From: Alphaproteobacteria bacterium UBA1002 | GTDB taxonomy: Bacteria; Pseudomonadota; Alphaproteobacteria; Rickettsiales; UBA998 | Reading direction: 5' to 3' | Assembly (NCBI GenBank): GCA_002291845.1 | Contig: DBAU01000110.1 | Location: 24,030 to 88,029 of the forward strand | Length of the DNA stretch: 64,000 nucleotides | Shown: in pieces, positions 1 through 64,000 of the stretch | How positions within the stretch are numbered: position 1 is the stretch's first letter | How the letters are laid out: every line of letters starts with the position of its first letter | Notes under the pieces: generated by a model | Told to the model about the DNA's origin: nothing | The model's database searches: none | What the model saw: only the letters and a program-made list of their open reading frames with translations | Program-made: the position numbers and the translations under genes

Positions 1-603
1 GATATGGCCGTCACGTTTAACATGCTGCGTGCCAATGATCTGATCTGGTCGTTTGTGGTGAATAACTATCTACTCGGCAAAGAGCCCTTCCCCTTCGATC
101 TGTTATTCTGGAATTCGGATTCCACCCGCATGCCCGCGAAGATGCACAGCTTCTATCTGCGTAACATGTATAATGAAAACCGGCTGATGAATCCCGGCAG
201 CCTGACCATCGGAGGGGTGCCGATCGACCTGCGCAAGATCAAAACGCCCACGTATCTGCTATCCACGCGGGAGGATCACATCGCCCCGTGGCGTTCGACC
301 TTTGCCGCAACCAAGCTCTACAGCGGCCCGGTCACCTTCACTTTGGCCGCCTCGGGCCATATCGCCGGGGTGATTAACCCTCCGGCTAAACAAAAATATT
401 CCTACTGGACGAATGGCATTTCGGCCAAGGATACGCCGGAGAGCTGGTTGCAGCATGCGAAGGAAACACCGGGCTCGTGGTGGCCGCACTGGGACGCCTG
501 GCAACAGGCCTATGCAGGTAACCGCGTCCCGGCACGTATTCCCGGAAAGCCCGGTCATAGCCCCATTGAAGATGCTCCGGGGCGCTATGTGAAAGTAAGA
601 TAA
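1..603 (+). CDS. phaC: Poly(3-hydroxyalkanoate) synthase class I, C-terminal part (5' end outside window)
   Basis: The frame is open from the window edge. Motifs FWNSDSTRMPAKMHSFYLRNMY, REDHIAPW and GHIAGVINPP are typical of the PhaC C-terminal alpha/beta-hydrolase region. Confidence 0.85.
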   Translation, partial: DMAVTFNMLRANDLIWSFVVNNYLLGKEPFPFDLLFWNSDSTRMPAKMHSFYLRNMYNENRLMNPGSLTIGGVPIDLRKIKTPTYLLSTREDHIAPWRSTFAATKLYSGPVTFTLAASGHIAGVINPPAKQKYSYWTNGISAKDTPESWLQHAKETPGSWWPHWDAWQQAYAGNRVPARIPGKPGHSPIEDAPGRYVKVR

Positions 604-648
604 TTAACCATTTTTTGACTCATTCGCCGCCCTGATTTATAGTAGGGT

Positions 649-1719
649 ATGAATTATCTTGCTCGCGATCGCATGCTGTCCACGGCGATGAAGGCGCTGG
701 GGGAGTATTTTGGCGAACCTTTCCCGATCGCACGTGTGGCAGGGCGGTATAAGCTCGGTGGCGGCAACTCGGCCAGCCCCGCCTATCTGTTGCGCACCGA
801 TAGGGGATATTTTACCATTAAAGCCTATGAGGGAGAAACTGCTCAGCGTACCCCCGTGATTGCTGAGGTAGAAAATCACCTGCATGCTAGCGGCCACCCG
901 GTTCCACAGGTGGTTGCCCAAAAGTCCTTGGAGGATGGGAGCCTCCTACTTGTCCGGCGCTTTAACGAAGATGGCAAGCACCTGCCTTATTTGAACCGGG
1001 ATGCTGCTGAGCATCTGGGGGAGAGCCTGGCGCGCTGCCATATCGACCTGCAGGCACTGATCCAGCGGCGACCCGAGCTAATCGCGCCTTTGGATTACCC
1101 CCATGAATATGAATTTCGCCGCCAGCCACTTTACCGAAGCATACCACGCAGTGCCTTGATCGCCGCATATAGCGGAAGCCCTTTAAATGCCGTCCGCAAC
1201 ACTCGCAGCATCCTCTCGCACCAGGGCCAAACATCCCTTCCTATGGTACTGAACCATTGCGATCTGCATATGAAAAATATCCTCTTCACCCCAGAGGGGG
1301 CGCCCATCCTGCTCGACTGGGACAGCATGCGGTACCGTCCACGCGTGGAGGATGTCGCCCGCACCATGGCATTAGCTGCCTTTCGCGGAAGCGCCCACGC
1401 CGGGGTTCCTAACCATCAGGCGTTCACAGCCGCAGATGGCCTACTTGCCGGATATCACAGAATTCACCCTCTCTACCCCGAGGAAGTCCGCACCTTACCG
1501 GATCTGATGCGGTATCACACTCTGATAAAACTCTCAGGCAAAGAACTAGTGATGCAACCGCACTTAGGCCATTGGCTTCGCATGACGGATGATTATTTGG
1601 GCCAACGGGATTTACACGCATTGCTGGGGGTTGCGACTCCTTCCTCTGCGTGGGTGAGACACGTCTCACAACGTGCGGGGAACCATCCCGTCAGCCACAA
1701 AAATGGATATCAGCGCTAG
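649..1719 (+). CDS. Aminoglycoside/choline-kinase-type phosphotransferase family protein
   Basis: 356-aa ORF with the catalytic loop HCDLHMKNILF and metal-binding LLDWDS of the APH-like kinase fold. Confidence 0.6.
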   Translation: MNYLARDRMLSTAMKALGEYFGEPFPIARVAGRYKLGGGNSASPAYLLRTDRGYFTIKAYEGETAQRTPVIAEVENHLHASGHPVPQVVAQKSLEDGSLLLVRRFNEDGKHLPYLNRDAAEHLGESLARCHIDLQALIQRRPELIAPLDYPHEYEFRRQPLYRSIPRSALIAAYSGSPLNAVRNTRSILSHQGQTSLPMVLNHCDLHMKNILFTPEGAPILLDWDSMRYRPRVEDVARTMALAAFRGSAHAGVPNHQAFTAADGLLAGYHRIHPLYPEEVRTLPDLMRYHTLIKLSGKELVMQPHLGHWLRMTDDYLGQRDLHALLGVATPSSAWVRHVSQRAGNHPVSHKNGYQR

Positions 1720-1724
1720 GCCGT

Positions 1725-2867
1725 TTAGTGGATAGCTTTGGAGGTATCCGCGTGCTGCGCGGCCTGTTGCTCCAGGCGCTGCACGTGAGACAAACCCTGC
1801 TGTGGAGCAAGTCCGCGCACCCGATCGACAAACCGTTGGGCTTGTACCACACCGGGTACGCGTTCGAGAAGCGCGTGACGCTGCGTGTGCGGGCGCGCTG
1901 GAATTTCCAACCCCTCTGCTTTTGCTTTTTCCAGCTCCGATGCATAGGCTTGCAGCAAAGCTGTCGCCGGCGGCAGCACCCCAGACCTACGACCTTCCAC
2001 GGCAAAGGCCAACTCCTGCGCTGGCAACAGACCGCGATTGATCGCCTCAGTCGTGGCACGAATCTGAAACGCATTGTCATAGTGATTGATGACATCACGC
2101 TGATGCTCAGGCGGCAACTGCCGATAAGACAGCCCATAGCGCGCGCGGATTTCCTGATCGATGGAGGGATTCACCTGAACGATCATACGCATCATTTGAC
2201 CAATACCCATGCTATGGCCACGCCTCACCAGCCCGGCCACCCGTTCAATCTGATCATCAAGAGAGGGTGTGGTGTAACCAAACATGCGATTTCCCGCATG
2301 ACCAAACAGCTGATCGAGGCCAAAGCCGGTCACTGCCGCCGTGGTCGCAAGCAGCGTCGCCTCCATGGCACCTGCCTGCGTCAGACTGACCCCAGCATTG
2401 GCCAGCCAGCCTGAAGCAGCGCCGGGCAAGCCAAACGTATGTAAGGCAAACACCAATCCGGTGGCCACGATGGCCGACAGCACGTTGGCCACCACCGCAA
2501 TGGTACGATGACGATCATTACGCTCAAGTGCTTCATGGAGGGTTTTATTGCCAGGAATACGCCGGTCTGGCATGCCATTCGCCACTGCGCGCAGATGCTG
2601 CATCGTCACACTTCCCGGAGCAATACCGAGGGTTGCAGCAATTTCTTCACGATAATGGGCCCGGAGCTGGCGCTGCTGGTGGTCATGCGACATGGTCGCC
2701 AGCGCCGCTGTTACCGGGATCCCCAGCGCCAGACCAATCAGCGGAAGCACGGGACTACCCAACGTCACACCGGCGGCCACCGCACCGGCGACGGCAAGCG
2801 CCGTCGCGCCCCGCCCTGTGACAAAGGCGGTTAACCAGCGAACACCATAAGCAATGTCATCCAGCAT
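1725..2867 (-). CDS. Hypothetical membrane protein
   Basis: 380-aa ORF with Ala/Gly-rich hydrophobic segments and a long Q/R-rich helical tail. No family recognised. It is preferred over the overlapping antisense 254-aa ORF, which has an R/C/H/P-rich artefact-like composition. Confidence 0.5.
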   Translation of the reverse strand: MLDDIAYGVRWLTAFVTGRGATALAVAGAVAAGVTLGSPVLPLIGLALGIPVTAALATMSHDHQQRQLRAHYREEIAATLGIAPGSVTMQHLRAVANGMPDRRIPGNKTLHEALERNDRHRTIAVVANVLSAIVATGLVFALHTFGLPGAASGWLANAGVSLTQAGAMEATLLATTAAVTGFGLDQLFGHAGNRMFGYTTPSLDDQIERVAGLVRRGHSMGIGQMMRMIVQVNPSIDQEIRARYGLSYRQLPPEHQRDVINHYDNAFQIRATTEAINRGLLPAQELAFAVEGRRSGVLPPATALLQAYASELEKAKAEGLEIPARPHTQRHALLERVPGVVQAQRFVDRVRGLAPQQGLSHVQRLEQQAAQHADTSKAIH

Positions 2868-2924
2868 GGGCCTGATTCTCCACTATTTAGGATAGCCGAA
2901 CGCGGCCAAAACAGTGTGAAGCTT

Positions 2925-3464
2925 TTATGAATTTCCGTCGGTTGCCCGGTATTCCGCGGCCAAATCCACGTAATTTTGTGCCGAAACCGGGAGAAAGACC
3001 CGCTCGGCCTCGCTCATTGAACGCATCAAGCGGGCGGGATTGCCCGCCCACAGCTCCCCCGTTCCCACCCGTTTGCGGGGGGCGAGCAAGGCCCCAGCAG
3101 CGAGCATTCCGCCCGAGGCAACCACCGCATCATCCAGAATTACCGCCCCCATGCCGATAAAACAGTCATCTTCCAATGTACAAGCATGCAATACGGCATG
3201 GTGACCGATGGTGACGCCGGAGCCGATACGGGTCGGCCCGGTGCCGCGGGTAACGTGGATCACCGTATTATCCTGAATATTCGTCCGCGCACCGATACGG
3301 ATGGTATTGACGTCACCGCGGATCACACACCCAAACCAAACGTTTGAATATTCGCCGATTTCCACATCACCAATGACCACCGCACCCGGAGCAATAAACA
3401 CGCTGGGATGAATCACCGGCCAGCGGCCGCGAAATGGAAGGATCAACGGTGGTTGGGCCGTCAT
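2925..3464 (-). CDS. Gamma carbonic anhydrase-like hexapeptide-repeat protein (YrdA/PaaY family)
   Basis: Left-handed beta-helix hexapeptide repeats (VIGDVEIGEYSNVWFGCVIRGD) and conserved His residues (IHVT, GHHAVLH). Confidence 0.8.
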   Translation of the reverse strand: MTAQPPLILPFRGRWPVIHPSVFIAPGAVVIGDVEIGEYSNVWFGCVIRGDVNTIRIGARTNIQDNTVIHVTRGTGPTRIGSGVTIGHHAVLHACTLEDDCFIGMGAVILDDAVVASGGMLAAGALLAPRKRVGTGELWAGNPARLMRSMSEAERVFLPVSAQNYVDLAAEYRATDGNS

Positions 3465-3490
3465 ATGATTACCCTTCGAGTAAAGACAAC

Positions 3491-4525
3491 CTACGGATAC
3501 ACAGGAATGGCATCGAGCGCCAGTGTCTCCCGCCAGCCATACATTAGGTTCATATTCTGAACCGCCTGCCCGGAGGCCCCCTTCACCAGATTATCAATCG
3601 CGGAGACCAAAATCAGATCCTGCGGGCGGCGGCCACGATACAGGCCGATCTGGCAGCGGTTACTGCCGCGCACGGCGTGAGTGGAGGGGAATTTTTGACC
3701 GGCCATCAGTTCAATGAATGGCTCATTCTGATAGGCATTTCGCAAGCTTGTTGCAGCGTCTTGCCAGGTTTTTCCCTGAACAAGCGTTGCATAGATCGTG
3801 GCGATCATGCCCCGCTTCATGGGGATGAGGTGGGGGGTAAAATTCACCAACACCGCCTGCCCCGCCGCTGCGCTCAGCCCCTGCTCAATCTCCGGCGTAT
3901 GCCGGTGATGCCCAACGCTGTAGGCGCTCATGCCTTCATCCAGTTCTGTGAACAGCAGGTTGCGCTTCACGCTGCGCCCCGCCCCCGACACACCGGACTT
4001 GGCATCAATCACGATGCCTTCCAGCGATAGCAGACCATCCTTAATTAAAGGTAAAAGCGGCAGCAGCGAAGCCGTCGGGTAGCACCCCGGATTGGCCACC
4101 AGCCGGGCCGAAGCCACGTCTGCACGTGCGTGCTCGCTCAGGCCGTACACCGCGTCACGCTGCAAATCGAGCGCATGGTGCGGATGGCCATACCATTCCT
4201 CATACACCTTGGGATCACGCAGGCGGAAATCCGCCGAAAGGTCGATGATTTTCAGATGCGCAGGCAAACTGGCCAGCACCACCTGCGTCGTCGCATGCGG
4301 CAGGCAGCAGAACACCAGCCCCACCTCGGTGAAATCAATCTCCTCGATGCGCTGCAGCTTCATGTCCGGCAACTGGGCGAGGTGAGGAAACGTCTCGTGC
4401 AGGGTCTGCCCGGCCTGGCTTTCGGCGGAGAGCGCCGTTATGCGCACCTCCGGATGCAGATGCAACAGACGGATCAGCTCCGCGCCGGTATATCCGCTGG
4501 CCCCAAGAATCGCGACATTGAGCAT
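3491..4525 (-). CDS. argC: N-acetyl-gamma-glutamyl-phosphate reductase
   Basis: N-terminal NAD(P) fold ILGASGYTGAELIRLL and active-site ANPGCYPT. Confidence 0.9.
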   Translation of the reverse strand: MLNVAILGASGYTGAELIRLLHLHPEVRITALSAESQAGQTLHETFPHLAQLPDMKLQRIEEIDFTEVGLVFCCLPHATTQVVLASLPAHLKIIDLSADFRLRDPKVYEEWYGHPHHALDLQRDAVYGLSEHARADVASARLVANPGCYPTASLLPLLPLIKDGLLSLEGIVIDAKSGVSGAGRSVKRNLLFTELDEGMSAYSVGHHRHTPEIEQGLSAAAGQAVLVNFTPHLIPMKRGMIATIYATLVQGKTWQDAATSLRNAYQNEPFIELMAGQKFPSTHAVRGSNRCQIGLYRGRRPQDLILVSAIDNLVKGASGQAVQNMNLMYGWRETLALDAIPVYP

Positions 4526-4556
4526 GCAAACCTCCCTAGACTGGAAGCGCTACATA

Positions 4557-5537
4557 CTACCTTGCAGGGCTGTTTGCACCCTCTTTCCCGTGCGCTAGGG
4601 CAGCGGGCTGTAACTTCAGCCCCCGCATGGCAGCCGGGAAATTGGTGATGAGGTGCATTTCATTGACGCCTGCCGCCTTGGCCAGTTGCACCTTGTCGCG
4701 CAACCGCTCACGGTCCTCGCTGGGATGGCGCTCATGATCAAACCACGGATTGACCGCCAGCCCCTCCGAAGCTGCCGCCCGCATCGTTTCTCCCGTGATG
4801 CTGCCCAGCTCGGGGTGGAGCGCCGTCAACCCCTCCACCATCTGACATGTCTCATTAATGGTTTGCGGGGTAAAGCCAAGATAGGTCTCCTTCGTCTCCC
4901 GGCCTTTATAGATCGGCTGGCCCGCCTCCTCGGGAGAAGTAAACAGCATTCCTAGGCCAACGCCTGTTTTCTGGGCCGCCATCGCCACCAGATCCTCACG
5001 GGCAAACGATGACACCACCACACGCTCCGGCGGCCAACCGCTGGCGCGGATGGCGTGGGCCAGCGCCTCGACCATCGCGTCCCGGTCTGGTGGATCGAAG
5101 GTCCCCTTCACATCTTTCATCTCGATGTTCAGCGTTAGCTTTCGGTCCGGATGCTGCGCGCTATACGTATGCAGCAGGTCAAACACTTCCGACAGGGTTG
5201 GTATGGTGCCGTTACGATGGACGCCGACTGGCAACGCCCGCAGATCGTTAAGCGTCCGGCCACGCACGTAGCCTTCGCGGGACTCGCCTTGCTGCTGCAC
5301 CGTGAAGACATGCTGGGAGAGGTCATTGCTATGGGTGACCACCAGCGCCCCGTCACAGCTCATCATCACATCGATTTCAAGGCCGTCCGCGCCGTCATCC
5401 AGTGCCGCGCGGAAGGCTGGCAGGGTGTTCTCCGCCGGATGCTCTGGCCGCCGGTAATGCGGCGACACGCGACCAAGGACGGGATCATCCGTCTGGCTGC
5501 CCCGATGCCCCCAATAGCCTAATGAAAAATGCCCCAT
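4557..5537 (-). CDS. Glycerophosphodiester phosphodiesterase family protein
   Basis: GDPD motifs HRG, ENTLPAF, GADGLEIDV and DGALVVTHS. Confidence 0.75.
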   Translation of the reverse strand: MGHFSLGYWGHRGSQTDDPVLGRVSPHYRRPEHPAENTLPAFRAALDDGADGLEIDVMMSCDGALVVTHSNDLSQHVFTVQQQGESREGYVRGRTLNDLRALPVGVHRNGTIPTLSEVFDLLHTYSAQHPDRKLTLNIEMKDVKGTFDPPDRDAMVEALAHAIRASGWPPERVVVSSFAREDLVAMAAQKTGVGLGMLFTSPEEAGQPIYKGRETKETYLGFTPQTINETCQMVEGLTALHPELGSITGETMRAAASEGLAVNPWFDHERHPSEDRERLRDKVQLAKAAGVNEMHLITNFPAAMRGLKLQPAALAHGKEGANSPAR

Positions 5538-5544
5538 AAACGCA

Positions 5545-5576
5545 CTGGCCCCGGATACCAGAGTATCCGAGGCCAG
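5545..5576 (-). other. Strong hairpin between rpsI and the GDPD gene (possible attenuator or processing site)
   Basis: ctggccccggatac/gtatccgaggccag forms 13 bp with one mismatch and a 4-nt loop. The U-tract on the minus strand is weak. The hairpin ends 8 nt upstream of the GDPD start codon. Confidence 0.3.
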
Positions 5577-5600
5577 CGAAAGAATAAAGCAAAGAAGCGC

Positions 5601-6026
5601 TTAGCGTTTCGAGAACTGGAAGCTACGGCGGGCTTTGCGCTTACCGTATTTCTTACGCTCGACCACGCGCGGATCGCGGGTCAGGAAGCCGCCCTGGCGA
5701 AGCGCCTTGTGGAACTCGGGGCTGAAGCTGTCCAGCGCACGGCTAATACCGTGACGCACAGCACCGGCCTGACCGGAGAGGCCGCCGCCGGTAACGGTGG
5801 CGAGCACATCAAACGCACCTGCGCGATCCAGCGCCATGAAGGGCTGGTTGATGATCATGCGCAGCACGGGACGCGCGAAATACTTGGTCACGTCGCGGCC
5901 GTTGATGATGATGTTACCACGGCCTGGTTTAATCCAGACGCGAGCGGTGGCATCTTTGCGGCGACCGGTGCCGTAGGAACGGGCGGCGGCGGCTTTATCG
6001 TTTTTCGCGGTGCGGGCTTCAGCCAT
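5601..6026 (-). CDS. rpsI: 30S ribosomal protein S9
   Basis: [19 protein letters not shown] and the C-terminal [18 protein letters not shown]. Confidence 0.95.
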
Positions 6027-6031
6027 GGTGC

Positions 6032-6493
6032 TTACCTTTTATTCTTGGGATTCTCAGCCGCGAAATTGTAGACCTGCGGCTGTTGTGCGGTGTGCGGATG
6101 CTCGGTGCCGCCATAAACGCGCAGCTTGCCGAATTGCTGGCGGGCCAGCGGGCTTTCTTTGGGGAGCATGCGCTCAACGGCTTTCTCAATGACGCGCTCG
6201 GGGAAGCGGCCGGAGAGGATTTTCTCCGCGGTGGCTTCCTTGATCCCGCCCGGATGGCCGGTGTGGCGATAATAGACCTTCTGCTGGCGCTTACGGCCGG
6301 TCATTTTCACTTTATCGGCATTGATAACCACCACGTGATCACCGCAGTCGATGTGCGGGGTGAAGATCGTCTTATGCTTGCCGCGAAGCAGCATGGCGAC
6401 GCGGGCGGCCAGACGGCCCAGCACCACGCCTTCAGCGTCGATGACATGCCACTGTTGGGTCACTTCCGACGGTTTCGCACTATAGGTTTTCAT
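6032..6493 (-). CDS. rplM: 50S ribosomal protein L13
   Basis: Start moved to [11 protein letters not shown], because the track ORF carries a 25-codon N-terminal extension. Signature [15 protein letters not shown]. Confidence 0.95.
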
Positions 6494-6576
6494 TGATTTA
6501 TCCAGTATTTGCTTGCTTTGTGCCACAAAAAGGAGCCGCAAAATACGGGATTCAACCGCCCGCGTCAATCCCTTAT

Positions 6577-7041
6577 TTACATCGCCTCGCAGGGACCATA
6601 AATGCGGAAACCCAGCCGCCCCAGCAATGCTTCAACCGTTGGCCCGCCATGGCTGAGCGGCACGATCACCTGCCGGTAGCGCAGGGTCACCCCTTCAGGA
6701 AGGGCATATTCCCCCTCGCTGCTCAGCGGCTCCGGCTGCACAAACATGCGCTCAAACTCCACCGACAAATGCGAGGCTTCCGGCGCCACAACCCCGGGCA
6801 ATGCATACGGAATCAGGCCGCTTTGATAGGCGCGCTGGATGGTGCTTCCCAGGAACGTGAAGTTATAGCCTGTCTTCAGCCGCACATCGCGGGCCTGCAA
6901 CACAAAACATTCTTCCCAGATCGGCTCAAGCGCGTCGAGGTCGAGCTCGTCCTCACTAGGAAACGGGCGCTCCCCACGAAGCGATTGCCAGTAATTCAAC
7001 AGCCGCTCATTGAGGCGGCGTTCGTCATCTAATGGAGTCAT
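6577..7041 (-). CDS. Small PAS-like domain protein
   Basis: 154-aa ORF. The N-terminal [21 protein letters not shown] resembles short single-domain PAS-type proteins common in alphaproteobacteria. The family call is tentative. Confidence 0.45.
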
Positions 7042-7086
7042 TAACGTGTATTAGGCGCTTAACCCGCGATTGCCAAGCACGAAATC

Positions 7087-7851
<765 letters not shown>

Positions 7852-7857
7852 GGTGGC

Positions 7858-9075
7858 CTACCAGCGCCTTTCGTACTTGCGGCGCAGCCAGATAGCAAGC
7901 GCGTTCAATGCCAACAGCAGGACGATCAGCACCAGAATCGCCGAGGCGGTCTTCTCCGCAAAGCCACGCTCGGGGCTGCCTGCCCAGAGGAAAATCTGCA
8001 CCGGCATCGCGGTGGCCGGATCCGTAAACCCCCGCGGCACATCGGCAATGAAGGCGACCATGCCGATCATCAAGAGCGGCGCCGTCTCGCCAATGGCACG
8101 GGCCATGCCAAGAATCGTGCCGGTGAGAATCCCCGGCAGCGCTAGCGGCAGCACATGGTGTGCCACCACCTGCAGCGGGGAGGCACCCAGCGCCCGGGCA
8201 CCGTCCCGTATCGAGGGCGGCACCGCCTGCAGCGCCGCGCGGGTAGCGATGATAATCACCGGCAGCACCATCAGCGACAGTGTCATCCCGCCGACCAGCG
8301 GCGAAGAGCGCGGCAAGCCGAACACGCTCAAAAACACGGCGAGGCCCAGCAACCCAAAGACGATGGAGGGCACGGCGGCCAGATTGTTGATATTTACCTC
8401 GATCAGATCGCGCAGGCGGCCTTTTCGGGCAAACTCTTCAAGGTAGACCGCGGCGAATACGCCCACGGGCAAGGCAAGGCCCATGCAGATCAGCATGGTA
8501 AACAGCGTCCCCATGATGCTACCGCCCATCCCCGCTTTCTCGGGTGAGCGCGAATCGCCACGGGTAAAGAAATCCCAGTGAAACGCATCACGCACACTGC
8601 CGATGGTGCGGAGCGCATCGAACCACTCACGCTGGGCCGGGCTAGCACCGCGCGTTACTTCACCCGTCCGGTGGTAACGTTGCAAGGCATCATTTACCGG
8701 AAGCCAGAGGCGAACCTCACCATAGCCTTCCTGTGCAACAAGCTGGTTCCAAGCTGCGCGCTCATAACCGGGAGCGAGCATCAGTAATAACTGTCGACGC
8801 TCACTGCGCGCGGTAACCTCTCGAAAATGCTGCTTAAGGGCCTCACGTGCAACGGCGGCCGCATCTGAAAGATTGACAGGCACGCCAGAAACATAGGCCG
8901 TTAGGCTAATCTGCGTTTGTCGGAAGCCTTGCACACCAGGAACAAGAATGCTTGTCATCAGCACGGCCAGCATAACAAACGCAAGCCCCAACGCCGTGCG
9001 GCCATACCACTGGAAGCGGCACTCCCGGCGGTGACGCGCAGCCAGACGGCCGCGGATACGCTCCTGCTTATTCAT
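7858..9075 (-). CDS. pstA: Phosphate ABC transporter permease PstA (long form)
   Basis: Multi-TM permease with EAA loop IRDGARALGASPLQVVAHHVLPLALPGI. Overlaps pstC by 8 nt. Confidence 0.9.
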   Translation of the reverse strand: MNKQERIRGRLAARHRRECRFQWYGRTALGLAFVMLAVLMTSILVPGVQGFRQTQISLTAYVSGVPVNLSDAAAVAREALKQHFREVTARSERRQLLLMLAPGYERAAWNQLVAQEGYGEVRLWLPVNDALQRYHRTGEVTRGASPAQREWFDALRTIGSVRDAFHWDFFTRGDSRSPEKAGMGGSIMGTLFTMLICMGLALPVGVFAAVYLEEFARKGRLRDLIEVNINNLAAVPSIVFGLLGLAVFLSVFGLPRSSPLVGGMTLSLMVLPVIIIATRAALQAVPPSIRDGARALGASPLQVVAHHVLPLALPGILTGTILGMARAIGETAPLLMIGMVAFIADVPRGFTDPATAMPVQIFLWAGSPERGFAEKTASAILVLIVLLLALNALAIWLRRKYERRW

Positions 9076-10255
9076 AGGCCTCCCGGTATTTCTTCACAAT
9101 CATCAGCGCTGCAATGTTTAGCAGTAGCGTGATAAAAAACAGGGCCAGACCCAAAGCAAACGCGGCCAGCGTTTTGGCGCTGTCAAACTCTTGATCGCCA
9201 GAAAGCAGGGATACAATCTGCGCGGTGACGGTGGTCACCGATTGTAGCGGATTCGCCGTTAGATTAGCCGATAGCCCGGCTGCCATCACCACAATCATCG
9301 TTTCACCAATGGCACGGGAGATGGCCAACATAATGGCGCCCATAATGCCCGGCAGCGCGGCAGGAATCACCACATGGATAATGGTCTCTGATCGGGTAGC
9401 TCCCAACCCGTAAGACGCATCGCGCAACGCCTGAGGCACCGCCGCAATAATGTCATCCGACAGTGAGGATACCAGCGGGATAATCATTACCCCCATCACA
9501 AGCCCTGCCGTCAGCGCACTTTCGGAGGAGATATCAATGCCGAGCATTTCCCCCCCCTGACGCAAGAGCGGAGCCATGAGCGTGATTGCGAAGTAACCGT
9601 AGACCACAGTAGGAATTCCTGCCAGTAACTCCAGAGTCGGCTTGGCCCAGGCGCGGAAGCGCGGCGTGGCATATTCCACCATGTAAATCGCCGCCAGCAG
9701 ACCAAGCGGAACCGCAACGATCATGGCAATGGCCGTAATCAGTAATGTACCCGTAAAAACAGGCACGGCGCCAAAAACGCCCTCGCCTTGCGGGCTCCAC
9801 TGCAAACCAAAAGCAAATTCTTTCAGGGGTATCTGTTGAAAAAAGCGGATCGCCTCAAACAGCACAGACACAGCAATCGCCAGGGTGATCGCCACCGAAA
9901 GCGCAGCGCATAAAAAAAGCGTGGCCACACCAAAACGCTCAATGCGGTGACGCACGGAGAAACCCGGATCCATCCGGCGTGACGTTACAATCATGGCAAC
10001 GAGTGCAAAGCCGACGGCCAGACCAACTTGTAGCGCTGCAGGCACGGGGCTTAATCCTGCAAACACAACCGTGCAAAAATACACCTCCAGCAAAAAGAAC
10101 ATGACCATCACCGCGTACCAGCCGTAATGATGCGGGCGGCCTCGCCATGCCTGAGGCGGGAGTGCGGCAGTAGCCAATGCCACGCGCGCGCGGCGACTCG
10201 ACTGGAAAAACACCCAGACGGCAAGAAATAACGCGGCAATCGAAATGATGGTCAT
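9068..10255 (-). CDS. pstC: Phosphate ABC transporter permease PstC
   Basis: Multi-TM permease with EAA loop LRDASYGLGATRSETIIHVVIPAALPGI. Confidence 0.9.
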   Translation of the reverse strand: MTIISIAALFLAVWVFFQSSRRARVALATAALPPQAWRGRPHHYGWYAVMVMFFLLEVYFCTVVFAGLSPVPAALQVGLAVGFALVAMIVTSRRMDPGFSVRHRIERFGVATLFLCAALSVAITLAIAVSVLFEAIRFFQQIPLKEFAFGLQWSPQGEGVFGAVPVFTGTLLITAIAMIVAVPLGLLAAIYMVEYATPRFRAWAKPTLELLAGIPTVVYGYFAITLMAPLLRQGGEMLGIDISSESALTAGLVMGVMIIPLVSSLSDDIIAAVPQALRDASYGLGATRSETIIHVVIPAALPGIMGAIMLAISRAIGETMIVVMAAGLSANLTANPLQSVTTVTAQIVSLLSGDQEFDSAKTLAAFALGLALFFITLLLNIAALMIVKKYREAYE

Positions 10256-10337
10256 TGCTGCAAGGGCGAAAAAATAAAGTCCGTATCCCTACCCTGACCG
10301 TTGCGGAAAGTCAAAACCACCGCACGCATAGCAGGCA

Positions 10338-11738
10338 TTAGCTCTCGTCATAGAGCGGCACAAAGATATTGAAACTAGAGCCTTTCCCGACCACACTATC
10401 AATCGTGATCGCGCCGCGGTGACGGGTCATGATCCCCTTCACAATGGCCAGACCCAGCCCCGTGCCGCCGATGGTGCGGGTACGTGCCGTATCAACACGG
10501 TAAAAGCGCTCTGTCAGCCGTGCCAGATGTTCTTTGGCGATCCCCTCACCCTGATCTTTCACCGATACCACCATCACGCGGCTGTAATTGCGCATATTCT
10601 GGTCACGCGGCAGCTCAGTTGTCACCCGCGCAGAAACCGTGACATCGCTTTCCGGGCTACCGTACTTTAATGCATTGGAAATTAGATTATAGAGCACCTG
10701 CCCAAGCTCTTTCATGTCGCCTTTCACCAGAGGCAGGCTTTCAGGTACATCAACAACAAGTGAAACTTTTTTCTCGCGGGCAGGCATCTCAAAATGCTTG
10801 ACCTCATCGCGGATAAGCTGCTGAAGGTCTACAGCATCCATGGGCACGCTATGCGCGTTCATTTCAATCTTTGAGAGCGAGAGAAGATCGTCGATCAGGC
10901 GCTTCATGCGCTCGCCCTGCTGGGCCATCAGCGGCAAGAAAATATCCAGCGCTGCCGGATCGTCCTTGCCTACGCCCTGAAGTGTTTCCACGCAGCCCAT
11001 AATCGTGGTCAGCGGGGTACGGATTTCATGGCTGGCATTCGCCACGAAGTCAGCGCGCATTTGTTCCACCGATTTCAGCTCGGTGATGTCATTCATGGTG
11101 ATGACGATCGACATCCCTCCTGCGGAGGGGATGGGGAATCGCTCGATGACGGCGAGGAAGTCACGCAGCACCGGCTCTTCGATACGGAATTCCACCTCAC
11201 GGCCCCGCAGGTCTTCAATCACCGAGCTGACCGCATCGATCAGGGAAGGATTCGCGATGATATCTCGCAGGTGCCTGTTGGCGAGGTTCTGGCCAAAAAT
11301 GGCGCGTGCTGCCCGGTTGGTACGCACAATCTGCTTCTCATCATTAATCATGATGAGAATATCCGGTAGGGTATCGACAAGGATTTCGCGCTCCGTGATC
11401 ACACGCTCCATCTGCTGCTTCTTGATCTCCCAGATGCGCTGCAGGCGGCCCAGCGCCTCCGATAGCTCCGCCACCATGGAAAGGAAGCTCAGGTCAGGTG
11501 GACGTACCCGCTTATCCTGGCTGAGGTTCTGCACGTAATGATTCAGCGCGGAAACGTTAGCAAGAAAGGGATACACAAATGCTGTGGAGCCGAGCAGTAT
11601 CACCAGATACGCCAGTAGGAAATGGGTCAGATCGAGCGCACCAACCACCACCAGCACGGCCATCACCAGAAGCGGCGGCAGCGAAATCACTAAGGCTGAT
11701 TTCAGCAAGGTATTGAAAGGGACACCAGTACGGGACAT
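10338..11738 (-). CDS. phoR: Phosphate regulon sensor histidine kinase
   Basis: Two N-terminal TM segments and a PAS-like region. H-box SHEIRTPLT, N/G boxes NALKYG, DQGEGI and GGTGLGLAIV. Lies directly upstream of pstCAB. Confidence 0.85.
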   Translation of the reverse strand: MSRTGVPFNTLLKSALVISLPPLLVMAVLVVVGALDLTHFLLAYLVILLGSTAFVYPFLANVSALNHYVQNLSQDKRVRPPDLSFLSMVAELSEALGRLQRIWEIKKQQMERVITEREILVDTLPDILIMINDEKQIVRTNRAARAIFGQNLANRHLRDIIANPSLIDAVSSVIEDLRGREVEFRIEEPVLRDFLAVIERFPIPSAGGMSIVITMNDITELKSVEQMRADFVANASHEIRTPLTTIMGCVETLQGVGKDDPAALDIFLPLMAQQGERMKRLIDDLLSLSKIEMNAHSVPMDAVDLQQLIRDEVKHFEMPAREKKVSLVVDVPESLPLVKGDMKELGQVLYNLISNALKYGSPESDVTVSARVTTELPRDQNMRNYSRVMVVSVKDQGEGIAKEHLARLTERFYRVDTARTRTIGGTGLGLAIVKGIMTRHRGAITIDSVVGKGSSFNIFVPLYDES

Positions 11739-11816
11739 GCGTGTAAAAGGCTCGGGGGATTTACTCTGCTAAGCAGATAGCATTCCCCGAGGCATCATCC
11801 AACCAAGAAACCGCCC

Positions 11817-12857
11817 TTAGAGATAAATCTTCTGAATATCGACCGACGACTTCACACCCACATGGCGGAAATTCTCCTGCAACCAGTCGCGCGCCATCTG
11901 CCGTCCGGAATCTCTGAGATATTGTACGAAATCCCAGTCCGCATTGAGCTTACTCGCACGGCTGAGATTCGCCATCAAATGCTGCGTCTCGATGAGGTGC
12001 AAACGTACATCTTTGTAATCCTCGCGTGCCAGTTTACCCTGCTCAATCAGTTTTTTTACGAACATGACAGCACGTATTTCGGGCATGAGGCTTGCGTTGA
12101 AGCTGATATCATTGACCCGATCCAGAATTTCCGGAGCCTCCGTGGGTAGCTCTTCAATATGTACCGGGTTAATCTGTACAATCAGAACATCCTCACTCTT
12201 TGTTTCATAAAATAAGGGGTAGAGCGCAGGATTTCCGGTATATCCACCATCCCAGTACGCTTCTCCATCAATTTCAACCGCTTTAAAAATAAAGGGCAGG
12301 CATGCGCTGGCCATCACCACGTCCAGCGTAATTTCCTGTGGACGGAAGACACGCCCTTTTCCGGTTTTTACATGGGTTGCGTTGATAAATAGCTTGATGG
12401 CGTCACATTGTCGGACCGCATCAAAATCCACCACCTCGGCCACGACTTCACGTAGCGGATTGAAATCAAAGATGTTTAGGCGGTAAGGCGACCACATACG
12501 GGTAATAAAATCTAATGCTAGAAAGGTGGGAGAACAATGCAGCCCATCATTCTGAAACAGCCGGTCAAACGGTGTCTCCTGCCAGGGCAGCAGGGCCGAG
12601 GCAGCCGCCATTTTGAACCAGAGATCATGCAGTGCCTGTTTTGCCCCTTCCGGGCCACCTTTCATATACCCGCTGACAAAAGCCGCCGCATTAACCGCCC
12701 CGGCACTCGTGGCGGTGATTGCCTCAATCGCCAAATCCTCCTGGTCCATCAGCGAATCCAGCACCCCCCAGGTGAAAGAGCCATGGGCTCCACCTCCCTG
12801 TAGGGCCAGATCAATCACTTTGGTTGTCCCTTTCGAGGCAGAACGGCGGGTGCTCAT
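11817..12857 (-). CDS. Patatin-like phospholipase
   Basis: Gly-rich GGGAHGSFTWGVL, nucleophile elbow ATSAGA and Asp motif YWDGGYTGN. Confidence 0.8.
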   Translation of the reverse strand: MSTRRSASKGTTKVIDLALQGGGAHGSFTWGVLDSLMDQEDLAIEAITATSAGAVNAAAFVSGYMKGGPEGAKQALHDLWFKMAAASALLPWQETPFDRLFQNDGLHCSPTFLALDFITRMWSPYRLNIFDFNPLREVVAEVVDFDAVRQCDAIKLFINATHVKTGKGRVFRPQEITLDVVMASACLPFIFKAVEIDGEAYWDGGYTGNPALYPLFYETKSEDVLIVQINPVHIEELPTEAPEILDRVNDISFNASLMPEIRAVMFVKKLIEQGKLAREDYKDVRLHLIETQHLMANLSRASKLNADWDFVQYLRDSGRQMARDWLQENFRHVGVKSSVDIQKIYL

Positions 12858-12865
12858 AACGGTTC

Positions 12866-13054
12866 CTATTTCGATTTAAACAAGGCGGCAGCGGCCGCTT
12901 CCATACCGGACTTTGCATGCAGCGCATGTTCGGTACGATTTTTCTCCTCGGCTAGAAAGTCCAGATATTCGCGCAGATCCTCGCGGCTCAGGCCTTCTAG
13001 CTTACGCGGCAGTAGCGCCGCTTTTGGTTTAGGGCGGTCTTCCTCATCAAACAT
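12866..13054 (-). CDS. DUF1192-like small protein
   Basis: 62-aa ORF. LSREDLREYLDFLAEE is typical of the alphaproteobacterial DUF1192 family. Confidence 0.6.
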   Translation of the reverse strand: MFDEEDRPKPKAALLPRKLEGLSREDLREYLDFLAEEKNRTEHALHAKSGMEAAAAALFKSK

Positions 13055-13149
13055 CGTAGCACTCTCCGGTGTGCGTGTTATGCTGATACATGGTAGAGGG
13101 AAGTTTTTTCATACAAAAGCAAATTAGGATAGCGGGCGTGAATAGCAAG

Positions 13150-14127
13150 ATGCGTGCCATCCGGTTGGCATCTCCGGGAAAAGCAGGCCAGCTGGTCGAG
13201 GACATTGTGGATATTCCATCCCCAGGCCCGGGGCAGGTTCGTCTGCGTATAGCCTATGCCGGGCTTAACCGAGCCGATCTCTTTCAGGTCGAGGGACGTT
13301 ATCCAGCCCCTGTAGAAACAGGAATGATCCCCGGCCTGGAAGTCTCCGGCTGGGTTGATGCGTTAGGCGAAGGCGTCCATGACCTGAGCCCCGGGCAACC
13401 TGTCTGTGCATTGTTGATCGGCGGCGGCTATGCGGAATATTGCGTAGCGGATGCCGGGCTGGTGATACCCCTTCCCTCCCACGACCGTCTAAAGGAGGCC
13501 GCCGGACTTCCGGAAGCTTTGCTAACCAACTGGCGGGCATTGGTGCGACTGGGTGAAGTCAACGCAGGTCAGTGCGTACTCCTCAGTGGGGGGAGCAGCG
13601 GCATCGGAAGCTTTGCCATCTCGATGCTACGTGCGCTGGATGTGCATTCGATTGCATTGGCGGGAAGCGCTGAAAAACGTGAATTCTGCAGCCGGCTCGG
13701 CGCTACCGCAGTGGATTATCGTTCAGCCAACTTGCTGGAAGCCCTGCGCGCATCCGCTCCTCAGGGTGTGGATGTTGCCCTTGATATGCTGGGCGGGTCC
13801 TTCCCTGCATTGGCATGTGAGCTGCTCAATCATGGGGGTAAGCTGGTTAGTATTGCGCTCTTAGAGGGCGCGCGCGTGGAACTTCATGCGGGTCGCTTAC
13901 TCCTTAAAAATCTGCATTGGATGGGCATGACACTGCGCAGCTTGCCGACAACAGAGAAAGCAGAAATGCTGCGCGAGGCCCTGAATCGCCTTGGCCCCGC
14001 TTTGTCCAGCGGGCAATTACGCCCGGCACTGGATCAGATTTTCCCCCTGGAAGCGGCGGAAAAAGCGCATGCCCGCATGCAACAGCGCTTGCATCTTGGT
14101 AAAATTTTACTAGAAGTAAGCGCTTAA
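13150..14127 (+). CDS. NAD(P)H:quinone oxidoreductase (MDR/zinc-ADH superfamily, Qor/PIG3-like)
   Basis: Start moved to MRAIRLAS. Has the GroES-like N-terminal domain and NAD(P) fold SGGSSGIGSFAI. Confidence 0.8.
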   Translation: MRAIRLASPGKAGQLVEDIVDIPSPGPGQVRLRIAYAGLNRADLFQVEGRYPAPVETGMIPGLEVSGWVDALGEGVHDLSPGQPVCALLIGGGYAEYCVADAGLVIPLPSHDRLKEAAGLPEALLTNWRALVRLGEVNAGQCVLLSGGSSGIGSFAISMLRALDVHSIALAGSAEKREFCSRLGATAVDYRSANLLEALRASAPQGVDVALDMLGGSFPALACELLNHGGKLVSIALLEGARVELHAGRLLLKNLHWMGMTLRSLPTTEKAEMLREALNRLGPALSSGQLRPALDQIFPLEAAEKAHARMQQRLHLGKILLEVSA

Positions 14128-14158
14128 CCCGGAAATTGTTAATAACAAGGAACAAGCC

Positions 14159-14746
14159 ATGACCCTCCCACTCATGCCGAAAGCAACCGCCGTCTGGCTG
14201 GTGGATAATACAACCCTGACCTTCGAACAGATTGCTGAATTCTGTGGGATGCACCCGCTGGAAGTTCAGGGTATTGCTGACGGAGAGGTTGCCACGGGCA
14301 TCATCGGCGTGGACCCGCTGGCCAATGGGCAGCTGACCAAAGACATGATTGACGCCTGCGAAAAGGATTCAGCAAAAAAGCTGCTTATTGCGGTTACGGC
14401 ACGCGAGTATCTCGATACCCGCGTCAAAGGCAGCCGCTACACGCCACGCGCACGCCGCCAGGACAAGCCCGAAGCAATTGCATGGCTCCTGAAATACCAT
14501 CCCTACCTTTCTGACAGCCAGATCATTAAATTGATTGGCACGACCAAGAAAACCATTGATTCCATTCGTGAGCGCTCCCATTGGAACATTGCGAATATCA
14601 AGCCGAAGGATCCCGTGCTGCTCGGCCTGTGCATGCAGATCCATCTGGACGAAGCCGTGCGGCGCTCACGCCCGGCCGATGCTCCGATCACCCCGGTGCC
14701 TAGCGAGGATGACGAGCCCTACGCCTCCACCGGCACGGACGCGTAA
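14159..14746 (+). CDS. DUF1013 / TrcR-like cell-cycle regulator family protein
   Basis: N-terminus MPKATAVWLVDNTTLTFEQIAEFCGMHPLEVQGIADGEVA is characteristic of the alphaproteobacterial DUF1013 family. Confidence 0.7.
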   Translation: MTLPLMPKATAVWLVDNTTLTFEQIAEFCGMHPLEVQGIADGEVATGIIGVDPLANGQLTKDMIDACEKDSAKKLLIAVTAREYLDTRVKGSRYTPRARRQDKPEAIAWLLKYHPYLSDSQIIKLIGTTKKTIDSIRERSHWNIANIKPKDPVLLGLCMQIHLDEAVRRSRPADAPITPVPSEDDEPYASTGTDA

Positions 14747-14755
14747 CGTCAGCAT

Positions 14756-16243
14756 ATGTCACTGGCCAGCGAGCACGCCGAATCCCTCGCCGGACAGGTG
14801 GATCGCTTCGAGGAAGCGTCGCTGCTCTGCATTGGCGATGTGATGCTGGATCATTTTTTTTATGGTACGGCCTCACGCATTTCGCCTGAGGCACCCATAC
14901 CTGTCCTGAAGATCGAGCGGCAAAGCGCCATGCTTGGTGGGGCAGGTAATACCGTGCGCAATATGATCACCCTCGGTGCGCGGGCAAGCTTCATTTCGGT
15001 TGTCGGAAATGATGACGCGGGTAATCGCATTGTGACGCTGGCAGGGCAGGAGCCCCGGCTTGAGCCGTTTTTACTCACCGATTCGAAGCGTGTTTCTACA
15101 GAAAAAAGCCGCTACATCGCCACCAGTCAGCAGCTGCTTCGCGCGGATTATGAATCCGTTGAGCCACTGCCCATGGCATTGCAAGAAAAGGTGCTCACGG
15201 CCGTGCGGGATGACATCCTGCGCTATCAGGCGGTAGTTCTCTCCGATTATGGCAAAGGCATGCTGACGGATGCGCTGATCCGTGGCGTGATGGAAACAGC
15301 CAACGCTGCCGGTGTTCCTGTATTGGTCGATCCCAAGCGGCGTGATTTGTCCGTCTATCGCGGGGCAACGATCCTAACACCCAACTTACGTGAACTCAGC
15401 GAGGCTTGTGGGCAAAATCTAGTCTCAACCGAGGAAGTGATTGCCGCAGCGCGCGATCAGATGCATGCACACAGCATACAGCACATGGTGGTCACAAGGG
15501 GCGCACAGGGCATGATTCTTGTGCCGCATGATGAAGAACCTCTGGTTGTCAGCGCGCGCGCGCGTGAGGTGTTTGATGTCTCGGGCGCAGGGGACACAGT
15601 GGTAGCCACGCTTGCCGTTGCTCTGGCTAGCGGCTGCTCGCTGCCCGATGCCGTAGAACTGGCGAATACAGCGGCGGGGATCGTCGTTGGCAAAATCGGG
15701 ACCTCCGTGGTCTACCGTAACGATCTGAAAACGGCGCTACACACACAGGGCGTCACAACCAGTGGCCATAAAATTTATCCACCTGCGCTGGCCTCTGAGC
15801 AGATCGACGCATGGAAACAGACCGGACTGAAAGTTGGTTTCACCAATGGCTGCTTCGACTTGATCCATGCGGGTCATCTAGGCCTGATTAATGATGCGCG
15901 CGCCTTCTGCGATAAGCTGGTGGTGGCCATCAATTCTGACGACTCTGTGCGCCGTCTGAAAGGCGCCAGCCGCCCCGTGAATTCGGAGATGGAGCGGGCT
16001 TTACTGCTTGCTGAGCTCTCCGCGGTCGATATGGTTGTTATTTTTCATGAAGATACCCCAGAAACGTTGCTCACACTTCTCAAGCCAAGTGTGCTGATGA
16101 AGGGGGCTGATTATGCCCTAACAGAGATCGTCGGGGCCGATTTTGTACAGTCTTATGGGGGGGAGATACGCCGCATCCCCCTGCGCGAAGGTTACAGCAC
16201 CACCAACATCATCGAGCGGATCACCCGTCAAGCCAACGCTTAG
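14756..16243 (+). CDS. hldE: Bifunctional D-beta-D-heptose 7-phosphate kinase / heptose 1-phosphate adenylyltransferase
   Basis: Ribokinase-like N-terminal half (DVSGAGDTVVA) and cytidylyltransferase C-terminal half (GCFDLIHAGH). Confidence 0.9.
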   Translation: MSLASEHAESLAGQVDRFEEASLLCIGDVMLDHFFYGTASRISPEAPIPVLKIERQSAMLGGAGNTVRNMITLGARASFISVVGNDDAGNRIVTLAGQEPRLEPFLLTDSKRVSTEKSRYIATSQQLLRADYESVEPLPMALQEKVLTAVRDDILRYQAVVLSDYGKGMLTDALIRGVMETANAAGVPVLVDPKRRDLSVYRGATILTPNLRELSEACGQNLVSTEEVIAAARDQMHAHSIQHMVVTRGAQGMILVPHDEEPLVVSARAREVFDVSGAGDTVVATLAVALASGCSLPDAVELANTAAGIVVGKIGTSVVYRNDLKTALHTQGVTTSGHKIYPPALASEQIDAWKQTGLKVGFTNGCFDLIHAGHLGLINDARAFCDKLVVAINSDDSVRRLKGASRPVNSEMERALLLAELSAVDMVVIFHEDTPETLLTLLKPSVLMKGADYALTEIVGADFVQSYGGEIRRIPLREGYSTTNIIERITRQANA

Positions 16244-16300
16244 CCACGCCGCATCATATGGCTAAATTCAGCATAGGGCACAGAGATCAACTCTGAGCAT

Positions 16301-16336
16301 AAAAAAAGCGGCTCGCTCAGGAGCCGCTTTTTTTTG
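16301..16336. terminator. Bidirectional rho-independent terminator between convergent hldE and rpmE
   Basis: A7-gcggctc-gctcag-gagccgc-T8. Perfect 7-bp GC-rich stem flanked by an A-run and a T-run. Confidence 0.7.
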
Positions 16337-16351
16337 ATAAATACAGGCAGC

Positions 16352-16594
16352 TTACGCTTTTTTCTTGGTGGTAAAGCTTTCCAGTCCGGCAAACTTGTTG
16401 CGGAATTTCTCCACCTGACCGGCTTTGCTGAAGTTTCGCTCAGCATTGGGGTTCCAGGCCTGGTGGGTGGTGGGGTCAACGTCCAGTTTCATCACGTCAC
16501 CCGGCTTGCCCCAGCAGGAGCGGGTCATAAACTCGGTCCCGTTGTTCATCACGATCTTAATCTCGTGGTAATCAGGGTGAATGCCTTCTTTCAT
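16352..16594 (-). CDS. rpmE: 50S ribosomal protein L31
   Basis: MKEGIHPDYHEIKIVM N-terminus. 80 aa. Confidence 0.95.
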   Translation of the reverse strand: MKEGIHPDYHEIKIVMNNGTEFMTRSCWGKPGDVMKLDVDPTTHQAWNPNAERNFSKAGQVEKFRNKFAGLESFTTKKKA

Positions 16595-16635
16595 ATGCGT
16601 CTCCGTTGGCCTATTTCTGCGCCAGAGTGGGGCTT

Positions 16636-17493
16636 TTAGCGGAAACCACCTGCCAACGCAACCGTTTTTACCTCATCCGGTGCCACGAGATGATTGATCG
16701 GCCCATGGCCACTGCCAAAGCCAGGAGCTTCCTCTATGGCGCGGTGGACGTACTCCCGTGCCCCAACCACCGCATCAACCAACCGGCGCCCTTGCGCCAG
16801 ACCTGCGGCAATCGCGGAAGCCATGGTACAGCCTGTTCCGTGAGTATTATTGGTAGGAATACGTTCTGAATCAAAGACTTCATAAATATGATGACCGAGT
16901 AGCACATCATGAAGCCGGTTGCCGTCCAGATGGCCACCCTTGAGCAGTACCGCCGCGGGCCCCATCTCAAGAATGCGTGCCGCCGCAGCCTTCATATGCG
17001 TCAGGCGGGTAATTTCCATCCCGGTTAAGGCCTCTGCCTCCGGGATATTCGGGGTGACAATGGAGGCTAACGGCAGCAGACGCTTTACCAGCGCCTCTTC
17101 TGCGGCGGGCTGAAGCAGACGCTGCCCTCCCTTGGCCACCATGACGGGGTCAACCACGACCGGGACAGCCAGGGCCTTCTGTTGAATGACTTCCGTAACA
17201 GCGTCAATAATATCCGCGGTGTTCAGCATGCCCGTTTTAATGGCATCCGCGCCGATATCATCAAGCATGGTTTCCATTTGCAGGCGTACAAAGCGGGCCG
17301 GAACCTCGTAAATATCAGCAACACCCTGCGTATTTTGTGCCGTCAGCGCCGTTATCGCCGTGGCGGCATAACCGCCAAACATGGTCACAGTCTTGATATC
17401 CGCTTGAATACCCGCCCCGCCACCGGAATCCGAACCGGCCACAATCAACACACGCCCGGGTCCGTCATGGGCTTCTGGTAGTTTCCATTCCAT
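16636..17493 (-). CDS. thiD: Hydroxymethylpyrimidine/phosphomethylpyrimidine kinase
   Basis: AGSDSGGGAGIQADIKT and C-terminal GTGCTMASAIAAGLA. Confidence 0.9.
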   Translation of the reverse strand: MEWKLPEAHDGPGRVLIVAGSDSGGGAGIQADIKTVTMFGGYAATAITALTAQNTQGVADIYEVPARFVRLQMETMLDDIGADAIKTGMLNTADIIDAVTEVIQQKALAVPVVVDPVMVAKGGQRLLQPAAEEALVKRLLPLASIVTPNIPEAEALTGMEITRLTHMKAAAARILEMGPAAVLLKGGHLDGNRLHDVLLGHHIYEVFDSERIPTNNTHGTGCTMASAIAAGLAQGRRLVDAVVGAREYVHRAIEEAPGFGSGHGPINHLVAPDEVKTVALAGGFR

Positions 17494-17544
17494 CGATGCC
17501 TCCCGTTTATCCCATTCGTGAATTCCTGAGGACGCCCAAAAGCA

Positions 17545-18900
17545 TCAAGCGGCCTTCGTGGCCGCTTCCATGTGCCGCGTCAGTGCCCCAGACCATTGTT
17601 CTACCATATCCTCGGTCTCGGCTTCCACCATGATTCTGACCAGCGGCTCGGTGCCGGACTTGCGGATGACCAGCCGCCCCTTACCCGAAAGCGCCGCCTG
17701 CGCCTCGGCGATGGCTTCCTGCACCGTACGGTTATCCAAGGGATTAATGCGGTCAAAACGCACATTACGCAGCTGCTGAGGATAGGGCGTGAAGCGACGG
17801 GCACACTGGCTCATCGGCCGCTGTTCGGTCACCATCACCGCCAACACCTGCAGCGCGGCAATCAAGCCGTCGCCGGTGGTGGTGTAATCAGAGAAAATCA
17901 AGTGGCCAGAAGGCTCACCCCCAACATTCAACCCTCCGGCGCGCATGGCTTCCAGCACGTAGCGGTCGCCCACCGCCGCACGGGTCAGCCCAATCCCTTT
18001 AGCATCCAAAAAACGTTCCAGGCCCAGGTTTGACATGAGTGTTGCGGCCACACGCCCCCCTTTCAGCTTGCCCATCGTCTGCCAGCCCTCGGCGATCAAT
18101 GCCAGGATCTGATCCCCATCAATCACGTCTCCATGCTCGTCGCACATCACCACACGATCGGCATCGCCATCCAGCGCAATGCCGAGATGGGCCTCCAGCT
18201 CACGTACTTTGGCGCACAGGGCTTCAGGATGCGTCGAGCCATAGCCCTCGTTGATGTTAAACCCGTCAGGGCTGACCCCGATGGATGTCACGTCTGCTCC
18301 CAACTCGCGAAGGATAACCGGGCCAACCTGATAGGCGGCGCCATGGGCACAATCGAGGACGATCTTCACCCCATCCAGACGCAGATGACGTGGAAATGTC
18401 TGTTTTACAAACTCAATGTAGCGTCCCTGCGCATCCTCGATCCGCTTGGCGCGGCCAAGCTTCCGCGGTACGGCACGCAGCGACGTCATGTCGGAATCCA
18501 TCAGCCGCTCAATCTCCAGTTCCGTTTCATCGGAGAGCTTATAGCCATCCGGGCCGAACAGCTTAATCCCATTGTCCTGAAAGGGATTGTGTGAAGCGGA
18601 GATCATGACACCCAAATCAGCGCGCATGGAGCGCGTCAGCATCGCCACGGCTGGAGTCGGCAGCGGCCCGACCAGCAACACATCCATCCCCACCGAAATA
18701 AATCCGGCAGTGAGAGCGGGCTCAAGCAAGTAGCCGGAAAGGCGGGTATCCTTGGCAATCACGACTTTATGGCGGTAATCGCCGCGGTTAAAAACCTTGC
18801 CCGCCGCCATGCCAACGCGTAGGGCCAGATCCGCTGTCATGGGCGGCTGGTTCGCCTCTCCGCGAATACCATCCGTGCCGAAATACTGGCGCGTCACCAT
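17545..18900 (-). CDS. glmM: Phosphoglucosamine mutase
   Basis: FGTDGIRG, active-site ISASHNP and Mg site LDGDADR. Confidence 0.95.
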
Positions 18901-18975
18901 TAACTTACCTTCATAAAAATGACATTAGGCAGTGATAATCTATGCCTCATTAAAGGAAAAGGAAACTTTACAGCC

Positions 18976-19437
18976 ATGACTCTAGAATCTCCTCTGAAAC
19001 ACAATCTGACCACGATTGTACAGAATGACCGCCTCCCTGCAGGCCTGCGCGAGTCGGCTCAGGCCATCCTCGCCATAGGATTTACCACCCCACCTGGGAT
19101 CGGCGGGAGCGGACTCAGCGCCCGGGAAATGCTGAACGTTAACTGCTTGTCGCGGCAGGATTACGTACGCCTGGCCTCGAATTTCCGTCAGCAATGGATG
19201 CAAGCCAGTATGCAGCTGGGCACCAATCACCCCGACCTGCCACGTGAGACAGCGCATATGCTGCGTACCACCTCGGAACTGCTGAACGGACAGGACAACC
19301 GCAGCCCTGAGCGGGTCTATGAGCGCAACCGTGCTTTACTCACGGCGTCGGCGCTGCGGCCTTCCAGCGAGCTCCCCTCCTGCCCCGGCATCAGCCCGGC
19401 TCAGACAAGGCCAACGGAGCCCCCCTCTCGTTCATAA
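18976..19437 (+). CDS. Hypothetical protein
   Basis: ORF with no recognisable family. The start is uncertain (18919 or 18976). It ends 6 nt from the convergent ftsH stop. Confidence 0.35.
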   Translation: MTLESPLKHNLTTIVQNDRLPAGLRESAQAILAIGFTTPPGIGGSGLSAREMLNVNCLSRQDYVRLASNFRQQWMQASMQLGTNHPDLPRETAHMLRTTSELLNGQDNRSPERVYERNRALLTASALRPSSELPSCPGISPAQTRPTEPPSRS

Positions 19438-19443
19438 GACGGC

Positions 19444-21441
19444 TTACGCCATACCGTCGCCGTCGGACTTGATGTCGTCGATCACATCGTGGCCCATGGC
19501 ACTGTGACCGGGGGGAATCGCGGCATCGGTCACATTAGCGCCGTTGGCCTTCTTGCGGCTGGAGGGCACGCTGGTAACACGGCGAGCACGGGCCGTTTCC
19601 TTCGTCTCGTCACGGATCGGCTCTCCTTTCAAGAGGCGCTTAATCTCGTCACCTGACAAGGTTTCATACTCCAGTAACCCTTTGGCCAGTGCGTGCAGTT
19701 CGTCCATATGCGTCTGAAGCATCGCGCGAGCGCGTTCATGCGCCTCTTCAACAATCCGCTTTACCTCTGCATCAATCATCGCTGCCGTCTCATTGGAAAC
19801 CGGGCGCTCTTGCGTGTAATTACCAAGGAACACTTCCTGCTGATCACTGCCATAATTCAGCGGGCCCAGCGCATCGCTCATCCCCCATTGAGTGACCATC
19901 GCACGCGCCATTTTGGTCGCATACTGGATGTCAGAGGAGGCACCAGATGTCACTTTATCATAGCCAAAAATCAGCTCTTCGGCGACACGGCCTCCCATGG
20001 CAACACACAGATCATCATGCAACTTTTCGCGGGTGACTGAGAGCTTATCGGACTCCGGAAGGCGCATCACCATACCCAGCGCGCGGCCACGCGGAATGAT
20101 CGTTGCTTTGTGGATGGGATCCGACGCCGGGCAATGCAGGGCAATGACGGCATGGCCTGATTCATGGTACGCCGTGAGTTTCTTTTCCTCCTCACTCATC
20201 ACCATGGATTTGCGCTCGACACCCATCATCACCTTGTCTTTGGCTTCTTCCATCTCCTTCATGGTCACAACACGCTTATCACGGCGAGCGGCCAGCAGCG
20301 CCGCCTCGTTGACCAGATTCGCAAGGTCGGCGCCCGAGAAGCCCGGTGTGCCGCGTGCGATGATACGGGCATCCACATCCGGAGCCAGCGGTACGTTACG
20401 CAGATGCACGCTGAGAATCTTTTCCCGGCCGTCAATGTCAGGGTTTGGCACTACAATCTGACGGTCAAAGCGGCCCGGACGCAGCAGCGCGGGATCCAGT
20501 ACGTCCGGACGATTGGTCGCAGCAATCAGAATCACCCCCTCATTCGCCTCAAAGCCATCCATCTCGACGAGAAGCTGATTGAGCGTCTGTTCGCGCTCAT
20601 CATTGCCGCCACCAAGGCCTGCCCCACGGTGACGACCAACCGCATCAATCTCATCAATAAAGATGATGCATGGGGCGTTTTTCTTGCCCTGTTCAAACAT
20701 ATCACGCACGCGGGAAGCGCCAACGCCGACAAACATCTCTACAAAGTCTGAACCGGAGATCGTGAAGAAGGGGACCCCCGCCTCTCCTGCAATCGCACGG
20801 GCCAGAAGCGTTTTACCCGTTCCCGGGGGGCCGACCAGCAGACAGCCTTTGGGAATTTTCCCTCCCAGCTTCTGGAATTTTCCTGGATCTTTAAGGAATT
20901 CGACGATCTCTTGCAGTTCGTCTTTTGCCTCATCGATACCCGCGACATCTTTAAATGTTTTACGCTCAGTTTTTTCGGTGAGCATGCGGGCACGCGACTT
21001 ACCAAACCCCATCGCACCGCCGCGTCCGCCACCGGACTGCATCTGCTTCATGAAGTAAAAATAGACCCCAATGAGAATCAGGAAGGGCAGCCACGACAAA
21101 AACGTGGTCCAGAATGCATTCATGTTTTCACTGGCAGGCACCACCGTCATCTTCACCTGATGCTTTTCAAGGACGTCTACCAGGCCCGGATAATTCGGCG
21201 CATGCGTGATGAATGGCTCTTCATTACGTTTGCGCCCAGTAAGCAAAGTCCCTTTTTCCGGACCCTGCTCAATCTCGACAGAGGCAATCCGATCATCCCG
21301 CACTTCTTGTAAGAACTCAGAAAAAGCTAACCGCTTATGGGTGGCATGGCTCATCCCTTCCGGCTGGAAAATTTTGAAGAGCACCATCGCCACAACAAAA
21401 ATACCGGCCCAAAGGAGGAGGTTACGCGTCAGATTAGACAT
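19444..21441 (-). CDS. ftsH: ATP-dependent zinc metalloprotease FtsH
   Basis: Two N-terminal TM segments, Walker A GPPGTGKT and zinc site HESGHA. Confidence 0.97.
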
Positions 21442-21489
21442 AAATACTCGTGCTTACTTTCTATCCGATTCATACAGGTGACTCATGTG

Positions 21490-22731
21490 TTAGAAAAGCG
21501 GTTTCCGTGGTGAAAATTCAAGGAAAACGCCTAGATTGGCACATGATTGTCCGTACTCGATATGGGGTACGGCGCGGCAGCGGTCAAGCTGCCACAGCGA
21601 TGGAAGGCTCTGTAAAAGTGCAACCGGAAGCGGCGGGAAGGGGTAAGCCTCTTCGCGCAGCGTTCGATATCCTGACTCTCCGAGCGCACGCAAGCTAAGG
21701 CCTTCCGAACTCGCCATGACATCAAAACGGTGATCCCAACGCAGCCGCTGCCCAGATCGCAGAGAGACCAGGGGTGCCGACTTCTCACGAATGATATAAA
21801 TCCTCCCAGCCCGCGCAGGCAGGAGACGACAGCCATGCAAGGTTGCACCGGAAAAGGCGGAATCTTTCATCATAACGGCCAGCCGTTCCACTTCCACATA
21901 GCGCGGTGCTTCATAATGCCCTCGAACCGTTGCGAGGAGGCGCCCCAGTGCCAGAGCGGCAACCATAGGTTCAGCCATGGCAAAAGCAGATGGCACCAGC
22001 CATCCAAAACCGCCGGGATGGATACCCGACGCACTGGCCAAAAGGGTAAGAACCGCGGAGGGGTCGCGGGTTTGAGGAGTATTTGTGATATGAGGGGACG
22101 CTACGATACCCGCACGCAAGCGCCCCCTGAAAAACCGTGTAGACGTGTTACTGGGATCTTCCAACCACGGCTCACCGCAGGCACGCAACCAATCAAGCAA
22201 CTCTGTCTTGGAAAAGCATAGAAGGGGACGCAACACCCGCATATGCGACCAGTACACACAGGCCGATAGCGCCATATCGGATGCCCCTGCTTGCCTGCGT
22301 GCCTGACGCAAAACTCCGGTTTCATGTGCATCATCAGCATGGTGCCCCACCAAAAGATGCAATACGCCCTGCGCAGCACACCAGGACTGAAGCGCTTCAT
22401 AACGCGCCTGGCGCGCTGCCTGCTGTACATTGCCACGCGGCGTTACGTGAACCTGTAAGACTTCGGCGGCCATGCAGTGCTGAAACGCCCATAACAGCGT
22501 ATCAGCCGCCTCACGGGGGGATTCAGCCCGCAACCCATGATCAACAATCAACGCCGTCACCTTGCCACCCTGCGCCTTGGCCCATTCATCAGCCAGCAAC
22601 GCCAGGGCGCGGCTATCACCGCCCCCCGAAAGCGCGACGGCAAGGTGAGGGTGCGGCTCAAATGGCTCAAAAGCCATCATGGCGCGGCTAAATCGTGCGG
22701 GTAGCATCGCTACGCCCATCACAGGACGCAA
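21490..22731 (-). CDS. tilS: tRNA(Ile)-lysidine synthase
   Basis: PP-loop ALSGGGDS. The start may instead be an internal Met near 22680. Confidence 0.85.
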   Translation of the reverse strand: MRPVMGVAMLPARFSRAMMAFEPFEPHPHLAVALSGGGDSRALALLADEWAKAQGGKVTALIVDHGLRAESPREAADTLLWAFQHCMAAEVLQVHVTPRGNVQQAARQARYEALQSWCAAQGVLHLLVGHHADDAHETGVLRQARRQAGASDMALSACVYWSHMRVLRPLLCFSKTELLDWLRACGEPWLEDPSNTSTRFFRGRLRAGIVASPHITNTPQTRDPSAVLTLLASASGIHPGGFGWLVPSAFAMAEPMVAALALGRLLATVRGHYEAPRYVEVERLAVMMKDSAFSGATLHGCRLLPARAGRIYIIREKSAPLVSLRSGQRLRWDHRFDVMASSEGLSLRALGESGYRTLREEAYPFPPLPVALLQSLPSLWQLDRCRAVPHIEYGQSCANLGVFLEFSPRKPLF

Positions 22732-22764
22732 AAAAAGACGCGCGTAAACGCTGTGTAAGCATGC

Positions 22765-23688
22765 CTAAGGCTGGCAGTTAAGGGTATCTGCCTCACGGCC
22801 GGCACGCCCAAGCACCGTATCCGGGCCCGTTTTGTATTTGATCTGAATTTGCTGCAACACCACGCAAGCCTCCCGCCGCTTATCCAGCTTGGCCAGAGAC
22901 ATCGCAAGTTTCAGAAGATTGTCCGGAGCTTTAACACCTTCCGGCATGGTTTCAAACCCTTGACGGAACTGATCCGCCGCTTGGACATAGTCCTCACGCA
23001 CATAATAGGTCTCGCCGAGCCAATAATAGGCATTACCGAGCAGCTTATCCTTGGGATACTGGCTGATAAACTGTTTAAACGCGGTGGCCGCCTCCGCATA
23101 CTGTGCTTTATTCATCAGGCCAATGGCAGCATTGTAGAGTTCTTTGGCGTTCTGGGTCGTCACCGGCACGCTTGGTTCGGTTTGGGGAGTCACCGGTGTA
23201 CCAGGCACCGGCGGCGTACCTTGTGCCTGTACGGCAGAGGCTGCACTCGGTGAGGTTGCAGTTGCGGCGCTTTCAGCGCCTTGTGCCGTCGCTTCGGCAC
23301 CTGCCTCGGGCGCTACCGCCAGACCAAGGCCAATTTTCTGTTCAATCTGGTTCAACCGATACTCCATATCCTCCTGAAGGAGCTGCAGCTGACGCGCAGA
23401 CTGTTCATTCTGATAACGGCTTTCCTCAACCTGGCCACGCAACTGGCGAAGCTCCTCTTCCAGAGCGGTAAAACGGATCTGCAGATTTGCTGCAGCGGTG
23501 CCTCCTGTATCAGCGGGTGCCGCTGAACGCCCATCGCCGCCACGATAAAGCTGACGCTGCAGGCTTTGCATGTCCCGCTCGATGCGATCCAATCGCTCAG
23601 TGGCGCTCTGGGCATGGCTCATTGTTGCCGCCAGAGCCAGCCAGCAGGCAGTGCTAAGGGTCAGAAGAGAACGAATCGGCAACATCAT
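22765..23688 (-). CDS. cpoB: Tol-Pal system protein CpoB/YbgF
   Basis: Signal peptide, N-terminal coiled coil and C-terminal TPR region (GNAYYWLGETYY). Located downstream of pal. Confidence 0.85.
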   Translation of the reverse strand: MMLPIRSLLTLSTACWLALAATMSHAQSATERLDRIERDMQSLQRQLYRGGDGRSAAPADTGGTAAANLQIRFTALEEELRQLRGQVEESRYQNEQSARQLQLLQEDMEYRLNQIEQKIGLGLAVAPEAGAEATAQGAESAATATSPSAASAVQAQGTPPVPGTPVTPQTEPSVPVTTQNAKELYNAAIGLMNKAQYAEAATAFKQFISQYPKDKLLGNAYYWLGETYYVREDYVQAADQFRQGFETMPEGVKAPDNLLKLAMSLAKLDKRREACVVLQQIQIKYKTGPDTVLGRAGREADTLNCQP

Positions 23689-23749
23689 GTACTACTCCTT
23701 GGAATGCCGCGATTATAACGGCTTTAGGGCCTCATACAACAGGCCGCAT

Positions 23750-23780
23750 AAAAAGAAACCGCCGGGCGATGCCCGGCGGT
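23750..23780 (-). terminator. Rho-independent terminator after pal
   Basis: ccgccgggc-gat-gcccggcgg forms a 9-bp GC stem. On the minus strand it is followed by UUUCUUUU. Confidence 0.55.
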
Positions 23781-23804
23781 TTCCATGTGATCGTAGCTCG
23801 CAGT

Positions 23805-24299
23805 TTAGCGGGCGAGAACGGTAACGGCGCGACGGTTCTGGCTCCAAGCAGCTTCGTTGGAACCGGTGACAGCAGCACGCTCTTTGCCGTAAGAGATCGT
23901 GGTCACGCGAGCCGGGGAAACGCCCAGCGACACCAGGTAGTCCTTGGCGGCATTAGCACGACGCTCACCGAGGGCAAGGTTGTATTCACGGGTGCCGCGC
24001 TCGTCGCAGTGACCTTCAACAACGACGTTCACGCCGCCATTGCTTTTCAGCCAGCCTGCTTGCTTTTCGAGCGTTGCTTGCGCTTGGCCGTCCAGTACGG
24101 AGCTGTCCAGAGCGAAGAATACGCGGTCAGAAACGCCCGGAGCGAGTTGCTGCAGGCTATCGGAGCCGGAACCGTATTCGCCGTTTGCACCGCTGCCGGA
24201 AGCCGAGCCGTCTTCGCCCGGGGTTTCGCACGCAGCAAGGAACAGGAACGAAGAGAGCACGAGGCCCAATTTAAGCGTAGTGTTCATTTTATTCTCCAT
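23805..24299 (-). CDS. pal: Peptidoglycan-associated lipoprotein
   Basis: Lipobox FLAAC and an OmpA-like C-terminal domain (EGHCDERGTREYNLALGERRA). The start may be the Met at 24287. Confidence 0.9.
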   Translation of the reverse strand: MENKMNTTLKLGLVLSSFLFLAACETPGEDGSASGSGANGEYGSGSDSLQQLAPGVSDRVFFALDSSVLDGQAQATLEKQAGWLKSNGGVNVVVEGHCDERGTREYNLALGERRANAAKDYLVSLGVSPARVTTISYGKERAAVTGSNEAAWSQNRRAVTVLAR

Positions 24300-24400
24300 G
24301 AGTGATGTTCGGTGGCCTTGTTATTATGCATCGGACGGGTAATTCTCAATACCCCCCTCACATTTTTTGCCGGTTGTATTTCCTTTGGGTCCGAGGAGTG

Positions 24401-25732
24401 TCATAAAGGCAACAGTGGAGACCATGCCGGGTCTGTGGCGTCTACCGGGGTCACGACCTGACGGAGATTTCTCCCGGTAATGTCAATGGAATACAGGCGG
24501 ATAGATCCGTTTGGAGCACTCTGCTGGTTAAACATGAGCACGCGTCCATTCGGCGCCCAGGTCGGGCCTTCCGCCAACCAGCTTTCGTGCAGCATACGCT
24601 CACCGCTTCCATCCGCACGCATGATGCCGATAAAGAAGCGGCCGGCGGCTATTTTTGTGAACGCAATATAGTCACCCCGAGGCGACCAGACTGGTGTGCC
24701 ATAGCGTCCATCGCCAAAGCTGAGGCGTTGTACGCCGCTACCATCGGCGTTCATAATATAGAGCTGCTGAGATCCGCCACGGTCAGAGTTGAAGACAATC
24801 CGCCGCCCGTCCGGGGAATAGGACGGCGAGGTGTCAATCGACGGGCTATCGGTCAGCTTGCGCATATTGCGCGAGCGCAGGTCCATTTCGAAAAGATCGG
24901 TATTCCCGTTCTTTGCAATCGACATGGCTAAACGCGTACCGTCCGCGTTGAAGCGGGGCGCGAATGACATACCCTGGAATGTACCCAGAGATTCCTCACG
25001 GCCGGTCTGCAAGTCACGCAGATACACGCGGGGTTGCTTGCCCGCATAGGACATATAGACGATTTCCTGCGTATCCGGGGCAAAACGTGGCGTCATCACC
25101 AGATAATTTCCCGCGGTGAGAAACTTATGATTCTCGCCATCCTGATCCATGATAGCCAGCCGCTTAACGCGCTTATTCTTGGGCCCGGTTTCAGAAACAT
25201 ACACCACGCGGGTATCGAAATAACCTTCCTCGCCCGTGATACGCTTATAAATTTCATCCGCAATCAGGTGGGCGATGCGCCGCCAGTTGCGATTGAACGT
25301 ATCATATTGCTTTCCTGCTACTTGCTGCTCCCCGTAAATATCCCACAGACGGAAGCTGACTTTTACTTTGCCCGGACCTGTTGGCACCACGCTGCCAATC
25401 ACCAGCCCCGCCGTGTTAATCTGACGCCAGTCAGCAAAACGTGGCACGTTGGTAGCAAAAGTGATCTGCTCAATAAACGCACTTTGCGAAATGGGACGGA
25501 ACAACCCCGAACGCTCGAGGTCGGCCGCAATAACCTGGGCCATATCGCGCCCAATTTGTGCAGCTTCTGCGCTGTTTGAAGTAAAATCTGCAACAGCAAT
25601 TGGTAGGGGCTCAAAGCCTCCCTGCGTGATGTCCAAGCGCAGCTGTGCCTGTGCCGCAGAAGCACCCAGTGCGATGGTCAGAAAAAAAATGGCGCGGCGT
25701 AACGTGGAGAAAAAAGTCATGATCGGTCTCAC
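24401..25732 (-). CDS. tolB: Tol-Pal system beta-propeller protein
   Basis: Signal peptide, TolB N-terminal domain and repeated propeller blades (SPDG..., WSPRGD...). Confidence 0.95.
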   Translation of the reverse strand: MRPIMTFFSTLRRAIFFLTIALGASAAQAQLRLDITQGGFEPLPIAVADFTSNSAEAAQIGRDMAQVIAADLERSGLFRPISQSAFIEQITFATNVPRFADWRQINTAGLVIGSVVPTGPGKVKVSFRLWDIYGEQQVAGKQYDTFNRNWRRIAHLIADEIYKRITGEEGYFDTRVVYVSETGPKNKRVKRLAIMDQDGENHKFLTAGNYLVMTPRFAPDTQEIVYMSYAGKQPRVYLRDLQTGREESLGTFQGMSFAPRFNADGTRLAMSIAKNGNTDLFEMDLRSRNMRKLTDSPSIDTSPSYSPDGRRIVFNSDRGGSQQLYIMNADGSGVQRLSFGDGRYGTPVWSPRGDYIAFTKIAAGRFFIGIMRADGSGERMLHESWLAEGPTWAPNGRVLMFNQQSAPNGSIRLYSIDITGRNLRQVVTPVDATDPAWSPLLPL

Positions 25733-25881
25733 ACAGGTTGGGTCAGAATCAAGTCAGGTCTTACTTCATGGCGGGCGGATGGGTCAAATGTCAATTGATC
25801 AATGCAACACGCCACATGTTTGCCCAAAAGGGATCGTGTGGATACAGCCATACAGCGATAAAATCTGCTGATTCAGCGTAG

Positions 25882-26724
25882 CTAGTAGAGGAATCGCGGA
25901 TCGAACGTGAGTTCCATCTCGCCCCAGCTGCCATGCTTGGAGGGGTCGAGGTTCTTCAGCGGCGCACAGCGGCCCACCGCACGCAAAGCCGCATCCGCTG
26001 CGGCGCGGAAGTTCGGCTGGCTGAGCATCCCGGACTGCCCTGCCGCCAGCATTGGCTGGCCCACCAGCGTGCCATCCGGATTAAAGTTCGCTTTCACGAT
26101 AACCTTCAGCGAGTAGTCATTCTTCACCCCTGCCGGTGGATTCCAGCAGCGCACGAATTGCTGCACGATGGCATCACGCTCAGAAAGCGAGAGGGGCTTG
26201 CTCGGATCATAATCATGGCCCTTCATCGTGGTGCCCGCCTCGTCCGGCTTGGCCTTCTCATCCACTGCATCGGATTGCTGAGCGCTTTGGCGGACGTTTT
26301 TCAAAATCTCGTCCAGCGCATCTTTCTCGTTTTTCGGCTCCGGTGTTTTTTCCGCGGACTGCTTTTTGGGCTGCTCTTTGGGCGGCTCCGGCTTCTGCTC
26401 CTCTTTCTTCTCGGCTTCTTTCACCGGCGTTGGCTTGGGAAGCGGCACGCTTTCTTTCTTGGGTTCAGCGGGCTTAGGAGGTGCCGATTTTTGTGGCACG
26501 GCTTTGGGCGTTGGCTTGGGCGGCGCTTCTTTCTTGGCCAGCGGCAAGGTGGAGGGCTTGACGTTGGAGACCGCACTGATCGGCAGCACTTCCACACTGA
26601 TGGCCACTGGCTCCGGCTCGGTTGAATCAAACCAGTCAGGCAGCCCGGCAATAGCAAACAATACGATCGCCAGATGCAGGCTGACCGAGTAGAAGATACT
26701 GCGCTGATCAAGATCGGTTTTCAT
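25882..26724 (-). CDS. tolA: Cell envelope integrity protein TolA
   Basis: N-terminal TM segment, long K/P/E/A-rich spacer and a small C-terminal globular domain. Positioned between tolR and tolB. Confidence 0.7.
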   Translation of the reverse strand: MKTDLDQRSIFYSVSLHLAIVLFAIAGLPDWFDSTEPEPVAISVEVLPISAVSNVKPSTLPLAKKEAPPKPTPKAVPQKSAPPKPAEPKKESVPLPKPTPVKEAEKKEEQKPEPPKEQPKKQSAEKTPEPKNEKDALDEILKNVRQSAQQSDAVDEKAKPDEAGTTMKGHDYDPSKPLSLSERDAIVQQFVRCWNPPAGVKNDYSLKVIVKANFNPDGTLVGQPMLAAGQSGMLSQPNFRAAADAALRAVGRCAPLKNLDPSKHGSWGEMELTFDPRFLY

Positions 26725-26751
26725 GGAACGGGAATGCTGCGCCTTCGATCG

Positions 26752-27213
26752 CTATTTTTTCACCGGCATCTCGCCGATGGTTTCCGACACCAGCGCTACT
26801 TTGGTAAGGCCCGCACCGTTGATCTCACCGATCACCTGCATCACTTTGCCGTAATCCACCACCTTGTCACCGCGCACAAAGACGCGCATGTCTTTGTTTT
26901 CCTGCGCCACGGCCTCCAGGCGGCCACGCAGCTTTTCCAACGGGATTTTTTCTTTCTGAATATAGATATCGCCTTTGGGATCAATGCTCACAGCCAGCAC
27001 TTCTTCCTTCCCCGGAAGCGGCTTGGCGTTGGTTTCCGGCAGGTCAACCGTCACTCCGGCAGTGAGCATCGGCGCGGCCACCATGAAAATGATGAGCAAC
27101 ACCAGCATCACGTCCACCATCGGCGTCACGTTGATGTCGTTAAACGTCCCATGCCCGCCTCCCCGACGGCTGCGGCGGCTGCTACCACCTCCTGATCCGA
27201 CACTTGCACCCAT
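26752..27213 (-). CDS. tolR: Tol-Pal system protein TolR (ExbD family)
   Basis: Single TM segment INVTPMVDVMLVLLIIFMV and an ExbD-like periplasmic domain. Confidence 0.85.
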   Translation of the reverse strand: MGASVGSGGGSSRRSRRGGGHGTFNDINVTPMVDVMLVLLIIFMVAAPMLTAGVTVDLPETNAKPLPGKEEVLAVSIDPKGDIYIQKEKIPLEKLRGRLEAVAQENKDMRVFVRGDKVVDYGKVMQVIGEINGAGLTKVALVSETIGEMPVKK

Positions 27214-27320
27214 ATCATTCCCCTGTTAGCGGGCGACGCTCACAATCACCCAAAAATGCGTTAGGATTACCACTCATCTCCGTCTTCGCTACCGGTGGCG
27301 GCCGGCCCGTCCCGCTCCTT

Positions 27321-28079
27321 TCAAGCAGCGGCGGAAAGCTCCGTCTGGCGGGACAGCAGCGCCTCAAACTCTACGCTGAAATCTTCCAGCCGCCCCGCAA
27401 ACTTATTTAGCTCACCGTTGAAACGGTTATACGCAATCACTGCTGGAATCGCCGCAAACAGTCCAATCGCCGTTGCTAAAAGTGCTTCTGCAATCCCAGG
27501 CGCTACGACCGCAAGCGACGTGTTTTTGGAAACGGCAATACTCTGAAAGCTGTTCATAATCCCCCAGACCGTGCCGAACAATCCGATAAACGGTGCAGAG
27601 GAACCAACCGTCGCAAGGAAGCCGAGGCCTTTTTCCAGCTCATCCAGCTCACGGTTACGCGCCACGCCCATAATCTGTGCAATGCGCTCTTTCATCCCTG
27701 CCCCGGAGAGACGGGCGCGGCCAGTGGTTTTAGAAGAGCGGAACCATTCTTCCATCGCCGCCATGAACACTATCGCATACGGATGATTGGCGCGCCGCTT
27801 CACTTTTTCATAGAAACCATCGAGCGCATCCGCGGACCAGAAATCACTCTCGAATTTGGCCGAACGCTGCTTGATGGTCTTAAAGCGCATGATTTTGTCG
27901 AAGATGATCGCCCAGGTCCAGATAGAAGCCATGATCAGGGCGATCATCACAAATTTGACGACCAGATCGGCCTGCATGAACATACCCCAAGCGGACATAT
28001 CCGCCTGAGCGACATTGCCTGCGAGTTCTGTGGCGCCGACGGCGTCAACTGCCGTGCTTACATTCGTACTGTCCGTCAT
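27321..28079 (-). CDS. tolQ: Tol-Pal system protein TolQ (MotA/ExbB family)
   Basis: Three TM segments and PFIGLFGTVWGIMNSF. Confidence 0.9.
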   Translation of the reverse strand: MTDSTNVSTAVDAVGATELAGNVAQADMSAWGMFMQADLVVKFVMIALIMASIWTWAIIFDKIMRFKTIKQRSAKFESDFWSADALDGFYEKVKRRANHPYAIVFMAAMEEWFRSSKTTGRARLSGAGMKERIAQIMGVARNRELDELEKGLGFLATVGSSAPFIGLFGTVWGIMNSFQSIAVSKNTSLAVVAPGIAEALLATAIGLFAAIPAVIAYNRFNGELNKFAGRLEDFSVEFEALLSRQTELSAAA

Positions 28080-28552
28080 GGGACATCCTCCCCCTGATCC
28101 TGTGGCCGTAAATGGCTGGTGATTTTCTGCATGATGGCGTCCGGCAGCGGCGCGGGCCGCAGACTTGCCGCATCGACCGTGACGATTTCGACCTCAAGGC
28201 GCGCAATCTCACGCTCAGCGCGGCTTAGACGCTGGGTCATACTCATACGGGCTTTCTTGGTGCGATGCAACGATGTTTCAACAATCAATACATCATCCAG
28301 ATGCGCCGGGGCTAGATAATCCACGGTGATGCGGCGTACAAGAAACAGAAAGCCCGCCTCCCCGGCCATCTCGCGCTGCTGCAGCCCGCAGGCGCGCAAG
28401 GCTTCCGTGCGGGCGCGCTCGGCAAACCGCAAATGGTTGGCGTGATACATCACCCCGCCCGCGTCGGTATCCTCATAGTAGACGCGGTAAGCAATCTGGT
28501 GGGAACCATCCAGGAAATGACCGGAATCGGGGGAAATCTGGATGCACGTCAT
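28076..28552 (-). CDS. ybgC: Tol-Pal-associated acyl-CoA thioesterase (4HBT hotdog)
   Basis: YEDTDAGGVMYHANHLRF. Overlaps tolQ by 4 nt. Confidence 0.8.
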   Translation of the reverse strand: MTCIQISPDSGHFLDGSHQIAYRVYYEDTDAGGVMYHANHLRFAERARTEALRACGLQQREMAGEAGFLFLVRRITVDYLAPAHLDDVLIVETSLHRTKKARMSMTQRLSRAEREIARLEVEIVTVDAASLRPAPLPDAIMQKITSHLRPQDQGEDVP

Positions 28553-28597
28553 GATCTGGCGTTAGCAGGTCAGAGTTAAAAAAGCCCTAATGCAGCG

Positions 28598-29644
<1,047 letters not shown>

Positions 29645-29702
29645 ACGAATCTCTTACCTTATGTTCTCTCATCCTTCGCCTTACGGGGGATGATGGATGT
29701 GT

Positions 29703-30338
29703 TTACGCGGCCAGATAGCGCAGGCAGAGGGGAATGAGCTCTTCCACCTTCTCTGCGCCGGACTCCTGTACAGCGCGTGCAACAGCCGAGAACGCATCCA
29801 CACGGGCATACCCGAGGTTCACCAAAGCAGAAACCGCCTCCTGACGAGCGGCCTGCCCGGGCTCTGGCGACGTTGCTTTGCCTTTACCGCCACGCGAAGG
29901 CTCCAGCGCGATGGGGACGCTGAGTGCCGCCGCGAGCGTCGGAATCTTATTCTTCAGCTCGGTGATAATACGTTCCGCCAGGCGCGGCCCAACACCGTTG
30001 GCACGGGTGAGCATAGTTTTATCCTGCGCGGCAATTGCGTCGGAGATTTCATCGGTCGACAGCGCTCCGAGCAACGAAAGCGCCATCTTGCTTCCCACGC
30101 CCTGCACCGAGGTGAGGGTGCGGAACCATTGCCGCTCCGCTTCGCTCAAAAAGCCGTAGAGATGGATATGGTCTTCGCGCACATGCGTCTCGATCCACAG
30201 CGTCACCTCGCCCTGCACATTTTGCAGCTGGGCCAGCGCACGCGACGCGGCGAAGACGAGATAGCCCACGCCATTCACATCGAGGATCGCGTGATCCTCT
30301 GCAACCGTATCAAGTCTACCGCGTAGTTTACCGATCAT
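29703..30338 (-). CDS. ruvA: Holliday junction DNA helicase subunit RuvA
   Basis: MIGKLRG N-terminus and HhH motifs (VQGVGSKMAL, ANGVGPRLAERI). Confidence 0.9.
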   Translation of the reverse strand: MIGKLRGRLDTVAEDHAILDVNGVGYLVFAASRALAQLQNVQGEVTLWIETHVREDHIHLYGFLSEAERQWFRTLTSVQGVGSKMALSLLGALSTDEISDAIAAQDKTMLTRANGVGPRLAERIITELKNKIPTLAAALSVPIALEPSRGGKGKATSPEPGQAARQEAVSALVNLGYARVDAFSAVARAVQESGAEKVEELIPLCLRYLAA

Positions 30339-30411
30339 GGATAAAATGTATCAACTGTTGGGTGTATGACGGAGAAGAATAAAGAATTTTTGGAGCAAAA
30401 CCAATCGCCGA

Positions 30412-30855
30412 TTATCCGTTCTTATTCACGTACTGCGCCCATTTTATCGGAGCTTCCACCTCGCCATTGAGCCAAGCAAACATGTCTTCACCCCCGATGG
30501 TCATCCCCATCATGATTTCCTCATCGCCCGCGGCCTGCCGCTTCATAAACGCCGCGAAGAGCAGCGGCCCTTCCTGCGGGCCGTAGAGGTCAGTGAAAAT
30601 GGCTTGATGCACCACAAACCCGCTGGCGTCGGAATCGATGCCACGCATGGCCGCCACCGCTTCGGTGAAGCCCGCAATATAGCCGAGGGAGAAGCCATCC
30701 TTCGCGGGGGCAGGCAGCCCCTGCTCAATGCCATCCATCTGGCTCATTTGCGTGCGCAGCGCCTCCACCAGAAACTGCGCCGCCTGCGCGATGATGCCCG
30801 CCGACTCCGGCTTGGCACGCTGCGGCTTTGCTTTCCCAAATAACCATCCCAACAT
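30412..30855 (-). CDS. Hypothetical protein embedded in the ruvC-ruvA interval
   Basis: 147-aa ORF that starts 3 nt after the ruvC stop. No family recognised. Confidence 0.5.
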   Translation of the reverse strand: MLGWLFGKAKPQRAKPESAGIIAQAAQFLVEALRTQMSQMDGIEQGLPAPAKDGFSLGYIAGFTEAVAAMRGIDSDASGFVVHQAIFTDLYGPQEGPLLFAAFMKRQAAGDEEIMMGMTIGGEDMFAWLNGEVEAPIKWAQYVNKNG

Positions 30856-30858
30856 CGT

Positions 30859-31368
30859 CTACGCTTCCACTCCCATGTTGATATACGGCGTGATGCCCTG
30901 ATGCTGGGCATGGGTGATGGCAATCGCCAGCGCATCCATGGCATCCAGCCCGTGACTGCCGCACCCGGGCAGCAGGGTCTGCACCATCATATCGACTTGT
31001 GCTTTGTCCGCGCGGCCGGCACCGACCACGGTTTTCTTTACCAGATTCGGGGCATATTCGCTCACCGAAAGCCCCGCCTGCGCCAGCGACAAGAGCAGCG
31101 CACCGCGTGCATTACCCAGCTTGAGGGTGGCGTTGGCATTGACATTGACAAAGGTTTCCTCAATCGCAGCGCAGGTGGGGCGATGCTGTTCAATGATCGC
31201 CTGCAGCGCGTGATGAAGCACCAGCAAACGCTCACTGAGCGGCAGTTTGGTGTCTGGCTTGATGACCCCGCAGGCCACAAACGATAAGCGGCTTCCCTCA
31301 CTCTCCACCATGCCCCAACCACAGCGCACCAGGCCGGGATCAATACCGAGGATGCGCGACTTACGCAC
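30859..31368 (-). CDS. ruvC: Crossover junction endodeoxyribonuclease RuvC
   Basis: ILGIDPG catalytic Asp region and RNase H-like fold. Overlaps the yebC-family gene by 8 nt. Confidence 0.9.
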
Positions 31369-32110
31369 TGAGCCTCATCAAAATCTCTTCTGACACTTCA
31401 AAGTTAGAGGTCACTTCCTGCACGTCGTCATTATCCTCCAGCAGATCAATCAGCTTAAGCAAGGATTTGGCCTGCTCCTCATCGACGGGCGCGGTGGTTT
31501 TGGGAATCCATGCCAGCTTGGCGGATTTCGGCTCACCGAATTTTGCCTCAAGCGCCCGCGACACTTCATGCAGCGCATCCATCGCGCAGGTGATGACATG
31601 GGCTTCGGACGAGGATTCACAGTTGTCCGCCCCAGCCTCGATAACCGCTTCGAACATCGCTTCTTCATTCGCCACGGACGCTGGGTACTCAATGCGACCC
31701 AACCGGTCGAACATGAAGCTGACCGAACCGGTCTCGCCCATATTGCCGCCCGCTTTAGTGAAGGCCGCACGCACTTCGGAGGCGGTGCGGTTGCGGTTAT
31801 CGGTCAGCGCATCGACGATGATGGCCACCCCGCCGGGACCGTAGCCTTCATAGCGGATCTCGTCATAATTGTCGCCGCCCGCCTCGCCGGTGGCTTTCTT
31901 GATAGCGCCCTCGATTTTGTCGCGCGGCATGTTCTCGACGCGCGCCGCCTGAATCGCCGCGCGCAGACGGGGATTGGCCGCCGGATCGGGCAGGCCGGTT
32001 TTCGCCGCCACGGTGATTTCGCGGATCAGCTTGGTAAACAGCTTGGAGCGCTTTTTATCCTGCGCCCCTTTGCGGTGCATAATGTTCTTAAACTGGGAAT
32101 GACCTGCCAT
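31361..32110 (-). CDS. YebC/PmpR family DNA-binding regulator
   Basis: [16 protein letters not shown]-terminus and full-length YebC-like layout. Confidence 0.9.
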
Positions 32111-32518
32111 GGGATGCCTGAATTAATGTTTTTTCAGGCTATAGCATGCCTTCTTAGAAGCAGGCAAGATGCGCGTTTAACAGCAGACGGATGGATCAGA
32201 CCATTTGAACTTCGCGCTTTGCTTCCATGCCGGGCGTTGCAAGCGGGGTTATATTCCCCAACTGGGTGATCGGGACGTGTTGGGCTTCACTAACGCCTGC
32301 TCTAAGCATGACCTTTGCCGGCTCTTCGATAGAGCCTGCGTGGCGCTCAATGAACGAGCCAGGAAGCAGACGAGTTAAAAGACCAGACATATCACTTTAA
32401 ATATTAATTCCAAGATAGTTAATATTTATTAAACGCATTTAACATAATTCGCATTTAACTCTCTATAAGAGCTTTTTGGCAGGAAAATATATGAAATACA
32501 AATGATAATGAGGTTATA

Positions 32519-33964
32519 TCAACACTCTCCAAAGCGAACAATGTCGTCTTCTCCAAGGTAAGATCCGCTTTGCACTTCCACAAAATCGAGTGGAGTGCGG
32601 CCAATATTCTCAACTGCATGAATCGAGCCCAGCGGGATAAACACATATTGGTTTTCGGTAAGCACCAGCTCTTCATCATCGCGTTGAATACGCGCAGTTC
32701 CTGAAACCACCACCCAATGCTCTGCCCGGTGATGATGCATCTGCACCGACAATTTAGCCCCCGGTTTCACGCGGATGTGCTTAACCTGATAGCGCTCGCC
32801 AAGGTCAATCGTTTCATAAAATCCCCATGCACGGTAGACCCGATTGTGACGGTCAAGTAAGGTATCGTTATGTTGTGAGATCATCTCTAGAAGTTTTTTA
32901 AGTTCCTGCGCGCGGTCTTTTTTTGAAACCAATACGGCGTCCCGGGTAGAGACCACCACCAGATTTTCCAGACCCAGCGCGGCAATCGGCGGACCATCCT
33001 CCGCGCGCAAGTAACAGTCGTGCACGTCATCAGCATAAATGGTTCCTGACATCACATTACCGAATTGATCCTTCGGCGCCATGCGCCAGAGCGCATTCCA
33101 GGTACCGGCATCGCTCCAGCCGCAGGAAAGAGGAACCACCGCTGCATTTTTTGTATGCTCCATTACCGCATAATCGATGGAAATATTCGGCGCCTGTGCG
33201 TATGCCTGATCATCAAGAAGCACACATTCCCCATCGTGCATCGCATGGGCAAAGGCGTCGCGGCAGGCCGCAAAGACCCTGGGAGCATGCACTGCAACTT
33301 CCTCAAGAAATCGATTAACGGGAAACAGAAATATGCCGGAATTCCAACTGTAATGGCCATTGGCTAGATAGGTTTGTGCGGTTTCCACATCGGGCTTTTC
33401 GACAAACTGGCGCACCTCGTGAGCGCCTTCGCAGACCAATGCATCGCCCTTCAGGATGTAGCCGTAACCAGTCGCCGCATGATCCGGCGCAACGCCCAAC
33501 GCCACCAGGCGCTCCTCCAGGGCGGCGTAAGCCGCATGTTCCACTGCCTTGAGAAAACCAGATTCATCCTGAATGATATGGTCTGATGGCAATACCAGCA
33601 TGAAGGCGTTTTTATATTGCGATTGGATATAGAGGGCTGCAGCCGTCACGGCAGGTGCCGTATTGCGCGAGTGCGGCTCCAGCAGAAACTGACAACGTTC
33701 AACCCCTGCACCAGCCATGTGATCCGCGCACAAAAAGCGATGTTCGATATGACTTACAATAACGGGATTTTTTATGTGACGAACCAATCGTGCGCGCCGT
33801 GCAGTCTCCTGCAACAGGCTACGGTGCGGATGATTTAGCTCCAAAAAAGGCTTAGGTAATTTCTGGCGTGACAACGGCCAAAGGCGTGTCCCCATTCCAC
33901 CACAGAGAATCACTGGAATAATCGGCCGTTGGGCTGCAACACTCGGCCCGAGAGCTTGCGTCAT
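32519..33964 (-). CDS. manC: Mannose-1-phosphate guanylyltransferase / mannose-6-phosphate isomerase
   Basis: N-terminal ILCGGMGTRLWPLSR and a C-terminal cupin (HHHRAEHWVVVSG). Start set at MTQALG. Confidence 0.9.
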   Translation of the reverse strand: MTQALGPSVAAQRPIIPVILCGGMGTRLWPLSRQKLPKPFLELNHPHRSLLQETARRARLVRHIKNPVIVSHIEHRFLCADHMAGAGVERCQFLLEPHSRNTAPAVTAAALYIQSQYKNAFMLVLPSDHIIQDESGFLKAVEHAAYAALEERLVALGVAPDHAATGYGYILKGDALVCEGAHEVRQFVEKPDVETAQTYLANGHYSWNSGIFLFPVNRFLEEVAVHAPRVFAACRDAFAHAMHDGECVLLDDQAYAQAPNISIDYAVMEHTKNAAVVPLSCGWSDAGTWNALWRMAPKDQFGNVMSGTIYADDVHDCYLRAEDGPPIAALGLENLVVVSTRDAVLVSKKDRAQELKKLLEMISQHNDTLLDRHNRVYRAWGFYETIDLGERYQVKHIRVKPGAKLSVQMHHHRAEHWVVVSGTARIQRDDEELVLTENQYVFIPLGSIHAVENIGRTPLDFVEVQSGSYLGEDDIVRFGEC

Positions 33965-34181
33965 GAAATGGACACCTTCCGTTTCATACACAGCATGCCG
34001 CAGGCAAAGGTTCTATGCAAAATACTTTGGCTTTTTGGCTTAAAAATTTTGAAAATCTTTCTTTTATGTATTGTTTTTATTAAAAAAATAGGCTTACATT
34101 CCATACCTCAGCAGCTCAATATCATGATATGCATCAAGGCTTTGATGGCGCTTGGCAATCACACACCCACCCGAGGATAAC

Positions 34182-35645
34182 ATGAAGCCTAAGTCGGCCC
34201 CACTCACCCGCGACGACACCTTCTCTGCCATTGATGAAACCATCCTGCGTGCCTACGATATCCGAGGGATTTACCAGCAAACGCTTGATAAAAAAACAGC
34301 TTTCCTCATAGGCAAAGCCTTTGCCACACTGATTGCAGAGCGCTCTGGCCTTGATCATCCCATCATTGTCACCGCCCGCGATGGCCGTCTTTCTTCACCG
34401 TCCCTCTCTCAAGCCCTCAAGGAAGGCATGGCCTCAGCGGGTGCCTATGTACGGGATGCCGGGCTTGGGCCAACGCCCATGCTGTATTTTGGCGTTTATC
34501 ACCTGAATGCTGCGGCGGGTATCATGGTCACTGGCTCACATAATCCGCCAACCCACAACGGGTTTAAGATGACGGTGGCGCATCAGCCATTTTATGGAGA
34601 GGATATTCTGGAAATCGGCGGCCGCATTAAAGCTGGCACCTTGCGGGATGGGGTGGGCAGCATTACGGAGTCACCCCTGTTTGAAGCCTATATTTCCCGT
34701 CTTTTGAAGGATTATGCAGCAGAGGGCACGAAATCTCTTACCGTTGTCTGGGATCCCGGTAACGGAGCGGCGGGCGACGTGGTCACACAGCTGGCGCAAC
34801 GTCTACCTGGCAAGCACATCACGCTGAACACCACCATTGATGGCACGTTCCCGGCGCACCATCCGGATCCCACGATCCCCGCCAATCTGGTTCAGCTGAT
34901 TGATGCAGTGAAAGCGCACAAAGCGGATGTAGGCGTCGCCTTTGATGGAGATGGGGACCGGTTGGGTGCCGTGGATGCGGATGGTAATATCCTATGGGGG
35001 GACCAGTTGATGGTGTTCTTCAGTCGCGACGTGCTGCGCCGTGTGCCAGGTGCCTGCATTATCGCCGATGTGAAAGCCTCACAGACGCTGTTTGACGACA
35101 TTACCGCCCATGGTGGCCGCGCGATTATGTGGAAAACCGGTCACTCCCTTATCAAAGCAAAAATGATTGAAGAGAAAGCCGCTATCGCTGGAGAGATGAG
35201 CGGCCACCTCTTCTTTGCCGACATCTATTATGGATTTGATGACGGGCTGTATTCTGCGGTGCGCTTACTGGAAATGCTGGCCCGCAGCGAACAAACGCTT
35301 GCACAGATGCGCGCAAGCCTGCCAGAGGTCATGAATACGCCGGAAATACGCATTGATGTCCCGGCTGAGCGTAAGTTTGCCATCGTTGAGGAGATCCGCC
35401 AGCGCGTCGTGGCCGAGGCCGCAGACGGTAAGCCCTATGATGTGAATGAAGTAGATGGCGTGCGCGTGCGCTATGGTAATGGCTGGTGGCTGGCCCGCGC
35501 CTCCAATACACAAGCGGCCCTAATTGTACGCTGCGAAGCACAGGATGCTTCTACCCTGGCAACCCTTAAAATGATGGTGAAGGTGCAACTGAGCGCTTCC
35601 GGCATCGATGTTGACCTCGATCATGTTACGGCAAGCGGCCACTGA
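34182..35645 (+). CDS. Phosphomannomutase/phosphoglucomutase
   Basis: Active-site TGSHNPPTHNGFK and Mg site FDGDGDR. Start set at MKPKSAPL behind the GAGGA Shine-Dalgarno sequence. Confidence 0.9.
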   Translation: MKPKSAPLTRDDTFSAIDETILRAYDIRGIYQQTLDKKTAFLIGKAFATLIAERSGLDHPIIVTARDGRLSSPSLSQALKEGMASAGAYVRDAGLGPTPMLYFGVYHLNAAAGIMVTGSHNPPTHNGFKMTVAHQPFYGEDILEIGGRIKAGTLRDGVGSITESPLFEAYISRLLKDYAAEGTKSLTVVWDPGNGAAGDVVTQLAQRLPGKHITLNTTIDGTFPAHHPDPTIPANLVQLIDAVKAHKADVGVAFDGDGDRLGAVDADGNILWGDQLMVFFSRDVLRRVPGACIIADVKASQTLFDDITAHGGRAIMWKTGHSLIKAKMIEEKAAIAGEMSGHLFFADIYYGFDDGLYSAVRLLEMLARSEQTLAQMRASLPEVMNTPEIRIDVPAERKFAIVEEIRQRVVAEAADGKPYDVNEVDGVRVRYGNGWWLARASNTQAALIVRCEAQDASTLATLKMMVKVQLSASGIDVDLDHVTASGH

Positions 35646-35900
35646 ATTTCAGCGCACGTGGCCCCACGGATGGAGCGACGCATGGAAAAAACAGAGCAAC
35701 CATGCATTTGCCGATTGCGCCGTGAAAAATTTCCATCAATATACGGGGGGTAAATGCAGCCAAACCTACTAAGGAAAGGCTTCTTTACTCAAATTTGCAA
35801 TGTTTGTGCCGTGATTAAGGTAATCGCAAATATTTCCTGAGGTTTTCTTAAGGAAAATGCGCGATAATGTAGTCTAAGCGCATTGTAAGGCCTGACGCAC

Positions 35901-36728
35901 GTGAAGCATTATCGCCCCCGCACCCAATCCCTGGTCCTGCCTGTTAAGGCATGGCTTACCGCAGGAAGCGCACTAATATTACTTTCTGGGGCTATTACTC
36001 TGGCCATTCTTAACCGTCAGGGCCACCCTGTTTCGCACAAAGTGCGTGCCGTGATCACGGATGTCGTAACGCCGGTGGTTTCTGCACTCTCCAGCCCCGC
36101 CGCCCTTTTCCGTCAGGCGGGGGATCGAATCGACCATCTCATCGCACTGGATGAAGATAATCTCCGCCTTCGCGAACAGAATGCCGCGTTGCTCCATTGG
36201 CAGACAGTGGCACGTCGTCTGCAGACAGAGAATGAAACCCTGCGACAATTGCTCAATGTTCAGGCCTCACCAGAATATTTCTTTACCACCGCGCGGGTGG
36301 TCACGGGGAGTGCAAGTATTTTCTCGCATACGCTTTTACTCTCAGAAGGCAGCGCGCGCGGCCTGTCACGCGATCAAGCCGTGATCACGGATGAAGGACT
36401 GGTTGGGCGCCTGATTGAAGTGGGTAAACATTCCGCGCAAGTTTTACTGTTGACCGATATCAACTCACGCATCCCTGTAGAGGTAGAGCAAACCGGCGAA
36501 AAAGCGATTTTAGCAGGTGATAACTCATCACGTCCCTTGCTCCAACTTGCCAATGAAAAAGCCCGGCCAATGGTGGGGCAGCGTATTGTCACGGCGGGGG
36601 ATGGCAACGTGTTTCCCTCCGGGTTTGTGGTGGGTGAAATTGCATCAGTGGGCCAGAATTCGGTGCGTATCCAGCCCTATGTTAATGCCTCCCGGCTCGC
36701 CTTCGTGCGAACCGTTGGCCTGAAATAG
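35901..36728 (+). CDS. mreC: Rod shape-determining protein MreC
   Basis: GTG start, N-terminal TM segment, coiled coil (LRLREQNAALLHWQ) and C-terminal beta domains (VITDEGLVGRLIEVG). Followed by mreD. Confidence 0.85.
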   Translation: MKHYRPRTQSLVLPVKAWLTAGSALILLSGAITLAILNRQGHPVSHKVRAVITDVVTPVVSALSSPAALFRQAGDRIDHLIALDEDNLRLREQNAALLHWQTVARRLQTENETLRQLLNVQASPEYFFTTARVVTGSASIFSHTLLLSEGSARGLSRDQAVITDEGLVGRLIEVGKHSAQVLLLTDINSRIPVEVEQTGEKAILAGDNSSRPLLQLANEKARPMVGQRIVTAGDGNVFPSGFVVGEIASVGQNSVRIQPYVNASRLAFVRTVGLK

Positions 36729-36730
36729 CT

Positions 36731-37249
36731 GTGCCAGCATCAACAGAGCGTGCGCAAGTGACACTGGCGCGCCGCCTGGTTCCTCCCGCTTGCCTGAGCC
36801 TAGCCGCGTTACTTCATCTCTCGCGCGTACCAGTGCTTGAATGGCTTCTGGTAACTCCTGCCATTGATATGGTGGCACTCTACTATTGGACGCTAGCTCG
36901 ACCGAATCGTATGCCGATCTGGGTGCTCTTTGTGCTTGGGCTAATCGTTGATAGTTTTTCCACCACTGTACTGGGTATCCACGCCATATTGTACATTATG
37001 GGCTATGCGCTGGCCCGCCTGATCCGAAGGCATATGGAGGCACCGAGCCTCTTGCCGATGTGGGGGATTTTTGCGGTATGGCTTATGGTACAGTTACTGG
37101 CGGAGTGGTTGATGCACGGCTGGCAACATGAGGCGCTCCCGCCGTTCCGTGCCATGCCTTTGCAATGGGTGATAACACTCTGCATATACCCGCTGATACA
37201 TTTATTCTTTGACCGTGTACTGACCATTGGCCAACGCTGGCGTATCTGA
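36731..37249 (+). CDS. mreD: Rod shape-determining protein MreD
   Basis: 172-aa polytopic membrane protein immediately after mreC. Confidence 0.7.
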   Translation: MPASTERAQVTLARRLVPPACLSLAALLHLSRVPVLEWLLVTPAIDMVALYYWTLARPNRMPIWVLFVLGLIVDSFSTTVLGIHAILYIMGYALARLIRRHMEAPSLLPMWGIFAVWLMVQLLAEWLMHGWQHEALPPFRAMPLQWVITLCIYPLIHLFFDRVLTIGQRWRI

Positions 37250-37296
37250 TTCAGATACGTTAGCTTAGCTTTGCTGATCTATATCTTCTTGTTCCC

Positions 37297-39135
37297 ATGC
37301 GCACCACGCACGAATCTCATCGCATCCTGACGCGCCGAGCCTTTGCGCTGGGCGGACTGCAACTTGGCATCGCGAGTGTGCTTGCCTCTCGCCTTTATTA
37401 CCTTCAGTTCATCAAGGCAGATGAATTTCGTACCATGGCTGAAGATAATCGGGTCAATCTGCAACTACTTGCTCCTGAACGCGGCCTTCTGCTGGATCGC
37501 AACGGTGTGCCACTGGCGGAGAATCGTCCAAATTTTCGGGTCTTGCTTGAGCGTGGTGAGAGAGAAGCAACCCTTGCCATCTTTGATAAGGTTGCAGATA
37601 TTTTGCAGATTTCCCCGCAGGGCCGTCAGAAGCTACGGGCTGATTTAATACGCATGGGACGTGGCCACACACTACTGATTCGTGAATACTTGAACTGGGA
37701 TGAGCTAGCCGCCTTGGAATTTCATTCCCCGCGCTTACCCGGTATTTCTATGGAATCAGGCTTTATGCGCCATTATCCGCTGGTGGATAAGGCATCGCAC
37801 CTGATTGGCTTTGTGGGCGCCGTCACCGAAAAAGATCTGGCGCGTGAGCCAGAAAATAAAGGCCTGTTGAAACTACCGGGCTATAAAATCGGCAAAGACG
37901 GTGTAGAAATTATGCTTGAAAAGCAGCTCCGTGGCAAAGCGGGTATGCTGCATATGGAGATGAATGCACACGGGCTCCCCGTGAAAGAGGTGAGCCGGCA
38001 ACCTGCACGAACCGGCAAGAAAACCACCCTCACCATCGATGCGCGCCTTCAGCAATATGCAGCAGAACGCTTTGGTGAGGAATCCGGTGCCGCCGTCATC
38101 ATGCGTGTGGATAATGGGGATGTTCTCGCGCTCGCTTCGGTACCTGCGTTTGATCCCAACCGATTCAGCATGGGAATTCGCAGCGATTATTGGAAAGAGC
38201 TACTCGCCAACAAAAAAAATCCACTGATGAATAAAGCTATTGCGGGCCAGTATCCACCGGGCTCAACCTATAAGATGCTGGTGGGTCTCGCCGCGTTGGA
38301 GGCGGGAGTGATCACGCCGGCGAGCCGAGTTTATTGTCCGGGCCATTTCTTCCTTGGCAATCACCGCTTCAATTGTTGGAAGCCGGAAGGCCATGGCGCG
38401 GTAAACGTGATCGAGGCCATTGCCAAATCCTGTGACACGTTCTTCTATACCATGGCGCAGCGGCTGGGTATCGATAAGATTGCGGAAATGTCTCGTCGCT
38501 TTGGGCTGGGTGAACCCACCGGTATCGGTCTGCCGCATGAAAAAGGTGGGATCATGCCTGACGAGCAATGGAAGCGACAGCGCTATGGTCAGCCGTGGCA
38601 TCCGGGCGATACCATCAACTGTGGTATTGGTCAGGGGTATGTTCTGGCCACGCCGATGCAACTCGCCATTATGGTGGCGCGGCTATGCACCGGACGGCAT
38701 GTCGAGCCACGCTTAGAGATTCCTGCGGGAGAGGAAGATAAACTTCCTAAGCTGATTAAAGTGGATCCTGGTCACCTCTCCGTCATTCAGCAAGGTATGG
38801 ATGCTGTATGTAACAGCCAGATGGGAACAGCCTACTGGTATACACTGCGTGAGGGCCCTTTCAAAATGGGTGGCAAAACCGGGACCTCACAAGTACGCCG
38901 CATCATCATCCGCGGGCAGGATCAGAACCGCATTCCGTGGGAACAGCGTCACCATGCGCTTTTTGTGGGCTATGCCCCGGTGGAGGCCCCCAAATATGCC
39001 TGCGGCGTGATTGTGGAGCATGGCGGAGGCGGTGCCTCTGCTGCTGCTCCTGTGGCACGCGACCTGCTTGCCAAGACCCTTGAACTCTATGATGGTGGCC
39101 CTCCCCCGCCAGAAAAACTGACGCCCTATTCATGA
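37297..39135 (+). CDS. mrdA: Penicillin-binding protein 2 (elongasome transpeptidase)
   Basis: N-terminal TM segment, SxxK as GSTYK and KTG as GGKTGTSQV. Confidence 0.9.
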   Translation: MRTTHESHRILTRRAFALGGLQLGIASVLASRLYYLQFIKADEFRTMAEDNRVNLQLLAPERGLLLDRNGVPLAENRPNFRVLLERGEREATLAIFDKVADILQISPQGRQKLRADLIRMGRGHTLLIREYLNWDELAALEFHSPRLPGISMESGFMRHYPLVDKASHLIGFVGAVTEKDLAREPENKGLLKLPGYKIGKDGVEIMLEKQLRGKAGMLHMEMNAHGLPVKEVSRQPARTGKKTTLTIDARLQQYAAERFGEESGAAVIMRVDNGDVLALASVPAFDPNRFSMGIRSDYWKELLANKKNPLMNKAIAGQYPPGSTYKMLVGLAALEAGVITPASRVYCPGHFFLGNHRFNCWKPEGHGAVNVIEAIAKSCDTFFYTMAQRLGIDKIAEMSRRFGLGEPTGIGLPHEKGGIMPDEQWKRQRYGQPWHPGDTINCGIGQGYVLATPMQLAIMVARLCTGRHVEPRLEIPAGEEDKLPKLIKVDPGHLSVIQQGMDAVCNSQMGTAYWYTLREGPFKMGGKTGTSQVRRIIIRGQDQNRIPWEQRHHALFVGYAPVEAPKYACGVIVEHGGGGASAAAPVARDLLAKTLELYDGGPPPPEKLTPYS

Positions 39136-40262
39136 TCTCGCAATTAGTTGGTCGCACGGTCAGCCTGAAACTTGCCAGCATTCACTGGTGGGCAGTTGGG
39201 CTTGTCGTCGCGGTGGGTATGGTAGGCCTTGCTATGCTGTATACTGCGGCGGGTGGCCATGTCCGGCCGTGGGCATCTGCGCAAGGCCTGCGCTTCATCA
39301 TCGGGTTGGGAGCGATGATTATCATTGCCGTGATTCCGATTCAATTCTGGCTGAAATATGCCTACGTATTCTACGGCGGCGCACTACTGATGCTTATTAT
39401 TGTGGATGTCATTGGCCATATCGGTATGGGTGCCCAACGTTGGGTAGCGGTGGGTGGTGTTACCATTCAACCATCGGAGTTAGCGAAGCTGGCTGTCATA
39501 CTGGCGCTGGCACGCTATTTCCACCGGATGCCACCGCTCAAACACCCAGGCGTGATGCATCTGATGCCACCGATCCTTATGGTGGCCTTGCCGGCCGTTT
39601 TCATCCTGCGCCAGCCCAATCTTGGAACCACCACGGTGGTGGCAGCGGTCTCCGGCTGGATCGCTTTTGCCGCAGGGGTACGGATGCGCTATTTCATGAT
39701 TGTCCTGGTCACGGTGCTCGCTGCCCTGCCCGTGGTGTGGGAATTTATGCATGATTATCAGCGTCAGCGTGTCATGACCTTCCTCAATCCTGAAGCTGAC
39801 CCATTAGGCAGTGGCTACAACATCACCCAATCCATGATCGCGATTGGATCGGGTGGACTAGCGGGTAAGGGCTTTCTCAATGGCTCGCAGGGTCAGCTGG
39901 ACTTCCTGCCGGAAAAGCAGACAGACTTTATCTTCACCATGCTAACCGAGGAGTTCGGCTTTCTGGGTGGGATGCTGGTAATTGCGGCTTACAGTGGGCT
40001 TATCCTTTACGCTATTGCAGTATCCACGCGCTGTCGCCACTTATTCGGAACGCTCGTTGCACAAGGCATCGCAGCGGTGCTTTGCCTGCATTTTACTATC
40101 AACATTGCCATGGTGATGGGGTTAATCCCGGTGGTGGGAATTCCCCTCCCCCTGCTTTCCTATGGCGGCTCAGTGATGATTACCGTCCTGCTGGGGTTCG
40201 GCTTGCTGTTTAACGTCTGGGTGCACCGCGACGAAAAATTACGGGGCAGTGCAGGAAGCTAA
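39132..40262 (+). CDS. rodA: SEDS peptidoglycan glycosyltransferase RodA
   Basis: Ten-TM SEDS layout with QPSELAKL and LPEKQTDFIF. Overlaps mrdA by 4 nt. Confidence 0.9.
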   Translation: MISQLVGRTVSLKLASIHWWAVGLVVAVGMVGLAMLYTAAGGHVRPWASAQGLRFIIGLGAMIIIAVIPIQFWLKYAYVFYGGALLMLIIVDVIGHIGMGAQRWVAVGGVTIQPSELAKLAVILALARYFHRMPPLKHPGVMHLMPPILMVALPAVFILRQPNLGTTTVVAAVSGWIAFAAGVRMRYFMIVLVTVLAALPVVWEFMHDYQRQRVMTFLNPEADPLGSGYNITQSMIAIGSGGLAGKGFLNGSQGQLDFLPEKQTDFIFTMLTEEFGFLGGMLVIAAYSGLILYAIAVSTRCRHLFGTLVAQGIAAVLCLHFTINIAMVMGLIPVVGIPLPLLSYGGSVMITVLLGFGLLFNVWVHRDEKLRGSAGS

Positions 40263-41035
40263 CGCTTCGTATCACCCGTGGCCAGCGCCGCCAGATATTT
40301 CCAGTTTACTTGCGAAAACAGGCACGCGTGGATCAGCGAAATCCAGTCCAGTTTGCGCCAGTCGAGATAAATTTCATCCGGCAACTGACGGAACTTTTCT
40401 TCATCAATGGTCATAAATCCGCGCAGATTAACGCTGCTCCCATCCGGAAGTGCCAGCGTGGACACGCGCTCTACGAGTAATTCCTGCTCCTTCAACGCCT
40501 CCACAAAATCGCGTGTCAGACGGTAATGCTGCTGGTACGCACTGCAGAAATCCAGCGCCCGCTGTGCAACCTCTGCTGCCTTACCCTCGACATAGAAGGG
40601 ATGGGCAGGCTGTTGCGCGGCAAAATTCTCTGCTGCTTCATCAATACATAAAATCCACTGTTGACGATCCGGCGATTCCATCAACGCGAAAGGATATTTC
40701 CGCACATACGCGGGGATGTAGGCGTCGCTGCGCCACTGGCCAGCGATGGTGAGAAAATAATTCTCGCTTTCCAAACCAACCAGCGCAACCGGCATATTGT
40801 CTTCCCCGGCGGTAAACACGATCGGGTAACTGCGGGCAGCTTCTGCAAACTCAATGGCATTCAGCGGAATAGAGTTTGTCGGTCGCGCAAAAGAGAAATG
40901 GCTTAATACCCCTATCCCGGCTTCGGCATGCCGATCCAGTGTAATGGGTTGCGGTGATTTATAAAAAAGCGGCAACTGACTGACCGGGGAGGCCCCGGTG
41001 GTTGTTCCGTTGTGACGCTCTTTCGCCCCGACCAT
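40259..41035 (-). CDS. SapC family protein
   Basis: LPLFYKSPQPITLDRH near the N-terminus and an overall SapC-like layout. The ATG at 41035 is preferred over the TTG at 41074. The stop overlaps the convergent rodA stop. Confidence 0.7.
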   Translation of the reverse strand: MVGAKERHNGTTTGASPVSQLPLFYKSPQPITLDRHAEAGIGVLSHFSFARPTNSIPLNAIEFAEAARSYPIVFTAGEDNMPVALVGLESENYFLTIAGQWRSDAYIPAYVRKYPFALMESPDRQQWILCIDEAAENFAAQQPAHPFYVEGKAAEVAQRALDFCSAYQQHYRLTRDFVEALKEQELLVERVSTLALPDGSSVNLRGFMTIDEEKFRQLPDEIYLDWRKLDWISLIHACLFSQVNWKYLAALATGDTKR

Positions 41036-41064
41036 AGCCTCTACCCCGCTGGTGAATGGTGCAT

Positions 41065-44000
41065 TTACTGGCAACCTGATGCATCAAAATTAGCGCCATA
41101 GCCTGCGTCAAGATAATAGTTGCCGCAGCTACCCTCAACGCCTCCTTGCGGATTGAGGGTGTTGAGGTTATTCGCCACTTCTCCTCCGGCAGCCGGGCTC
41201 AGGCCCGCCAATCCTTCCGGCGAAGTAATACCTTCTGTCGGCTGCCCGCTCCCGTTGGAAGACGTCCCACTGGAGCTCGCCCATGCGTATCGGGCGCGCT
41301 TCGCATCCGAACCGCCGGTCAAACGCGGACGGACTAACGCTTTATTTTGGTTTGCCCCCCCCGCCGCCGGGCTGAGGTTAGCCAGTGCCGCAGCATCTAC
41401 ACCCGTGGGTACCGTCACGCGCCCTGGCGTCAGCAAGCTGAGATTTACCTCAGTATTGCCGAAATAATATTGATCACCGGCGGTCTCACCAAAGAAGGAG
41501 TAGAGATTGCGCGCAAAGCTGGAGAGACGATTGAGCTCAATTTCCTCCAGTAAATCGCTTACCAAAGGCACAGAAGGCGCTGCAGGAGGCGTTACGGACG
41601 GCGTCTCTGGAGGAGAGACCGGCGGCACCGGACCTCCTGGATCATTCACAATGAGAAGGCTAGCGATGTTTCCGGCCACATTCTGTGTGCTGGTAAAACG
41701 CCCCTGACGGGAGGCCAGATTTGCCACCGCGAGCGGATTCGCCCCATTATAGGTAATGTTCGCTGCACTGTTGCTGCTGGTTCCAAGAGCCACGATCTCC
41801 AGCGTCGCGTTGGCCACACCGACAACCGGATCACCCTCTTGGGTGGACGTGGAGCTTTGCGCCCGAGAAACCGTATCACCAAGCGCGACGCGGCCATTGG
41901 GTGCACCCATAAAGAGGTACGCACTCGCATCGGTACCTCCCATGGATTCCACCAGTACATTCCCCAGCGTTAGGTCATTTCCTGCATCAAAAAATGCTTC
42001 GGCGAAGGTGGTGCCACTGTCGCCGGGAGCCGAACTGCGTAACCCGCCTCGAGCAAGAACCTCCACATTCCCGGTAACCGTAAGATCACCGCCCGCCGCA
42101 ACATTGAGCGTCACTTCACCACGGCGCGTCGCATCCTGACGATCCTCGCCTCGCAGCAGAATATCGCCATTGATGAGAACTTGATCATCCGCGTTGATGC
42201 TGATGGCCATCAAATCCACCGACCCAGCCTGTGGGCCATCTTCTCCAATCAGCGTAATCGGACCTGTGGTGACATCCTCATCGGAGACAAGGGTAATGCG
42301 TGTGGTGCCAAAGGTTCCCGCACTGCTGATTGCACCCGTAGAAATCGAGCCGTTCTGGGTTGACGTCAGTGTTATATTGCCTGCCTCAAACGCCCCGTTC
42401 ACTTGGTTCAGGACATCGTTAGCCACCAACAGCGCGTCGCCGGTTGTCAGGCTGCCCAGCGAGATACCGCCGCTCCCCGCGCGCACATCAAGGTTAGCAA
42501 GGAAGGCTTGGATTCCTCCGAGCGCGGTAACAGATTTTCCACCATTGATATTCAGACTACGTGAGGACTGGATCGCCGTGGGGGTTCCCGTCAATACAAT
42601 GGCGTCCTCAGGCGCTGTCACCCTTACTGCGCCGTTTATCAGCACATCGGTGGTTGCACGGATCGCCGTGCTGAGATTGGTAATCGGCACCAATATGCTA
42701 TTGGCCGTCATGGTAATCGTGCCAAGCGAATCACCCACCCCAGAAACCGTTTTCTGGGCCAGTGAGAGGACATCATCTCGGGTGATCAACTGGTTTGTCG
42801 CCGTAAGGGTCACTTCAGACAACGCATCGTGGCCACCCCTGGCATTTGCCTGTACCGCACTGAGGTTAACATTCGTACCGCTGACGCTAATGATGGCTTC
42901 TGAAGAACCAAGACTGAACGGCGTCAGCAAACCACCTTGTGCATTGGCGGTCACTTGGCTATTGGCCGTGACATCACCGGTGGTTGAGATGAGGGAAATA
43001 AATGCACTGGCAATGCGGTTGGCATCCTGCAGATCCCGGGAACGGGCAACAACATTCCCCGTAATGGAAATATCATCTTCCGCCAGCACATCTATCGTGG
43101 CACGTCCAGCAGAGCCTGGCTCGGGTCGGTCATCAATGCGGACACTGAGGGCGCGTGCCGTGAACGCACCGGAGGAATCAACGATAATACTTGAATCATC
43201 TCTTGTTCCACGAACCGTGAGGTTGCGCACGTCGATATTGCCGCCATTCGTAGTGGCCAGTCGGATGGTACCGGCAGCCACATCACCATTTGGCGCACCG
43301 AGAGCCGGATAAGCCCCGTTAATACCGGTTGCTATGCTGCCGATGTTTATGCCGCCAGCCCCTGCAGACAGGGTCACATCACCAGAGGTCGTGCGAATAG
43401 TATCACCTTTGGAAGCAAAGCGAATTTCACCGTTTGCGCCGAGCGTGCGCAAAGTGATATTTCCCGCACCGCCCTGCAGCACATTATCCGCCAGATTATC
43501 CATCCGTATCAGATCGGTGGCCTCTAACGTCACGTTGGAGCCCGCTTGAGACTGTGCTTCGATCCACTGCTCGGCAATGTTATTGACGAGTCCGTTGAAC
43601 CCACCATTGTTGATGATAATTTGTGCCGGGTCGATCACGATACTTCCCAAGCGACCGCCAAAATTATCGACACTAAGCGCCCCGGCCAGCAGGATGTCAG
43701 CACCGCTGAAATCAATTCGACCGGCTCTATATCCATCGGCGCTGATGGACGCATTACTGAGTAACGCCGCATCGCCCCCTTTGGCCAGCACCTGCACGCG
43801 ACCAGCCGTCCCTTTTAGTTTACTGGAGCTGTTGGCGCTCAGCCGTGTGTTACCAACTCCCCCACCAATGATGGCGTGACGATCAGCCGTCACACGAACC
43901 GTGCCAGCGGTTTGACCATTGGACTGGAGTGCCCCGCTTCCACGTACAACAACATCACGGCCTGTCACCTCTACGCGACCGCCCACCTGTTCGGCCGAAG

Positions 44001-44865
44001 CGCTGACACTGCCTTCCACCAGCACGAGACCGTTGGGCGTGGCGACCAAATCACCCGCATCAACAATCCCCTGCGTGTTAATAACCTGATTGACCACATT
44101 GCTTGCGGCTTGTGCTGTCAGATAAATTTGGCCACCGCGCGCTTGCACCTGACCCCCAACGCTCACCTGTGCGGCACTATTCTCATTGCTTACGGCAAAA
44201 TTCACCAGGCCGTCGCCCGTCAGATCAAGGGTCGCTTTCTCCGCCCCTGCCAGCAATACTTTGCCCTGGTTCGCGGAAATAATACCCTGATTGATCACCT
44301 GAGGCGCCACCAACGCCACCAACCCTTGCTCCTGCGCTGTGCTGACGATCTGGGCGCCGTTTTGAACTTCGATCCGCGCATTTTGCGCCCCCGCTGTGTT
44401 AAAACGCAGGCGATCATTGTTCATGAACTGATTGCTGTTAATGTTCGCCGTGGTTGCAATCAACCCCCCGACATCGATGCGTGCCTGTGGGCCAAACACC
44501 ATCCCATTGGGATTGCTGATGATCACGCGGCCATTGGCTTGAATCGCACCAAGAATCTGGGAAGGATTCGCATCCGCCACCACGCGGTTAAGCGTAATGG
44601 CACTGACGCTTGGCTGGTTAAAGCGCACGGTTTCGCCATTATTCACATTAAATTGATTCCAGTTGATGACGGCTTTAGCAGAGTCTTGTTGAATGGTGGT
44701 CACGCTGCCCACCGTGGAAATACCGGCCGTTCCATGGGTGACATCACCCCCGGTTGGAAGCGCATAGGCTATGGAAGGAAGAACCAACAACGCCGCGGTT
44801 AGCGCGCTTGAGCGAGTCAGGCGATATGCATGAAAACGGAAAGAATTCGCGGCTTGGCAGGTCAT
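41065..44865 (-). CDS. Two-partner-secretion exoprotein (TpsA, filamentous-haemagglutinin-like adhesin)
   Basis: Signal peptide, then a TPS domain (AKAVINWNQFNVNNGETVRFNQP and ISNPNGMVFG). A long G/A/N/T/V-rich beta-helix-like body follows, then a Pro-rich linker and a 165-aa tail. The ATG at 44865 behind AAGAGGA is preferred over the TTG at 44895. Confidence 0.85.
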   Translation of the reverse strand: MTCQAANSFRFHAYRLTRSSALTAALLVLPSIAYALPTGGDVTHGTAGISTVGSVTTIQQDSAKAVINWNQFNVNNGETVRFNQPSVSAITLNRVVADANPSQILGAIQANGRVIISNPNGMVFGPQARIDVGGLIATTANINSNQFMNNDRLRFNTAGAQNARIEVQNGAQIVSTAQEQGLVALVAPQVINQGIISANQGKVLLAGAEKATLDLTGDGLVNFAVSNENSAAQVSVGGQVQARGGQIYLTAQAASNVVNQVINTQGIVDAGDLVATPNGLVLVEGSVSASAEQVGGRVEVTGRDVVVRGSGALQSNGQTAGTVRVTADRHAIIGGGVGNTRLSANSSSKLKGTAGRVQVLAKGGDAALLSNASISADGYRAGRIDFSGADILLAGALSVDNFGGRLGSIVIDPAQIIINNGGFNGLVNNIAEQWIEAQSQAGSNVTLEATDLIRMDNLADNVLQGGAGNITLRTLGANGEIRFASKGDTIRTTSGDVTLSAGAGGINIGSIATGINGAYPALGAPNGDVAAGTIRLATTNGGNIDVRNLTVRGTRDDSSIIVDSSGAFTARALSVRIDDRPEPGSAGRATIDVLAEDDISITGNVVARSRDLQDANRIASAFISLISTTGDVTANSQVTANAQGGLLTPFSLGSSEAIISVSGTNVNLSAVQANARGGHDALSEVTLTATNQLITRDDVLSLAQKTVSGVGDSLGTITMTANSILVPITNLSTAIRATTDVLINGAVRVTAPEDAIVLTGTPTAIQSSRSLNINGGKSVTALGGIQAFLANLDVRAGSGGISLGSLTTGDALLVANDVLNQVNGAFEAGNITLTSTQNGSISTGAISSAGTFGTTRITLVSDEDVTTGPITLIGEDGPQAGSVDLMAISINADDQVLINGDILLRGEDRQDATRRGEVTLNVAAGGDLTVTGNVEVLARGGLRSSAPGDSGTTFAEAFFDAGNDLTLGNVLVESMGGTDASAYLFMGAPNGRVALGDTVSRAQSSTSTQEGDPVVGVANATLEIVALGTSSNSAANITYNGANPLAVANLASRQGRFTSTQNVAGNIASLLIVNDPGGPVPPVSPPETPSVTPPAAPSVPLVSDLLEEIELNRLSSFARNLYSFFGETAGDQYYFGNTEVNLSLLTPGRVTVPTGVDAAALANLSPAAGGANQNKALVRPRLTGGSDAKRARYAWASSSGTSSNGSGQPTEGITSPEGLAGLSPAAGGEVANNLNTLNPQGGVEGSCGNYYLDAGYGANFDASGCQ
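41182..41202 (-). other. LSPAAGG motif, copy 2 (candidate BTLCP/LapG-type cleavage site)
   Basis: ctg agc ccg gct gcc gga gga encodes LSPAAGG, residues 1232-1238 counted from the TTG start. Confidence 0.4.
41356..41376 (-). other. LSPAAGG motif, copy 1 (candidate BTLCP/LapG-type cleavage site)
   Basis: ctc agc ccg gcg gcg ggg ggg encodes LSPAAGG, residues 1174-1180. Its codons differ from copy 2. Confidence 0.4.
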
Positions 44866-45058
44866 GGAGTCCTCTTTGGAAGAAAGGGATGGCAAAAATG
44901 CCGTCCTTTAATAAACAAGGTGTCTGGGTACTATAAAAATGGATCAAATCCAAGTTTTATTTACCCAAAATTAACCATTTGTCCGAAGGAAAACGGAAAA
45001 AGCACGGGCTGCCTCACAGAAATCAAGAGACACCACACGAAAATAAAAGGCGCTAACT

Positions 45059-46768
45059 CTAGTAGATGTAGGTCAACGAGAAGAAGCCGCGAACATCATC
45101 GCCGTCAGTGCCTTCCGCGGAAACATCACGGGTGAGTGGTACCGCGATTTCCGCACTGCCCGCAATGTTCTCCGTGAGCGAGAAACGCAGACCCACGCCT
45201 GAAGAGGCAAGGGAGGCCTGACTATTTTCTCCCACCAGCGCATCACGGTTCCATACCTTACCCACATCATAAAAACCGTAGAGCTGGTAGATGTCCATGG
45301 ACCATTCCGGGAGGGCATCGCTGAAGCGCAATTCCACACGGCTGGCCAGACCGTGATCGCCCGTCAGCTCTGCGGGATCATAAGCGCTGCCAAAAGCGGG
45401 CCCGCCAAGAGCAAATTCTTCTGATGCAAACAATGGATCAAGCGCGTATTGACCGTTTAAACCGACATACAGAGAAAACGCCTGGCTCAATGGTTGCAGG
45501 CGGGTATACTGCCCGGTAAAGCGTGTGAATGTAGTGTCAGCATTGGAACGCGAGCGAAGATCTCCTGCGTCATTTGCCCCCGCCACGTCAAGGCCCTGCA
45601 CCGCCTCAAAATCTAACCGGTTGACCCCTTGCAGCCCATCAAGCACGTCATAGGCACCGCCGACATAGAGGCTACGGATATTGTCTTCAAACAGCTCAGT
45701 GTTCAGGACATCCGTGGTGGAATCACGATAGCGCAGGCCGAGATCGCCAAACAGATTTTCCTGCCGCGAGCGCAGGAAAGGATGACGAGCCGCCAGAACA
45801 AATGCCGCACTGTCACCCTCAATCTCTAATGCCTCGAGCGAGCCCCCCGGACGGGTTTCCGCATAGGAGAAGACCCCGCGCACGGTTGTCCCCTCAGAAC
45901 CCACAGGCTGCTGGTATGTGCTTTCAATAAAGCGCAGCTCATCAAAATTAGAGGCCGTTATGCCACGTACTTGAATGCGCTCAGAGAGTCCCAGCGCAGA
46001 GTTTGTCGCCACTAGACCCGTGGTCTGAAGGGGTCCAAGGAAACGGCTACCCCGGTTATCCACCGTGAGATTTGCATCAACTGGATTACGCTGCATACTA
46101 ACGGTCAAACGTGATGCACCCGGCGTATTCGGAGACGGGCTCAGCACACCACGCGCAGCCGCCCCAGTCAGATCATCAATGAGCAGCAGATAGCGCTCAA
46201 GCACTTGATTGCTCAGTGGACGTGCCTCGGTGATATGACGTGCATACGATTCCAGCAAAGCTTTATTCTGGCCCTCCGCGCCTTCAAAGGTGACTTCATC
46301 AATAAATCCTTCGACGATGCGAATGGTTACTGTACCATTCTCAATACGTTGCCCAGCGGGAAGGATCGCGCGGCTAAGAATATACCCCTGATTACGATAA
46401 TAGGCCGTTATCCGCTCAGCAATCGCGCGCAACCCTCCTAAGGTCACGGGCTTGCCGAGCTGTTCCGCATAGAGCGGAGCCAGCTGGTCATCCGAAATCG
46501 CTGTCGCACCTTCAATTACGACGCCGTTGAGCACAAAGCTTGCGCCCCCGTCATCAGTCGACAGTGCTCCCTCGCGCGGCTGAACCGGGACAACGCCTGT
46601 CGCGTCGAGCTCCGGGCGCTGATTTTCGCTCCGCAAACGTTGCTGTACCTGTCCGGGATCAACGGTCTGCGGTATCGAGGTCGGCGAAATAGATTGTGCA
46701 ACCACCGCCGCGGGCATGCACGTCGCCACAGAAAAAAATAATGCCGCGCGAAAAAAACCAGTACGCAT
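45059..46768 (-). CDS. TpsB outer-membrane transporter (ShlB/FhaC/HecB family)
   Basis: Signal peptide, POTRA region (FVLNGVVIEGATAISDDQL) and a beta-barrel ending in an aromatic residue (FFSLTYIY). Located upstream of tpsA. Confidence 0.9.
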   Translation of the reverse strand: MRTGFFRAALFFSVATCMPAAVVAQSISPTSIPQTVDPGQVQQRLRSENQRPELDATGVVPVQPREGALSTDDGGASFVLNGVVIEGATAISDDQLAPLYAEQLGKPVTLGGLRAIAERITAYYRNQGYILSRAILPAGQRIENGTVTIRIVEGFIDEVTFEGAEGQNKALLESYARHITEARPLSNQVLERYLLLIDDLTGAAARGVLSPSPNTPGASRLTVSMQRNPVDANLTVDNRGSRFLGPLQTTGLVATNSALGLSERIQVRGITASNFDELRFIESTYQQPVGSEGTTVRGVFSYAETRPGGSLEALEIEGDSAAFVLAARHPFLRSRQENLFGDLGLRYRDSTTDVLNTELFEDNIRSLYVGGAYDVLDGLQGVNRLDFEAVQGLDVAGANDAGDLRSRSNADTTFTRFTGQYTRLQPLSQAFSLYVGLNGQYALDPLFASEEFALGGPAFGSAYDPAELTGDHGLASRVELRFSDALPEWSMDIYQLYGFYDVGKVWNRDALVGENSQASLASSGVGLRFSLTENIAGSAEIAVPLTRDVSAEGTDGDDVRGFFSLTYIY

Positions 46769-46882
46769 AAAATCCCGATGGTAAAAGTAGGTTAAGCACC
46801 GAGTACTGACTGCACATTGCTTTGTAAAGAATTTTTAAGGTGATACGCCAGCTGCGGAGTGAGTTTACCGGCAGTGTTACCC

Positions 46883-47527
46883 TTAAGGCAGCAGATGACG
46901 CCACCAGTGATGCTCATTAATGGAATAGATGGGCTGGTAATGGTGAATCGCCCGGTCCGTCATGACCTGAGAAAACTGATTATCCAGAATGTAGGTCTCA
47001 TCCTCAATCCGCACGGCGAGGACCGAATGGAGCAAATTAAGGTTATTATCCTGCAACACGACGATACGCATCTGGTCAGGGGAAATACCAGATTGCTTCA
47101 ATGTCAGATACTTCGTGATGGCAAAATCCTCACAGTCACCACTATAGACAAAGAATTCATAGGGCGTCTCCCAATAATCATCCATCTGCCAGTTTTGCGG
47201 ATCCACAATGTAGGGCACACGGTTAATTTCACGGTTTACAAAAATAAGTTTCTGCAGGGGAGATAGGGTTTTCGCCTGATCGATAATGTGCTGCCACTGA
47301 CGATAGAGGCACTGGTCATCACGGCAGGATTTCTTCATTTTCCTGCGATGCGAAGCTTCACGCTGCAGCATGGTTGTCCATTTGGTAAACGGCGCGAGAT
47401 TGTCTGACTCTGACTCGTGCGAGCCAAAGAGCTGCATGGATAAGCTGGCGCTCGCCGAGACGGGATAGGCGCATAGAAGCAGCAGAGAAAGTAAAAAATA
47501 CTTTCCAAAAACCGCTCCCATTCGCAT
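46883..47527 (-). CDS. Periplasmic transglutaminase-like cysteine protease (BTLCP, LapG-like)
   Basis: Signal peptide FLLSLLLLCAYPVSASA. Cys-His-Asp triad context GDCEDFAITKY, HSVLAV and YILDNQ. The start is uncertain (47527, 47521 or the GTG at 47581). Confidence 0.8.
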   Translation of the reverse strand: MRMGAVFGKYFLLSLLLLCAYPVSASASLSMQLFGSHESESDNLAPFTKWTTMLQREASHRRKMKKSCRDDQCLYRQWQHIIDQAKTLSPLQKLIFVNREINRVPYIVDPQNWQMDDYWETPYEFFVYSGDCEDFAITKYLTLKQSGISPDQMRIVVLQDNNLNLLHSVLAVRIEDETYILDNQFSQVMTDRAIHHYQPIYSINEHHWWRHLLP

Positions 47528-47625
47528 CACACTCGACAGAGCGATCTTAGAATGTATGGTTGATTTTTTATGGTTTTTCACCCCTCAAGGGTGCAACAAC
47601 TAAGTTAAGAACGGGTAAATTCAGC
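47528..47625. promoter_or_regulatory. Divergent control region between the BTLCP-tpsBA operon and the receptor gene
   Basis: 98-bp AT-rich spacer. It contains the direct repeat TATGGTT (47555-47561 and 47569-47575) and a small palindrome caccc-N5-gggtg (47579-47593). Confidence 0.35.
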
Positions 47626-49728
47626 ATGGAAACACGTGCCTTGGTGCCTTCTATGTCGCGCGCATCGAAACTGGCGATGCTTGGCGCATGGCTTTTTCTA
47701 GTCCTTATTGGGTTTTCCGCTGTTTTCTGGATGGCGCAGGAAGAAATCTCGCGTCAAGAGGCCGAGTGGGAGAACCGTCTTGAAATGCTCTCAGCCTCAC
47801 AAAGCCGCAATGTCGGGGGATGGATCGCACAACGCCGAGAAGCGTTGGCCAATCTAGCCGATAATCTTTCACTCAAACTGTACATGACAGAGCTTTCTGC
47901 TATCTCGCAGCCTCAGGATTTTGGGCTGGAAGAGCCTGCCCAGCTGATGTTTTTGCGTAATTTAATCTTCAGCACCGCAGCCAATAATGGCTTTGGGGGC
48001 ATGGCACAGCCGGATGTGCGGGCGAATACCGATATTGAAAAAGACGGGGGTATCATGCTGCTCAATGTTCGCGGTGAGGCGCTGGTTATGAGCCGGAACA
48101 TGCCCGCTCTGAGCCAGCTCCCGACCGAATTGCAAGCCGCTAAGGATGCCAAAGAACCGCTTTTCAGCGGTCCATTTCTAATCAATGATCAACAAGTTGC
48201 GGTGGCTTTCCGCCAGCCGGTCATGCCAGTGCAAGCGGAAGACAATGCTACACCGATTGGTCAGATTATGGCCGTTGCGACCCTGGATGATAAATTTTTC
48301 CGGCTGCTGGAGCCTGCGGTTCCACAGGGAAAAACGGCCGAAGGTCTGCTGGTTAGCTGGGATGATAGTGAACTGACGTATTTTTCTAATCCGAAGGATA
48401 CGCAAGAGCCGATGGCGCAACGCGCAGGTCAGAGCGATCCGGCGACAGTGGCCGCCATTCAATCCAGCGGGCGTATGGTGGGCGCACGTGACGCCCGAGA
48501 GCGGCAGGTTTTCGCAATTGCCCAACCCGTTGAAAATGCAAGGGGATGGTGGCTGATCCGAAAGGTAGAGCGCCGAGCCGCACTCGGTGATGCCCTCCAA
48601 CGCACACGCTTGTGGAAAATCAGTTATTTATTGTGTGCTGCATTATTAACCGCTGCCGCCATCGCATTCTTCCGTCATCAATCAGCACTGCGCGCCAAAG
48701 AAGCGGCACGCCATTACCGCAGTTTGGCTAATCGCATTGAACGGCAGGAACAGTTACTTACCCTGATTGCCGAAACCTCCCCGGTGGCTACCTACATTCT
48801 CGATGCGGAGGAGCGATTACGGTATGCCAACCGACGCGCGGCAGAAGCGTGTGGCATGGATCGCGAATCGCTGATTGGCAAAGGGCTTATTGATATTCTT
48901 GGGGCCGCCCGCGCTGAATCCATCCTGAGAGTGAATAAGGAAGCACTGGAAGGGCATGCCTCACGGAGCTCTCTTGAGCAGGAGGTCGTCGATGACCTGC
49001 CCGTCCGCGCTCTCGCGCGTGAGCATATCCCCCTTTACGCCATCCCCTTTGGCGATGCAGAAACTACCCAGCCCGGTGTGCTGGTTCTGGAATCAGATGT
49101 CACATCGCTGATCCAAAGCCAGGAAAAACAACAGCGTACGCTGCATCATCTGATCCGTACCATGGTAGCTATTGTCGATAAGCGTGATCCACATGCCGCC
49201 CATCATTCTGCGTGTGTTTCGATGATTGCTGAGGCGGTGGCACATACCATGCAGTTGGCCAGCCCTTATCCGGAAGCTGCTGCGGTTGCCGGACAATTGC
49301 TAAATCTTGGGAAAATTCTAGTCCCGGAGGAACTGCTAACAGCAAAATCACTAAAAGCCGATGAACGGGAGAGGATTCGCGCGTCGTTAAAAGCAACAGC
49401 AGATTTATTGCAAGGCATCGACTTTACCGGACCGGTTGTCGAAACCATCCGACAATCTCAGGAATCGGTGGATGGCAGTGGCCCTCTTGGACTAAAGGGT
49501 GATGCAATTTTAATTTCTGCCCGCATTGTGCATGCTGCCAACAACTTTGTGGCCCTCATCAGTGCACGCGCTTACCGCAGCGGAAAATCCGTTGATGAGG
49601 CCTTAAAAATCCTTCTGGAAGGCATCGATACGCAATTCGACCGATCGGTTGTCGCGGCCCTAGTTACCTACATGGATAATGGAGGCGGCCGGACAGCACT
49701 GACGGACTGCTTAAAAGAGGCGGCATAG
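47626..49728 (+). CDS. Transmembrane signalling receptor: periplasmic sensor domain, PAS, degenerate HD-GYP domain
   Basis: TM1 is LAMLGAWLFLVLIGFSAVFW, followed by about 280 aa of periplasmic sequence and TM2 LWKISYLLCAALLTAAAIAFF. A PAS-like region (VATYILDAEERLRYANRRAAEACGM) follows, then an HD-GYP-like fold with mutated metal ligands (LNLGK for HDIGK, GSGPLGLKG for GSGYPxGLKG). Confidence 0.75.
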   Translation: METRALVPSMSRASKLAMLGAWLFLVLIGFSAVFWMAQEEISRQEAEWENRLEMLSASQSRNVGGWIAQRREALANLADNLSLKLYMTELSAISQPQDFGLEEPAQLMFLRNLIFSTAANNGFGGMAQPDVRANTDIEKDGGIMLLNVRGEALVMSRNMPALSQLPTELQAAKDAKEPLFSGPFLINDQQVAVAFRQPVMPVQAEDNATPIGQIMAVATLDDKFFRLLEPAVPQGKTAEGLLVSWDDSELTYFSNPKDTQEPMAQRAGQSDPATVAAIQSSGRMVGARDARERQVFAIAQPVENARGWWLIRKVERRAALGDALQRTRLWKISYLLCAALLTAAAIAFFRHQSALRAKEAARHYRSLANRIERQEQLLTLIAETSPVATYILDAEERLRYANRRAAEACGMDRESLIGKGLIDILGAARAESILRVNKEALEGHASRSSLEQEVVDDLPVRALAREHIPLYAIPFGDAETTQPGVLVLESDVTSLIQSQEKQQRTLHHLIRTMVAIVDKRDPHAAHHSACVSMIAEAVAHTMQLASPYPEAAAVAGQLLNLGKILVPEELLTAKSLKADERERIRASLKATADLLQGIDFTGPVVETIRQSQESVDGSGPLGLKGDAILISARIVHAANNFVALISARAYRSGKSVDEALKILLEGIDTQFDRSVVAALVTYMDNGGGRTALTDCLKEAA

Positions 49729-49784
49729 CGCACATAAACACACAAACATCACCCCCGCATGGCGGGTAGCGTATGTTTGAAACA

Positions 49785-49859
49785 TGGTGCCGATGAGAAG
49801 AATCGAACTTCCGACCCCGTCATTACCAATGACGTGCTCTACCACTGAGCTACATCGGC
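49785..49859 (-). tRNA. tRNA-Thr (anticodon GGU)
   Basis: Cloverleaf folded by hand. Acceptor GCCGATG/CATCGGC, anticodon arm CGTCA-TTGGTAA-TGACG, T-loop TTCGATT and an encoded CCA. Confidence 0.9.
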
Positions 49860-50008
49860 ATCCCGTTTCCACCGCATGCGACTTTCGTGTGACGTTGCCC
49901 TGACGGACCCACGCAAACGGTGCGCACAGCCACCAAAGTGCTGGCGGAAGGTGGCGCAATCTGCCATATCGACCTGACCTTGGCAAGACCGTTTTGGAGT
50001 TCCGCGTA

Positions 50009-50152
50009 ATGACCGAGTCCTCACCGCCGGGCCAACCACGTCCAGCAAACCGCCGCGCCAACGAGAAGCGGCGAGAAACACTTCAAAAGCAATTGCGCGC
50101 CAACTTAGGGCGCCGCAAGAAAATATCGTCGACTAAAAAAGCGTCATCGTAA
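50009..50152 (+). CDS. Possible small basic protein (47 aa)
   Basis: ATG-initiated ORF MTESSPPGQPRPANRRANEKRRETLQKQLRANLGRRKKISSTKKASS, below the ORF-track cutoff. No family recognised. Confidence 0.2.
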   Translation: MTESSPPGQPRPANRRANEKRRETLQKQLRANLGRRKKISSTKKASS

Positions 50153-50199
50153 TGTCACCAAAGTCGCGTATAATCATATTCTAACTGATTGGGGCTCCT

Positions 50200-50478
50200 T
50201 TGGACCGCAAACAACGATTACGGCTGATCCACGAACGCAACCGGCGTCATCAACTGGTTTTTCAGCATGCCGAGCAGCACCAGCAAAACACCGATGCCCT
50301 GCGCGAGGCGCAACAAGACCTCCTACCTCCTCCGCCTCCGCCCTCAACCGACGAGCAGCCCGTATGGAGTGCGCGAACGCAGGAAATTCGCAGTCGTTTA
50401 AATGGCAAACGCCGCGCGGCCAGGGACCGCTTTAACCGGTTTGCCGGCACTTCAGATGCCGGCGCCATGGGACGCTAG
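50200..50478 (+). CDS. Hypothetical protein
   Basis: 92-aa ORF with a TTG start. Charged and Pro-rich. No family recognised. Confidence 0.25.
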   Translation: MDRKQRLRLIHERNRRHQLVFQHAEQHQQNTDALREAQQDLLPPPPPPSTDEQPVWSARTQEIRSRLNGKRRAARDRFNRFAGTSDAGAMGR

Positions 50479-50504
50479 GTTACAAAACCGCAGGTAATGG
50501 CGTA

Positions 50505-51251
50505 TTACGCACGCATTTTCGGCATGACCCGGCTTAGCCCGCCATCTATGGCCAGCACCTGCCCTGTAATCCAGTTATTGGCAGGATCAAGTAACCACGC
50601 CACGGCCGAAGCAATATGCTCCGGCTGCCCCAGGCGGCCCAGCGGATGCAACGCCTGAGAGACTTTACGGGATGCTTCATTGGCTGTAAGCGAGGCCGTT
50701 AAGGGAGTCTCCGTCAAGCCCGGCGCGACAACATTCACCCGCAGGTTACTGCCAGCATAGGTTGCTGCTGCCGCCTGCGCCAAGCCGATCACCCCCGCCT
50801 TGGCCGCGGCTATGGCTTCGTGGCTGGCCAGCCCATGCATCGCCGCGGTGGAAGACATCAAAACGACAGAACCCCCCGTTGCAGCAAGGCGCTTGCCTGC
50901 CGCACGCACCGTTGCAAAAGCAGGCTTGAGATTCGCCGCGATGACGGCGTCAAAATCCCCTTCACTGGTGAGGTGCGCCGGCTTGAGATAAAGCGAACCT
51001 GGAAAAGCCGCCACTCCGTCCAGGCCCCCCAGAGCATCCATTGCCTGAGTCATCGCCGCTTCAACGGCTTCAAACCGGTCAGCATCACACAAGCACCATC
51101 CGGCAGCCCCAACCGCCTCAGCAGCGGCACGCGTTGCCGCCTCCTGACGTCCAGTCAGAAAGACAGAGCCGCCCGCACGGATGAGAATCTCTGCGGTGGC
51201 TTGGGCGATTTTGCTCGTACCGGCAATAAGCAAATAGCGTGGGGCCGTCAT
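50505..51251 (-). CDS. Short-chain dehydrogenase/reductase (SDR)
   Basis: Rossmann N-terminus, a catalytic region with SSTAA....AAAKAG, and NLRVNVVAPGLTETP. Confidence 0.85.
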   Translation of the reverse strand: MTAPRYLLIAGTSKIAQATAEILIRAGGSVFLTGRQEAATRAAAEAVGAAGWCLCDADRFEAVEAAMTQAMDALGGLDGVAAFPGSLYLKPAHLTSEGDFDAVIAANLKPAFATVRAAGKRLAATGGSVVLMSSTAAMHGLASHEAIAAAKAGVIGLAQAAAATYAGSNLRVNVVAPGLTETPLTASLTANEASRKVSQALHPLGRLGQPEHIASAVAWLLDPANNWITGQVLAIDGGLSRVMPKMRA

Positions 51252-51417
51252 GTATACTCCTTAACTGCGTTAGCCTCTATTTAGATAAGATTTTTCTTAT
51301 TTAGTAGGGGTGGGCTGCTCAAAAACGGTGGTTTTTTCATCGTGATTTGCAAAATGTGGTGAAAAATCTACGCAAAATTTTGATTTTTTTGTTTTGAGCA
51401 GCAAGGACACACACGCA

Positions 51418-51432
51418 TTAAAACATTCTTAA
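51418..51432 (+). promoter_or_regulatory. Candidate CtrA-type box TTAA-N7-TTAA upstream of the pilin gene
   Basis: ttaa-aacattc-ttaa is an exact match to the spacing motif. It lies 67-81 nt upstream of the pilin ATG, in an AT-rich context where chance matches are plausible. Confidence 0.25.
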
Positions 51433-51448
51433 ATTTTGCCTCGCATAG

Positions 51449-51463
51449 TGGCCTCAAGCATGC
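51449..51463 (+). promoter_or_regulatory. Candidate sigma-54 -24/-12 element upstream of the pilin gene
   Basis: TGGCCTCAAGCATGC has GG and GC at the canonical 10-nt spacing of TGGCAC-N5-TTGC. It ends 36 nt upstream of the ATG. Confidence 0.25.
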
Positions 51464-51498
51464 CGCATCCGGTGTGCCAATGAACATGGAGAAATTGC

Positions 51499-52344
51499 AT
51501 GCAAACCCCCTCTCGTCGCTCGTCACAGGCGGGCTTTACCCTGATCGAATTATCGATCGTTCTGGTAATCATCGGCCTCATTGCCGGTGGTGTACTGGTT
51601 GGTCAAGATCTGATTCGCGCCGCTGAAATCCGTAGCCAAATCGACCAGCTTGACGCATATGACGCCGCAGTGAATACCTTCCGCGGCAAATACAATGGTT
51701 TGCCGGGAGATCTCTCCACCGCAGCCAACTTTGGTCTGGCCAACACCAACCTTCTGGCAACCGCACGTGGCCGAGGCAACGGGAATGGCCTGATCGAAAG
51801 CGCCGGCACCACGGGATTGGTTGGCTATATGGGTGAAAACGTGATTGCCCTGACGCACCTCAACCAGGCCAACTTGACCAAGGAAGGTATGCTTACAGTT
51901 GACTACACCGCGGCGATCACCGGTATTGCTGATACCAACATGCCCCCCGCCAAGCTGGGTAAAGGAAATCGCATTTACTTTACCGCTCTCAACGGCCTGC
52001 ATTTCTACTTTATTGCAGGATTTAACGGCAACACCACTGCCACCACGGCGGTCTTCAGTGCGGCCCCAACGGACAACATGACCCCAAATGAGGCGTTCCA
52101 GATCGACACCAAGCTCGATGATGGTATTCCCAACACGGGGATTGTTCGTCCCCTCACCTTCGCCGCTGCAGCAACCGTAGCGGGTGTAGCCGCTGCGGGT
52201 GAAGCGGGTGCCACCGACGCCGGTGCAGCCACCCCGGCCGCGGGTGATTGCTGGGACACGGATGCTCCAGTCCGTTATGCCACCGACACGGCCACTACGC
52301 GTGACATCGTTGGCTGCCAGCTGCGTATCCGCGCCAGCTTCTAA
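51499..52344 (+). CDS. Prepilin-type N-terminal cleavage/methylation domain protein (large type IV pilin or pseudopilin)
   Basis: Leader MQTPSRRSSQAG then FTLIELSIVLVIIGLIAGG (Gly-1, Phe+1, Glu+5). C-terminal Cys pair CWDTD...VGC resembles a pilin D-region. Confidence 0.75.
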   Translation: MQTPSRRSSQAGFTLIELSIVLVIIGLIAGGVLVGQDLIRAAEIRSQIDQLDAYDAAVNTFRGKYNGLPGDLSTAANFGLANTNLLATARGRGNGNGLIESAGTTGLVGYMGENVIALTHLNQANLTKEGMLTVDYTAAITGIADTNMPPAKLGKGNRIYFTALNGLHFYFIAGFNGNTTATTAVFSAAPTDNMTPNEAFQIDTKLDDGIPNTGIVRPLTFAAAATVAGVAAAGEAGATDAGAATPAAGDCWDTDAPVRYATDTATTRDIVGCQLRIRASF

Positions 52345-52360
52345 TGCCTACGCTTAAGAA

Positions 52361-52397
52361 AACCCCCGGGGTGGAACACTCCGGGGGTTTTTGTTTT
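52361..52397 (+). terminator. Rho-independent terminator after the pilin gene
   Basis: aacccccgg-N11-ccgggggtt followed by tttgtttt. Confidence 0.7.
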
Positions 52398-52470
52398 AGG
52401 CGCCCGCGACCCTGCCCACTAAACGCAGGTTTTCCTTGCTTTCTGGTCTATGCTACGCTCCTTTGTTTGC

Positions 52471-52836
52471 ATGTCACCCTCTGATACAGCTCTTTCCTCC
52501 CCGCAGGTCACCCAGCTCCTCTACGTCACTGCACCCGATGCCAAGACGGCAGACCATCTGGCCCGTCTGGCCCTCGAAGCGCGCTTGGCAGCCTGCGTCA
52601 ATGTGCTCGGCACAATCCAGAGCCATTACTGGTGGGAAGGCCAGCTCCAGCAGAACGAAGAGATTGCCCTGCTCTTTAAGACCACTGCCCCCCATACAGA
52701 CGCGCTATGTCAGGCACTGGTGGCGGCACACCCTTATGCCTGCCCCTGCGTACTGGTATTGCCCGTGCAGGACGGCCACGCTCCATTTCTGCAATGGATT
52801 GCCGCGCAAACCACCTCTGGCGCAAACCATGCTTAA
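52471..52836 (+). CDS. cutA: Divalent-cation tolerance protein CutA
   Basis: LAACVNVLGTIQSHYWWEGQ and HPYACPCVLVLPV. Start set at MSPSD. Confidence 0.8.
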   Translation: MSPSDTALSSPQVTQLLYVTAPDAKTADHLARLALEARLAACVNVLGTIQSHYWWEGQLQQNEEIALLFKTTAPHTDALCQALVAAHPYACPCVLVLPVQDGHAPFLQWIAAQTTSGANHA

Positions 52837-52889
52837 GCTATTGCAAGGCTAGAATGACTGTTGTATGTAACGCCTCTCCCTTGCCTTGT

Positions 52890-52964
52890 TGGGGCGTAGC
52901 CAAGCGGTAAGGCAGCGGTTTTTGGTACCGCCATTCCCAGGTTCGAATCCTGGCGCCCCAGCCA
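52890..52964 (+). tRNA. tRNA-Gln (anticodon UUG)
   Basis: Acceptor TGGGGCG/CGCCCCA, anticodon arm GCGGT-TTTTGGT-ACCGC, T-loop GGTTCGAATCC and an encoded CCA. Confidence 0.9.
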
Positions 52965-53008
52965 CTTTTTCCTTCTCTAACTTCTTTCTAGACTGAGATA
53001 TCGAAAAA

Positions 53009-53300
53009 CTGGCCCTTTTGGCTGTTTCTCCGGGCTTCACCGCTACATACGAATCAGGGATTTTTGGGCAAATACTGAAAAATATGGCCTTTTCTCTGCG
53101 ATTGTCTCACTGGCGAAGTTTTCGAGGTGACGTTTCCTCGTTTTGGCCTTTTCCCTGATAAGGGCGAAAATACAGGGAATATGACAATTTAACTGGGAAT
53201 GGATGTTTTCGAGAGAACCTAAAGCCCAGGCGCATAGCCAGTTTCAAAGCCATTTCCCTAAAAATGATAACAGGGAATCATTTCAATACATCAGGGAAGC
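53009..53300. repeat. Array of short repeats next to the tRNA-Gln 3' end
   Basis: Core (C)AGGGAA occurs at 53055, 53173, 53193 (ctgggaat), 53271 and 53292 forward, and at 53151 and 53252 reverse. TGGCC(C)TTTT occurs at 53010, 53085 and 53144. The last two extend to 14-mers tggccttttctctg and tggccttttccctg. Confidence 0.5.
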
Positions 53301-53861
53301 AGAGCACCTGTTTCTGGGAAGGCCATTCCACCGGCAGATTGGCAATCAGATCTTGCAGATGCAATGTCGCCGGCTGGCTACCGGTGAGGATGCCGGAGAG
53401 AATCTCCGGTGTAAGAAACATTAGATTCACAATGCGCGAAACATAGGTGCGACTCATGCCAACCTGCTGCGCCAACTCGGTGATGGTCACCTCCCCCGTT
53501 TCTAACAGACGGTTCCACCGCCAGGATTTCACCAGGGCATTCACCAGTACTGGATTCTAGCGTGACCGCCGAACACTCTTCAGCGGCCTTGCCATTGCCC
53601 CGGGTTGTGTAGGTTGGCGTATAGACACCCCCAGAGGGAGCGTAGCACTTGCCAGCAAGTAAGGTCCCATGCTTGGCATGCGCCTTAGCGCGATGTTGCT
53701 GGCCTTCTTTCAATGCCGCCTGCACCTCCTGCCAGAGTTCCATCGGAATGATGGCCTGATGCTGGCCTTCGTAGGTTTTATCCTTATGGATGATGCGGCC
53801 GATATAGAGCGGGTTGTTGAGAATCTTATAGAGCGCCTGATAGCTGAAGGGCTGGCCGCCC
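53278..53861 (-). pseudogene. Large serine recombinase remnant (no catalytic N-terminal domain, frameshifted, internally deleted)
   Basis: Three frames carry recombinase-domain text. These are KGGQPFSYQALYKILNNPLYIGRIIHKDKTYEGQHQAIIPMELWQEVQA, then AKHGTLLAGKCYAPSGGVYTPTY, then MSRTYVSRIVNLMFLTPEILSGILTGSQPATL. An in-frame TAG lies at about 53862. Confidence 0.65.
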
Positions 53862-53869
53862 TTCTACAC

Positions 53870-54120
53870 CAGGAATTCACCAATGCGGCTGATGGCAATG
53901 TTATTGAATTAAAGAACAACTATCGCTCAACTCCAAGGATAATCAACGTAGCCAATGCTTGGTCACAGACCATTCAGCAACTTGGCTCTTTACCGAATCC
54001 TCATATGGCACACGGGAACACGGGACGTACTGATTATTCAGAGCGACATGTGTCGATTAGCAGATTTGCAGATACTGTTGCAGAAGCGGATAGAATTGCA
54101 GCTACAATTAATGCACTAGT
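53870..54120 (+). pseudogene. UvrD/Rep-family helicase internal fragment
   Basis: VIELKNNYRSTPRIINVANAW resembles the conserved UvrD-family xLxxNYRS motif region, with no upstream Walker motifs. It abuts the recombinase remnant on the opposite strand. Confidence 0.5.
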
Positions 54121-54286
54121 GAACGCTGCAGCCAAGCTGAGCGGCTACATCGCCGCTAATCTTCGTATCGGCCGCCACTTGCTGTGTAAGCTCATTAAGT
54201 TTTGCCGCGATTCCCTTACGCGCTTCTCCAAGCTGACCCAGAATTTGTGATTCTTTCTCAAGTGCTTCCTTGTCAAATGTCAGCAT
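54116..54286 (-). CDS. Possible small coiled-coil protein (56 aa)
   Basis: An ATG behind GGGGG-N5. Sequence MLTFDKEALEKESQILGQLGEARKGIAAKLNELTQQVAAD. No family recognised. Confidence 0.25.
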   Translation of the reverse strand: MLTFDKEALEKESQILGQLGEARKGIAAKLNELTQQVAADTKISGDVAAQLGCSVH

Positions 54287-54410
54287 ATGTGCCCCCAGAT
54301 TTTTTTGCCCCAAGACTATCTAACAGGATTGTTACGGCTTCATGTCGGTAAAATATGAATTTTTTATGACACGCTAGCGAGCATGGTGAAGTAGCCTGTA
54401 TAGTGATTTC

Positions 54411-55832
54411 ATGGATTTTACCTCGTTCAACCTAAAGCATTTGGAACGGCCCGATCCCTTATGGCTGCACAAGCTTGGGAATGCGCTGTTTTTTGACGCG
54501 GCTAAAGCCCGCGCGGCTTCGGAGCAGAAACCGTTGCACGAGGTCACAGATATTCTTGTACGTGAAACAGGCCATCATCTAAGGCCGAGCGTGCCGGGGA
54601 CCGGAGCCTTGAAGGGTACGCCGCTTGATTCCTTGATTGAAGCCGTCAATGCTGAAGCCAAAGCACTGGATGACGTGTTTCACTTGTTCCCTGACAGGGA
54701 GGCCCTGCGCGACAAGATCGCTGCCGAGATATTCGATGTCTATGAACGTACGGGTATCCTGCAACATCTCCATACGACCGGCGCTATTACCGCCGAAGAG
54801 CTTCGACACGGAGCTGCATTGCTGATCAAACAGCTGGATCAATACGGTGCCAATGGCTTGGGGCCAGCCTGGAAACACTGGCAGGAACGGGGCGTGGACT
54901 GGATTGCTCATCTGGAGAATGACACGCGCGAGTTTCATCCTACCCGCCTGAACGGTATCACACAATCAAGACCTCATGCCTTCAAGCGTGGTGATTATTT
55001 CAAGGCAGAATTAGAAGCGGCAGGGGAGCTTGATGCCGTCAAGTTCCGCGACATTCTTACAGGAACACTTGGGCCTGCCTTTGAAAAAGCGCATGCAGCC
55101 CGTGAATCATTGATCGGCACTCACTTGACGTCAGGGGTTAATCAGGCAGGGCATGACTTTTTCGCTGGAATCGCTGCGCTCCACCCCAATTATGAGCGCG
55201 CCCGCAAAGGCACTGAAAAACTGCATTCGCAGGAACTTCACTATCTCAATGACCAGTTGCACCCTACGGAGGAACAACTAGCCCGAATTCGTCAGGGCAA
55301 GACTCCACAAAGTTTTCACGAAGCTCTTTCAAGTATCTCCGCTGAAAAAGTAGCCGAACATCCAGCAATCACAAGTGAACTTCGCGAGTCGCTGGCCGCA
55401 GGTGTAAGATCAACCGCTGCGGAACCCGCATCAGGGGCGCGCTCACCGGCACCGGGAGGAGCAAAAGCATCTCCCTTATTGGGTCACGAAGCACCTCCTG
55501 TGCCTGCTGGAATAACGCCGCATCCAGAAGGTGCTTCGTCTTCACTGGAAAAAGCTGCCGAAACCCTGTCCCGAAAATCCGGAATGGTTAAAGTGGGAAC
55601 CGTCATTTTAGGTGGCATTCTCTGTGCTGATCAGTTGCGCCGTGCTTTTAAAGACCACCCCGATGAATCCGGACAGGAGAATCAGTCCGAATCAGTGAAC
55701 AAAATTTTGCATTATGTCGTCGCAGCTGCCGCGGCATCGGGTGTTGCCTTGGTGGTACTGGCCAAGCCTGAAACCATTGGCCGTTTTGCTGATCGCGTCA
55801 CAGGCTTGTTCAGGAAAAGCCCCCAGATTTAA
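54411..55832 (+). CDS. Hypothetical protein, helical with two C-terminal hydrophobic segments
   Basis: 473-aa ORF with an Ala/Pro/Ser-rich linker, then VKVGTVILGGILCA and ILHYVVAAAAASGVALVVLA. No family recognised. Confidence 0.55.
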   Translation: MDFTSFNLKHLERPDPLWLHKLGNALFFDAAKARAASEQKPLHEVTDILVRETGHHLRPSVPGTGALKGTPLDSLIEAVNAEAKALDDVFHLFPDREALRDKIAAEIFDVYERTGILQHLHTTGAITAEELRHGAALLIKQLDQYGANGLGPAWKHWQERGVDWIAHLENDTREFHPTRLNGITQSRPHAFKRGDYFKAELEAAGELDAVKFRDILTGTLGPAFEKAHAARESLIGTHLTSGVNQAGHDFFAGIAALHPNYERARKGTEKLHSQELHYLNDQLHPTEEQLARIRQGKTPQSFHEALSSISAEKVAEHPAITSELRESLAAGVRSTAAEPASGARSPAPGGAKASPLLGHEAPPVPAGITPHPEGASSSLEKAAETLSRKSGMVKVGTVILGGILCADQLRRAFKDHPDESGQENQSESVNKILHYVVAAAAASGVALVVLAKPETIGRFADRVTGLFRKSPQI

Positions 55833-56137
55833 TTTCCAACTTCTTAAGCTTATTTTAGCAAAGATTTGACTGTAAAAAGCTAAGCCTACTTTCGGCAAAA
55901 GGCGCATCACAAAGCAAATACCAAGAGACATTTCTCACAACGTCTTCCGCCCAGCCAACCTTTGCACGAAAAGTCTCCCATCTGATCCAGAATGGCGACA
56001 AACGAACGAAGGTACCAGATAAATACCTTTTATTGTGCGCGTAAGGATGAAATGGTGCGTTGAGTGTTTCGCTCTGTTTTGGCCATGGGCACTCCCTAAA
56101 AAAATAGATGCAACACAAAAAGCACTAAAGGTTATGT

Positions 56138-56998
56138 ATGAGTGAACAGCACGTACATCATCCGCGAATCTGGCGTGAGGTCATGCAGGCGGTCATCCGC
56201 CTCCTCGTCCTGGGTGGTGGGCTTATCTACTTTATGGGACGCGCGGAAGCAGGGCTGAATCATTTTCACAACCAGCCTTTCGTAAATATTGCACTCCAGA
56301 TTGCACTTGCCCTGGCCGCCATCGGTATCTACGCCGCTTATGGAAGGCTTATTGAACGCCGCCATGTCTCCGAACTCTCAGCTGGGGGTAGCGGGCGCGA
56401 ATGGAGCCTTGGCGTGCTGACAGGCATGGGGATCTACACGGCCTGCGTCGTTGTTCTCATCCTGATGGGTTACTACAAGGTGGAGGGCCTCAACCCCATC
56501 GCGTTCGTTCTGCCTGCCATGGCTCTGGCCATCAAATCAGGGGTGTTTGAGGAGCTCATTTTTCGAGGCGTCTTGCATCAGTCCGTCGAGAACGTGTTGG
56601 GTAGCTTGGCAGGTACCCTCGCGGCGTCCTTTGTTTTTGGCTTCCTTCACCTGCTGAATCCTGCTGCTACGATCATCGGGGCAATCTACATCAGTATTGA
56701 GGCCGGACTTTTATTGTCTGCTGCCTATATGGTTACGCGTCGTATCTGGAGTTGTATTGGCTTCCACATGGGGTGGAACTTTGTGCAGGAGGGAATCTAT
56801 TCAGGGGTTGTCTCCGGTGGACCTGACGAGCCTGGCTTTTTAAAGGCGACAATTGAAGGACCCGTTCTGTTTACCGGTGGCTCATTCGGGATGGAACAGT
56901 CCGTCTTTGCTTTACTATTTTGTACCACAACCGGTCTGATCTTGCTGCGCACCGCCATACGACGGGGGCACTTCATTGCACCGTTATGGAAGCGCTGA
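56138..56998 (+). CDS. CPBP-family intramembrane glutamic endopeptidase (CAAX protease/Abi-like)
   Basis: Motifs FEELIFRGVL, FGFLHL and HMGWNF in a polytopic membrane protein. Confidence 0.8.
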   Translation: MSEQHVHHPRIWREVMQAVIRLLVLGGGLIYFMGRAEAGLNHFHNQPFVNIALQIALALAAIGIYAAYGRLIERRHVSELSAGGSGREWSLGVLTGMGIYTACVVVLILMGYYKVEGLNPIAFVLPAMALAIKSGVFEELIFRGVLHQSVENVLGSLAGTLAASFVFGFLHLLNPAATIIGAIYISIEAGLLLSAAYMVTRRIWSCIGFHMGWNFVQEGIYSGVVSGGPDEPGFLKATIEGPVLFTGGSFGMEQSVFALLFCTTTGLILLRTAIRRGHFIAPLWKR

Positions 56999-57053
56999 AC
57001 CCGGCAGCCTTGCGTGATCACCCGAATACGAACAGGGCTTCAGAGCCATAACG

Positions 57054-57212
57054 TTACTCGTCTTTAAGCCTGTGAAAGATGCTCGAGCAAACCTGCATGG
57101 CCACCATGCACCGGCGCCATGTCTTCCCAAGACGGGCAGATAAGAGGATTAATGTCAGCAGATAAAAGCCAATCTGCGCAAGGCCGTTGCCCGTGAAGCC
57201 GAGGGATTCCAT
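57054..57212 (-). CDS. Possible small membrane protein (52 aa)
   Basis: An ATG 6 nt after AGGAG, which overlaps the stop of the barrel gene. One hydrophobic span LAQIGFYLLTLILLSA. Below the ORF-track cutoff. Confidence 0.2.
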   Translation of the reverse strand: MESLGFTGNGLAQIGFYLLTLILLSARLGKTWRRCMVAMQVCSSIFHRLKDE

Positions 57213-57221
57213 ATGTCTCTC

Positions 57222-58082
57222 CTAAAAACGGTAGGCCGTACCGAAAAACAGATTCGTATCATCCGCCGCATCCGTCGCGCCGAGATGCAGGTTCGCGTCG
57301 ATACGGAAGTTATCGGTCACCGCATAAACGAGACCAAAATCCACCGTATTCGCCCAGCGCGCACCGGGCTGGTCCGCCTTCACCGTCCAATACTCCGCGT
57401 AAGCACTGAGTTTATCGTTCAAGCTTTTACCCACGATCAACGAGTTGACATACATCGAATCATATCCGGAGCCATCCGGCTGGGCGATCAGGTTGAACTG
57501 GGTCTGACCACCAATGCTCCACCCGTCAGAAAGCACAAAGTTAAATGGCAGGCCGATACCATACTCATATTCATCATTGGCTAGATTATCCTGATTCGTC
57601 GGTAGCTTCACATACGGTAGCACGCCGAGAGAGAATGCATCCGTTGGCAAATTACCGATCAGATTTTTTTTCAGCCGGACCACCGTATCACCAAAACCCT
57701 GCCGTGTTTCTTCCATCCCGCCGGTGCGGTCATCTATATCCAGATGCCGATAGAGGTCACTGGCAATCTGCAGATCCGTGGTATCGGTCAACCCGATCCG
57801 CACGTTCGTAAAGCGTCCCAACGTGCTTTGGCGGGTACGCGTGCATTGACCATCGACGCAATCATCATTTTCCACATACGCGTACAAGTCCGTTTCCACC
57901 TGCACCCGGCCAGCATCAATGGAATAGGGGCTATCGGTTTTGCTGGGACGCTCCGTGGTCATCGGGCGCCGCTGATCGTCCGGCGTAGGATTGAATAGCG
58001 TATGCCCCTCTCCTGCCAAAGCGGACGATGCGGTTAATAAAGCGAAGGTCGTCGTCATAGCCATTACAAACATGCGCGGCAT
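57222..58082 (-). CDS. Outer-membrane beta-barrel protein (MetA-pathway/phenol-degradation-like transporter family)
   Basis: Signal peptide ending SSALAGEG, alternating beta-strand pattern and C-terminal FFGTAYRF. Confidence 0.65.
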   Translation of the reverse strand: MPRMFVMAMTTTFALLTASSALAGEGHTLFNPTPDDQRRPMTTERPSKTDSPYSIDAGRVQVETDLYAYVENDDCVDGQCTRTRQSTLGRFTNVRIGLTDTTDLQIASDLYRHLDIDDRTGGMEETRQGFGDTVVRLKKNLIGNLPTDAFSLGVLPYVKLPTNQDNLANDEYEYGIGLPFNFVLSDGWSIGGQTQFNLIAQPDGSGYDSMYVNSLIVGKSLNDKLSAYAEYWTVKADQPGARWANTVDFGLVYAVTDNFRIDANLHLGATDAADDTNLFFGTAYRF

Positions 58083-58112
58083 AAAGAAATCTCCATCCAG
58101 CCAAGGAAAAAG

Positions 58113-58283
58113 CTATGGCCTCAGCAGCGCAATAAAATGATACGCACCAAGGCCAAGCGTCAGAATACGTGAAATGAGGGCAAAGAGCGTCATGGCTTCT
58201 CCTCCAGCCGCACAAGTCGGCTCACCAGCCAGCCGCTTGCTGCAAAGAAAGCTAACCCACCTAAAAAAACATAACCATGTCAT
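58113..58283 (-). CDS. Possible small two-TM membrane protein (56 aa)
   Basis: GGAGG-N5-ATG. Sequence MTWLCFFRWVSFLCSKRLAGEPTCAAGGEAMTLFALISRILTLGLGAYHFIALLRP. An internal ATG behind GGAGGAG would give a 26-aa peptide instead. Confidence 0.3.
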   Translation of the reverse strand: MTWLCFFRWVSFLCSKRLAGEPTCAAGGEAMTLFALISRILTLGLGAYHFIALLRP

Positions 58284-58407
58284 AAGGACCTCCACGGACT
58301 TCGTTTTACGCTGGTTAATAGAGTGCCGTGTATATTTAAGGTGTCTGGCTGTATGGAAAGCGTATAGAGACAAAAGGCGGGCGGTGTGGGACCCGAAAAA
58401 TACAGTG

Positions 58408-58764
58408 CTACATTTCCATTTTCCCACGGTGGAACTCCTGCACGTGCTCCCTTTGTGGTTCAAACGTGGAACGCAAAACATTCAATGCTTTGTGGGGATC
58501 ACAGGCGCCACAGACAAAGACGTCCAGCGCAACATAATTGATCTCAGGCCATGTATGGATACTGATATGCGATTCCGCCAGAATCGCTACACCGGTTATA
58601 CCTGCATTATCACCAAAAGAATGCAGGATAACATCAAGCACCGTGGCACCACACGCATTGGCCGCATCACGCATGGCGTGCTCAATCTGTGGCGCATCCT
58701 GAAGATGCCTCACATCCCAGAAATCAATCAGAAGATGCCGTCCAGGAGAAACAAATTTGGTCAC
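58408..58764 (-). CDS. Pyruvoyl-dependent S-adenosylmethionine decarboxylase proenzyme (SpeH/class 1b-like)
   Basis: Self-cleavage motif AESHISIHTWPE and DVFVCG. The GTG start forms a GTGA overlap with the upstream gene's stop. The 217-aa track ORF is an artefactual N-terminal extension. Confidence 0.8.
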   Translation of the reverse strand: MTKFVSPGRHLLIDFWDVRHLQDAPQIEHAMRDAANACGATVLDVILHSFGDNAGITGVAILAESHISIHTWPEINYVALDVFVCGACDPHKALNVLRSTFEPQREHVQEFHRGKMEM

Positions 58765-59873
58765 GTGGTGGGGCCTTCCTGATGAAATAGGTAGCGTTTC
58801 CAGGGCGTATTCTCCGTATTCATCCGCCAGATAAACGCGTCGAGGATGTAGTGTGTCATTTGCGGCAGTGCGAGTAGCGGGACCAGCCATACAAGGATAT
58901 GCGTGTCTGTCATTACGGGCAGCGTAGAAAAGACACCAAATAGACTGGCATGCTCTCGCCATATCAGCCCATCCCAAAGCCCCTCTTCGAGAAACGCGAG
59001 GATGCAAAGTATCGCGATGTACCAAGGGACCGCCCTCCCGCGGAATAATAAACCAATCCATTTCCAGAGATAGGAGGACTGGGAGCCTTGGATCAGGGTC
59101 TGATTGTGACCATACAACCAGATTAACGCGAGATAAGGGATCCCGTGCGCGATGACATTCGTTGCAGTAAACGCAAGATCATTGTTAAACATGACAATCC
59201 CGACAAACCATGAGCATGCGGTGCCAAAAAGAAGTATATTTTTTGGTAAATTCCACCCGCCTGTGTGTTTCCACTGTATGATCTCTTTTACTACATACGC
59301 CGCCAGCGTCGCGGCATACAGACTGGCCACTGCGTCGTGAAGCCAAGGCGCATTGAGCAAGAAAAAATCCTCCTCGATAAACCACTCGAACGTTCGCCCG
59401 TGACAATGCCAATAAATCAAGGGGTATAGCGTAGCCAAATAGATAACGGCTTTATCAAGCCAGCGAAAAAATATAGGAAGTCTCCGCTCATTACGCGCAT
59501 AGATCATCATGAAACCATATTGCTGGCGAATAAAATGAAAGACCGCGAGATAGGCAAGGACGCGCCAAAACAACAGGCTATTGATACTATACAGGAAACA
59601 CCCTGCCATCCAGGCAAGCAGCGGCGTTAATACATAAAGCCCCTGACGCTTTTTTAGTTCTTCTCTGTCCAGATAGGTTCGAAAAAGCGTGCTGTAGACA
59701 TGGCTGACATCAACTCCCACAATCAGTAACAACCACAGCCAAGGTGGAACGTCATTCAGCGGCCCCATCAGCTGACGGCAAAAAACCACAAGCGCAGTGA
59801 TAATTATGGCTGGGGACAGAATCAGCCAACCATCAAACCGTGCGGAGTGTATCCAAGGCTGAGCATGACTCAT
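58761..59873 (-). CDS. Polytopic membrane protein of unknown function
   Basis: 370-aa ORF with about 10 hydrophobic spans and recurring His-containing motifs (DVSHVYS, FHFIRQQYG, IAHGIPY, MTHYILDAFIWR). Overlaps both neighbours by 4 nt. Confidence 0.6.
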   Translation of the reverse strand: MSHAQPWIHSARFDGWLILSPAIIITALVVFCRQLMGPLNDVPPWLWLLLIVGVDVSHVYSTLFRTYLDREELKKRQGLYVLTPLLAWMAGCFLYSINSLLFWRVLAYLAVFHFIRQQYGFMMIYARNERRLPIFFRWLDKAVIYLATLYPLIYWHCHGRTFEWFIEEDFFLLNAPWLHDAVASLYAATLAAYVVKEIIQWKHTGGWNLPKNILLFGTACSWFVGIVMFNNDLAFTATNVIAHGIPYLALIWLYGHNQTLIQGSQSSYLWKWIGLLFRGRAVPWYIAILCILAFLEEGLWDGLIWREHASLFGVFSTLPVMTDTHILVWLVPLLALPQMTHYILDAFIWRMNTENTPWKRYLFHQEGPTT

Positions 59874-61510
59874 AGAACACTCCGGTAGGCCAATCCAAGA
59901 TAGGAGAGAACCCCCTCTGCAGCGCGTACACCATGGGTGTAGGCCTCTTCAAAAATGGAAATGCCGCTCATATCGGTATGGGCCGTAAAAAGGGGAGGAT
60001 GCTGTTTCAATGCGCTCTGACGCACGTCACCCCATATGAAGCCGGGGGTGGGACGAACCATCGCATGCCCCCATACCCACACATCCAGACGCTCAACAGC
60101 CCCCTCAAGCTCTGGGTGAATATGAAGCAGCTCTTTAAGAATAATGCGCTGCCACTCTTCATAGCGTCTGTTGAGTGCCTCACGACGAGCTTCTGCCGGG
60201 CTTAGCTGAGTAAGTGGCCAGTAATAAGTCACCACCGTACTGCGCGGAGTTAGCTGTGGCACTTGATGCGTGGCCACAACGTAGCCAAGCAGTGGACTGT
60301 CATAAACCACATTGTCCCAGCTGAGTGGTGCGCCTTGGCCTGCGGGCATTTTTGACAGGGTAATATTTACCACAGCCCATGGTGAATAAGAATATGCCTC
60401 ATTCTGCGATGAAAAAGAGCGGGTGGTTGAGTTCACCATGCGTGAAGTGACAAAATGCGGCGTCGCAAGAATGGCGGCACGCGCCGTAACACAGGTGGAG
60501 GTCTGTGTGTTCTGATCCCAGTATTCTACAGTCACATGGTTATCCTGTTCGGTCACGCGATAGGCTAGCGCGCTGGTAAGAATATTGTCCTTGCATGGCT
60601 CCGCCAGCTTGTTTGCCAACCAACCATTACCTTCCGGCCAGGTAATGACATTGGAAGAATCCGTGTTTGCGGCCACGCCATTCCGTGAAGCAAAGTAATG
60701 CAAGCCAGCCCAAGCAGAGGTTTCGGTAAAACGTGTTCCGAAATCATCGCGACAGCTATAATCCACATACCAGCGCAAATGAGGCGAGTGATAGCCGTGC
60801 TGATCCATCCATTCTGACATGGTGAGCGCGTCAAGTGCGATCCATTCTTGATCCTGCGAACTTTGGTCGAGGGGAATGGCAAACAAACGTTTACCATCAC
60901 GGCCCCTGCGATTTTTCAGGTGATCAACGAAGTCAAAAAACCGAGTATACTGCGCTTCCTCGTCGGGCGTGACGCCAATTCTCGGCACCAGTCCGTCTTG
61001 CCAGCGCCCATACATGTAGAGGCGCTCGTGCGGATCCGCACAAATGTAATACTCATTGTATCGTGGGCGGCCCGCCGCATCATACCCGGTAATGACTCCT
61101 ATTTCTTCGAAGAGCCTCTTAACGGCTACTGACTCTTCGGTGAGCAATGGCACGTAATGTGCACCCCAAGGATAGGCAGAAACATCATTTTTACCGCTGC
61201 TGGCGTTACCGCCAGTTTGCTTTTCTAGATCGAGCAATACAAAATTTTTCTGTCCTGATTGATGCAAACGATAGGCGGCAGCAAGCCCCGAAATGCCGCC
61301 ACCAATAATGACCACGTCTTTCTCAAAGACGTTTGTAGGTGCAGGGAAATTACCATTCCGAAGCGTATGCCCCATGGCTGAATCCGCACCGAGTATGGCA
61401 CCTGGAATCTTCTTTTTTTTCGAAACTGGAAGTAAGCACTTACCTAATGCCAGCGCCCCCAGACTGGCCACACTTCCTGCAACAAATGTTCTTCGGGTGA
61501 TCTTCATCAC
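59870..61510 (-). CDS. Tat-exported FAD-dependent oxidoreductase (amine-oxidase-like)
   Basis: Twin-arginine leader MMKITRRTFVAGSVASLGALALG and dinucleotide fold DVVIIGGGISGLAAAYRL. Confidence 0.8.
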   Translation of the reverse strand: MMKITRRTFVAGSVASLGALALGKCLLPVSKKKKIPGAILGADSAMGHTLRNGNFPAPTNVFEKDVVIIGGGISGLAAAYRLHQSGQKNFVLLDLEKQTGGNASSGKNDVSAYPWGAHYVPLLTEESVAVKRLFEEIGVITGYDAAGRPRYNEYYICADPHERLYMYGRWQDGLVPRIGVTPDEEAQYTRFFDFVDHLKNRRGRDGKRLFAIPLDQSSQDQEWIALDALTMSEWMDQHGYHSPHLRWYVDYSCRDDFGTRFTETSAWAGLHYFASRNGVAANTDSSNVITWPEGNGWLANKLAEPCKDNILTSALAYRVTEQDNHVTVEYWDQNTQTSTCVTARAAILATPHFVTSRMVNSTTRSFSSQNEAYSYSPWAVVNITLSKMPAGQGAPLSWDNVVYDSPLLGYVVATHQVPQLTPRSTVVTYYWPLTQLSPAEARREALNRRYEEWQRIILKELLHIHPELEGAVERLDVWVWGHAMVRPTPGFIWGDVRQSALKQHPPLFTAHTDMSGISIFEEAYTHGVRAAEGVLSYLGLAYRSVL

Positions 61511-61528
61511 GTGCTGATATGTTTAGGC

Positions 61529-63040
61529 CTAATAAATCAGGTATTGTGACCATTCTTCATCAAAATAATGGATTAATACCTGATCATCGAGGCGTTGGAT
61601 TTTTGTTTTTATTCGCGCCATGTCTGCTGGGAAATGCAGCATCTCACGTAAGGTTTCCACACTCACAAAACGAAGGCCTTGAGGATATTTCGCCGGCGGC
61701 ACATACGGTCCATGTGAAGCAATTACAAAACCCCACTCGCCGAATGCTGGCACATAGGCATGGTAAGGAGTCGTCGCAAATCCCGCCGCTTCCAGCGTGT
61801 TATTAACGCACCAAAATGATTTCCGCGCCACAAGTGGCGATGTGCTTTGCACAACTATGAGGCCGCTTTCACTCATCACGTCATGCAGCAGCTTGAAAAA
61901 TGTAAGGGAATACAGTTTCCCAACAGAGAAATTGGATGGATCTGGCACATCGATAATAATGGCATCAAATCGCATAGTGCTATTGTTCTTATGTTCTCTC
62001 AGCCATAGAAAAGCATCCTCATTGACGACGTTTACCTTGGACGACAGAAGTGACTTCTGATTGAGCGAAACCAGCATCTCATTGGCCGAAAATAGCCTCG
62101 TCATCGCAGGATCAAGATCCACTAAGGTGACTGATTGAACGCTTTCATATTTCAATACTTCTCGTAGTGCCAGGCCATCCCCACCGCCAATAATTAAAAC
62201 ATGCGCAGGGCGTGGCAGAGCGCTCATCACAGGATGCACCAGAGATTCGTGATAGCGATATTCATCTACGGAGCTGAATTGCAGATTGGAATTTAGATAC
62301 AAGCGCAGATCCTGCGCCTGTTTGGTGAGTACAATGCGTTGGTAAGGAGAGGATTGAGCAAAAATAATTTTGCCCGGATACGCATTGGTTTCAGAAATGC
62401 TGGTAATCTTTTCAGAGAAGACAAATCCAAGCATCAGTGCGATAAGCACAAAAACGGCAGAGAATTTATGAAACTTTTGTGCCGGGATTTCTTCCTTGAT
62501 CGCATAGAGCACCCATAGCGCGACCATGGTGTTGAAGATACCAAACAAGAAGCTGGTTTTTACCAAACCAAGATAGGGAACCAGTAGCAGCGGAAATAAG
62601 ATGGAGGCAAACAACGCACCGACGTAATCGAAGGTAAATATCTTGGAAACGAGATCTTTGAATTCCAAACGATCTTTTAGAATCCTCATAAGGATCGGTA
62701 TTTCCACTCCCACAAGAATGCCAATGACGCTGACCACGCCATAGAGGAGTAGCCGGAAAGAATACACATGCTCAAAAAGAACAAACAGTAACGCCGCCGA
62801 ACAGCCACCAATCAGCCCCACCAGAATTTCCACTTTGATGAAAAAACCAAGCAGATTACGTGTCACAAAGCGGGAAAGCCAAGAGCCGATGCCCATGGCA
62901 AACAAGTAGCAGCCAATAATGGTTGAGAACTGGGTAATGGAATCTCCCAGAAGATAGCTGGCAAGCGTACCAGCTATTAGCTCATAGACGAGCCCGCAAG
63001 TGGCAATAACAAAGACTGAAATGAAAAGTAGGTTTGCCAA
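61529..63040 (-). CDS. Membrane-fused polyamine aminopropyltransferase (SpeE-like)
   Basis: About seven N-terminal TM spans, then a spermidine-synthase fold (HVLIIGGGDGLALREVL, VTLVDLDP, DAIIIDVPDPS). Confidence 0.85.
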   Translation of the reverse strand: MANLLFISVFVIATCGLVYELIAGTLASYLLGDSITQFSTIIGCYLFAMGIGSWLSRFVTRNLLGFFIKVEILVGLIGGCSAALLFVLFEHVYSFRLLLYGVVSVIGILVGVEIPILMRILKDRLEFKDLVSKIFTFDYVGALFASILFPLLLVPYLGLVKTSFLFGIFNTMVALWVLYAIKEEIPAQKFHKFSAVFVLIALMLGFVFSEKITSISETNAYPGKIIFAQSSPYQRIVLTKQAQDLRLYLNSNLQFSSVDEYRYHESLVHPVMSALPRPAHVLIIGGGDGLALREVLKYESVQSVTLVDLDPAMTRLFSANEMLVSLNQKSLLSSKVNVVNEDAFLWLREHKNNSTMRFDAIIIDVPDPSNFSVGKLYSLTFFKLLHDVMSESGLIVVQSTSPLVARKSFWCVNNTLEAAGFATTPYHAYVPAFGEWGFVIASHGPYVPPAKYPQGLRFVSVETLREMLHFPADMARIKTKIQRLDDQVLIHYFDEEWSQYLIY

Positions 63041-63058
63041 AACAAGAGGGTCTTTCCG

Positions 63059-63286
63059 TTAGCCATGAATCGCGGACGCGATAATGGTTGCGATGCCAAA
63101 CGCGAGTGCCCCTAAAAAGATGGCAAAGGCCGTATTCTGCTTTTCAACCAACTCCTTCCAAATACTAATTTTTGGGGTGAGCACATCGAACAATGTAAAA
63201 CTCAGCGCAAAAATCAACATGCCAATGCCGGAGTAAACCACAGCTGAAACAACATATTTTATCTGAATTACTTCAAGCAGTTCCAT
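63059..63286 (-). CDS. DUF350-like small membrane protein (YjfL-like)
   Basis: 75 aa with two to three TM spans (VVYSGIGMLIFALSFTLF and AFAIFLGALAFGIATIIASAIHG). A Shine-Dalgarno AAGGAG is present. Confidence 0.65.
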   Translation of the reverse strand: MELLEVIQIKYVVSAVVYSGIGMLIFALSFTLFDVLTPKISIWKELVEKQNTAFAIFLGALAFGIATIIASAIHG

Positions 63287-63297
63287 ACATTTCTCCT

Positions 63298-63435
63298 TTA
63301 TTTATGGTAGCGGTTTGCGGTCTTTTCGGGTTTCTGGTCGCCCGTCAGAAAATCTCCCATGACATAGCCCCGATAATTAGCAAGTGTCATAAGAGTAATC
63401 AGTAGCGCGCAGTAAGCAGTAAATATTTTCGGCAT
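63298..63435 (-). CDS. Possible small membrane protein (45 aa)
   Basis: Sequence MPKIFTAYCALLITLMTLANYRGYVMGDFLTGDQKPEKTANRYHK. Its ATG lies 2 nt after the upstream stop, and its own stop abuts the DUF350 Shine-Dalgarno sequence. Below the ORF-track cutoff. Confidence 0.25.
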   Translation of the reverse strand: MPKIFTAYCALLITLMTLANYRGYVMGDFLTGDQKPEKTANRYHK

Positions 63436-63437
63436 AA

Positions 63438-64000
63438 TTAATCATCATCAAAATTATTATTACCCTCGTCACCGTGTGCGTCATTGGAATGCGCAAAGTC
63501 GCTATCGGACCAGCGCTTAGTTTCAAAAAACAACATGCGGATGGAAGCAAAAAACGGATAAACAATCAGCAACCAAAAAGTGAGCAGGATGTTGGACACA
63601 GAAGAAACATCTCGCGTTACGCTGATTGAGAAGGTGACGGGAGCCCCATTTTGGAAAGCCCCCCACTCAGCATCGATCAGCAGTCGATAAGAGCCAGGGG
63701 GGACCCGGGAGAGAGTGGTCGTGTCGAATTGGGCGCCTTCATGCCAGCTTTCACCCCCCGCATATCCCGAATAATACTCAATGGCATGCTGAAAATTATA
63801 TGCTTCATGGGTTTGCTCATTCACCAGTGATAAGCCGAGCTCTACCCAGTCATTCTGCACCGGTGAAGCGCTTTGGATAAGCACATTGCCTGCCTCAGGC
63901 AACTGAAAGGCAGCGGAGCTAAATGTTTGCCCTTTTTGGTAGGGCTGAATATACCCTTGAGTGGAGTAAACATGTGCATTTTCTGCCATAAAAGCCATTA
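63438..64000 (-). CDS. Hypothetical protein with C-terminal TM anchor (possibly DUF4178-related); 5' end may lie outside the window
   Basis: The ORF reaches the window edge. A beta-rich domain (PGSYRLLIDAEWGAF) is followed by the TM segment ILLTFWLLIVYPFFASI and an acidic tail. The family assignment was not verified. Confidence 0.45.
   Translation of the reverse strand, partial: MAFMAENAHVYSTQGYIQPYQKGQTFSSAAFQLPEAGNVLIQSASPVQNDWVELGLSLVNEQTHEAYNFQHAIEYYSGYAGGESWHEGAQFDTTTLSRVPPGSYRLLIDAEWGAFQNGAPVTFSISVTRDVSSVSNILLTFWLLIVYPFFASIRMLFFETKRWSDSDFAHSNDAHGDEGNNNFDDD

Follow-up and report, generated by a model that had tools for sequence, protein, structure and literature searches.

How might a periplasmic protease of the LapG family, a two-partner-secretion (TPS) exoprotein and a degenerate HD-GYP receptor work together when their genes lie side by side? 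The question is framed by Pseudomonas fluorescens, in which LapD, an inner-membrane c-di-GMP receptor, sequesters the periplasmic BTLCP LapG by inside-out signalling, and freed LapG cuts a di-alanine site such that the surface adhesin LapA is released (PMC3032545; PMC4359373). The DNA considered here is a stretch of 64,000 nt from UBA1002 contig DBAU01000110.1 (GCA_002291845.1), hereafter the window, whose numbering is used throughout. An earlier note had read a cluster within it as a candidate 'rewired' circuit of the Lap type. The release circuit is supported by computation at the level of sequence analysis, through component homology, motifs in the exoprotein and gene linkage; the notion of rewiring fares less well.

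Layout of the cluster

Five genes occupy positions 40259-49728, flanked by rodA/mrdA and adh_short, with sapC, tpsA, tpsB and the BTLCP gene on the minus strand and the receptor gene on the plus strand:

40259..41035 (or 41074), minus: SapC-family protein, 258 aa (Pfam PF07277, E 3e-57)
41065..44865, minus: TpsA exoprotein, putative adhesin, 1266 aa (Pfam TPS PF05860, E 2e-33; TIGR01901, E 2e-21)
45059..46768, minus: TpsB outer-membrane transporter, 569 aa (Pfam ShlB, E 5e-28; POTRA_2, E 1e-19)
46883..47527, minus: periplasmic BTLCP cysteine protease, LapG/DvhG homologue, 214 aa (Pfam PF06035, Peptidase_C93, E 2.5e-18)
47528..47625, no strand: divergent intergenic spacer of 98 bp that separates the receptor gene from the BTLCP operon (from sequence and start codons)
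47626..49728, plus: DvhD-like inner-membrane receptor, 700 aa (Pfam PAS_4, E 8e-10; HD_5, E 5e-30)

The gene content and minus-strand order proposed in the earlier note (BTLCP, tpsB, tpsA, sapC) are borne out by Pfam matches for all five genes, profile-HMM searches having matched SapC, TPS, ShlB, POTRA_2, Peptidase_C93/BTLCP, PAS_4 and HD_5, and its 98-bp divergent spacer is exact. The arrangement is more than chance, since the identical five-gene cluster is found again at 82%, 55% and 55% BTLCP identity. The spacer presumably carries promoters for both directions, although a promoter-consensus scan of these 98 bp gave nothing above shuffled sequence. The 64-kb window holds no GGDEF/EAL genes, which is uninformative in either direction.

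The protease and its neighbouring receptor

Related by homology to LapG and DvhG, the protease has a catalytic triad and a Ca-site motif, the nucleophile lying at

47132-47134, minus: catalytic Cys132 in GDCED (invariant columns in 24 homologues)

and the triad being completed by His167 and Asp182. None of the 24 homologues departs from GDCED or from this His and Asp, two further cysteines, C68 and C73, are likewise invariant, and hydropathy indicates a hydrophobic, signal-like N-terminus, in keeping with the signal peptide and GDCEDF/H/D triad previously claimed. The D-C-E motif is the counterpart of the DvhG Ca-site residues D316/E318, which flank C317. Searched against the PDB, the BTLCP profile finds LapG (4fgo, E 6.5e-32; 4u65_E, E 1.5e-31), and the NCBIfam LapG model scores the protein at 78 bits, under its equivalog cutoff of 320.

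The receptor, in turn, is a homologue in all three domains of DvhD from Desulfovibrio/Nitratidesulfovibrio vulgaris Hildenborough, itself a c-di-GMP receptor with a dead HD-GYP that restrains the BTLCP DvhG (2024/2026; PMC10990149; PMC13090378), and it likewise has a dead HD-GYP that keeps most of the c-di-GMP contact residues. Its parts, all on the plus strand, are:

residues ~13-38: TM1 (hydropathy)
residues ~39-328, window ~47740-48610: periplasmic dCache, ~290 aa (AF2 model/Foldseek)
residues ~329-350: TM2 (hydropathy)
residues ~383-494, window 48772-49107: PAS (Pfam PAS_4)
residues ~512-675, window 49159-49650: degenerate HD-GYP (Pfam HD_5)

Two hydrophobic segments, the dCache model, PAS_4 and HD_5 are what would be expected of the 2-TM receptor with a large periplasmic domain, a PAS and an HD-GYP-like domain that had been described for this gene. 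The best PDB match by sequence is the DvhD PAS/HD-GYP structure 9rc0 (E 6.7e-30; also 9rbz, E 1.6e-24), and a profile of 43 BTLCP-adjacent receptors matches DvhD at E 4e-85, as against 5e-44 for the next HD-GYP protein. With the AF2 model (pLDDT 73.5), Foldseek places 9rc0 at rank 1, with 9rbz (HD-GYP) at TM 0.76; the best periplasmic PDB match is DvhD 9rc2 (E 5.5e-7, TM 0.69), other dCache domains reaching TM 0.55 at most. Pfam dCache_1 is itself present in the receptor homologue P0129.

In the HD-GYP of the window receptor, HD has become LN, HH has become SQ and GYP has become G-P. Throughout the family these metal ligands (HD and HH) are missing, and 42 of the 43 members have N in place of the D. 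At DvhD contact positions the window receptor keeps R648, L576, P567, Y650 and L644. Among the 43 family members the DvhD contacts R650 (43/43), P567 (42/43) and L577 (39/43) are kept, the Y652 position is aromatic or His and the M646 position hydrophobic in all, and the K520 position is R or H in 42. The near-invariance of contact residues despite lost catalysis indicates selection for binding, and the receptor would be expected to bind c-di-GMP or a related cyclic dinucleotide. Three DvhD contacts are nevertheless lost in the window receptor (GYP Tyr deleted, E668 to G, Y523 to H), and therefore its affinity or the identity of its ligand may differ from those of DvhD.

TpsB, TpsA and the tail of TpsA

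TpsB consists of a signal peptide, a POTRA domain and a ShlB/FhaC-type barrel, and its orthologues adjoin BTLCP genes in L004, L006, L092, L068, L094, L095, L102 and L107, which are loci from other genomes. TpsA, the candidate substrate of the protease, has an N-terminal TPS domain that includes NPNG and shows no further Pfam domains in the window protein; the L009 orthologue has NosD/beta-helix repeats. At its other end lie the following, all on the minus strand and placed by translation:

41071..41370: TpsA C-terminal 'release cassette', so named from its predicted role (coordinates checked by translation)
41359-41370: PAAG site 1, residues 1166-1169
41185-41196: PAAG site 2, residues 1224-1227
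41125-41127: Cys1247
41071-41073: Cys1265

The two cysteines are the sole cysteines of mature TpsA. When six divergent orthologues are aligned (32-59% identical to the window protein along the tail that aligns), only P-A-x-G, P-A-A-G, C, N, L and C stay unchanged in every one across the final 150 aa. Two P-A-A/G-G motifs and a Cys pair end all eight BTLCP-linked TpsA proteins with a complete C-terminus, as compared with 4/17 unlinked ones (Fisher p = 4.6e-4, a value that ignores phylogenetic non-independence), and the second TpsA of L004, which does not adjoin the protease, is without the cassette. LapG and DvhG both cleave [T/A/P]AAG, across bacterial classes, and as putative cleavage sites the tail motifs match this sequence; a point against them is that, where LapG sites have 'DP' ahead of the bond to be cut, the TpsA tail has L-S/A-P. 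The Cys pair, by analogy, resembles the cysteine hook of the adhesin CdrA.

SapC

In the window sapC lies directly downstream of tpsA, and it also follows tpsA in L004, L006, L092, L009 and L096; in L091 and L011, where TPS is lacking, it adjoins the BTLCP gene, and in L056 it lies near T1SS genes. The protein has no signal peptide, TM segment or hydrophobic stretch by hydropathy and appears to be cytoplasmic; a search for PDB relatives found none. Its probable role is that of an accessory enzyme or chaperone which serves the exported surface protein from the cytoplasm. We know of no PF07277 member with a known function. Other members of the family sit with TonB receptors and tryptophan halogenases and are predicted to be uncharacterised enzymes (PMC2938197). 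In Campylobacter fetus sapC precedes the sapDEF T1SS, such that there too it lies beside a surface-protein secretion system.

Gene linkage across genomes

The receptor adjoins a BTLCP gene in 55 of 80 species loci, mostly in Alphaproteobacteria. Among the loci sampled for this BTLCP clade, the dCache-PAS-HD-GYP receptor is, in other words, the usual neighbour and no local replacement, and the term 'rewired' is misleading. Linkage of tpsBA to the BTLCP-receptor pair is found in one subclade and is kept in relatives in at least five different gene orders:

order 1: window, L004, L006, L092, L095
order 2: L009, inverted
order 3: L096, tpsB-tpsA-sapC-BTLCP
order 4: L102, BTLCP-receptor-tpsB-tpsA
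order 5: L107

The neighbourhood is both conserved and shuffled, which is more than mere inheritance. In most genomes no TPS gene lies within 10 kb of the pair: it stands alone in L007 and L093, some loci have T1SS ABC/HlyD genes instead of TPS, and L091 carries receptor-BTLCP-SapC, but no tpsBA, at the rodA-flanking site that the cluster occupies in the window. Polysaccharide genes lie near the pair in L009 and L091. Since the pair is found without TPS even at the rodA site of L091, it does not need this TpsA.

A proposed mechanism and its alternatives

We consider it rather probable that the cluster encodes a proteolytic switch of the DvhDG type, which operates in the periplasm under second-messenger control and is coupled to an adhesin secreted by the two-partner route. 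In such a switch TpsB would export TpsA with the N-terminus leading, the final ~40-100 residues would remain periplasmic, and a Cys1247-Cys1265 disulfide would form a knob too big for the TpsB barrel, tethering the adhesin to the cell. The inner-membrane receptor, as a dimer with its dCache in the periplasm and its PAS and dead HD-GYP in the cytoplasm, would bind c-di-GMP or a related cyclic dinucleotide there and, when nucleotide-bound, restrain the soluble, Ca-dependent BTLCP via the dCache by inside-out signalling. A falling nucleotide level would free the protease, which would then cleave the Ala-Ala bond of a PAAG shortly before the knob of TpsA, such that the adhesin is shed; a cut at site 2 would leave 41 residues. 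From these comparisons we infer that the receptor binds a nucleotide and contacts the protease, that the tail of TpsA has the topology described, and that the protease cleaves it.

It may be, on the other hand, that the pair is a genuine DvhDG-type module whose substrate lies elsewhere (a T1SS adhesin, for example), and that tpsBA-sapC is a mere neighbour that landed in a permissive spot beside rodA. The many pairs with no TPS within 10 kb, the L091 site, the solitary pairs of L007 and L093, the T1SS ABC/HlyD genes at some loci and the T1SS-type neighbourhoods published for DvhD would all sit well with this. Yet the PAAG motifs and Cys pair stand out as invariant in the TpsA tail, the cassette tracks linkage in eight of eight cases and is missing from the non-adjacent L004 protein, and a linkage that outlasts at least five rearrangements is not expected from a simply inherited insertion; we therefore regard a substrate elsewhere as unlikely. 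The receptor, for its part, might serve something other than c-di-GMP, either by sensing a periplasmic ligand through its dCache/PAS in an outside-in manner or by binding, for example, 3'3'-cGAMP, with the HD-GYP as a dimerisation module. The deletion of the GYP Tyr in the window clade and the Gly in place of the base-specificity Glu (DvhD E668) favour this, but the Arg, Leu, Pro, aromatic and hydrophobic contacts are nearly invariant in the 43 members although catalysis is lost, and the closest relative with a solved structure, DvhD, binds c-di-GMP with an affinity of 322 nM (PMC10990149; PMC13090378), which makes such a departure decidedly unlikely.

Equally, the protease could mature or activate TpsA (by FhaB-like removal of a C-terminal prodomain, for instance), cross-link it as a transglutaminase, or act on the envelope as does HvyA, an alphaproteobacterial BTLCP with a non-adhesin phenotype that blocks capsulation. 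BTLCPs are chemically capable of transamidation, the ~58 residues between the PAAG sites could mean stepwise processing, and polysaccharide genes lie by the pair in L009 and L091. Against this, the BTLCPs with an identified substrate (LapG, DvhG) all cut [T/A/P]AAG and release an adhesin; the window cluster, between rodA/mrdA and adh_short, is without capsule-export genes, whereas the gene for HvyA lies within a CPS locus, with no partner receptor mentioned in its paper; and the presence of a receptor devoted to a nucleotide favours a reversible switch over constitutive maturation. These roles are, in our view, improbable.

Comparison with known systems

HvyA of Caulobacter crescentus, encoded in a capsule-export locus and controlled by cell-cycle transcription and proteolysis, is a periplasmic BTLCP that shares the triad and Ca-site residues with the window protease, but it has no described partner receptor (PMC4241560), whereas the window protease lies beside a receptor gene. 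The LapA/LapG/LapD system has the same circuit logic as that proposed here and differs in receptor domains, in secretion system and in the position of the cleavage site, which is N-terminal in LapA and predicted to be C-terminal in the window TpsA.

The DvhDG system is closer. DvhD is built like the window receptor, with two TM segments, the dCache on the periplasmic side, and the PAS and a dead HD-GYP without HD/HH ligands on the cytoplasmic side; its gene adjoins that of a BTLCP with the C-H-D triad and D-C-E Ca motif, and in both cases there is a candidate substrate with a [T/A/P]AAG motif. Identity between the two receptors is ~25-33%, and the GYP Tyr is missing from the window receptor. 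DvhG of Hildenborough is membrane-anchored with a ~180-aa linker, whereas the window protease looks soluble, as are most DvhG orthologues according to the paper. DvhDG acts on T1SS adhesins, which are cut close to a retention domain at the N-terminus, whereas the window candidate belongs to the TPS exoproteins and has its putative sites towards the C-terminus, and the 78 published DvhD neighbourhoods contain no SapC or TPS terms.

For the substrate half the likeness is to CdrA, a TPS adhesin of P. aeruginosa which is reported to be anchored by a cysteine hook and cleaved by LapG at TAAG, 49 residues before its C-terminus (PMC4694147; Cooley et al. 2016, J Bacteriol 198:66). CdrA/CdrB is a type Vb system whose adhesin is reported to be retained through a periplasmic module at its C-terminus that bears the cysteine hook, and to be released by a BTLCP under second-messenger control at a [T/A/P]AAG ~40-50 residues from the C-terminus; the window TpsA is predicted to be analogous in both respects. 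The receptor for CdrAB is LapD (HAMP-GGDEF-EAL, with a LapD_MoxY_N periplasmic domain) as opposed to dCache-PAS-HD-GYP, and the window differs from CdrAB in having all its genes in one divergent cluster and two sites in the TpsA cassette. To our knowledge, lapGD is not adjacent to cdrAB in P. aeruginosa.

The statement in the earlier note that both partner modules are swapped holds in that TPS and HD-GYP are present, but each swap has a precedent, in CdrAB/LapG and in DvhD/DvhG. Similarly, its remark that no BTLCP/TPS/HD-GYP combination has been characterised stands for the combination with SapC, a literature search having found no description of DvhDG with TPS and SapC, while the parts are separately characterised and the whole is less novel than was thought. 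New here are the spread of the BTLCP-receptor pair, the tpsBA linkage in one subclade and the TpsA tail cassette, and also what looks like a combination of two characterised adhesin-release systems.

The gene cluster

As judged from sequence, the five genes at 40259-49728 look like a new combination of known modules for the release of an adhesin by regulated proteolysis. The Lap-type circuit proposed in the earlier note is backed at the computational level by a LapG/DvhG-like protease, a DvhD-like receptor, a C-terminal cassette in TpsA (two PAAG motifs followed by a pair of cysteines) and the linkage of these genes. The gene order and the divergent spacer are as that note described them, and each of its assignments (BTLCP, TPS, ShlB/POTRA, SapC, PAS and HD-GYP) is matched in Pfam.

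Features of the cluster, with coordinates, strand and profile matches
46883-47527, minus: BTLCP protease gene; Peptidase_C93 (PF06035), E 2.5e-18, 66.8 bits against a cutoff of 27
45059-46768, minus: tpsB; ShlB (PF03865), E 5e-28; POTRA_2 (PF08479), E 1e-19
41065-44865, minus: tpsA; Pfam TPS (PF05860), E 2e-33; TIGR01901 also matched
40259-41035, minus: sapC; PF07277, E 3.2e-57, profile positions 4-219 of 220
47626-49728, plus: receptor gene; PAS_4, E 8e-10; HD_5, E 5e-30
47528-47625: 98-bp divergent spacer between the BTLCP start and the receptor gene

Transcription on the minus strand runs BTLCP, tpsB, tpsA, sapC. A TPS-domain TpsA is encoded together with a TpsB that has POTRA domains and an Omp85-type barrel, which is the arrangement of type Vb secretion; moreover, the cluster is without ABC, HlyD or TolC genes and the candidate substrate carries a TPS domain, in keeping with the earlier reading of the substrate system as two-partner rather than type I. 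A scan for promoters and terminators over 40000-50600 was uninformative, since shuffled sequence gave an equal number of sites, and a scan of the window for GGDEF, EAL, PilZ and HD-GYP motifs gave nothing meaningful.

Beyond tpsB and the receptor gene, the cluster is flanked by rodA/mrdA and adh_short. The relatives of the window are uncultured Alphaproteobacteria, several of them MAGs labelled 'Rickettsiales bacterium', and a 128-kb JGI metagenome contig is 99.98% identical to it over 36883-53404. Past position 53404 the two diverge completely (window 53404-64000 against 1-4117 of the JGI contig, L001), the JGI contig having a 1104-aa open reading frame and the window a UvrD_C-like fragment at 53669-54250 together with other open reading frames; either this region varies between strains or the assemblies differ. 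A gene at 51499-52344 on the plus strand, downstream of the receptor gene by some 1.8 kb, has a 281-aa product with a prepilin-type methylation motif at its N-terminus (PF07963, E 1.3e-7); it occupies the same position in the relative locus L004.

The protease

The Cys/His/Asp triad assigned from the window sequence is borne out by an alignment of 24 homologues, in which C132, H167 and D182 are invariant, as are the GDCED motif and two further cysteines. The D-C-E of this motif equates to D316/C317/E318 of DvhG, the protease of Desulfovibrio vulgaris, where the acids flanking the Cys belong to a Ca site whose residues are required for activity. When searched against the PDB, the BTLCP profile matched the LapG structures 4fgo and 4u65_E (E ~1e-31). 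The score of the protein against the NCBIfam LapG equivalog NF045674 is 77.9 bits, below the cutoff of 320, and the protease is therefore a homologue of LapG but not a LapG orthologue. Specificity for [T/A/P]AAG is common to LapG and DvhG across bacterial classes. The N-terminus of the BTLCP is hydrophobic by hydropathy; a lipoprotein can be ruled out, as its LLLC does not constitute a lipobox.

The receptor

The receptor is a homologue of DvhD, the receptor of D. vulgaris. In a PDB sequence search the top two matches are both fragments of DvhD, the PAS/HD-GYP structure 9rc0 (E 6.7e-30, residues 371-690) and the HD-GYP structure 9rbz (E 1.6e-24), and a profile of 43 BTLCP-adjacent receptors finds DvhD at E 4e-85, the next HD-GYP protein following at E 5e-44. 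The DvhD-type architecture, that is, two transmembrane segments, a periplasmic dCache domain and cytoplasmic PAS and HD-GYP domains, is found here by hydropathy, Pfam and AF2/Foldseek. Hydropathy places the two hydrophobic segments of the proposed 2-TM receptor at residues 13-38 and 329-350. Homologue searches gave at least nine matches for the full-length receptor and at least one for residues 1-367; the AF2 model, built on a shallow alignment of 9 sequences, has a mean pLDDT of 73.5. With this model as the Foldseek query, 9rc0 ranks first, 9rbz aligns with a TM score of 0.76, and the periplasmic dCache of DvhD, 9rc2, is matched (E 5.5e-7, TM 0.69) better than other dCache domains. A 34%-identical homologue (P0129) also carries Pfam dCache_1, in line with the Cache-like periplasmic domain suggested in the earlier note.

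The HD-GYP domain is degenerate, as had been proposed, with LN in place of HD, SQ in place of HH and G-P in place of GYP, and the Asp of the HD motif is replaced by Asn in 42 of 43 family members. Because the metal ligands of HD and HH are absent, the domain is predicted to be catalytically dead; the reading as an active HD-GYP phosphodiesterase was rejected on the same grounds. The c-di-GMP contacts of the DvhD crystal structure, on the other hand, appear from the alignment to be largely retained across the 43-member family. In D. vulgaris, DvhD has a catalytically dead HD-GYP, binds c-di-GMP at 322 nM (PMC10990149) and restrains the BTLCP DvhG (PMC10990149, PMC13090378).

c-di-GMP contacts of DvhD (DvhD numbering) in the receptor family and in the window receptor
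R650: kept in 43 of 43; kept in window
L577: kept in 39 of 43; kept in window
P567: kept in 42 of 43; kept in window
Y652: aromatic or His in 43 of 43; kept in window
M646: hydrophobic in 43 of 43; L in window
K520: R or H in 42 of 43; R in window
K582: R in window
Y621 (Tyr of GYP): deleted in window
E668 (base-specificity Glu): G in window
Y523: H in window

The C-terminal tail of TpsA

Within the 1266 residues of TpsA, [T/A/P]AAG occurs only at 1166-1169 and 1224-1227, and C1247 and C1265, both C-terminal to these sites, are the sole cysteines of the mature protein. An alignment of TpsA from six divergent loci, with tails that are 32-59% identical to that of the window where they align, leaves P-A-x-G, P-A-A-G, C, N, L and C as the sole invariant positions among the last 150. 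The second site (1224) is invariant among the six orthologues, and the spacing between the cysteines is 18 residues in five of them. A phmmer search of the last 130 residues against 1.8 billion representatives returned 5 matches; the cassette is too short and too divergent for a single-sequence search, and a regular expression was therefore applied to the loci instead.

By this means the cassette is found in all eight BTLCP-linked TpsA proteins with complete C-termini, whereas among 17 unlinked TpsA proteins obtained from a TpsB query it is present in 4, the other 13 having basic, Lys/Arg-rich, Cys-free tails (Fisher p = 4.6e-4, a value in which kinship is not accounted for). The 82%-identical relative L004 also encodes, at L004:1-4461, a second and larger TpsA (TPS domain; 1909 aa by gene call) 3.2 kb past the receptor gene; this protein lacks the PAAG/Cys tail and was used as an internal negative control.

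Cassettes or close variants such as PQAGG occur in the unlinked TpsA proteins of four loci (L100:5472-10127, L103:11793-14567, L104 and L105:11737-15729), beside which BTLCP was not found within flanks of up to 10 kb (for L100, only ~3.6 kb upstream of tpsB). The protease for these proteins may be encoded elsewhere, as is presumably the case for cdrAB of P. aeruginosa. Two other readings of the tail were considered. A contact-dependent-inhibition-type toxin was rejected on the strength of Pfam, which matches no domain but TPS, and of the tail, which consists of the PAAG/Cys cassette; a PEP-CTERM/GlyGly-CTERM sorting signal was rejected as no TM helix follows the motif.

Neighbourhoods of the protease-receptor pair

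The BTLCP survey drew on 582 relatives, one genome per species, and the best 80 loci were scored. A DvhD-like receptor adjoins BTLCP in 55 of these 80, in 53 cases within 1 kb (38 divergent, 14 downstream and 1 upstream on the same strand; the remaining 2 lie at ~3 kb); it is absent from 16 loci with adequate flanks, and 9 could not be scored. The receptor-protease pair is therefore the conserved core. The same five-gene cluster recurs in L004, L006 and L092, with BTLCP identities of 82%, 55% and 55%. TPS linkage is confined to one subclade, yet occurs there in several gene orders.

Gene orders in which TPS genes are linked to the pair
receptor<>BTLCP-tpsB-tpsA-sapC: window type, also L095
receptor<>BTLCP <sapC<tpsA<tpsB: L009
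tpsB-tpsA-sapC-BTLCP: L096
BTLCP-receptor-tpsB-tpsA: L102
tpsA<>tpsB <receptor<BTLCP: L107
looser TPS linkage: L068, L106

There are counter-examples. L007 and L093 have the receptor-BTLCP pair alone, while L091:6344-9994 (GCA_030430795.1) has receptor<>BTLCP-SapC without tpsBA, at the same rodA/mrdA/mreCD-flanking site as the window. This last arrangement points to a gain or loss of tpsBA as one block between the protease gene and sapC; it further suggests that SapC belongs with the protease module as well as with TPS. The position of sapC is usually after tpsA, but it lies beside BTLCP without TPS genes in L091 and L011 and near T1SS genes in L056. SapC itself has neither a signal peptide nor a hydrophobic TM segment by hydropathy, and the one published view found predicts that proteins of this family are uncharacterised enzymes (PMC2938197). 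Against the PDB its profile had no credible match (best E 0.023), and a single-sequence AF2 model had a pLDDT of 33.5, too low for use.

In certain genomes the pair adjoins T1SS genes, and in certain Gammaproteobacteria it adjoins genes for outer-membrane proteins that may be Slam-like. An outer-membrane-type protein of ~434 aa stands beside the pair in 11 loci, most of which carry the label Gammaproteobacteria or unclassified Proteobacteria (L040:1356-2684, L044:8589-9896, L050, L055, L060, L062, L066, L074, L079, L080 and L086); that of L040, the sole member scanned, has weak, sub-threshold Pfam matches to TPR_Slam and DUF2860, and a third, Slam-like kind of translocator may be coupled to the protease switch. 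Directly downstream of BTLCP, 13 loci (from Kordiimonas and Dongia among others, and including L014:10683-11987) encode a ~430-aa protein without a Pfam match. The C-terminal part of its profile has distant similarity to EAL domains (8pps, E 1.9e-5; PA0861, E 8e-5), and the module may thereby include another protein of the c-di-GMP family, a degenerate one. L025:14154-16193, L032:17203-19263 and L035:12537-14591 each encode a second DvhD-like receptor paralogue at a distance of a few kb from the first receptor gene, in the former two beside genes for a T1SS ABC protein (C39-type) and HlyD.

Proposed mechanism and its significance

Biofilm attachment and dispersal are governed by the controlled proteolytic shedding of adhesins that is known as the Lap paradigm. 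In the mechanism envisaged here, TpsB would export TpsA, the C-terminal tail of which would stay in the periplasm, locked through a Cys1247-Cys1265 disulfide. The nucleotide-bound receptor would hold or inhibit the protease via its dCache domain; on a drop in nucleotide, the protease would be free to cut at PAAG, such that the adhesin is shed. The predicted scissile bonds are A1167-A1168 and A1225-A1226, and the predicted retention disulfide is C1247-C1265. The resulting signature, two PAAGG motifs and then C-x18-C at the very end of the protein, could serve to recognise TPS adhesins of the releasable kind where the protease gene sits elsewhere in the genome. If this reading is right, the recently described DvhDG version would be no peculiarity of Desulfovibrio but the usual form in many of the Alphaproteobacteria sampled here, it could work with type Vb secretion besides type I, and the orphan SapC family would gain a testable context.

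A broader generalisation is offered tentatively and is, in our estimation, rather doubtful. It holds that the dCache-PAS-dead-HD-GYP receptor and BTLCP constitute a widespread, mainly alphaproteobacterial release switch for any outer-membrane translocator, that TPS adhesins evolved a dedicated portable cassette for it (two PAAGG and a disulfide knob), and that SapC is an unrecognised cytoplasmic component needed for regulated surface proteins.

Comparison with known systems

Alphaproteobacterial DvhD homologues, among them those of Pelagibius, Kiloniella, Fodinicurvata and Sneathiella, are listed in the supplement to a 2026 study of DvhD (PMC13090378). T1SS genes are present in its 78 neighbourhoods, in which 'filamentous', 'hemolysin', 'POTRA' and 'SapC' have no occurrence, and a full-text literature search gave no paper joining DvhD/DvhG with two-partner secretion. 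The combination of DvhDG, TPS and SapC and the double-PAAG/Cys cassette therefore appear to be undescribed within the searchable literature. The doubly novel rewiring of the earlier note is nonetheless too strong, since each departure from Lap has a characterised precedent, in DvhDG and in CdrAB/LapG respectively; what stands is the combination.

CdrA of P. aeruginosa, according to papers that cite Cooley 2016, is a TPS adhesin that is anchored in CdrB via a C-terminal cysteine hook and freed by LapG, which cleaves the 2154-residue protein within TAAG at the 2105/2106 bond. Like CdrA, the window TpsA has [T/A/P]AAG near its C-terminus; beyond it lies the Cys pair, for which a hook-like disulfide and a periplasmic position are predicted. 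The substrates of the Lap and Dvh systems, in contrast, are RTX adhesins with T1SS genes and an N-terminal retention module, whereas the candidate here is a TPS-domain protein. The protease gene also differs in its setting from that of HvyA, which lies inside a capsule export locus, the window BTLCP being flanked by tpsB and the receptor gene. Unlike LapD, the window receptor has no GGDEF, EAL or HAMP domain, Pfam seeing only PAS and HD_5 and no LapD_MoxY_N, which agrees with the original reading of HD-GYP in place of GGDEF-EAL; as with DvhD, its gene adjoins that of the BTLCP, here across the divergent spacer.

Follow-up and report, generated by a model that had tools for sequence, protein, structure and literature searches.

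The window, the whole 64,000-nucleotide stretch of DNA analysed here, carries a receptor gene flanked by genes for a protease, both components of a two-partner-secretion (TPS) system and a SapC-family protein (Table 1). The receptor ORF is 47560..49728 on the forward strand. In public gene calls the receptor starts at the methionine at 47626, and the matching public protein (P0001) is 100% identical to it over 700 aa. The interval 49141..49728, in which the initial annotation had recognized an HD-GYP domain, is in frame with this ORF. The protease, a member of the BTLCP family, is encoded divergently, 104 bp upstream of the receptor gene. No T1SS components were detected by Pfam among the ORFs scanned on both sides of the cluster, and no GGDEF or EAL genes were found among the scanned ORFs, each scan covering a subset of the window. 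A promoter and terminator scan of the receptor locus gave no signal exceeding the shuffle background.

Table 1. Genes, domains and candidate functional sites at the receptor locus, in window positions.
Feature	Position	Strand	Description
DvhD-like receptor gene	47626..49728	+	700 aa; TM1, periplasmic dCache-like (predicted), TM2, PAS, stalk helix, degenerate HD-GYP
TM helix 1	47662..47739	+	residues ~13-38; Kyte-Doolittle windows >1.6; ASKLAMLGAWLFLVLIGFSAVFWMAQ
Periplasmic domain, predicted dCache-like	47740..48609	+	residues ~39-328; Foldseek match to DvhD 9RC2
TM helix 2	48610..48675	+	residues ~329-350; hydropathy scan; LWKISYLLCAALLTAAAIAFFR
Cytoplasmic PAS domain	48772..49107	+	residues ~383-494; Pfam PAS_4 E=8.4e-10; TIGR00229 sensory_box E=1.7e-8
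Degenerate HD-GYP domain	49159..49650	+	residues 512-675; Pfam HD_5
LapG/DvhG-family periplasmic cysteine protease (BTLCP, Peptidase_C93)	46883..47521	-	212 aa; Pfam Peptidase_C93 E=2.5e-18
BTLCP D-C-E calcium/catalytic motif	47123-47137	-	alignment to 4FGO, coordinates checked
BTLCP catalytic His	47018-47032	-	alignment to 4FGO, coordinates checked
BTLCP catalytic Asp	46979-46990	-	alignment to 4FGO, coordinates checked
TpsB outer-membrane transporter	45059..46768	-	Pfam ShlB E=5e-28, POTRA_2 E=1.1e-19
TpsA adhesin-like exoprotein	41065..44895	-	1276 aa; N-terminal TPS domain, Pfam TPS E=2.3e-33
TpsA first PAAG	41359..41370	-	aa 1176-1179, context LSPAAGG, 101 residues from C-terminus; candidate BTLCP cleavage site
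TpsA second PAAG	41185..41196	-	aa 1234-1237, 43 residues from C-terminus; candidate BTLCP site
TpsA C-terminal Cys pair	41071..41127	-	C1257 and C1275, 18 residues apart; candidate cysteine hook
SapC-family protein	40259..41035	-	Pfam SapC E=3.2e-57; conserved cluster member

The HD_5 model of Pfam, which describes HD-GYP-type domains, aligned with the receptor over profile positions 2-170 of 170 with E=5.4e-30. Because the match is this strong over the full profile, the likeness to HD-GYP domains is not due to chance. The Pfam HD model (PF01966) was undetected in the receptor, while canonical relatives match both PF13487 and PF01966. Pfam found no LapD_MoxY_N, HAMP, GGDEF or EAL domain in the receptor protein. 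Unlike the sensor of the LapD circuit, the receptor is therefore not a LapD and resembles one as a functional analogue only.

A similar architecture is known from DvhD (DVU1020) of Desulfovibrio (Nitratidesulfovibrio) vulgaris Hildenborough, in which a dCache domain, a TM segment, a PAS domain and a degenerate HD-GYP domain follow one another (PDB 9RBZ, 9RC0, 9RC2; PMC13090378, PMC10990149). The periplasmic segment of the receptor had no Pfam match, and the family profile detected no sequence-level similarity between this segment and DvhD. By Foldseek its best match was the dCache domain of DvhD 9RC2 (E=5.5e-7, TMt 0.69), above the dCache structures 6MNI and 7PRQ, suggesting a dCache-like fold. 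The AF2 model of the receptor was built from a 9-sequence alignment and is of medium confidence (mean pLDDT 73.5).

The metal-ligand columns of the HD-GYP domain were located by aligning the domain in HMMER with each of four HD-GYP domains of solved structure and by a MAFFT alignment with the same references, and the codons were checked. The ligand set comprised E185, H189, H221, D222, H250, H276, H277 and D305 in PmGH numbering. 1/8 ligands is kept, H189 as H527. The other seven are replaced: E185 by H523, H221 by L559, D222 by N560, H250 by S587, H276 by S611, H277 by Q612 and D305 by N639. Among neighboring columns, K225 and E278 are kept as K563 and E613, D308 is V642, and GYP has become G619-P620 with deletion of the Tyr. 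The initial annotation had described an HD-GYP domain with nearly all metal ligands replaced and had suggested a profile alignment of the ligand columns. That alignment, together with the full-length HD_5 match, confirms the description, as no intact His/Asp metal site was found. Its list of substitutions is borne out but lacked H250 to S and E185 to H. The HD pair of HDIGK is indeed replaced, by LN rather than NL, and positions 49297-49314, given as the counterpart of HDIGK, encode six residues, LLNLGK. The GYP motif is lost as claimed, but is better read as G-P with a one-residue Tyr deletion than as GPL. The retained scaffold (GK, DGSG, GLKG, ARI and RxYR) is as it was described.

The receptor shares the HD_5 fold (26-28% identity) and the RxYR, GK and DGxG scaffold with active HD-GYP enzymes (PmGH 4MCW, PA4781 4R8Z, V-cGAP3 5Z7C and RpfG). 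Unlike these enzymes it is membrane-bound, with a periplasmic domain, and lacks both the GYP Tyr and all ligands but one. We considered whether the domain might still be a phosphodiesterase, acting through an unconventional metal site or independently of metal. Retention of H527, E613 and K563 would favor this, as would H523 in place of the third-metal Glu. However, the L, N, S, S, Q and N that stand among the seven replacements cannot form a di- or tri-metal centre, and DvhD, which keeps two ligands, is inactive with all ions tested (PMC13090378). Given this ligand chemistry and the DvhD precedent, residual phosphodiesterase activity is very improbable and was rejected. The HD-GYP domain of the receptor no longer has a di- or tri-metal centre and would be incapable of c-di-GMP hydrolysis.

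Word-indexed searching, started from the protein or from a profile of 9 sequences, yielded no more than 9 full-length relatives and missed DvhD. An exhaustive profile search returned >150 full-length 50%-identity clusters at E<1e-134, and 2,876 clusters at the same identity level are related to the receptor at E<1e-30. In a scan of a species-genome collection, at least 271 stretches were found to encode receptor relatives. The exhaustive search and the genome scan indicate that the family is large, despite the 9 relatives seen by word-indexed searching.

Conservation was examined in 84 alphaproteobacterial relatives of the receptor. The ligand replacements recur across this set (N560 in 81/84, S587 in 75/84, Q612 in 70/84 and N639 in 83/84). 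HD-GYP is also the best-conserved domain of the receptor, with a top-residue frequency of 0.60 versus 0.44-0.46 for the PAS and periplasmic domains. The recurrent substitutions and the high conservation show that the HD-GYP domain is constrained rather than decaying. A domain decaying in a gene on its way to losing function would also be expected to lack the catalytic motifs. That explanation is scarcely credible, since the receptor ORF is intact, the HD-GYP domain is its best-conserved part and full-length relatives are numerous, and a pseudogene was rejected. The GYP loop itself is variable. Its Tyr is deleted in the receptor and in 39/84 relatives, and the whole HHE-GYP loop is absent from one close relative (P0008/L001).

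DvhD is the closest solved relative of the receptor by sequence and by fold. When solved chains were searched with the receptor by phmmer, DvhD scored E=2e-25 and the next chain 4e-15; the family profile matched 9RC0 with E=5e-81 and the next chain with 2.5e-40. The three best PDB matches of the AF2 model by Foldseek were all DvhD structures (9RC0, 9RBZ and 9RC2), with 9RC0 top overall and a TMt of 0.76-0.78 for 9RBZ. DvhD is a c-di-GMP receptor with a Kd of about 99-320 nM that does not hydrolyse its ligand, controls the LapG-like protease DvhG and undergoes c-di-GMP-dependent rearrangement of its stalk (PMC13090378, PMC10990149). The receptor has the same order of parts, namely TM, periplasmic domain (predicted dCache-like), TM, PAS, stalk and HD-GYP. 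In both proteins the HD-GYP domain is without a metal site, and the change of D305 to N is common to the two. They differ in that HD-GYP identity is only ~33%, that the receptor keeps one ligand versus two in DvhD (the H189 and H250 equivalents), and that HD is LN in the receptor versus SQ in DvhD.

The receptor retains the nucleotide-contact core of DvhD (R520, P567, L576, R581, L644, R648, Y650 and R651). Mutation of R650, Y652/R653 or P567 in DvhD disrupts the response to c-di-GMP, with destabilisation replacing stabilisation (PMC13090378). The R650 and R653 columns hold R648 and R651 in the receptor and are each R in 83/84 relatives. The Y652 column, Y650 in the receptor, is aromatic (Y/W/F) in 73/84, and the P567 column, also P567 in the receptor, is P in 69/84. 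DvhD K520 corresponds to R520, which is R in 84/84. L is found at the L577 column (L576) in 79/84, and M or L at the M646 column (L644) in 82/84. Other contacts are lost. DvhD Y621, the GYP Tyr that hydrogen-bonds the phosphodiester, is deleted in the receptor, the bridging-site R569 is E, and the column of the guanine-reading E668 is G and variable in the family (Q/G/E/D). Because E668 is not conserved and R569 has become E, affinity or ligand identity may differ from those of DvhD.

These losses raise the question of whether the domain is a receptor for another nucleotide, such as 3'3'-cGAMP, pGpG or some other dinucleotide, with the same control over the protease. In DvhD the affinity for 3'3'-cGAMP is only about five-fold below that for c-di-GMP (PMC13090378), and neither the Glu that specifies guanine nor the phosphate-contacting Tyr has been retained. 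We nevertheless regard a different nucleotide as unlikely, because the clamp core of R648, Y650, R651, L576 and L644 matches that of DvhD and of c-di-GMP-specific enzymes, and c-di-GMP is the signal in all characterised BTLCP-adhesin circuits.

Alternatively, the HD-GYP domain may bind no nucleotide and serve as a scaffold for dimerisation or for a partner. The true input would then be the dCache-like or the PAS domain, and either signalling would run outside-in or the protease would be regulated within the periplasm alone. This idea is consistent with the usual role of dCache and PAS domains in sensing ligands. It is also consistent with the loss of the GYP Tyr and, in P0008, of the whole loop, since part of the DvhD site must be dispensable. 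There is also a precedent in the degenerate YN-GYP protein PA2572 of Pseudomonas aeruginosa, which has a regulatory role without detectable c-di-GMP hydrolysis (PMC3411652). Unlike the receptor, PA2572 is a soluble REC response regulator with only its HD dyad altered and no BTLCP link; the receptor is membrane-bound and BTLCP-linked. A scaffold is nevertheless improbable. Conservation in the family is highest at the positions that matter most to the c-di-GMP response of DvhD, R648 and R651 among them, and it is HD-GYP rather than the PAS or periplasmic domain that is conserved best. Such conservation is more readily explained by a ligand pocket than by a generic scaffold. The ligand that the HD-GYP domain would most probably bind is c-di-GMP. 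The initial proposal, that a dead HD-GYP domain binds a nucleotide or a partner in the manner of LapD, is supported by the ligand loss, the family-wide conservation and the position of DvhD as closest solved relative. Every computational test agrees with a catalytically dead domain that may act as a binding module.

The neighboring protease aligns with LapG of Legionella pneumophila (4FGO) with E=3.8e-22, and the motifs are aligned. It has a signal peptide, and both its C-H-D triad and its D-C-E calcium motif are intact. Linkage to the receptor was counted in the 74 related loci with at least 1.5 kb of upstream flank. A BTLCP gene adjoins the receptor gene in 68/74, and lies at most 1.5 kb away in 67 of them. 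Pairing of a receptor gene with a BTLCP protease gene is thus a further likeness to DvhD. Unlike the protease of the Dvh system, which has a TM anchor, the receptor-linked protease carries a signal peptide. The adjoining LapG-family gene also makes the analogy with LapD more literal than the initial annotation could see.

BTLCP proteases recognize the consensus [T/A/P]AAG and cut between its two Ala residues (PMC13090378). PAAG occurs in the window TpsA at aa 1176 and 1234 and nowhere else in the protein. TpsA and five orthologs, down to ~37% identity, have 1-3 PAAG within about the last 120 residues followed by Cys-x17-Cys. The second PAAG and the spacing of the Cys pair are kept in all six sequences examined. 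A comparable arrangement is found in CdrA of P. aeruginosa, which is cleaved by LapG and has TAAG at 2105/2106 of 2154 residues together with a cysteine hook (bioRxiv 10.64898/2026.07.13.738186, PMC11898600). The window TpsA resembles CdrA in placing a [T/A/P]AAG motif ahead of a C-terminal Cys pair and differs from it in having two candidate cleavage motifs rather than one. The LapD-LapG-CdrA/CdrB system likewise combines a BTLCP protease gene with a TPS adhesin; there c-di-GMP-gated release is established, and here it is likely by analogy. We count it as a difference from that system that the window has the genes for receptor, protease, TpsB and TpsA in a single cluster. The Dvh operon differs as well: its adhesin is a T1SS RTX protein whose retention module is N-terminal, whereas the adhesin linked to the receptor is of type Vb (TpsA/TpsB) and has its cleavage motifs at the C-terminus.

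The SapC-TpsA-TpsB-BTLCP cluster beside the receptor gene is kept in a relative with 39% receptor identity, and TPS genes adjoin the receptor in 8/83 related loci. In Dongia mobilis the receptor-protease pair stands alone amid housekeeping genes. The absence of a T1SS from the scanned ORFs, the lone Dongia pair and the count of TPS loci show that the adhesin linkage is locus-specific.

The most likely role of the receptor is that of a degenerate HD-GYP sensor that signals to the neighboring protease when an adhesin is to be cleaved from the cell surface. We consider it probable that it sits in the inner membrane and, like DvhD, acts as an inside-out receptor for a second messenger, gating the protease and adhesin release. 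At high cytoplasmic levels of c-di-GMP, the dimeric HD-GYP domains would bind the nucleotide and the stalk helices between PAS and HD-GYP would re-pack. The change would pass through the two TM helices to the periplasmic dCache-like domain, which would then hold or inhibit the calcium-dependent LapG/DvhG-family protease. With the protease restrained, TpsA would remain anchored in the TpsB pore by its C-terminal cysteine-pair plug. A drop in c-di-GMP would free the protease, and TpsA would be shed once it had been cut, on its periplasmic side, at one or both of its C-terminal PAAG motifs.

Alphaproteobacterial homologs from Sneathiella, Kiloniella, Pelagibius and Fodinicurvata are already among 78 listed DvhD homologs (PMC13090378). 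Two-partner secretion is absent from the main text of Font et al., and the supplements contain neither two-partner nor ShlB, SapC, POTRA, filamentous or hemagglutinin (PMC13090378). By its sequence, the receptor is a further member of the DvhD family that differs in its pairing with a type Vb instead of a type I adhesin, with nucleotide binding and proteolysis presumed from homology. A metal-free HD-GYP domain serving as c-di-GMP receptor for a LapG-type protease would then belong to a large, conserved alphaproteobacterial family and not be a peculiarity of Desulfovibrio. It would also mean that a DvhD-type receptor can pair with a second adhesin class, the TPS adhesins, besides type I adhesins. 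There is some chance, though a low one, that the alphaproteobacterial branch is mechanistically distinct from DvhD. Having lost the GYP Tyr and the guanine-reading Glu, it would then perhaps sense another ligand or use only part of the DvhD site, and in some of the genomes it would be firmly coupled to a type Vb adhesin together with a SapC protein.

For annotation, an HD_5 protein whose ligand columns read [ML]N, S, xQ and N, and whose gene lies beside a Peptidase_C93 gene, should be called a c-di-GMP receptor and not a phosphodiesterase. This rule bears on genome counts of c-di-GMP turnover enzymes. The natural variation of the GYP loop, with the Tyr or the whole loop deleted, can be used to find the essential DvhD contacts.

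The SapC-family protein has a confidently predicted fold with no solved relative. A SapC gene accompanies 8 related loci, and in 3 of these it is next to the BTLCP gene while TPS genes were not detected on the contig fetched. The protein may belong to adhesin-release modules as a component so far overlooked. The receptor family is found in free-living Alphaproteobacteria, including the cultured genera Dongia and Virgifigura.

The receptor gene starts at the Met codon at 47626, the start shared by public gene calls and by eight homologs of full length, and encodes 700 aa; residue n begins at 47626+3(n−1). Pfam matched PAS_4 (E=8e-10) and, over its full length, the HD-GYP-type model HD_5 (E=5.4e-30, profile positions 2-170 of 170). 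Two membrane helices were located by hydropathy at about residues 13-38 and 329-350, and the ~290-residue segment between them has no Pfam match.

The metal-ligand columns of the HD-GYP domain were read from HMMER pairwise alignments with PmGH (4MCW), PA4781 (4R8Z), V-cGAP3 (5Z7C) and D. vulgaris DvhD (9RBZ), from a MAFFT alignment combining 84 family members and the same four references, and from the family profile against the PDB. The three readings were concordant and the codons were verified. With PmGH as reference, only 1/8 metal ligands survives, and the domain has neither the ligand set nor the GYP motif that define a catalytic HD-GYP phosphodiesterase. Residual hydrolase activity is therefore very unlikely. 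The initial annotation had described a degenerate HD-GYP domain correctly apart from small slips. It read the HD pair as NL rather than LN, took GYP as GPL where the alignment has a one-residue Tyr deletion leaving G-P, and overlooked H250S and E185H; the interval 49297-49314, which it assigned to LNLGK, spans six residues (LLNLGK).

HD-GYP positions of the receptor aligned with PmGH and DvhD; fractions are counts in 84 family members
Reference residue	Receptor	State
PmGH E185	H523	changed
PmGH H189	H527	kept, 81/84
PmGH H221	L559	changed, M/L across the 84
PmGH D222	N560	changed, N in 81/84
PmGH K225	K563	kept, 84/84
PmGH H250	S587	changed, S in 75/84
PmGH H276	S611	changed
PmGH H277	Q612	changed, Q in 70/84
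PmGH E278	E613	kept
PmGH GYP	G619-P620	Tyr deleted
PmGH D305	N639	changed, N in 83/84
PmGH D308	V642	changed
DvhD K520	R520	R in 84/84
DvhD P567	P567	69/84
DvhD R569	E	contact lost
DvhD L577	L576	79/84
DvhD K582	R581	R or K in 60/84
DvhD Y621 (GYP Tyr)	deleted	contact lost
DvhD M646	L644	M or L in 82/84
DvhD R650	R648	83/84
DvhD Y652	Y650	Y/W/F in 73/84
DvhD R653	R651	83/84
DvhD E668		column variable, contact not kept

An exhaustive profile search returned 2,876 50%-identity clusters at E<1e-30, and nearly all of the best 150 are full-length proteins of ~700 aa. Scanning with one genome per species turned up at least 271 stretches that encode relatives, almost throughout in Alphaproteobacteria; cultured hosts include Dongia mobilis, D. 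deserti, D. sedimenti and Virgifigura deserti. Conservation within the protein is highest in the HD-GYP domain, where the mean top-residue frequency is 0.60 versus 0.44-0.46 in the PAS and periplasmic domains. A large family, conserved replacement residues and a best-conserved HD-GYP domain are together the mark of a non-catalytic function under constraint. A decaying domain, which loss of the ligands might otherwise suggest, has almost no probability given the same conservation.

The best PDB sequence matches of the receptor are 9RBZ and 9RC0 ("HD domain/sensory box protein", E=2e-25), followed by V-cGAP3 (E=4e-15). A 55-sequence family profile matched 9RC0 across the whole PAS-stalk-HD-GYP region (E=5e-81; next chain 2.5e-40). 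Both entries are DvhD (PMC13090378). In a Foldseek search of the PDB with an AF2 model of the full receptor (mean pLDDT 73.5), 9RC0 was the top match and 9RBZ gave TMt 0.76-0.78. In fold, the periplasmic segment comes closest to 9RC2, the dCache domain of DvhD (E=5.5e-7, TMt 0.69), above other dCache domains; 9RC2 was not found by the family sequence profile, and the periplasmic likeness is structural only. Among 55 family members, W66 (47821-47823) and W308 (48547-48549) of the periplasmic domain show no or almost no variation. LapD docks LapG through a conserved periplasmic Trp, and DvhD reportedly has none (PMC13090378). The initial annotation had invoked LapD, which is a functional analogue of the receptor and not a homolog; Pfam found no LapD_MoxY_N, HAMP, GGDEF or EAL domain in the receptor.

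DvhD consists of periplasmic dCache, PAS and HD-GYP domains, with SQ in place of HD and MN in place of HH. It has a canonical and a dimer-bridging binding site for c-di-GMP (Kd about 99-320 nM), hydrolyzes none with any ion tried, and changes its stalk-helix packing upon binding (PMC13090378). It places the LapG-like protease DvhG under c-di-GMP control (PMC13090378, PMC10990149). In the strongest mutants, R650A, Y652A/R653A and P567T, c-di-GMP destabilized the protein instead of stabilizing it (PMC13090378). Residues were mapped onto DvhD numbering as 9RBZ chain index + 490. Every testable feature of a DvhD-type receptor is present in the window protein save three peripheral nucleotide contacts, and the receptor belongs to this recently established kind. 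Binding of another nucleotide, which those changes might allow, is unlikely beside the retained positions. P0008 (L001 10001-12100), an ortholog of 39% identity from the same kind of five-gene cluster, has lost 11 residues that make up the entire HHE...GYP loop (QESVDGSGPLG), so at least one lineage can dispense with this portion of the DvhD nucleotide site. A nucleotide-free scaffold driven by the dCache or PAS domain is also unlikely, if anything slightly more so, with the residues of strongest mutant effect in DvhD kept.

Features of the window around the receptor gene
Feature	Coordinates	Strand	Content
Core chromosome	19444..40262		FtsH, TilS, CpoB-like, TolB, TolQ, RuvB, YebC, ManC, phosphoglucomutase, MreC, PBP2, RodA; upstream of cluster
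SapC-family gene	40259..41035	-	PF07277 (Pfam)
TpsA		-	1276 aa, TPS secretion domain; after TpsB
TpsB transporter		-	POTRA_2 + ShlB; beyond protease gene
BTLCP protease	start 47521	-	212 aa, signal peptide, Peptidase_C93 E=2.5e-18
Receptor, longest ORF	47560..49728	+	49141..49728 is its C-terminal part
tRNA-Thr	49785-49859	-	57 bp downstream of receptor gene
N_methyl protein	51499..52344	+	281 aa, N-terminal prepilin-type methylation motif, Ala/Gly/Thr-rich low-complexity body
193-aa ORF	53669..54250	+	weak partial UvrD C-terminal domain match, profile positions 1-71 of 350

A BTLCP protease gene lies divergent from the receptor gene. The longest ORFs overlap (receptor TTG at 47560, protease GTG at 47581); the true starts at 47626 and 47521, from gene calls and homolog alignments, leave a 104-bp intergenic region. 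The protease matches L. pneumophila LapG (4FGO) at E=3.8e-22, and its D-C-E calcium/catalytic motif, His and Asp all align. Even where receptor identity falls to 39-46%, loci keep the five-gene arrangement. Of the 74 related loci whose upstream flank reaches 1.5 kb or more, 68 have a BTLCP gene, in 67 of the 68 within 1.5 kb. Because TPS genes adjoin in only 8 related loci and the Dongia mobilis pair stands among housekeeping genes, the conserved unit is the receptor-protease pair, and the adhesin gene can lie at another locus. The characterized P. aeruginosa target, CdrA, is encoded in a separate cdrAB operon (bioRxiv 10.64898/2026.07.13.738186). At L002 2698-4037, two tandem BTLCP genes rather than one precede the more distant relative P0009 (34% identity), and the 8.4-kb contig has no TPS genes.

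LapG/DvhG cleavage follows the consensus [T/A/P]AAG and falls between its alanines (PMC13090378). The window TpsA contains exactly two such motifs and no others, each in LSPAAGG, 101 and 43 residues before its C-terminal end. C1257 and C1275, 18 residues apart, lie C-terminal to both. Five TpsA orthologs, down to about 37% identity, have 1-3 PAAG motifs followed by Cys-x17-Cys. In P. aeruginosa, LapG cleaves the TpsA protein CdrA at a C-terminal TAAG (2105/2106 of 2154 residues), and a C-terminal "cysteine hook" anchors CdrA in CdrB (bioRxiv 10.64898/2026.07.13.738186, PMC11898600). These motifs make TpsA a likely substrate of the neighboring BTLCP.

The receptor is probably a DvhD-type inside-out c-di-GMP receptor that controls BTLCP and adhesin release. 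What the analysis shows directly is the domain layout, the missing ligands, the conservation, the homology to DvhD and the linkage of the genes. In the scheme we infer for ligand binding, ligand identity, signaling direction and cleavage, nucleotide binding to the metal-free HD-GYP dimer would re-pack the stalk, and the signal would cross the membrane so that the dCache-like domain restrains BTLCP and the adhesin remains plugged in TpsB. When c-di-GMP drops, BTLCP would cut at PAAG and release the adhesin. Font et al. list alphaproteobacterial DvhD homologs with T1SS neighbors in Sneathiella, Kiloniella, Pelagibius and Fodinicurvata, and neither SapC nor two-partner secretion partners are mentioned in their text or supplements (PMC13090378). 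A specialist in 2026 would not find the receptor surprising. It offers two modest extensions: its nucleotide site is more degenerate, and its hard-wired type Vb adhesin target joins DvhDG-type control to a CdrAB-type substrate.

The adhesin cluster forms an insertion with rodA on one side and tRNA-Thr on the other; its placement after PBP2-RodA recurs in L001 and L003. At the equivalent position (12351-14903) L003, which carries a 75%-identical ortholog, has small ORFs and an integrase fragment (Arm-DNA-bind_3) missing from the window, suggesting that the cluster edge at tRNA-Thr is an integration hotspot. The N_methyl protein gene, flanked by an SDR gene and cutA, is also conserved in L003. 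The 193-aa ORF may be a gene fragment.

The SapC-family gene is conserved in the cluster, in the window and in L001, L003-L006, L009, L010 and L014. Its product gave a confident AF2 model (pLDDT 90.2) with no significant PDB fold match by Foldseek (best E=0.4). Three related loci have it immediately next to the BTLCP gene, and TPS genes went undetected on their fetched contigs. The SapC homolog P0196 adjoins genes for an RTX-like protein and a TolC-like OEP.

Follow-up and report, generated by a model that had tools for sequence, protein, structure and literature searches.

The question raised by the end of the analyzed DNA of Alphaproteobacteria bacterium UBA1002 (the window, 64,000 nt) is what is made or turned over by a run of tightly packed minus-strand genes combining polyamine-type enzymes with envelope proteins. 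An earlier note, made from the letters alone, read them as a ten-gene operon that might make, export or turn over a spermidine-type, possibly modified polyamine, with an outer-membrane channel included. All ten ORFs were found on the minus strand (Table 1), and the domain calls of the note were all verified by profile matches. The analysis supports a conserved, co-oriented envelope cluster in which an S-adenosylmethionine decarboxylase (AdoMetDC) and a membrane-fused aminopropyltransferase are encoded together with an exported flavin amine oxidase and p370, an uncharacterised membrane protein rich in His; a biochemical pathway is indeed not assigned to the cluster. We find that the locus is one copy of a widespread, previously described bacterial operon. 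Our preferred reading, to which we give a probability of roughly 55%, is a scaffold-linked operon (the Band-7/SHOCT variant) for non-putrescine aminopropylation at the inner membrane combined with oxidative turnover.

Table 1. Features at the end of the window, read along the minus strand
Feature	Position	Strand	Description
Edge ORF	63438-64000	-	C-terminal 186 aa of a 457-aa protein
45-aa micro-protein	63298-63435	-	single N-terminal TM helix, variable tail, ends NRYHK-stop
DUF350 (YjfL-family) protein	63059-63286	-	75 aa, two TM; PF03994 E 1.8e-12
7TM::aminopropyltransferase fusion	61529-63040	-	7-TM MFS-half-like domain (residues 1-210), aminopropyltransferase domain (~225-500)
FAD-dependent amine-oxidase-superfamily protein	59870-61510	-	Tat-type signal, exported
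p370	58761-59873	-	370 aa, 10-helix inner-membrane protein, uncatalogued family
AdoMetDC proenzyme, class 1b (Bacillus/Thermotoga-type)	58408-58764	-	118 aa, without signal peptide
Weak terminator-like hairpin	58378-58395	-	13 nt past AdoMetDC stop; 5-bp stem, 8-nt loop
orf56	58113-58283	-	outside conserved unit
Phenol_MetA_deg outer-membrane barrel	57222-58082	-	PF13557 9e-23, signal peptide, C-terminal ...YRF
orf52	57054-57212	-	outside conserved unit

The gene order is best seen in a metagenome contig (L001) that is 100% identical to window positions 52958-64000. It runs from an HTH-like 65-aa ORF through a Band-7/SHOCT gene, two genes for zinc-ribbon DUF4178 proteins, the 45-aa micro-protein and DUF350 to the 7TM::aminopropyltransferase fusion, the Tat flavin amine oxidase, p370 and the class 1b AdoMetDC. 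The unit continues past the window edge: the Band-7 gene starts ~3.3 kb beyond it, and inclusion of the 65-aa ORF brings the extension to ~3.5 kb. The minus-strand segment 58408-64000 thereby covers the distal two-thirds of a ~8-kb operon. Core intergenic gaps are 2-18 nt, apart from 4-nt overlaps flanking the p370 gene; these overlaps, including the GTGA start/stop overlap at AdoMetDC, had been noted before and were confirmed by gene spacing. We compared 87 related loci, 83 of them examined within 10 kb of p370 and four representing closer relatives (68% identity). At least seven phyla share the core order, which was found in Alpha-, Beta- and Gammaproteobacteria, Myxococcota, Melainabacteria, Bacteroidota, Leptospiraceae and candidate division FCPU426.

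The conserved unit comprises seven of the ten ORFs (58408-64000) and has AdoMetDC as its last conserved gene, although among the 83 loci many from Melainabacteria have no AdoMetDC within 10 kb. The 124-nt gap between AdoMetDC and orf56 holds a hairpin that is a possible end of the transcription unit; it was called by a consensus scan only, with three such sites against 1.6 expected. Relatives of orf56, the barrel and orf52 were found in none of the 83 loci within 10 kb of p370, and all three are absent from the four closer relatives, which carry unrelated genes after AdoMetDC. Being present in 0 of the 87 related loci, they are therefore neighbours only. Thus the seven-gene core of the proposed ten-gene operon stood, while its last three members, and with the barrel the dedicated outer-membrane channel, had to be dropped.

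The gene neighbourhood is not new: its Band-7/SHOCT variant, complete with AdoMetDC and a polyamine oxidase, is already in Ravi et al. 2024 (mSystems, PMC11237479, section 19), who credit the linkage to Li et al. 2019. In this operon family, PspA or Band-7/SPFH membrane-stress scaffolds travel with DUF4178, DUF350 and the 7TM::aminopropyltransferase fusion. Every component named for the variant is present here, including the C-terminal hydrophobic segment and SHOCT of the Band-7 protein, DUF4178, DUF350/YjfL, 7TM::Spermine_synth, AdoMetDC and the amine oxidase, whereas the locus lacks the CesT/Tir-PspA dyad. Conversely, the text of Ravi et al. contains neither the 370-aa protein nor the second DUF4178 gene nor the His-Lys end of the micro-protein, and does not give the orientation of the transferase domain, for which we predict a periplasmic location. 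The p370 family, the His-Lys end and the periplasmic placement were not found in the literature examined, in which Li 2019 is represented second-hand.

The edge ORF, described earlier as a TM-anchored beta-rich protein, was identified by an HMM search in which the full-length gene (L001 3476-4849) matched DUF4178 (E 2.5e-19). The 457-aa product consists of a zinc ribbon (CxxC...CxxC at residues 34-57), DUF4178, a TM helix, a beta-rich domain and a second TM helix, with hydrophobicity peaking at residues 257 and 408. The zinc ribbon and DUF4178, both N-terminal, fall outside the window, and what the edge ORF retains is the end of TM1, the ~130-aa beta-rich domain with its predicted extracytoplasmic location, and TM2 followed by an acidic tail. 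In 63 of the 83 loci this gene precedes that of the transferase, and DUF350 is present in 59 of 83. Usable sequence at the micro-protein position was available for 67 loci, of which 65 have an ORF of 42-71 aa ending in HK there; no alignment columns other than H44 and K45 are invariant. It is annotated as a gene in four related loci (L002, L003, L087 and L088) and has no gene call in L001. Judged by its sequence, the 45-aa ORF is a genuine gene whose product ends in an invariant His-Lys. Its tail is predicted to face the periplasm, because the net charge is +1.9 in the N-terminal flank versus -0.1 behind the helix. The micro-protein probably fills the slot of the 'Ctha_1186' lipoprotein of Ravi et al., upstream of DUF350.

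The fusion protein matches NCBIfam PRK03612 with 660 bits (cut-off 472) and carries seven hydrophobic helices ahead of a Spermine_synth domain (PF01564, 8e-38), but falls below the cut-offs of the canonical SpeE equivalogs TIGR00417 (126 versus 250 bits) and PRK00811 (150 versus 260). Among solved structures, it is closest to the aminopropyltransferases for long-chain polyamines, thermospermine and agmatine. Of 63 orthologs, 62 share GGGDG, D308/D310, D364-x-P-D367-P and Y263-H264-E265 without change. Intact catalytic motifs in the transferase domain next to an AdoMetDC, together with a transporter-like membrane domain, could be taken to indicate an ordinary spermidine-type polyamine, exported via a dedicated outer-membrane channel and turned over at the surface, as for the PmrAB-controlled PA4773-PA4775 (speD2/speE2) of Pseudomonas aeruginosa, which are required for surface spermidine (PMC3572637). 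Against this, the equivalog scores are low, the barrel is missing from 87 of 87 related loci, and bacterial membrane-aminopropyltransferase fusions were experimentally uninvolved in spermidine or spermine synthesis, according to PMC12803844, which cites Li 2019. We regard this alternative as quite unlikely; ordinary spermidine is probably not what the operon makes, and both the spermidine-type product and the speD2/speE2 analogy of the earlier note are doubtful. Both loci place AdoMetDC-like and SpeE-like genes in a small envelope-protection cluster. However, PA4773-PA4775 gives a free polyamine, whereas the protein studied here belongs by profile score to the membrane-fused PRK03612 family, and its locus differs in having SPFH, DUF4178, DUF350, oxidase and p370 partners.

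A system of an MFS-SpdSyn fusion and class 1b AdoMetDC was reportedly described by Li, Kurihara, Kim, Liang and Michael in 2019 (Biochem J 476:2579). As far as that work is represented in later papers, it shares with our locus the membrane-domain::SpdSyn-like fusion, class 1b AdoMetDC, the DUF350 neighbour and an MFS-like fold; the missing spermidine synthesis was reported for fusion proteins of this kind and may extend to the present ortholog. The model of the TM domain (pLDDT 88) has seven helices, and Foldseek returned mostly MFS transporters (TMq 0.5-0.6, E-values above 0.01), the MFS-like part being a six-helix core. E20, D33, E71, E113 and D138 are invariant acidic residues of this domain. 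Across the 63 orthologs, loops 2, 4 and 6 contain on average 2.0, 3.3 and 2.8 K+R, versus 0.0, 0.03 and 0.0 for loops 1, 3 and 5. From this charge bias and the MFS-like fold, the transferase domain is most likely placed on the periplasmic face, provided that the positive-inside rule holds and that helix 7 (188-207, with only ~17 hydrophobic residues) truly spans the membrane. Any periplasmic transferase would need export of decarboxylated AdoMet (dcAdoMet), for which we know of no precedent.

AdoMetDC matches TIGR03330 (127.8 bits, cut-off 75.65) and PF02675 (7e-37). Its catalytic residues are intact: in the alignment to Thermotoga maritima SpeD (1TLU, E 5e-23), the ES of the processing site is matched, as are His and Cys. 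The oxidase matches PF01593 over its full length (1.3e-14) and NAD_binding_8 (2e-12), resembles solved amine oxidases only distantly, and starts with TRRTFV followed by a hydrophobic stretch. Most orthologs have an RR/RK motif and a hydrophobic region, often with Cys next in Bacteroidota. The PF01593 family also includes enzymes for lipids and pigments, and because of this and the distant match the label 'polyamine oxidase' is an assumption.

The oxidase gene is present, and followed by p370, in 67 of the 83 loci, and a 4-nt overlap joins the two genes in 29 of 70. HMM searches leave p370 as uncharacterised as had been supposed: no match to Pfam or NCBIfam was obtained across 71 members even at E<=10, nor any to PDB sequences. 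The family has 1108 cluster representatives at 50% identity. The AF2 model (pLDDT 95) gave a best E of 0.44 in Foldseek against the PDB, with TM-scores of at most 0.23 among the 50 matches listed. Charge bias predicts both termini inside. Invariant residues include H58, H113, H156, H243, H341, D345, Q117, Q338 and Y108, the five His lying each on a different helix and arranged in two layers, one inner and one outer. Membrane redox partners are known for Tat flavoproteins, and with this coupling and His arrangement the flavoprotein and a cytochrome-b-like p370 could form a periplasmic amine dehydrogenase feeding the quinone pool, the other genes supplying or regulating its substrate. We consider this very unlikely: p370 has no similarity to solved cytochrome b in PDB sequences or among the 50 Foldseek matches listed, so large a number of invariant Asp, Glu, Gln and Asn residues is atypical of a simple haem scaffold, and AdoMetDC does not fit a catabolic module. 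In Armatimonadota, moreover, p370 occurs without any flavoprotein, with a GyrI-like partner in 8 of 8 loci and a glutathionylspermidine (GSP)-synthetase-like neighbour in 4 of 8.

Our best guess at the function is that aminopropylation is coupled to transport, acts on an acceptor that is not putrescine, and is combined with oxidative turnover. Cytoplasmic AdoMetDC, as its family membership suggests, would supply dcAdoMet, with which the half-MFS::transferase fusion would aminopropylate the acceptor at the inner membrane, its membrane domain providing the passage for either donor or acceptor. The aminopropyl group might go to the invariant Lys at the C-terminus of the micro-protein or to an amine in a lipid head group. 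The Tat-exported flavoprotein and the translationally coupled p370 may then oxidise or remove the product, while the Band-7/SHOCT and zinc-ribbon DUF4178 proteins would organise the assembly from the cytoplasmic side, after Ravi et al. Counting against this scheme are the Armatimonadota loci that have p370 but not the oxidase and the Melainabacteria loci with no AdoMetDC within 10 kb. Closer to Ravi et al. is the view that the fusion and its partners act as sensors, of polyamine or dcAdoMet levels or of envelope charge, with the SPFH scaffold receiving the signal and catalysis being secondary or vestigial. The linkage to SPFH/SHOCT and zinc-ribbon proteins and the HTH-like ORF, which lies upstream in close relatives, are in line with such a sensor. 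It is nevertheless unlikely, since the catalytic residues of both transferase and AdoMetDC are invariant over wide phylogenetic distances, and the presence of an oxidase and of an enzyme devoted to making the donor argues for real chemical flux.

Two further known systems share features with this locus. The E. coli yjfIJKLMC-type operons summarised by Ravi et al. 2024 encode PspA-like YjfJ, DUF350 YjfL and glutathionylspermidine-synthetase-like YjfC. They likewise set DUF350 and a polyamine-conjugate enzyme beside a membrane-stress scaffold, a likeness shared by the four Armatimonadota loci where p370 adjoins a GSP-synthetase-like gene, but use an ATP-grasp ligase instead of a dcAdoMet-dependent transferase and lack AdoMetDC, the oxidase and p370. 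MprF is a lysyl-phosphatidylglycerol synthase and flippase whose cytoplasmic synthase domain uses Lys-tRNA. The likeness is a functional analogy without homology, in that a polytopic or transport domain is fused to a cationic-group transferase with a link to envelope stress; at our locus the donor would be dcAdoMet and the transferase domain is predicted to be periplasmic.

Finally, the composition of the cluster is atypical for the window. As previously remarked, its G+C content is lower than that of positions 1-40 kb (0.486 for the core versus 0.565), and GC3 of the core genes is 0.48-0.56 versus 0.616 +/- 0.062 in 30 other ORFs.

The minus-strand genes at the end of the window belong to a known but unexplained operon family. 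The earlier note on this DNA was largely correct in what it observed and only in part in how it interpreted the genes: its ten ORFs are all present on the minus strand in the positions that it had assigned to them, and its domain calls, including DUF350, Spermine_synth, amine oxidase, AdoMetDC and the barrel, were confirmed by profile searches (see the table). Three small ORFs and p370, a 370-aa polytopic protein with repeated His motifs, gave no match in these searches. Gaps between the genes in 58408-64000 range from -4 to 18 nt, and the AdoMetDC gene is followed by a gap of 124 nt containing a weak terminator-like hairpin. The operon runs off the window edge. Window positions 52958-64000 are 100% identical to the metagenome contig L001, which supplies the missing upstream part.

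Features of the operon and its surroundings (window positions unless L001 is named)
Feature	Position	Strand	Profile match or remark
SapC-family gene	40259-41074	minus	adjoins the exoprotein gene
TPS-domain exoprotein	41065-44895	minus	1276 aa
ShlB/FhaC-type transporter	45059-46768	minus	
tRNA-Gln	52890-52964	plus	operon side of window and L001 identical up to last bases
UvrD_C C-terminal fragment	~53669-54250		adjoins tRNA-Gln
473-aa protein	54411-55832	plus	no Pfam match
Rce1-like CPBP intramembrane protease	56138-56998	plus	
Phenol_MetA_deg barrel	57222-58082	minus	PF13557, 9e-23; signal peptide
Class 1b AdoMetDC	58408-58764	minus	TIGR03330, 128 bits (cut-off 76)
p370	58761-59873	minus	no match
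Flavin amine-oxidase-superfamily protein, full-length	59870-61510	minus	PF01593, 1.3e-14
Spermine_synth fusion	61529-63040	minus	PF01564, 8e-38; ~210 hydrophobic residues ahead of domain
DUF350 protein	63059-63286	minus	PF03994, 1.8e-12
65-aa HTH-like ORF	L001 1545-1742 (~66545-66742 in window numbering, beyond the edge)		directly upstream of Band-7 gene
Band-7/SPFH protein	L001 1767-2762 (outside the window)		Band_7_1, 8e-72; SHOCT, 1e-7

Upstream on L001 come the 65-aa HTH-like ORF and the genes for a Band-7/SPFH protein, whose residues 255-280 form a hydrophobic stretch rich in Gly and Ala, a 235-aa zinc-ribbon DUF4178 protein and a 457-aa protein. No match to PspA or CesT was found among the L001 genes, and no riboswitches or other RNA families were detected in this contig. 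The ORF that reaches the window end is the last 186 residues of the 457-aa protein, which consists of a zinc ribbon, DUF4178, a TM segment, a beta-rich domain of ~130 aa, a second TM segment and an acidic tail. Because it lies between two TM segments, placed by two hydrophobic peaks, the beta-rich part is probably extracytoplasmic. The 65-aa ORF has an HTH-like segment (VDSSTVRRWLAG), is 77-78% identical in the close relatives L085, L087 and L088, lacks a counterpart in any locus outside close relatives, and could act as a local regulator.

Ravi et al. 2024 (PMC11237479, section 19) described operons centred on a 7TM::spermine-synthase fusion together with DUF350/YjfL and DUF4178, and the window locus is the Band-7/SHOCT variant of that section. 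In this variant, a Band-7 protein with a C-terminal hydrophobic segment and SHOCT replaces the CesT/Tir-PspA dyad, a feature present on L001, and the variant's single co-oriented cluster of DUF4178, DUF350/YjfL and 7TM::Spermine_synth is likewise complete here. Its additional genes for AdoMetDC and a polyamine oxidase are also both present, the polyamine specificity of the oxidase being putative. For the AdoMetDC linkage and the "aminopropylation of other substrates", the same section cites Li et al. 2019 (Biochem J 476:2579). Thus the gene neighbourhood is not new, and the assertion of the earlier note that no pathway is assigned to it stands for the biochemistry only.

For the comparison of loci we used p370 as the starting protein, which yielded 80 loci from species-representative genomes and several metagenome loci, and relatives of every window gene were located by tblastn. 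Among 83 loci, with the window's own left out, the oxidase gene is found directly upstream of p370 in 67, the transferase fusion in 65, the long DUF4178 in 63, DUF350 in 59, the short DUF4178 in 50, AdoMetDC in 46 and Band-7/SHOCT in 37; these numbers are lower bounds, since contig ends cut several of the loci. The co-oriented order of the DUF4178, DUF350 and fusion cluster recurs in most of them, across at least seven phyla. The hosts include Alpha-, Beta- and Gammaproteobacteria, Myxococcota, Melainabacteria, Bacteroidota, Leptospiraceae and candidate division FCPU426, and the closest relatives found were in Gammaproteobacteria and Methylococcales MAGs. The Bacteroidota loci have no Band-7 gene and carry AdoMetDC at the 5' end. 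Neither the barrel nor the two small ORFs flanking it (orf56 and orf52) has a counterpart in any locus compared, and in four close relatives (p370 68% identical) the genes after AdoMetDC are unrelated, which puts the end of the conserved unit at 58408. The idea of an operon with its own outer-membrane channel is not borne out, and we rejected the barrel as export channel for lack of conservation and regard it as a neighbour. Some loci contain additional DNA within the cluster: in L018 the transferase and oxidase genes are ~2.7 kb apart, and in L006 the distance from DUF350 to the transferase gene is ~1.2 kb longer. The oxidase ORF of L028 is apparently extended to ~748 aa. A search for plasmid copies of p370 returned none.

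This gene set accompanies the PspA and SPFH membrane-stress machinery, also in M. tuberculosis (Rv2597-Rv2601). A sensing role is one, less probable, rival reading of the locus. Our literature search found no paper on the function of Rv2597-Rv2601 and no later characterisation of DUF4178/DUF350 systems.

The transferase fusion scores 660 bits with NCBIfam PRK03612, the membrane-type enzyme (cut-off 472), and 48 bits with MFS_SpdSyn (cut-off 40), and falls below the canonical SpeE equivalogs (125.8 versus 249.55 for TIGR00417; 150.2 versus 260 for PRK00811). The catalytic D-x-x-D-P loop and the acidic ribose/amine ligands of the PF01564 superfamily are present, and the GGGDG motif (G285-G289) that binds decarboxylated AdoMet (dcAdoMet), D308, D310, D364 and D367 are invariant in 62 of 63 orthologs. 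The nearest solved relatives of this domain act on longer or unusual acceptors. In the AdoMetDC, ESHISIHTWPE...FVCG aligns to ESHLTIHTWPE...FTCG of T. maritima SpeD, so that the self-processing Ser (ES site) and the catalytic His and Cys are in place and activity is predicted. A neofunctionalised arginine or ornithine decarboxylase was considered and, on sequence evidence, judged improbable, since the protein scores above the AdoMetDC equivalog threshold and its catalytic residues are retained. Li and co-workers reportedly found in 2019 that such AdoMetDCs are active, that their hosts are without spermidine and that the fusion fails to rescue a speE mutant. A spermidine-type product, and with it the rival reading of ordinary surface spermidine, is therefore unlikely, given the described operon type, the equivalog scores and the reports on related fusions. 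The passage on absent spermidine synthesis in PMC12803844 concerns relatives of the window fusion and not the window protein itself.

The membrane domain of the fusion was modelled by AlphaFold with seven helices, not 6 or 12 (pLDDT 88). In a Foldseek search with this domain (215 aa), MFS transporters, including PepTSt, VGLUT2, YbgH, MdfA and VMAT1, make up most of the 50 listed matches, with TMq of 0.5-0.6, probability up to 1.0 and all E-values >0.01; when ranked by E-value, the top five are ZIP metal transporters, whose TMq is only 0.22-0.25, also at E >0.01. The domain is strongly conserved (E20, D33, E71, E113 and D138 are invariant), and the average numbers of Lys plus Arg in 63 orthologs are 2.0, 3.3 and 2.8 for loops 2, 4 and 6 versus 0.00, 0.03 and 0.00 for loops 1, 3 and 5. 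Since both ends of an MFS half lie in the cytoplasm, a seventh helix would put the catalytic domain outside. The loop charge, the putative MFS-like fold, the Tat signal of the oxidase and the outward tail of the 45-aa micro-protein described below suggest chemistry on the periplasmic face. The AdoMetDC lacks a signal peptide and would stay inside together with the zinc ribbons and the SPFH protein. If the transferase domain is periplasmic, dcAdoMet has to be exported, and the obvious route would be the membrane domain.

Residues 73-535 of the oxidase match PF01593 profile positions 1-443 (54.8 bits; cut-off 19.8), the protein begins MKITRRTFVAGSVASLGALALG, and the dinucleotide-binding motif VVIIGGGISG is present. 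Export of the window protein is predicted from a twin-arginine signal of the S/T-R-R-x-F-L-K type followed by a hydrophobic region (ITRRTFVAGSVASLGALALG). Of 67 orthologs, 39 have RR among their first 30 residues, and RK or SRxxFLK variants are seen in others. A respiratory amine dehydrogenase is another, improbable, rival reading of the locus.

The p370 family comprises 1108 representatives at 50% identity and is absent from Pfam and NCBIfam: in searches with 71 members, even at E<=10, the weak Pfam matches were noise, and PDB sequences searched with a profile gave no match. The AlphaFold model, built with 71 diverse homologs, is all-helical with ten long helices (pLDDT 95), and Foldseek found no solved relative among 50 listed matches (best E 0.44, TM-score <=0.23, probability <=0.15). 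Foldseek did reach probabilities near 1 with the transferase membrane domain, which lends weight to this negative. No internal repeat was detected by hhalign of the N-half against the C-half (probability 1%). Twelve positions are invariant (H58, Y108, H113, F114, Q117, G120, H156, H243, Q338, H341, D345, W349) and five nearly so (D55, D232, N239, E296, E297). Charge bias over 77 orthologs predicts that both termini are inside, which would place D55, H58, H113, Q117, Q338, H341 and D345 in an inner layer and H156, D232, N239, H243, E296 and E297 in an outer one.

The p370 start and the oxidase stop share a 4-nt overlap in 29 of 70 loci, and no more than 13 nt separate the two genes in 56 of 70, with start codons chosen automatically. 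Outside the operon, the family is found in eight Armatimonadota loci (L046, L048, L052, L057, L068, L070, L071, L075), at about positions 8300-11100 of each. All eight have a gene for a GyrI-like small-molecule-binding protein directly upstream (with a 1-nt overlap in L071), four have a glutathionylspermidine-synthetase-like ATP-grasp gene ahead of it, and none contains the oxidase or the transferase. These two independent contexts link p370 to amine or polyamine-conjugate chemistry, the candidate roles being transporter, metal enzyme or redox partner. Two apparent Rosetta-stone fusions, P0183 (1278 aa; p370 then M1 aminopeptidase) and P0238 (990 aa; p370 then LptD), were set aside as probably merged neighbouring genes.

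Of the 67 loci whose sequence is usable at this point, 65 carry an ORF of 42-71 aa in the interval from the long DUF4178 gene to DUF350, and it ends in His-Lys-stop; a random ORF would end in HK with a chance of ~0.001. His-Lys are the only invariant columns in the cross-phylum alignment, and position -3 is usually Tyr. On this comparative evidence the 45-aa ORF of the window is a real gene, often missed by gene callers, including on L001. Its average net charge is +1.9 in the N-flank versus -0.1 in the twelve residues after the helix, so the tail is predicted to face the periplasm. The micro-protein sits in the slot annotated "LipoSIG+Ctha_1186+Low-comp" upstream of DUF350 in Shewanella by Ravi et al. 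2024 (PMC11237479), and the two are probably the same family; no mention of the His-Lys terminus was seen there.

Our main reading, which we hold with a probability of about 0.55, is that the dedicated AdoMetDC feeds a transport-coupled aminopropyltransferase acting on an acceptor other than putrescine. Gene content, conservation, the intact catalytic residues and the signal motifs are shown by the sequences, while for the topology, the coupling and the individual roles we infer the following arrangement: the transferase would modify its acceptor at the inner membrane, the exported flavoprotein together with p370 would oxidise or remove the product, and the SPFH and DUF4178 proteins would scaffold the assembly. 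Candidate acceptors are the terminal lysine of the micro-protein or a lipid head-group amine. The more specific proposal that the micro-protein is the substrate is in our estimate improbable. Its terminal lysine, on the periplasm-facing tail, would be aminopropylated, perhaps repeatedly, by a periplasmic transferase domain that dcAdoMet reaches through its own half-MFS domain, giving a ribosomally made, membrane-anchored peptidyl-polyamine that the Tat flavoprotein and p370 would erase. The outer face of the inner membrane would then bear a reversible protein-polyamine mark, a first instance of dcAdoMet being used outside the cytoplasm. Since 2019 it has been a question what a dedicated AdoMetDC and a membrane-fused aminopropyltransferase are for in thousands of spermidine-less bacteria, and the locus adds three handles on it: a candidate HK peptide acceptor, a predicted periplasmic transferase, and the uncatalogued 10-helix His-rich p370 tied to an exported oxidase. 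If any of them holds, it would define envelope modification of a new kind and give dcAdoMet a new role; if none does, this is one more copy of a described operon type.

The low G+C pointed out in the earlier note is confirmed, and composition together with the sequence break at a tRNA gene supports its hint of horizontal acquisition. The operon core has a G+C of 0.486 versus 0.565 for window positions 1-40 kb, and a GC3 of 0.48-0.56 versus 0.616 +/- 0.062 for 30 other long ORFs. Identity between the window and L001 ends at 52958, in the last 7 nt of tRNA-Gln, the sequences being unrelated beyond, and G+C drops from ~0.55 to 0.49-0.52 past this gene. Composition and the divergence of L001 fit a variable region beside the tRNA gene, and the tRNA-Gln site could mark the boundary of an island or a hot spot for insertions. 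No integrase was found, and the sequence examined lacks a second att repeat, for which a copy of the 3' end of tRNA-Gln at the other island edge was sought. The low-G+C stretch between tRNA-Gln and the operon also holds the genes for the 473-aa protein and the CPBP protease, which lie beside the barrel gene and are convergent to it. Farther off, the window encodes a two-partner secretion pair, with a SapC-family gene next to it, and this pair confirms a diderm host.
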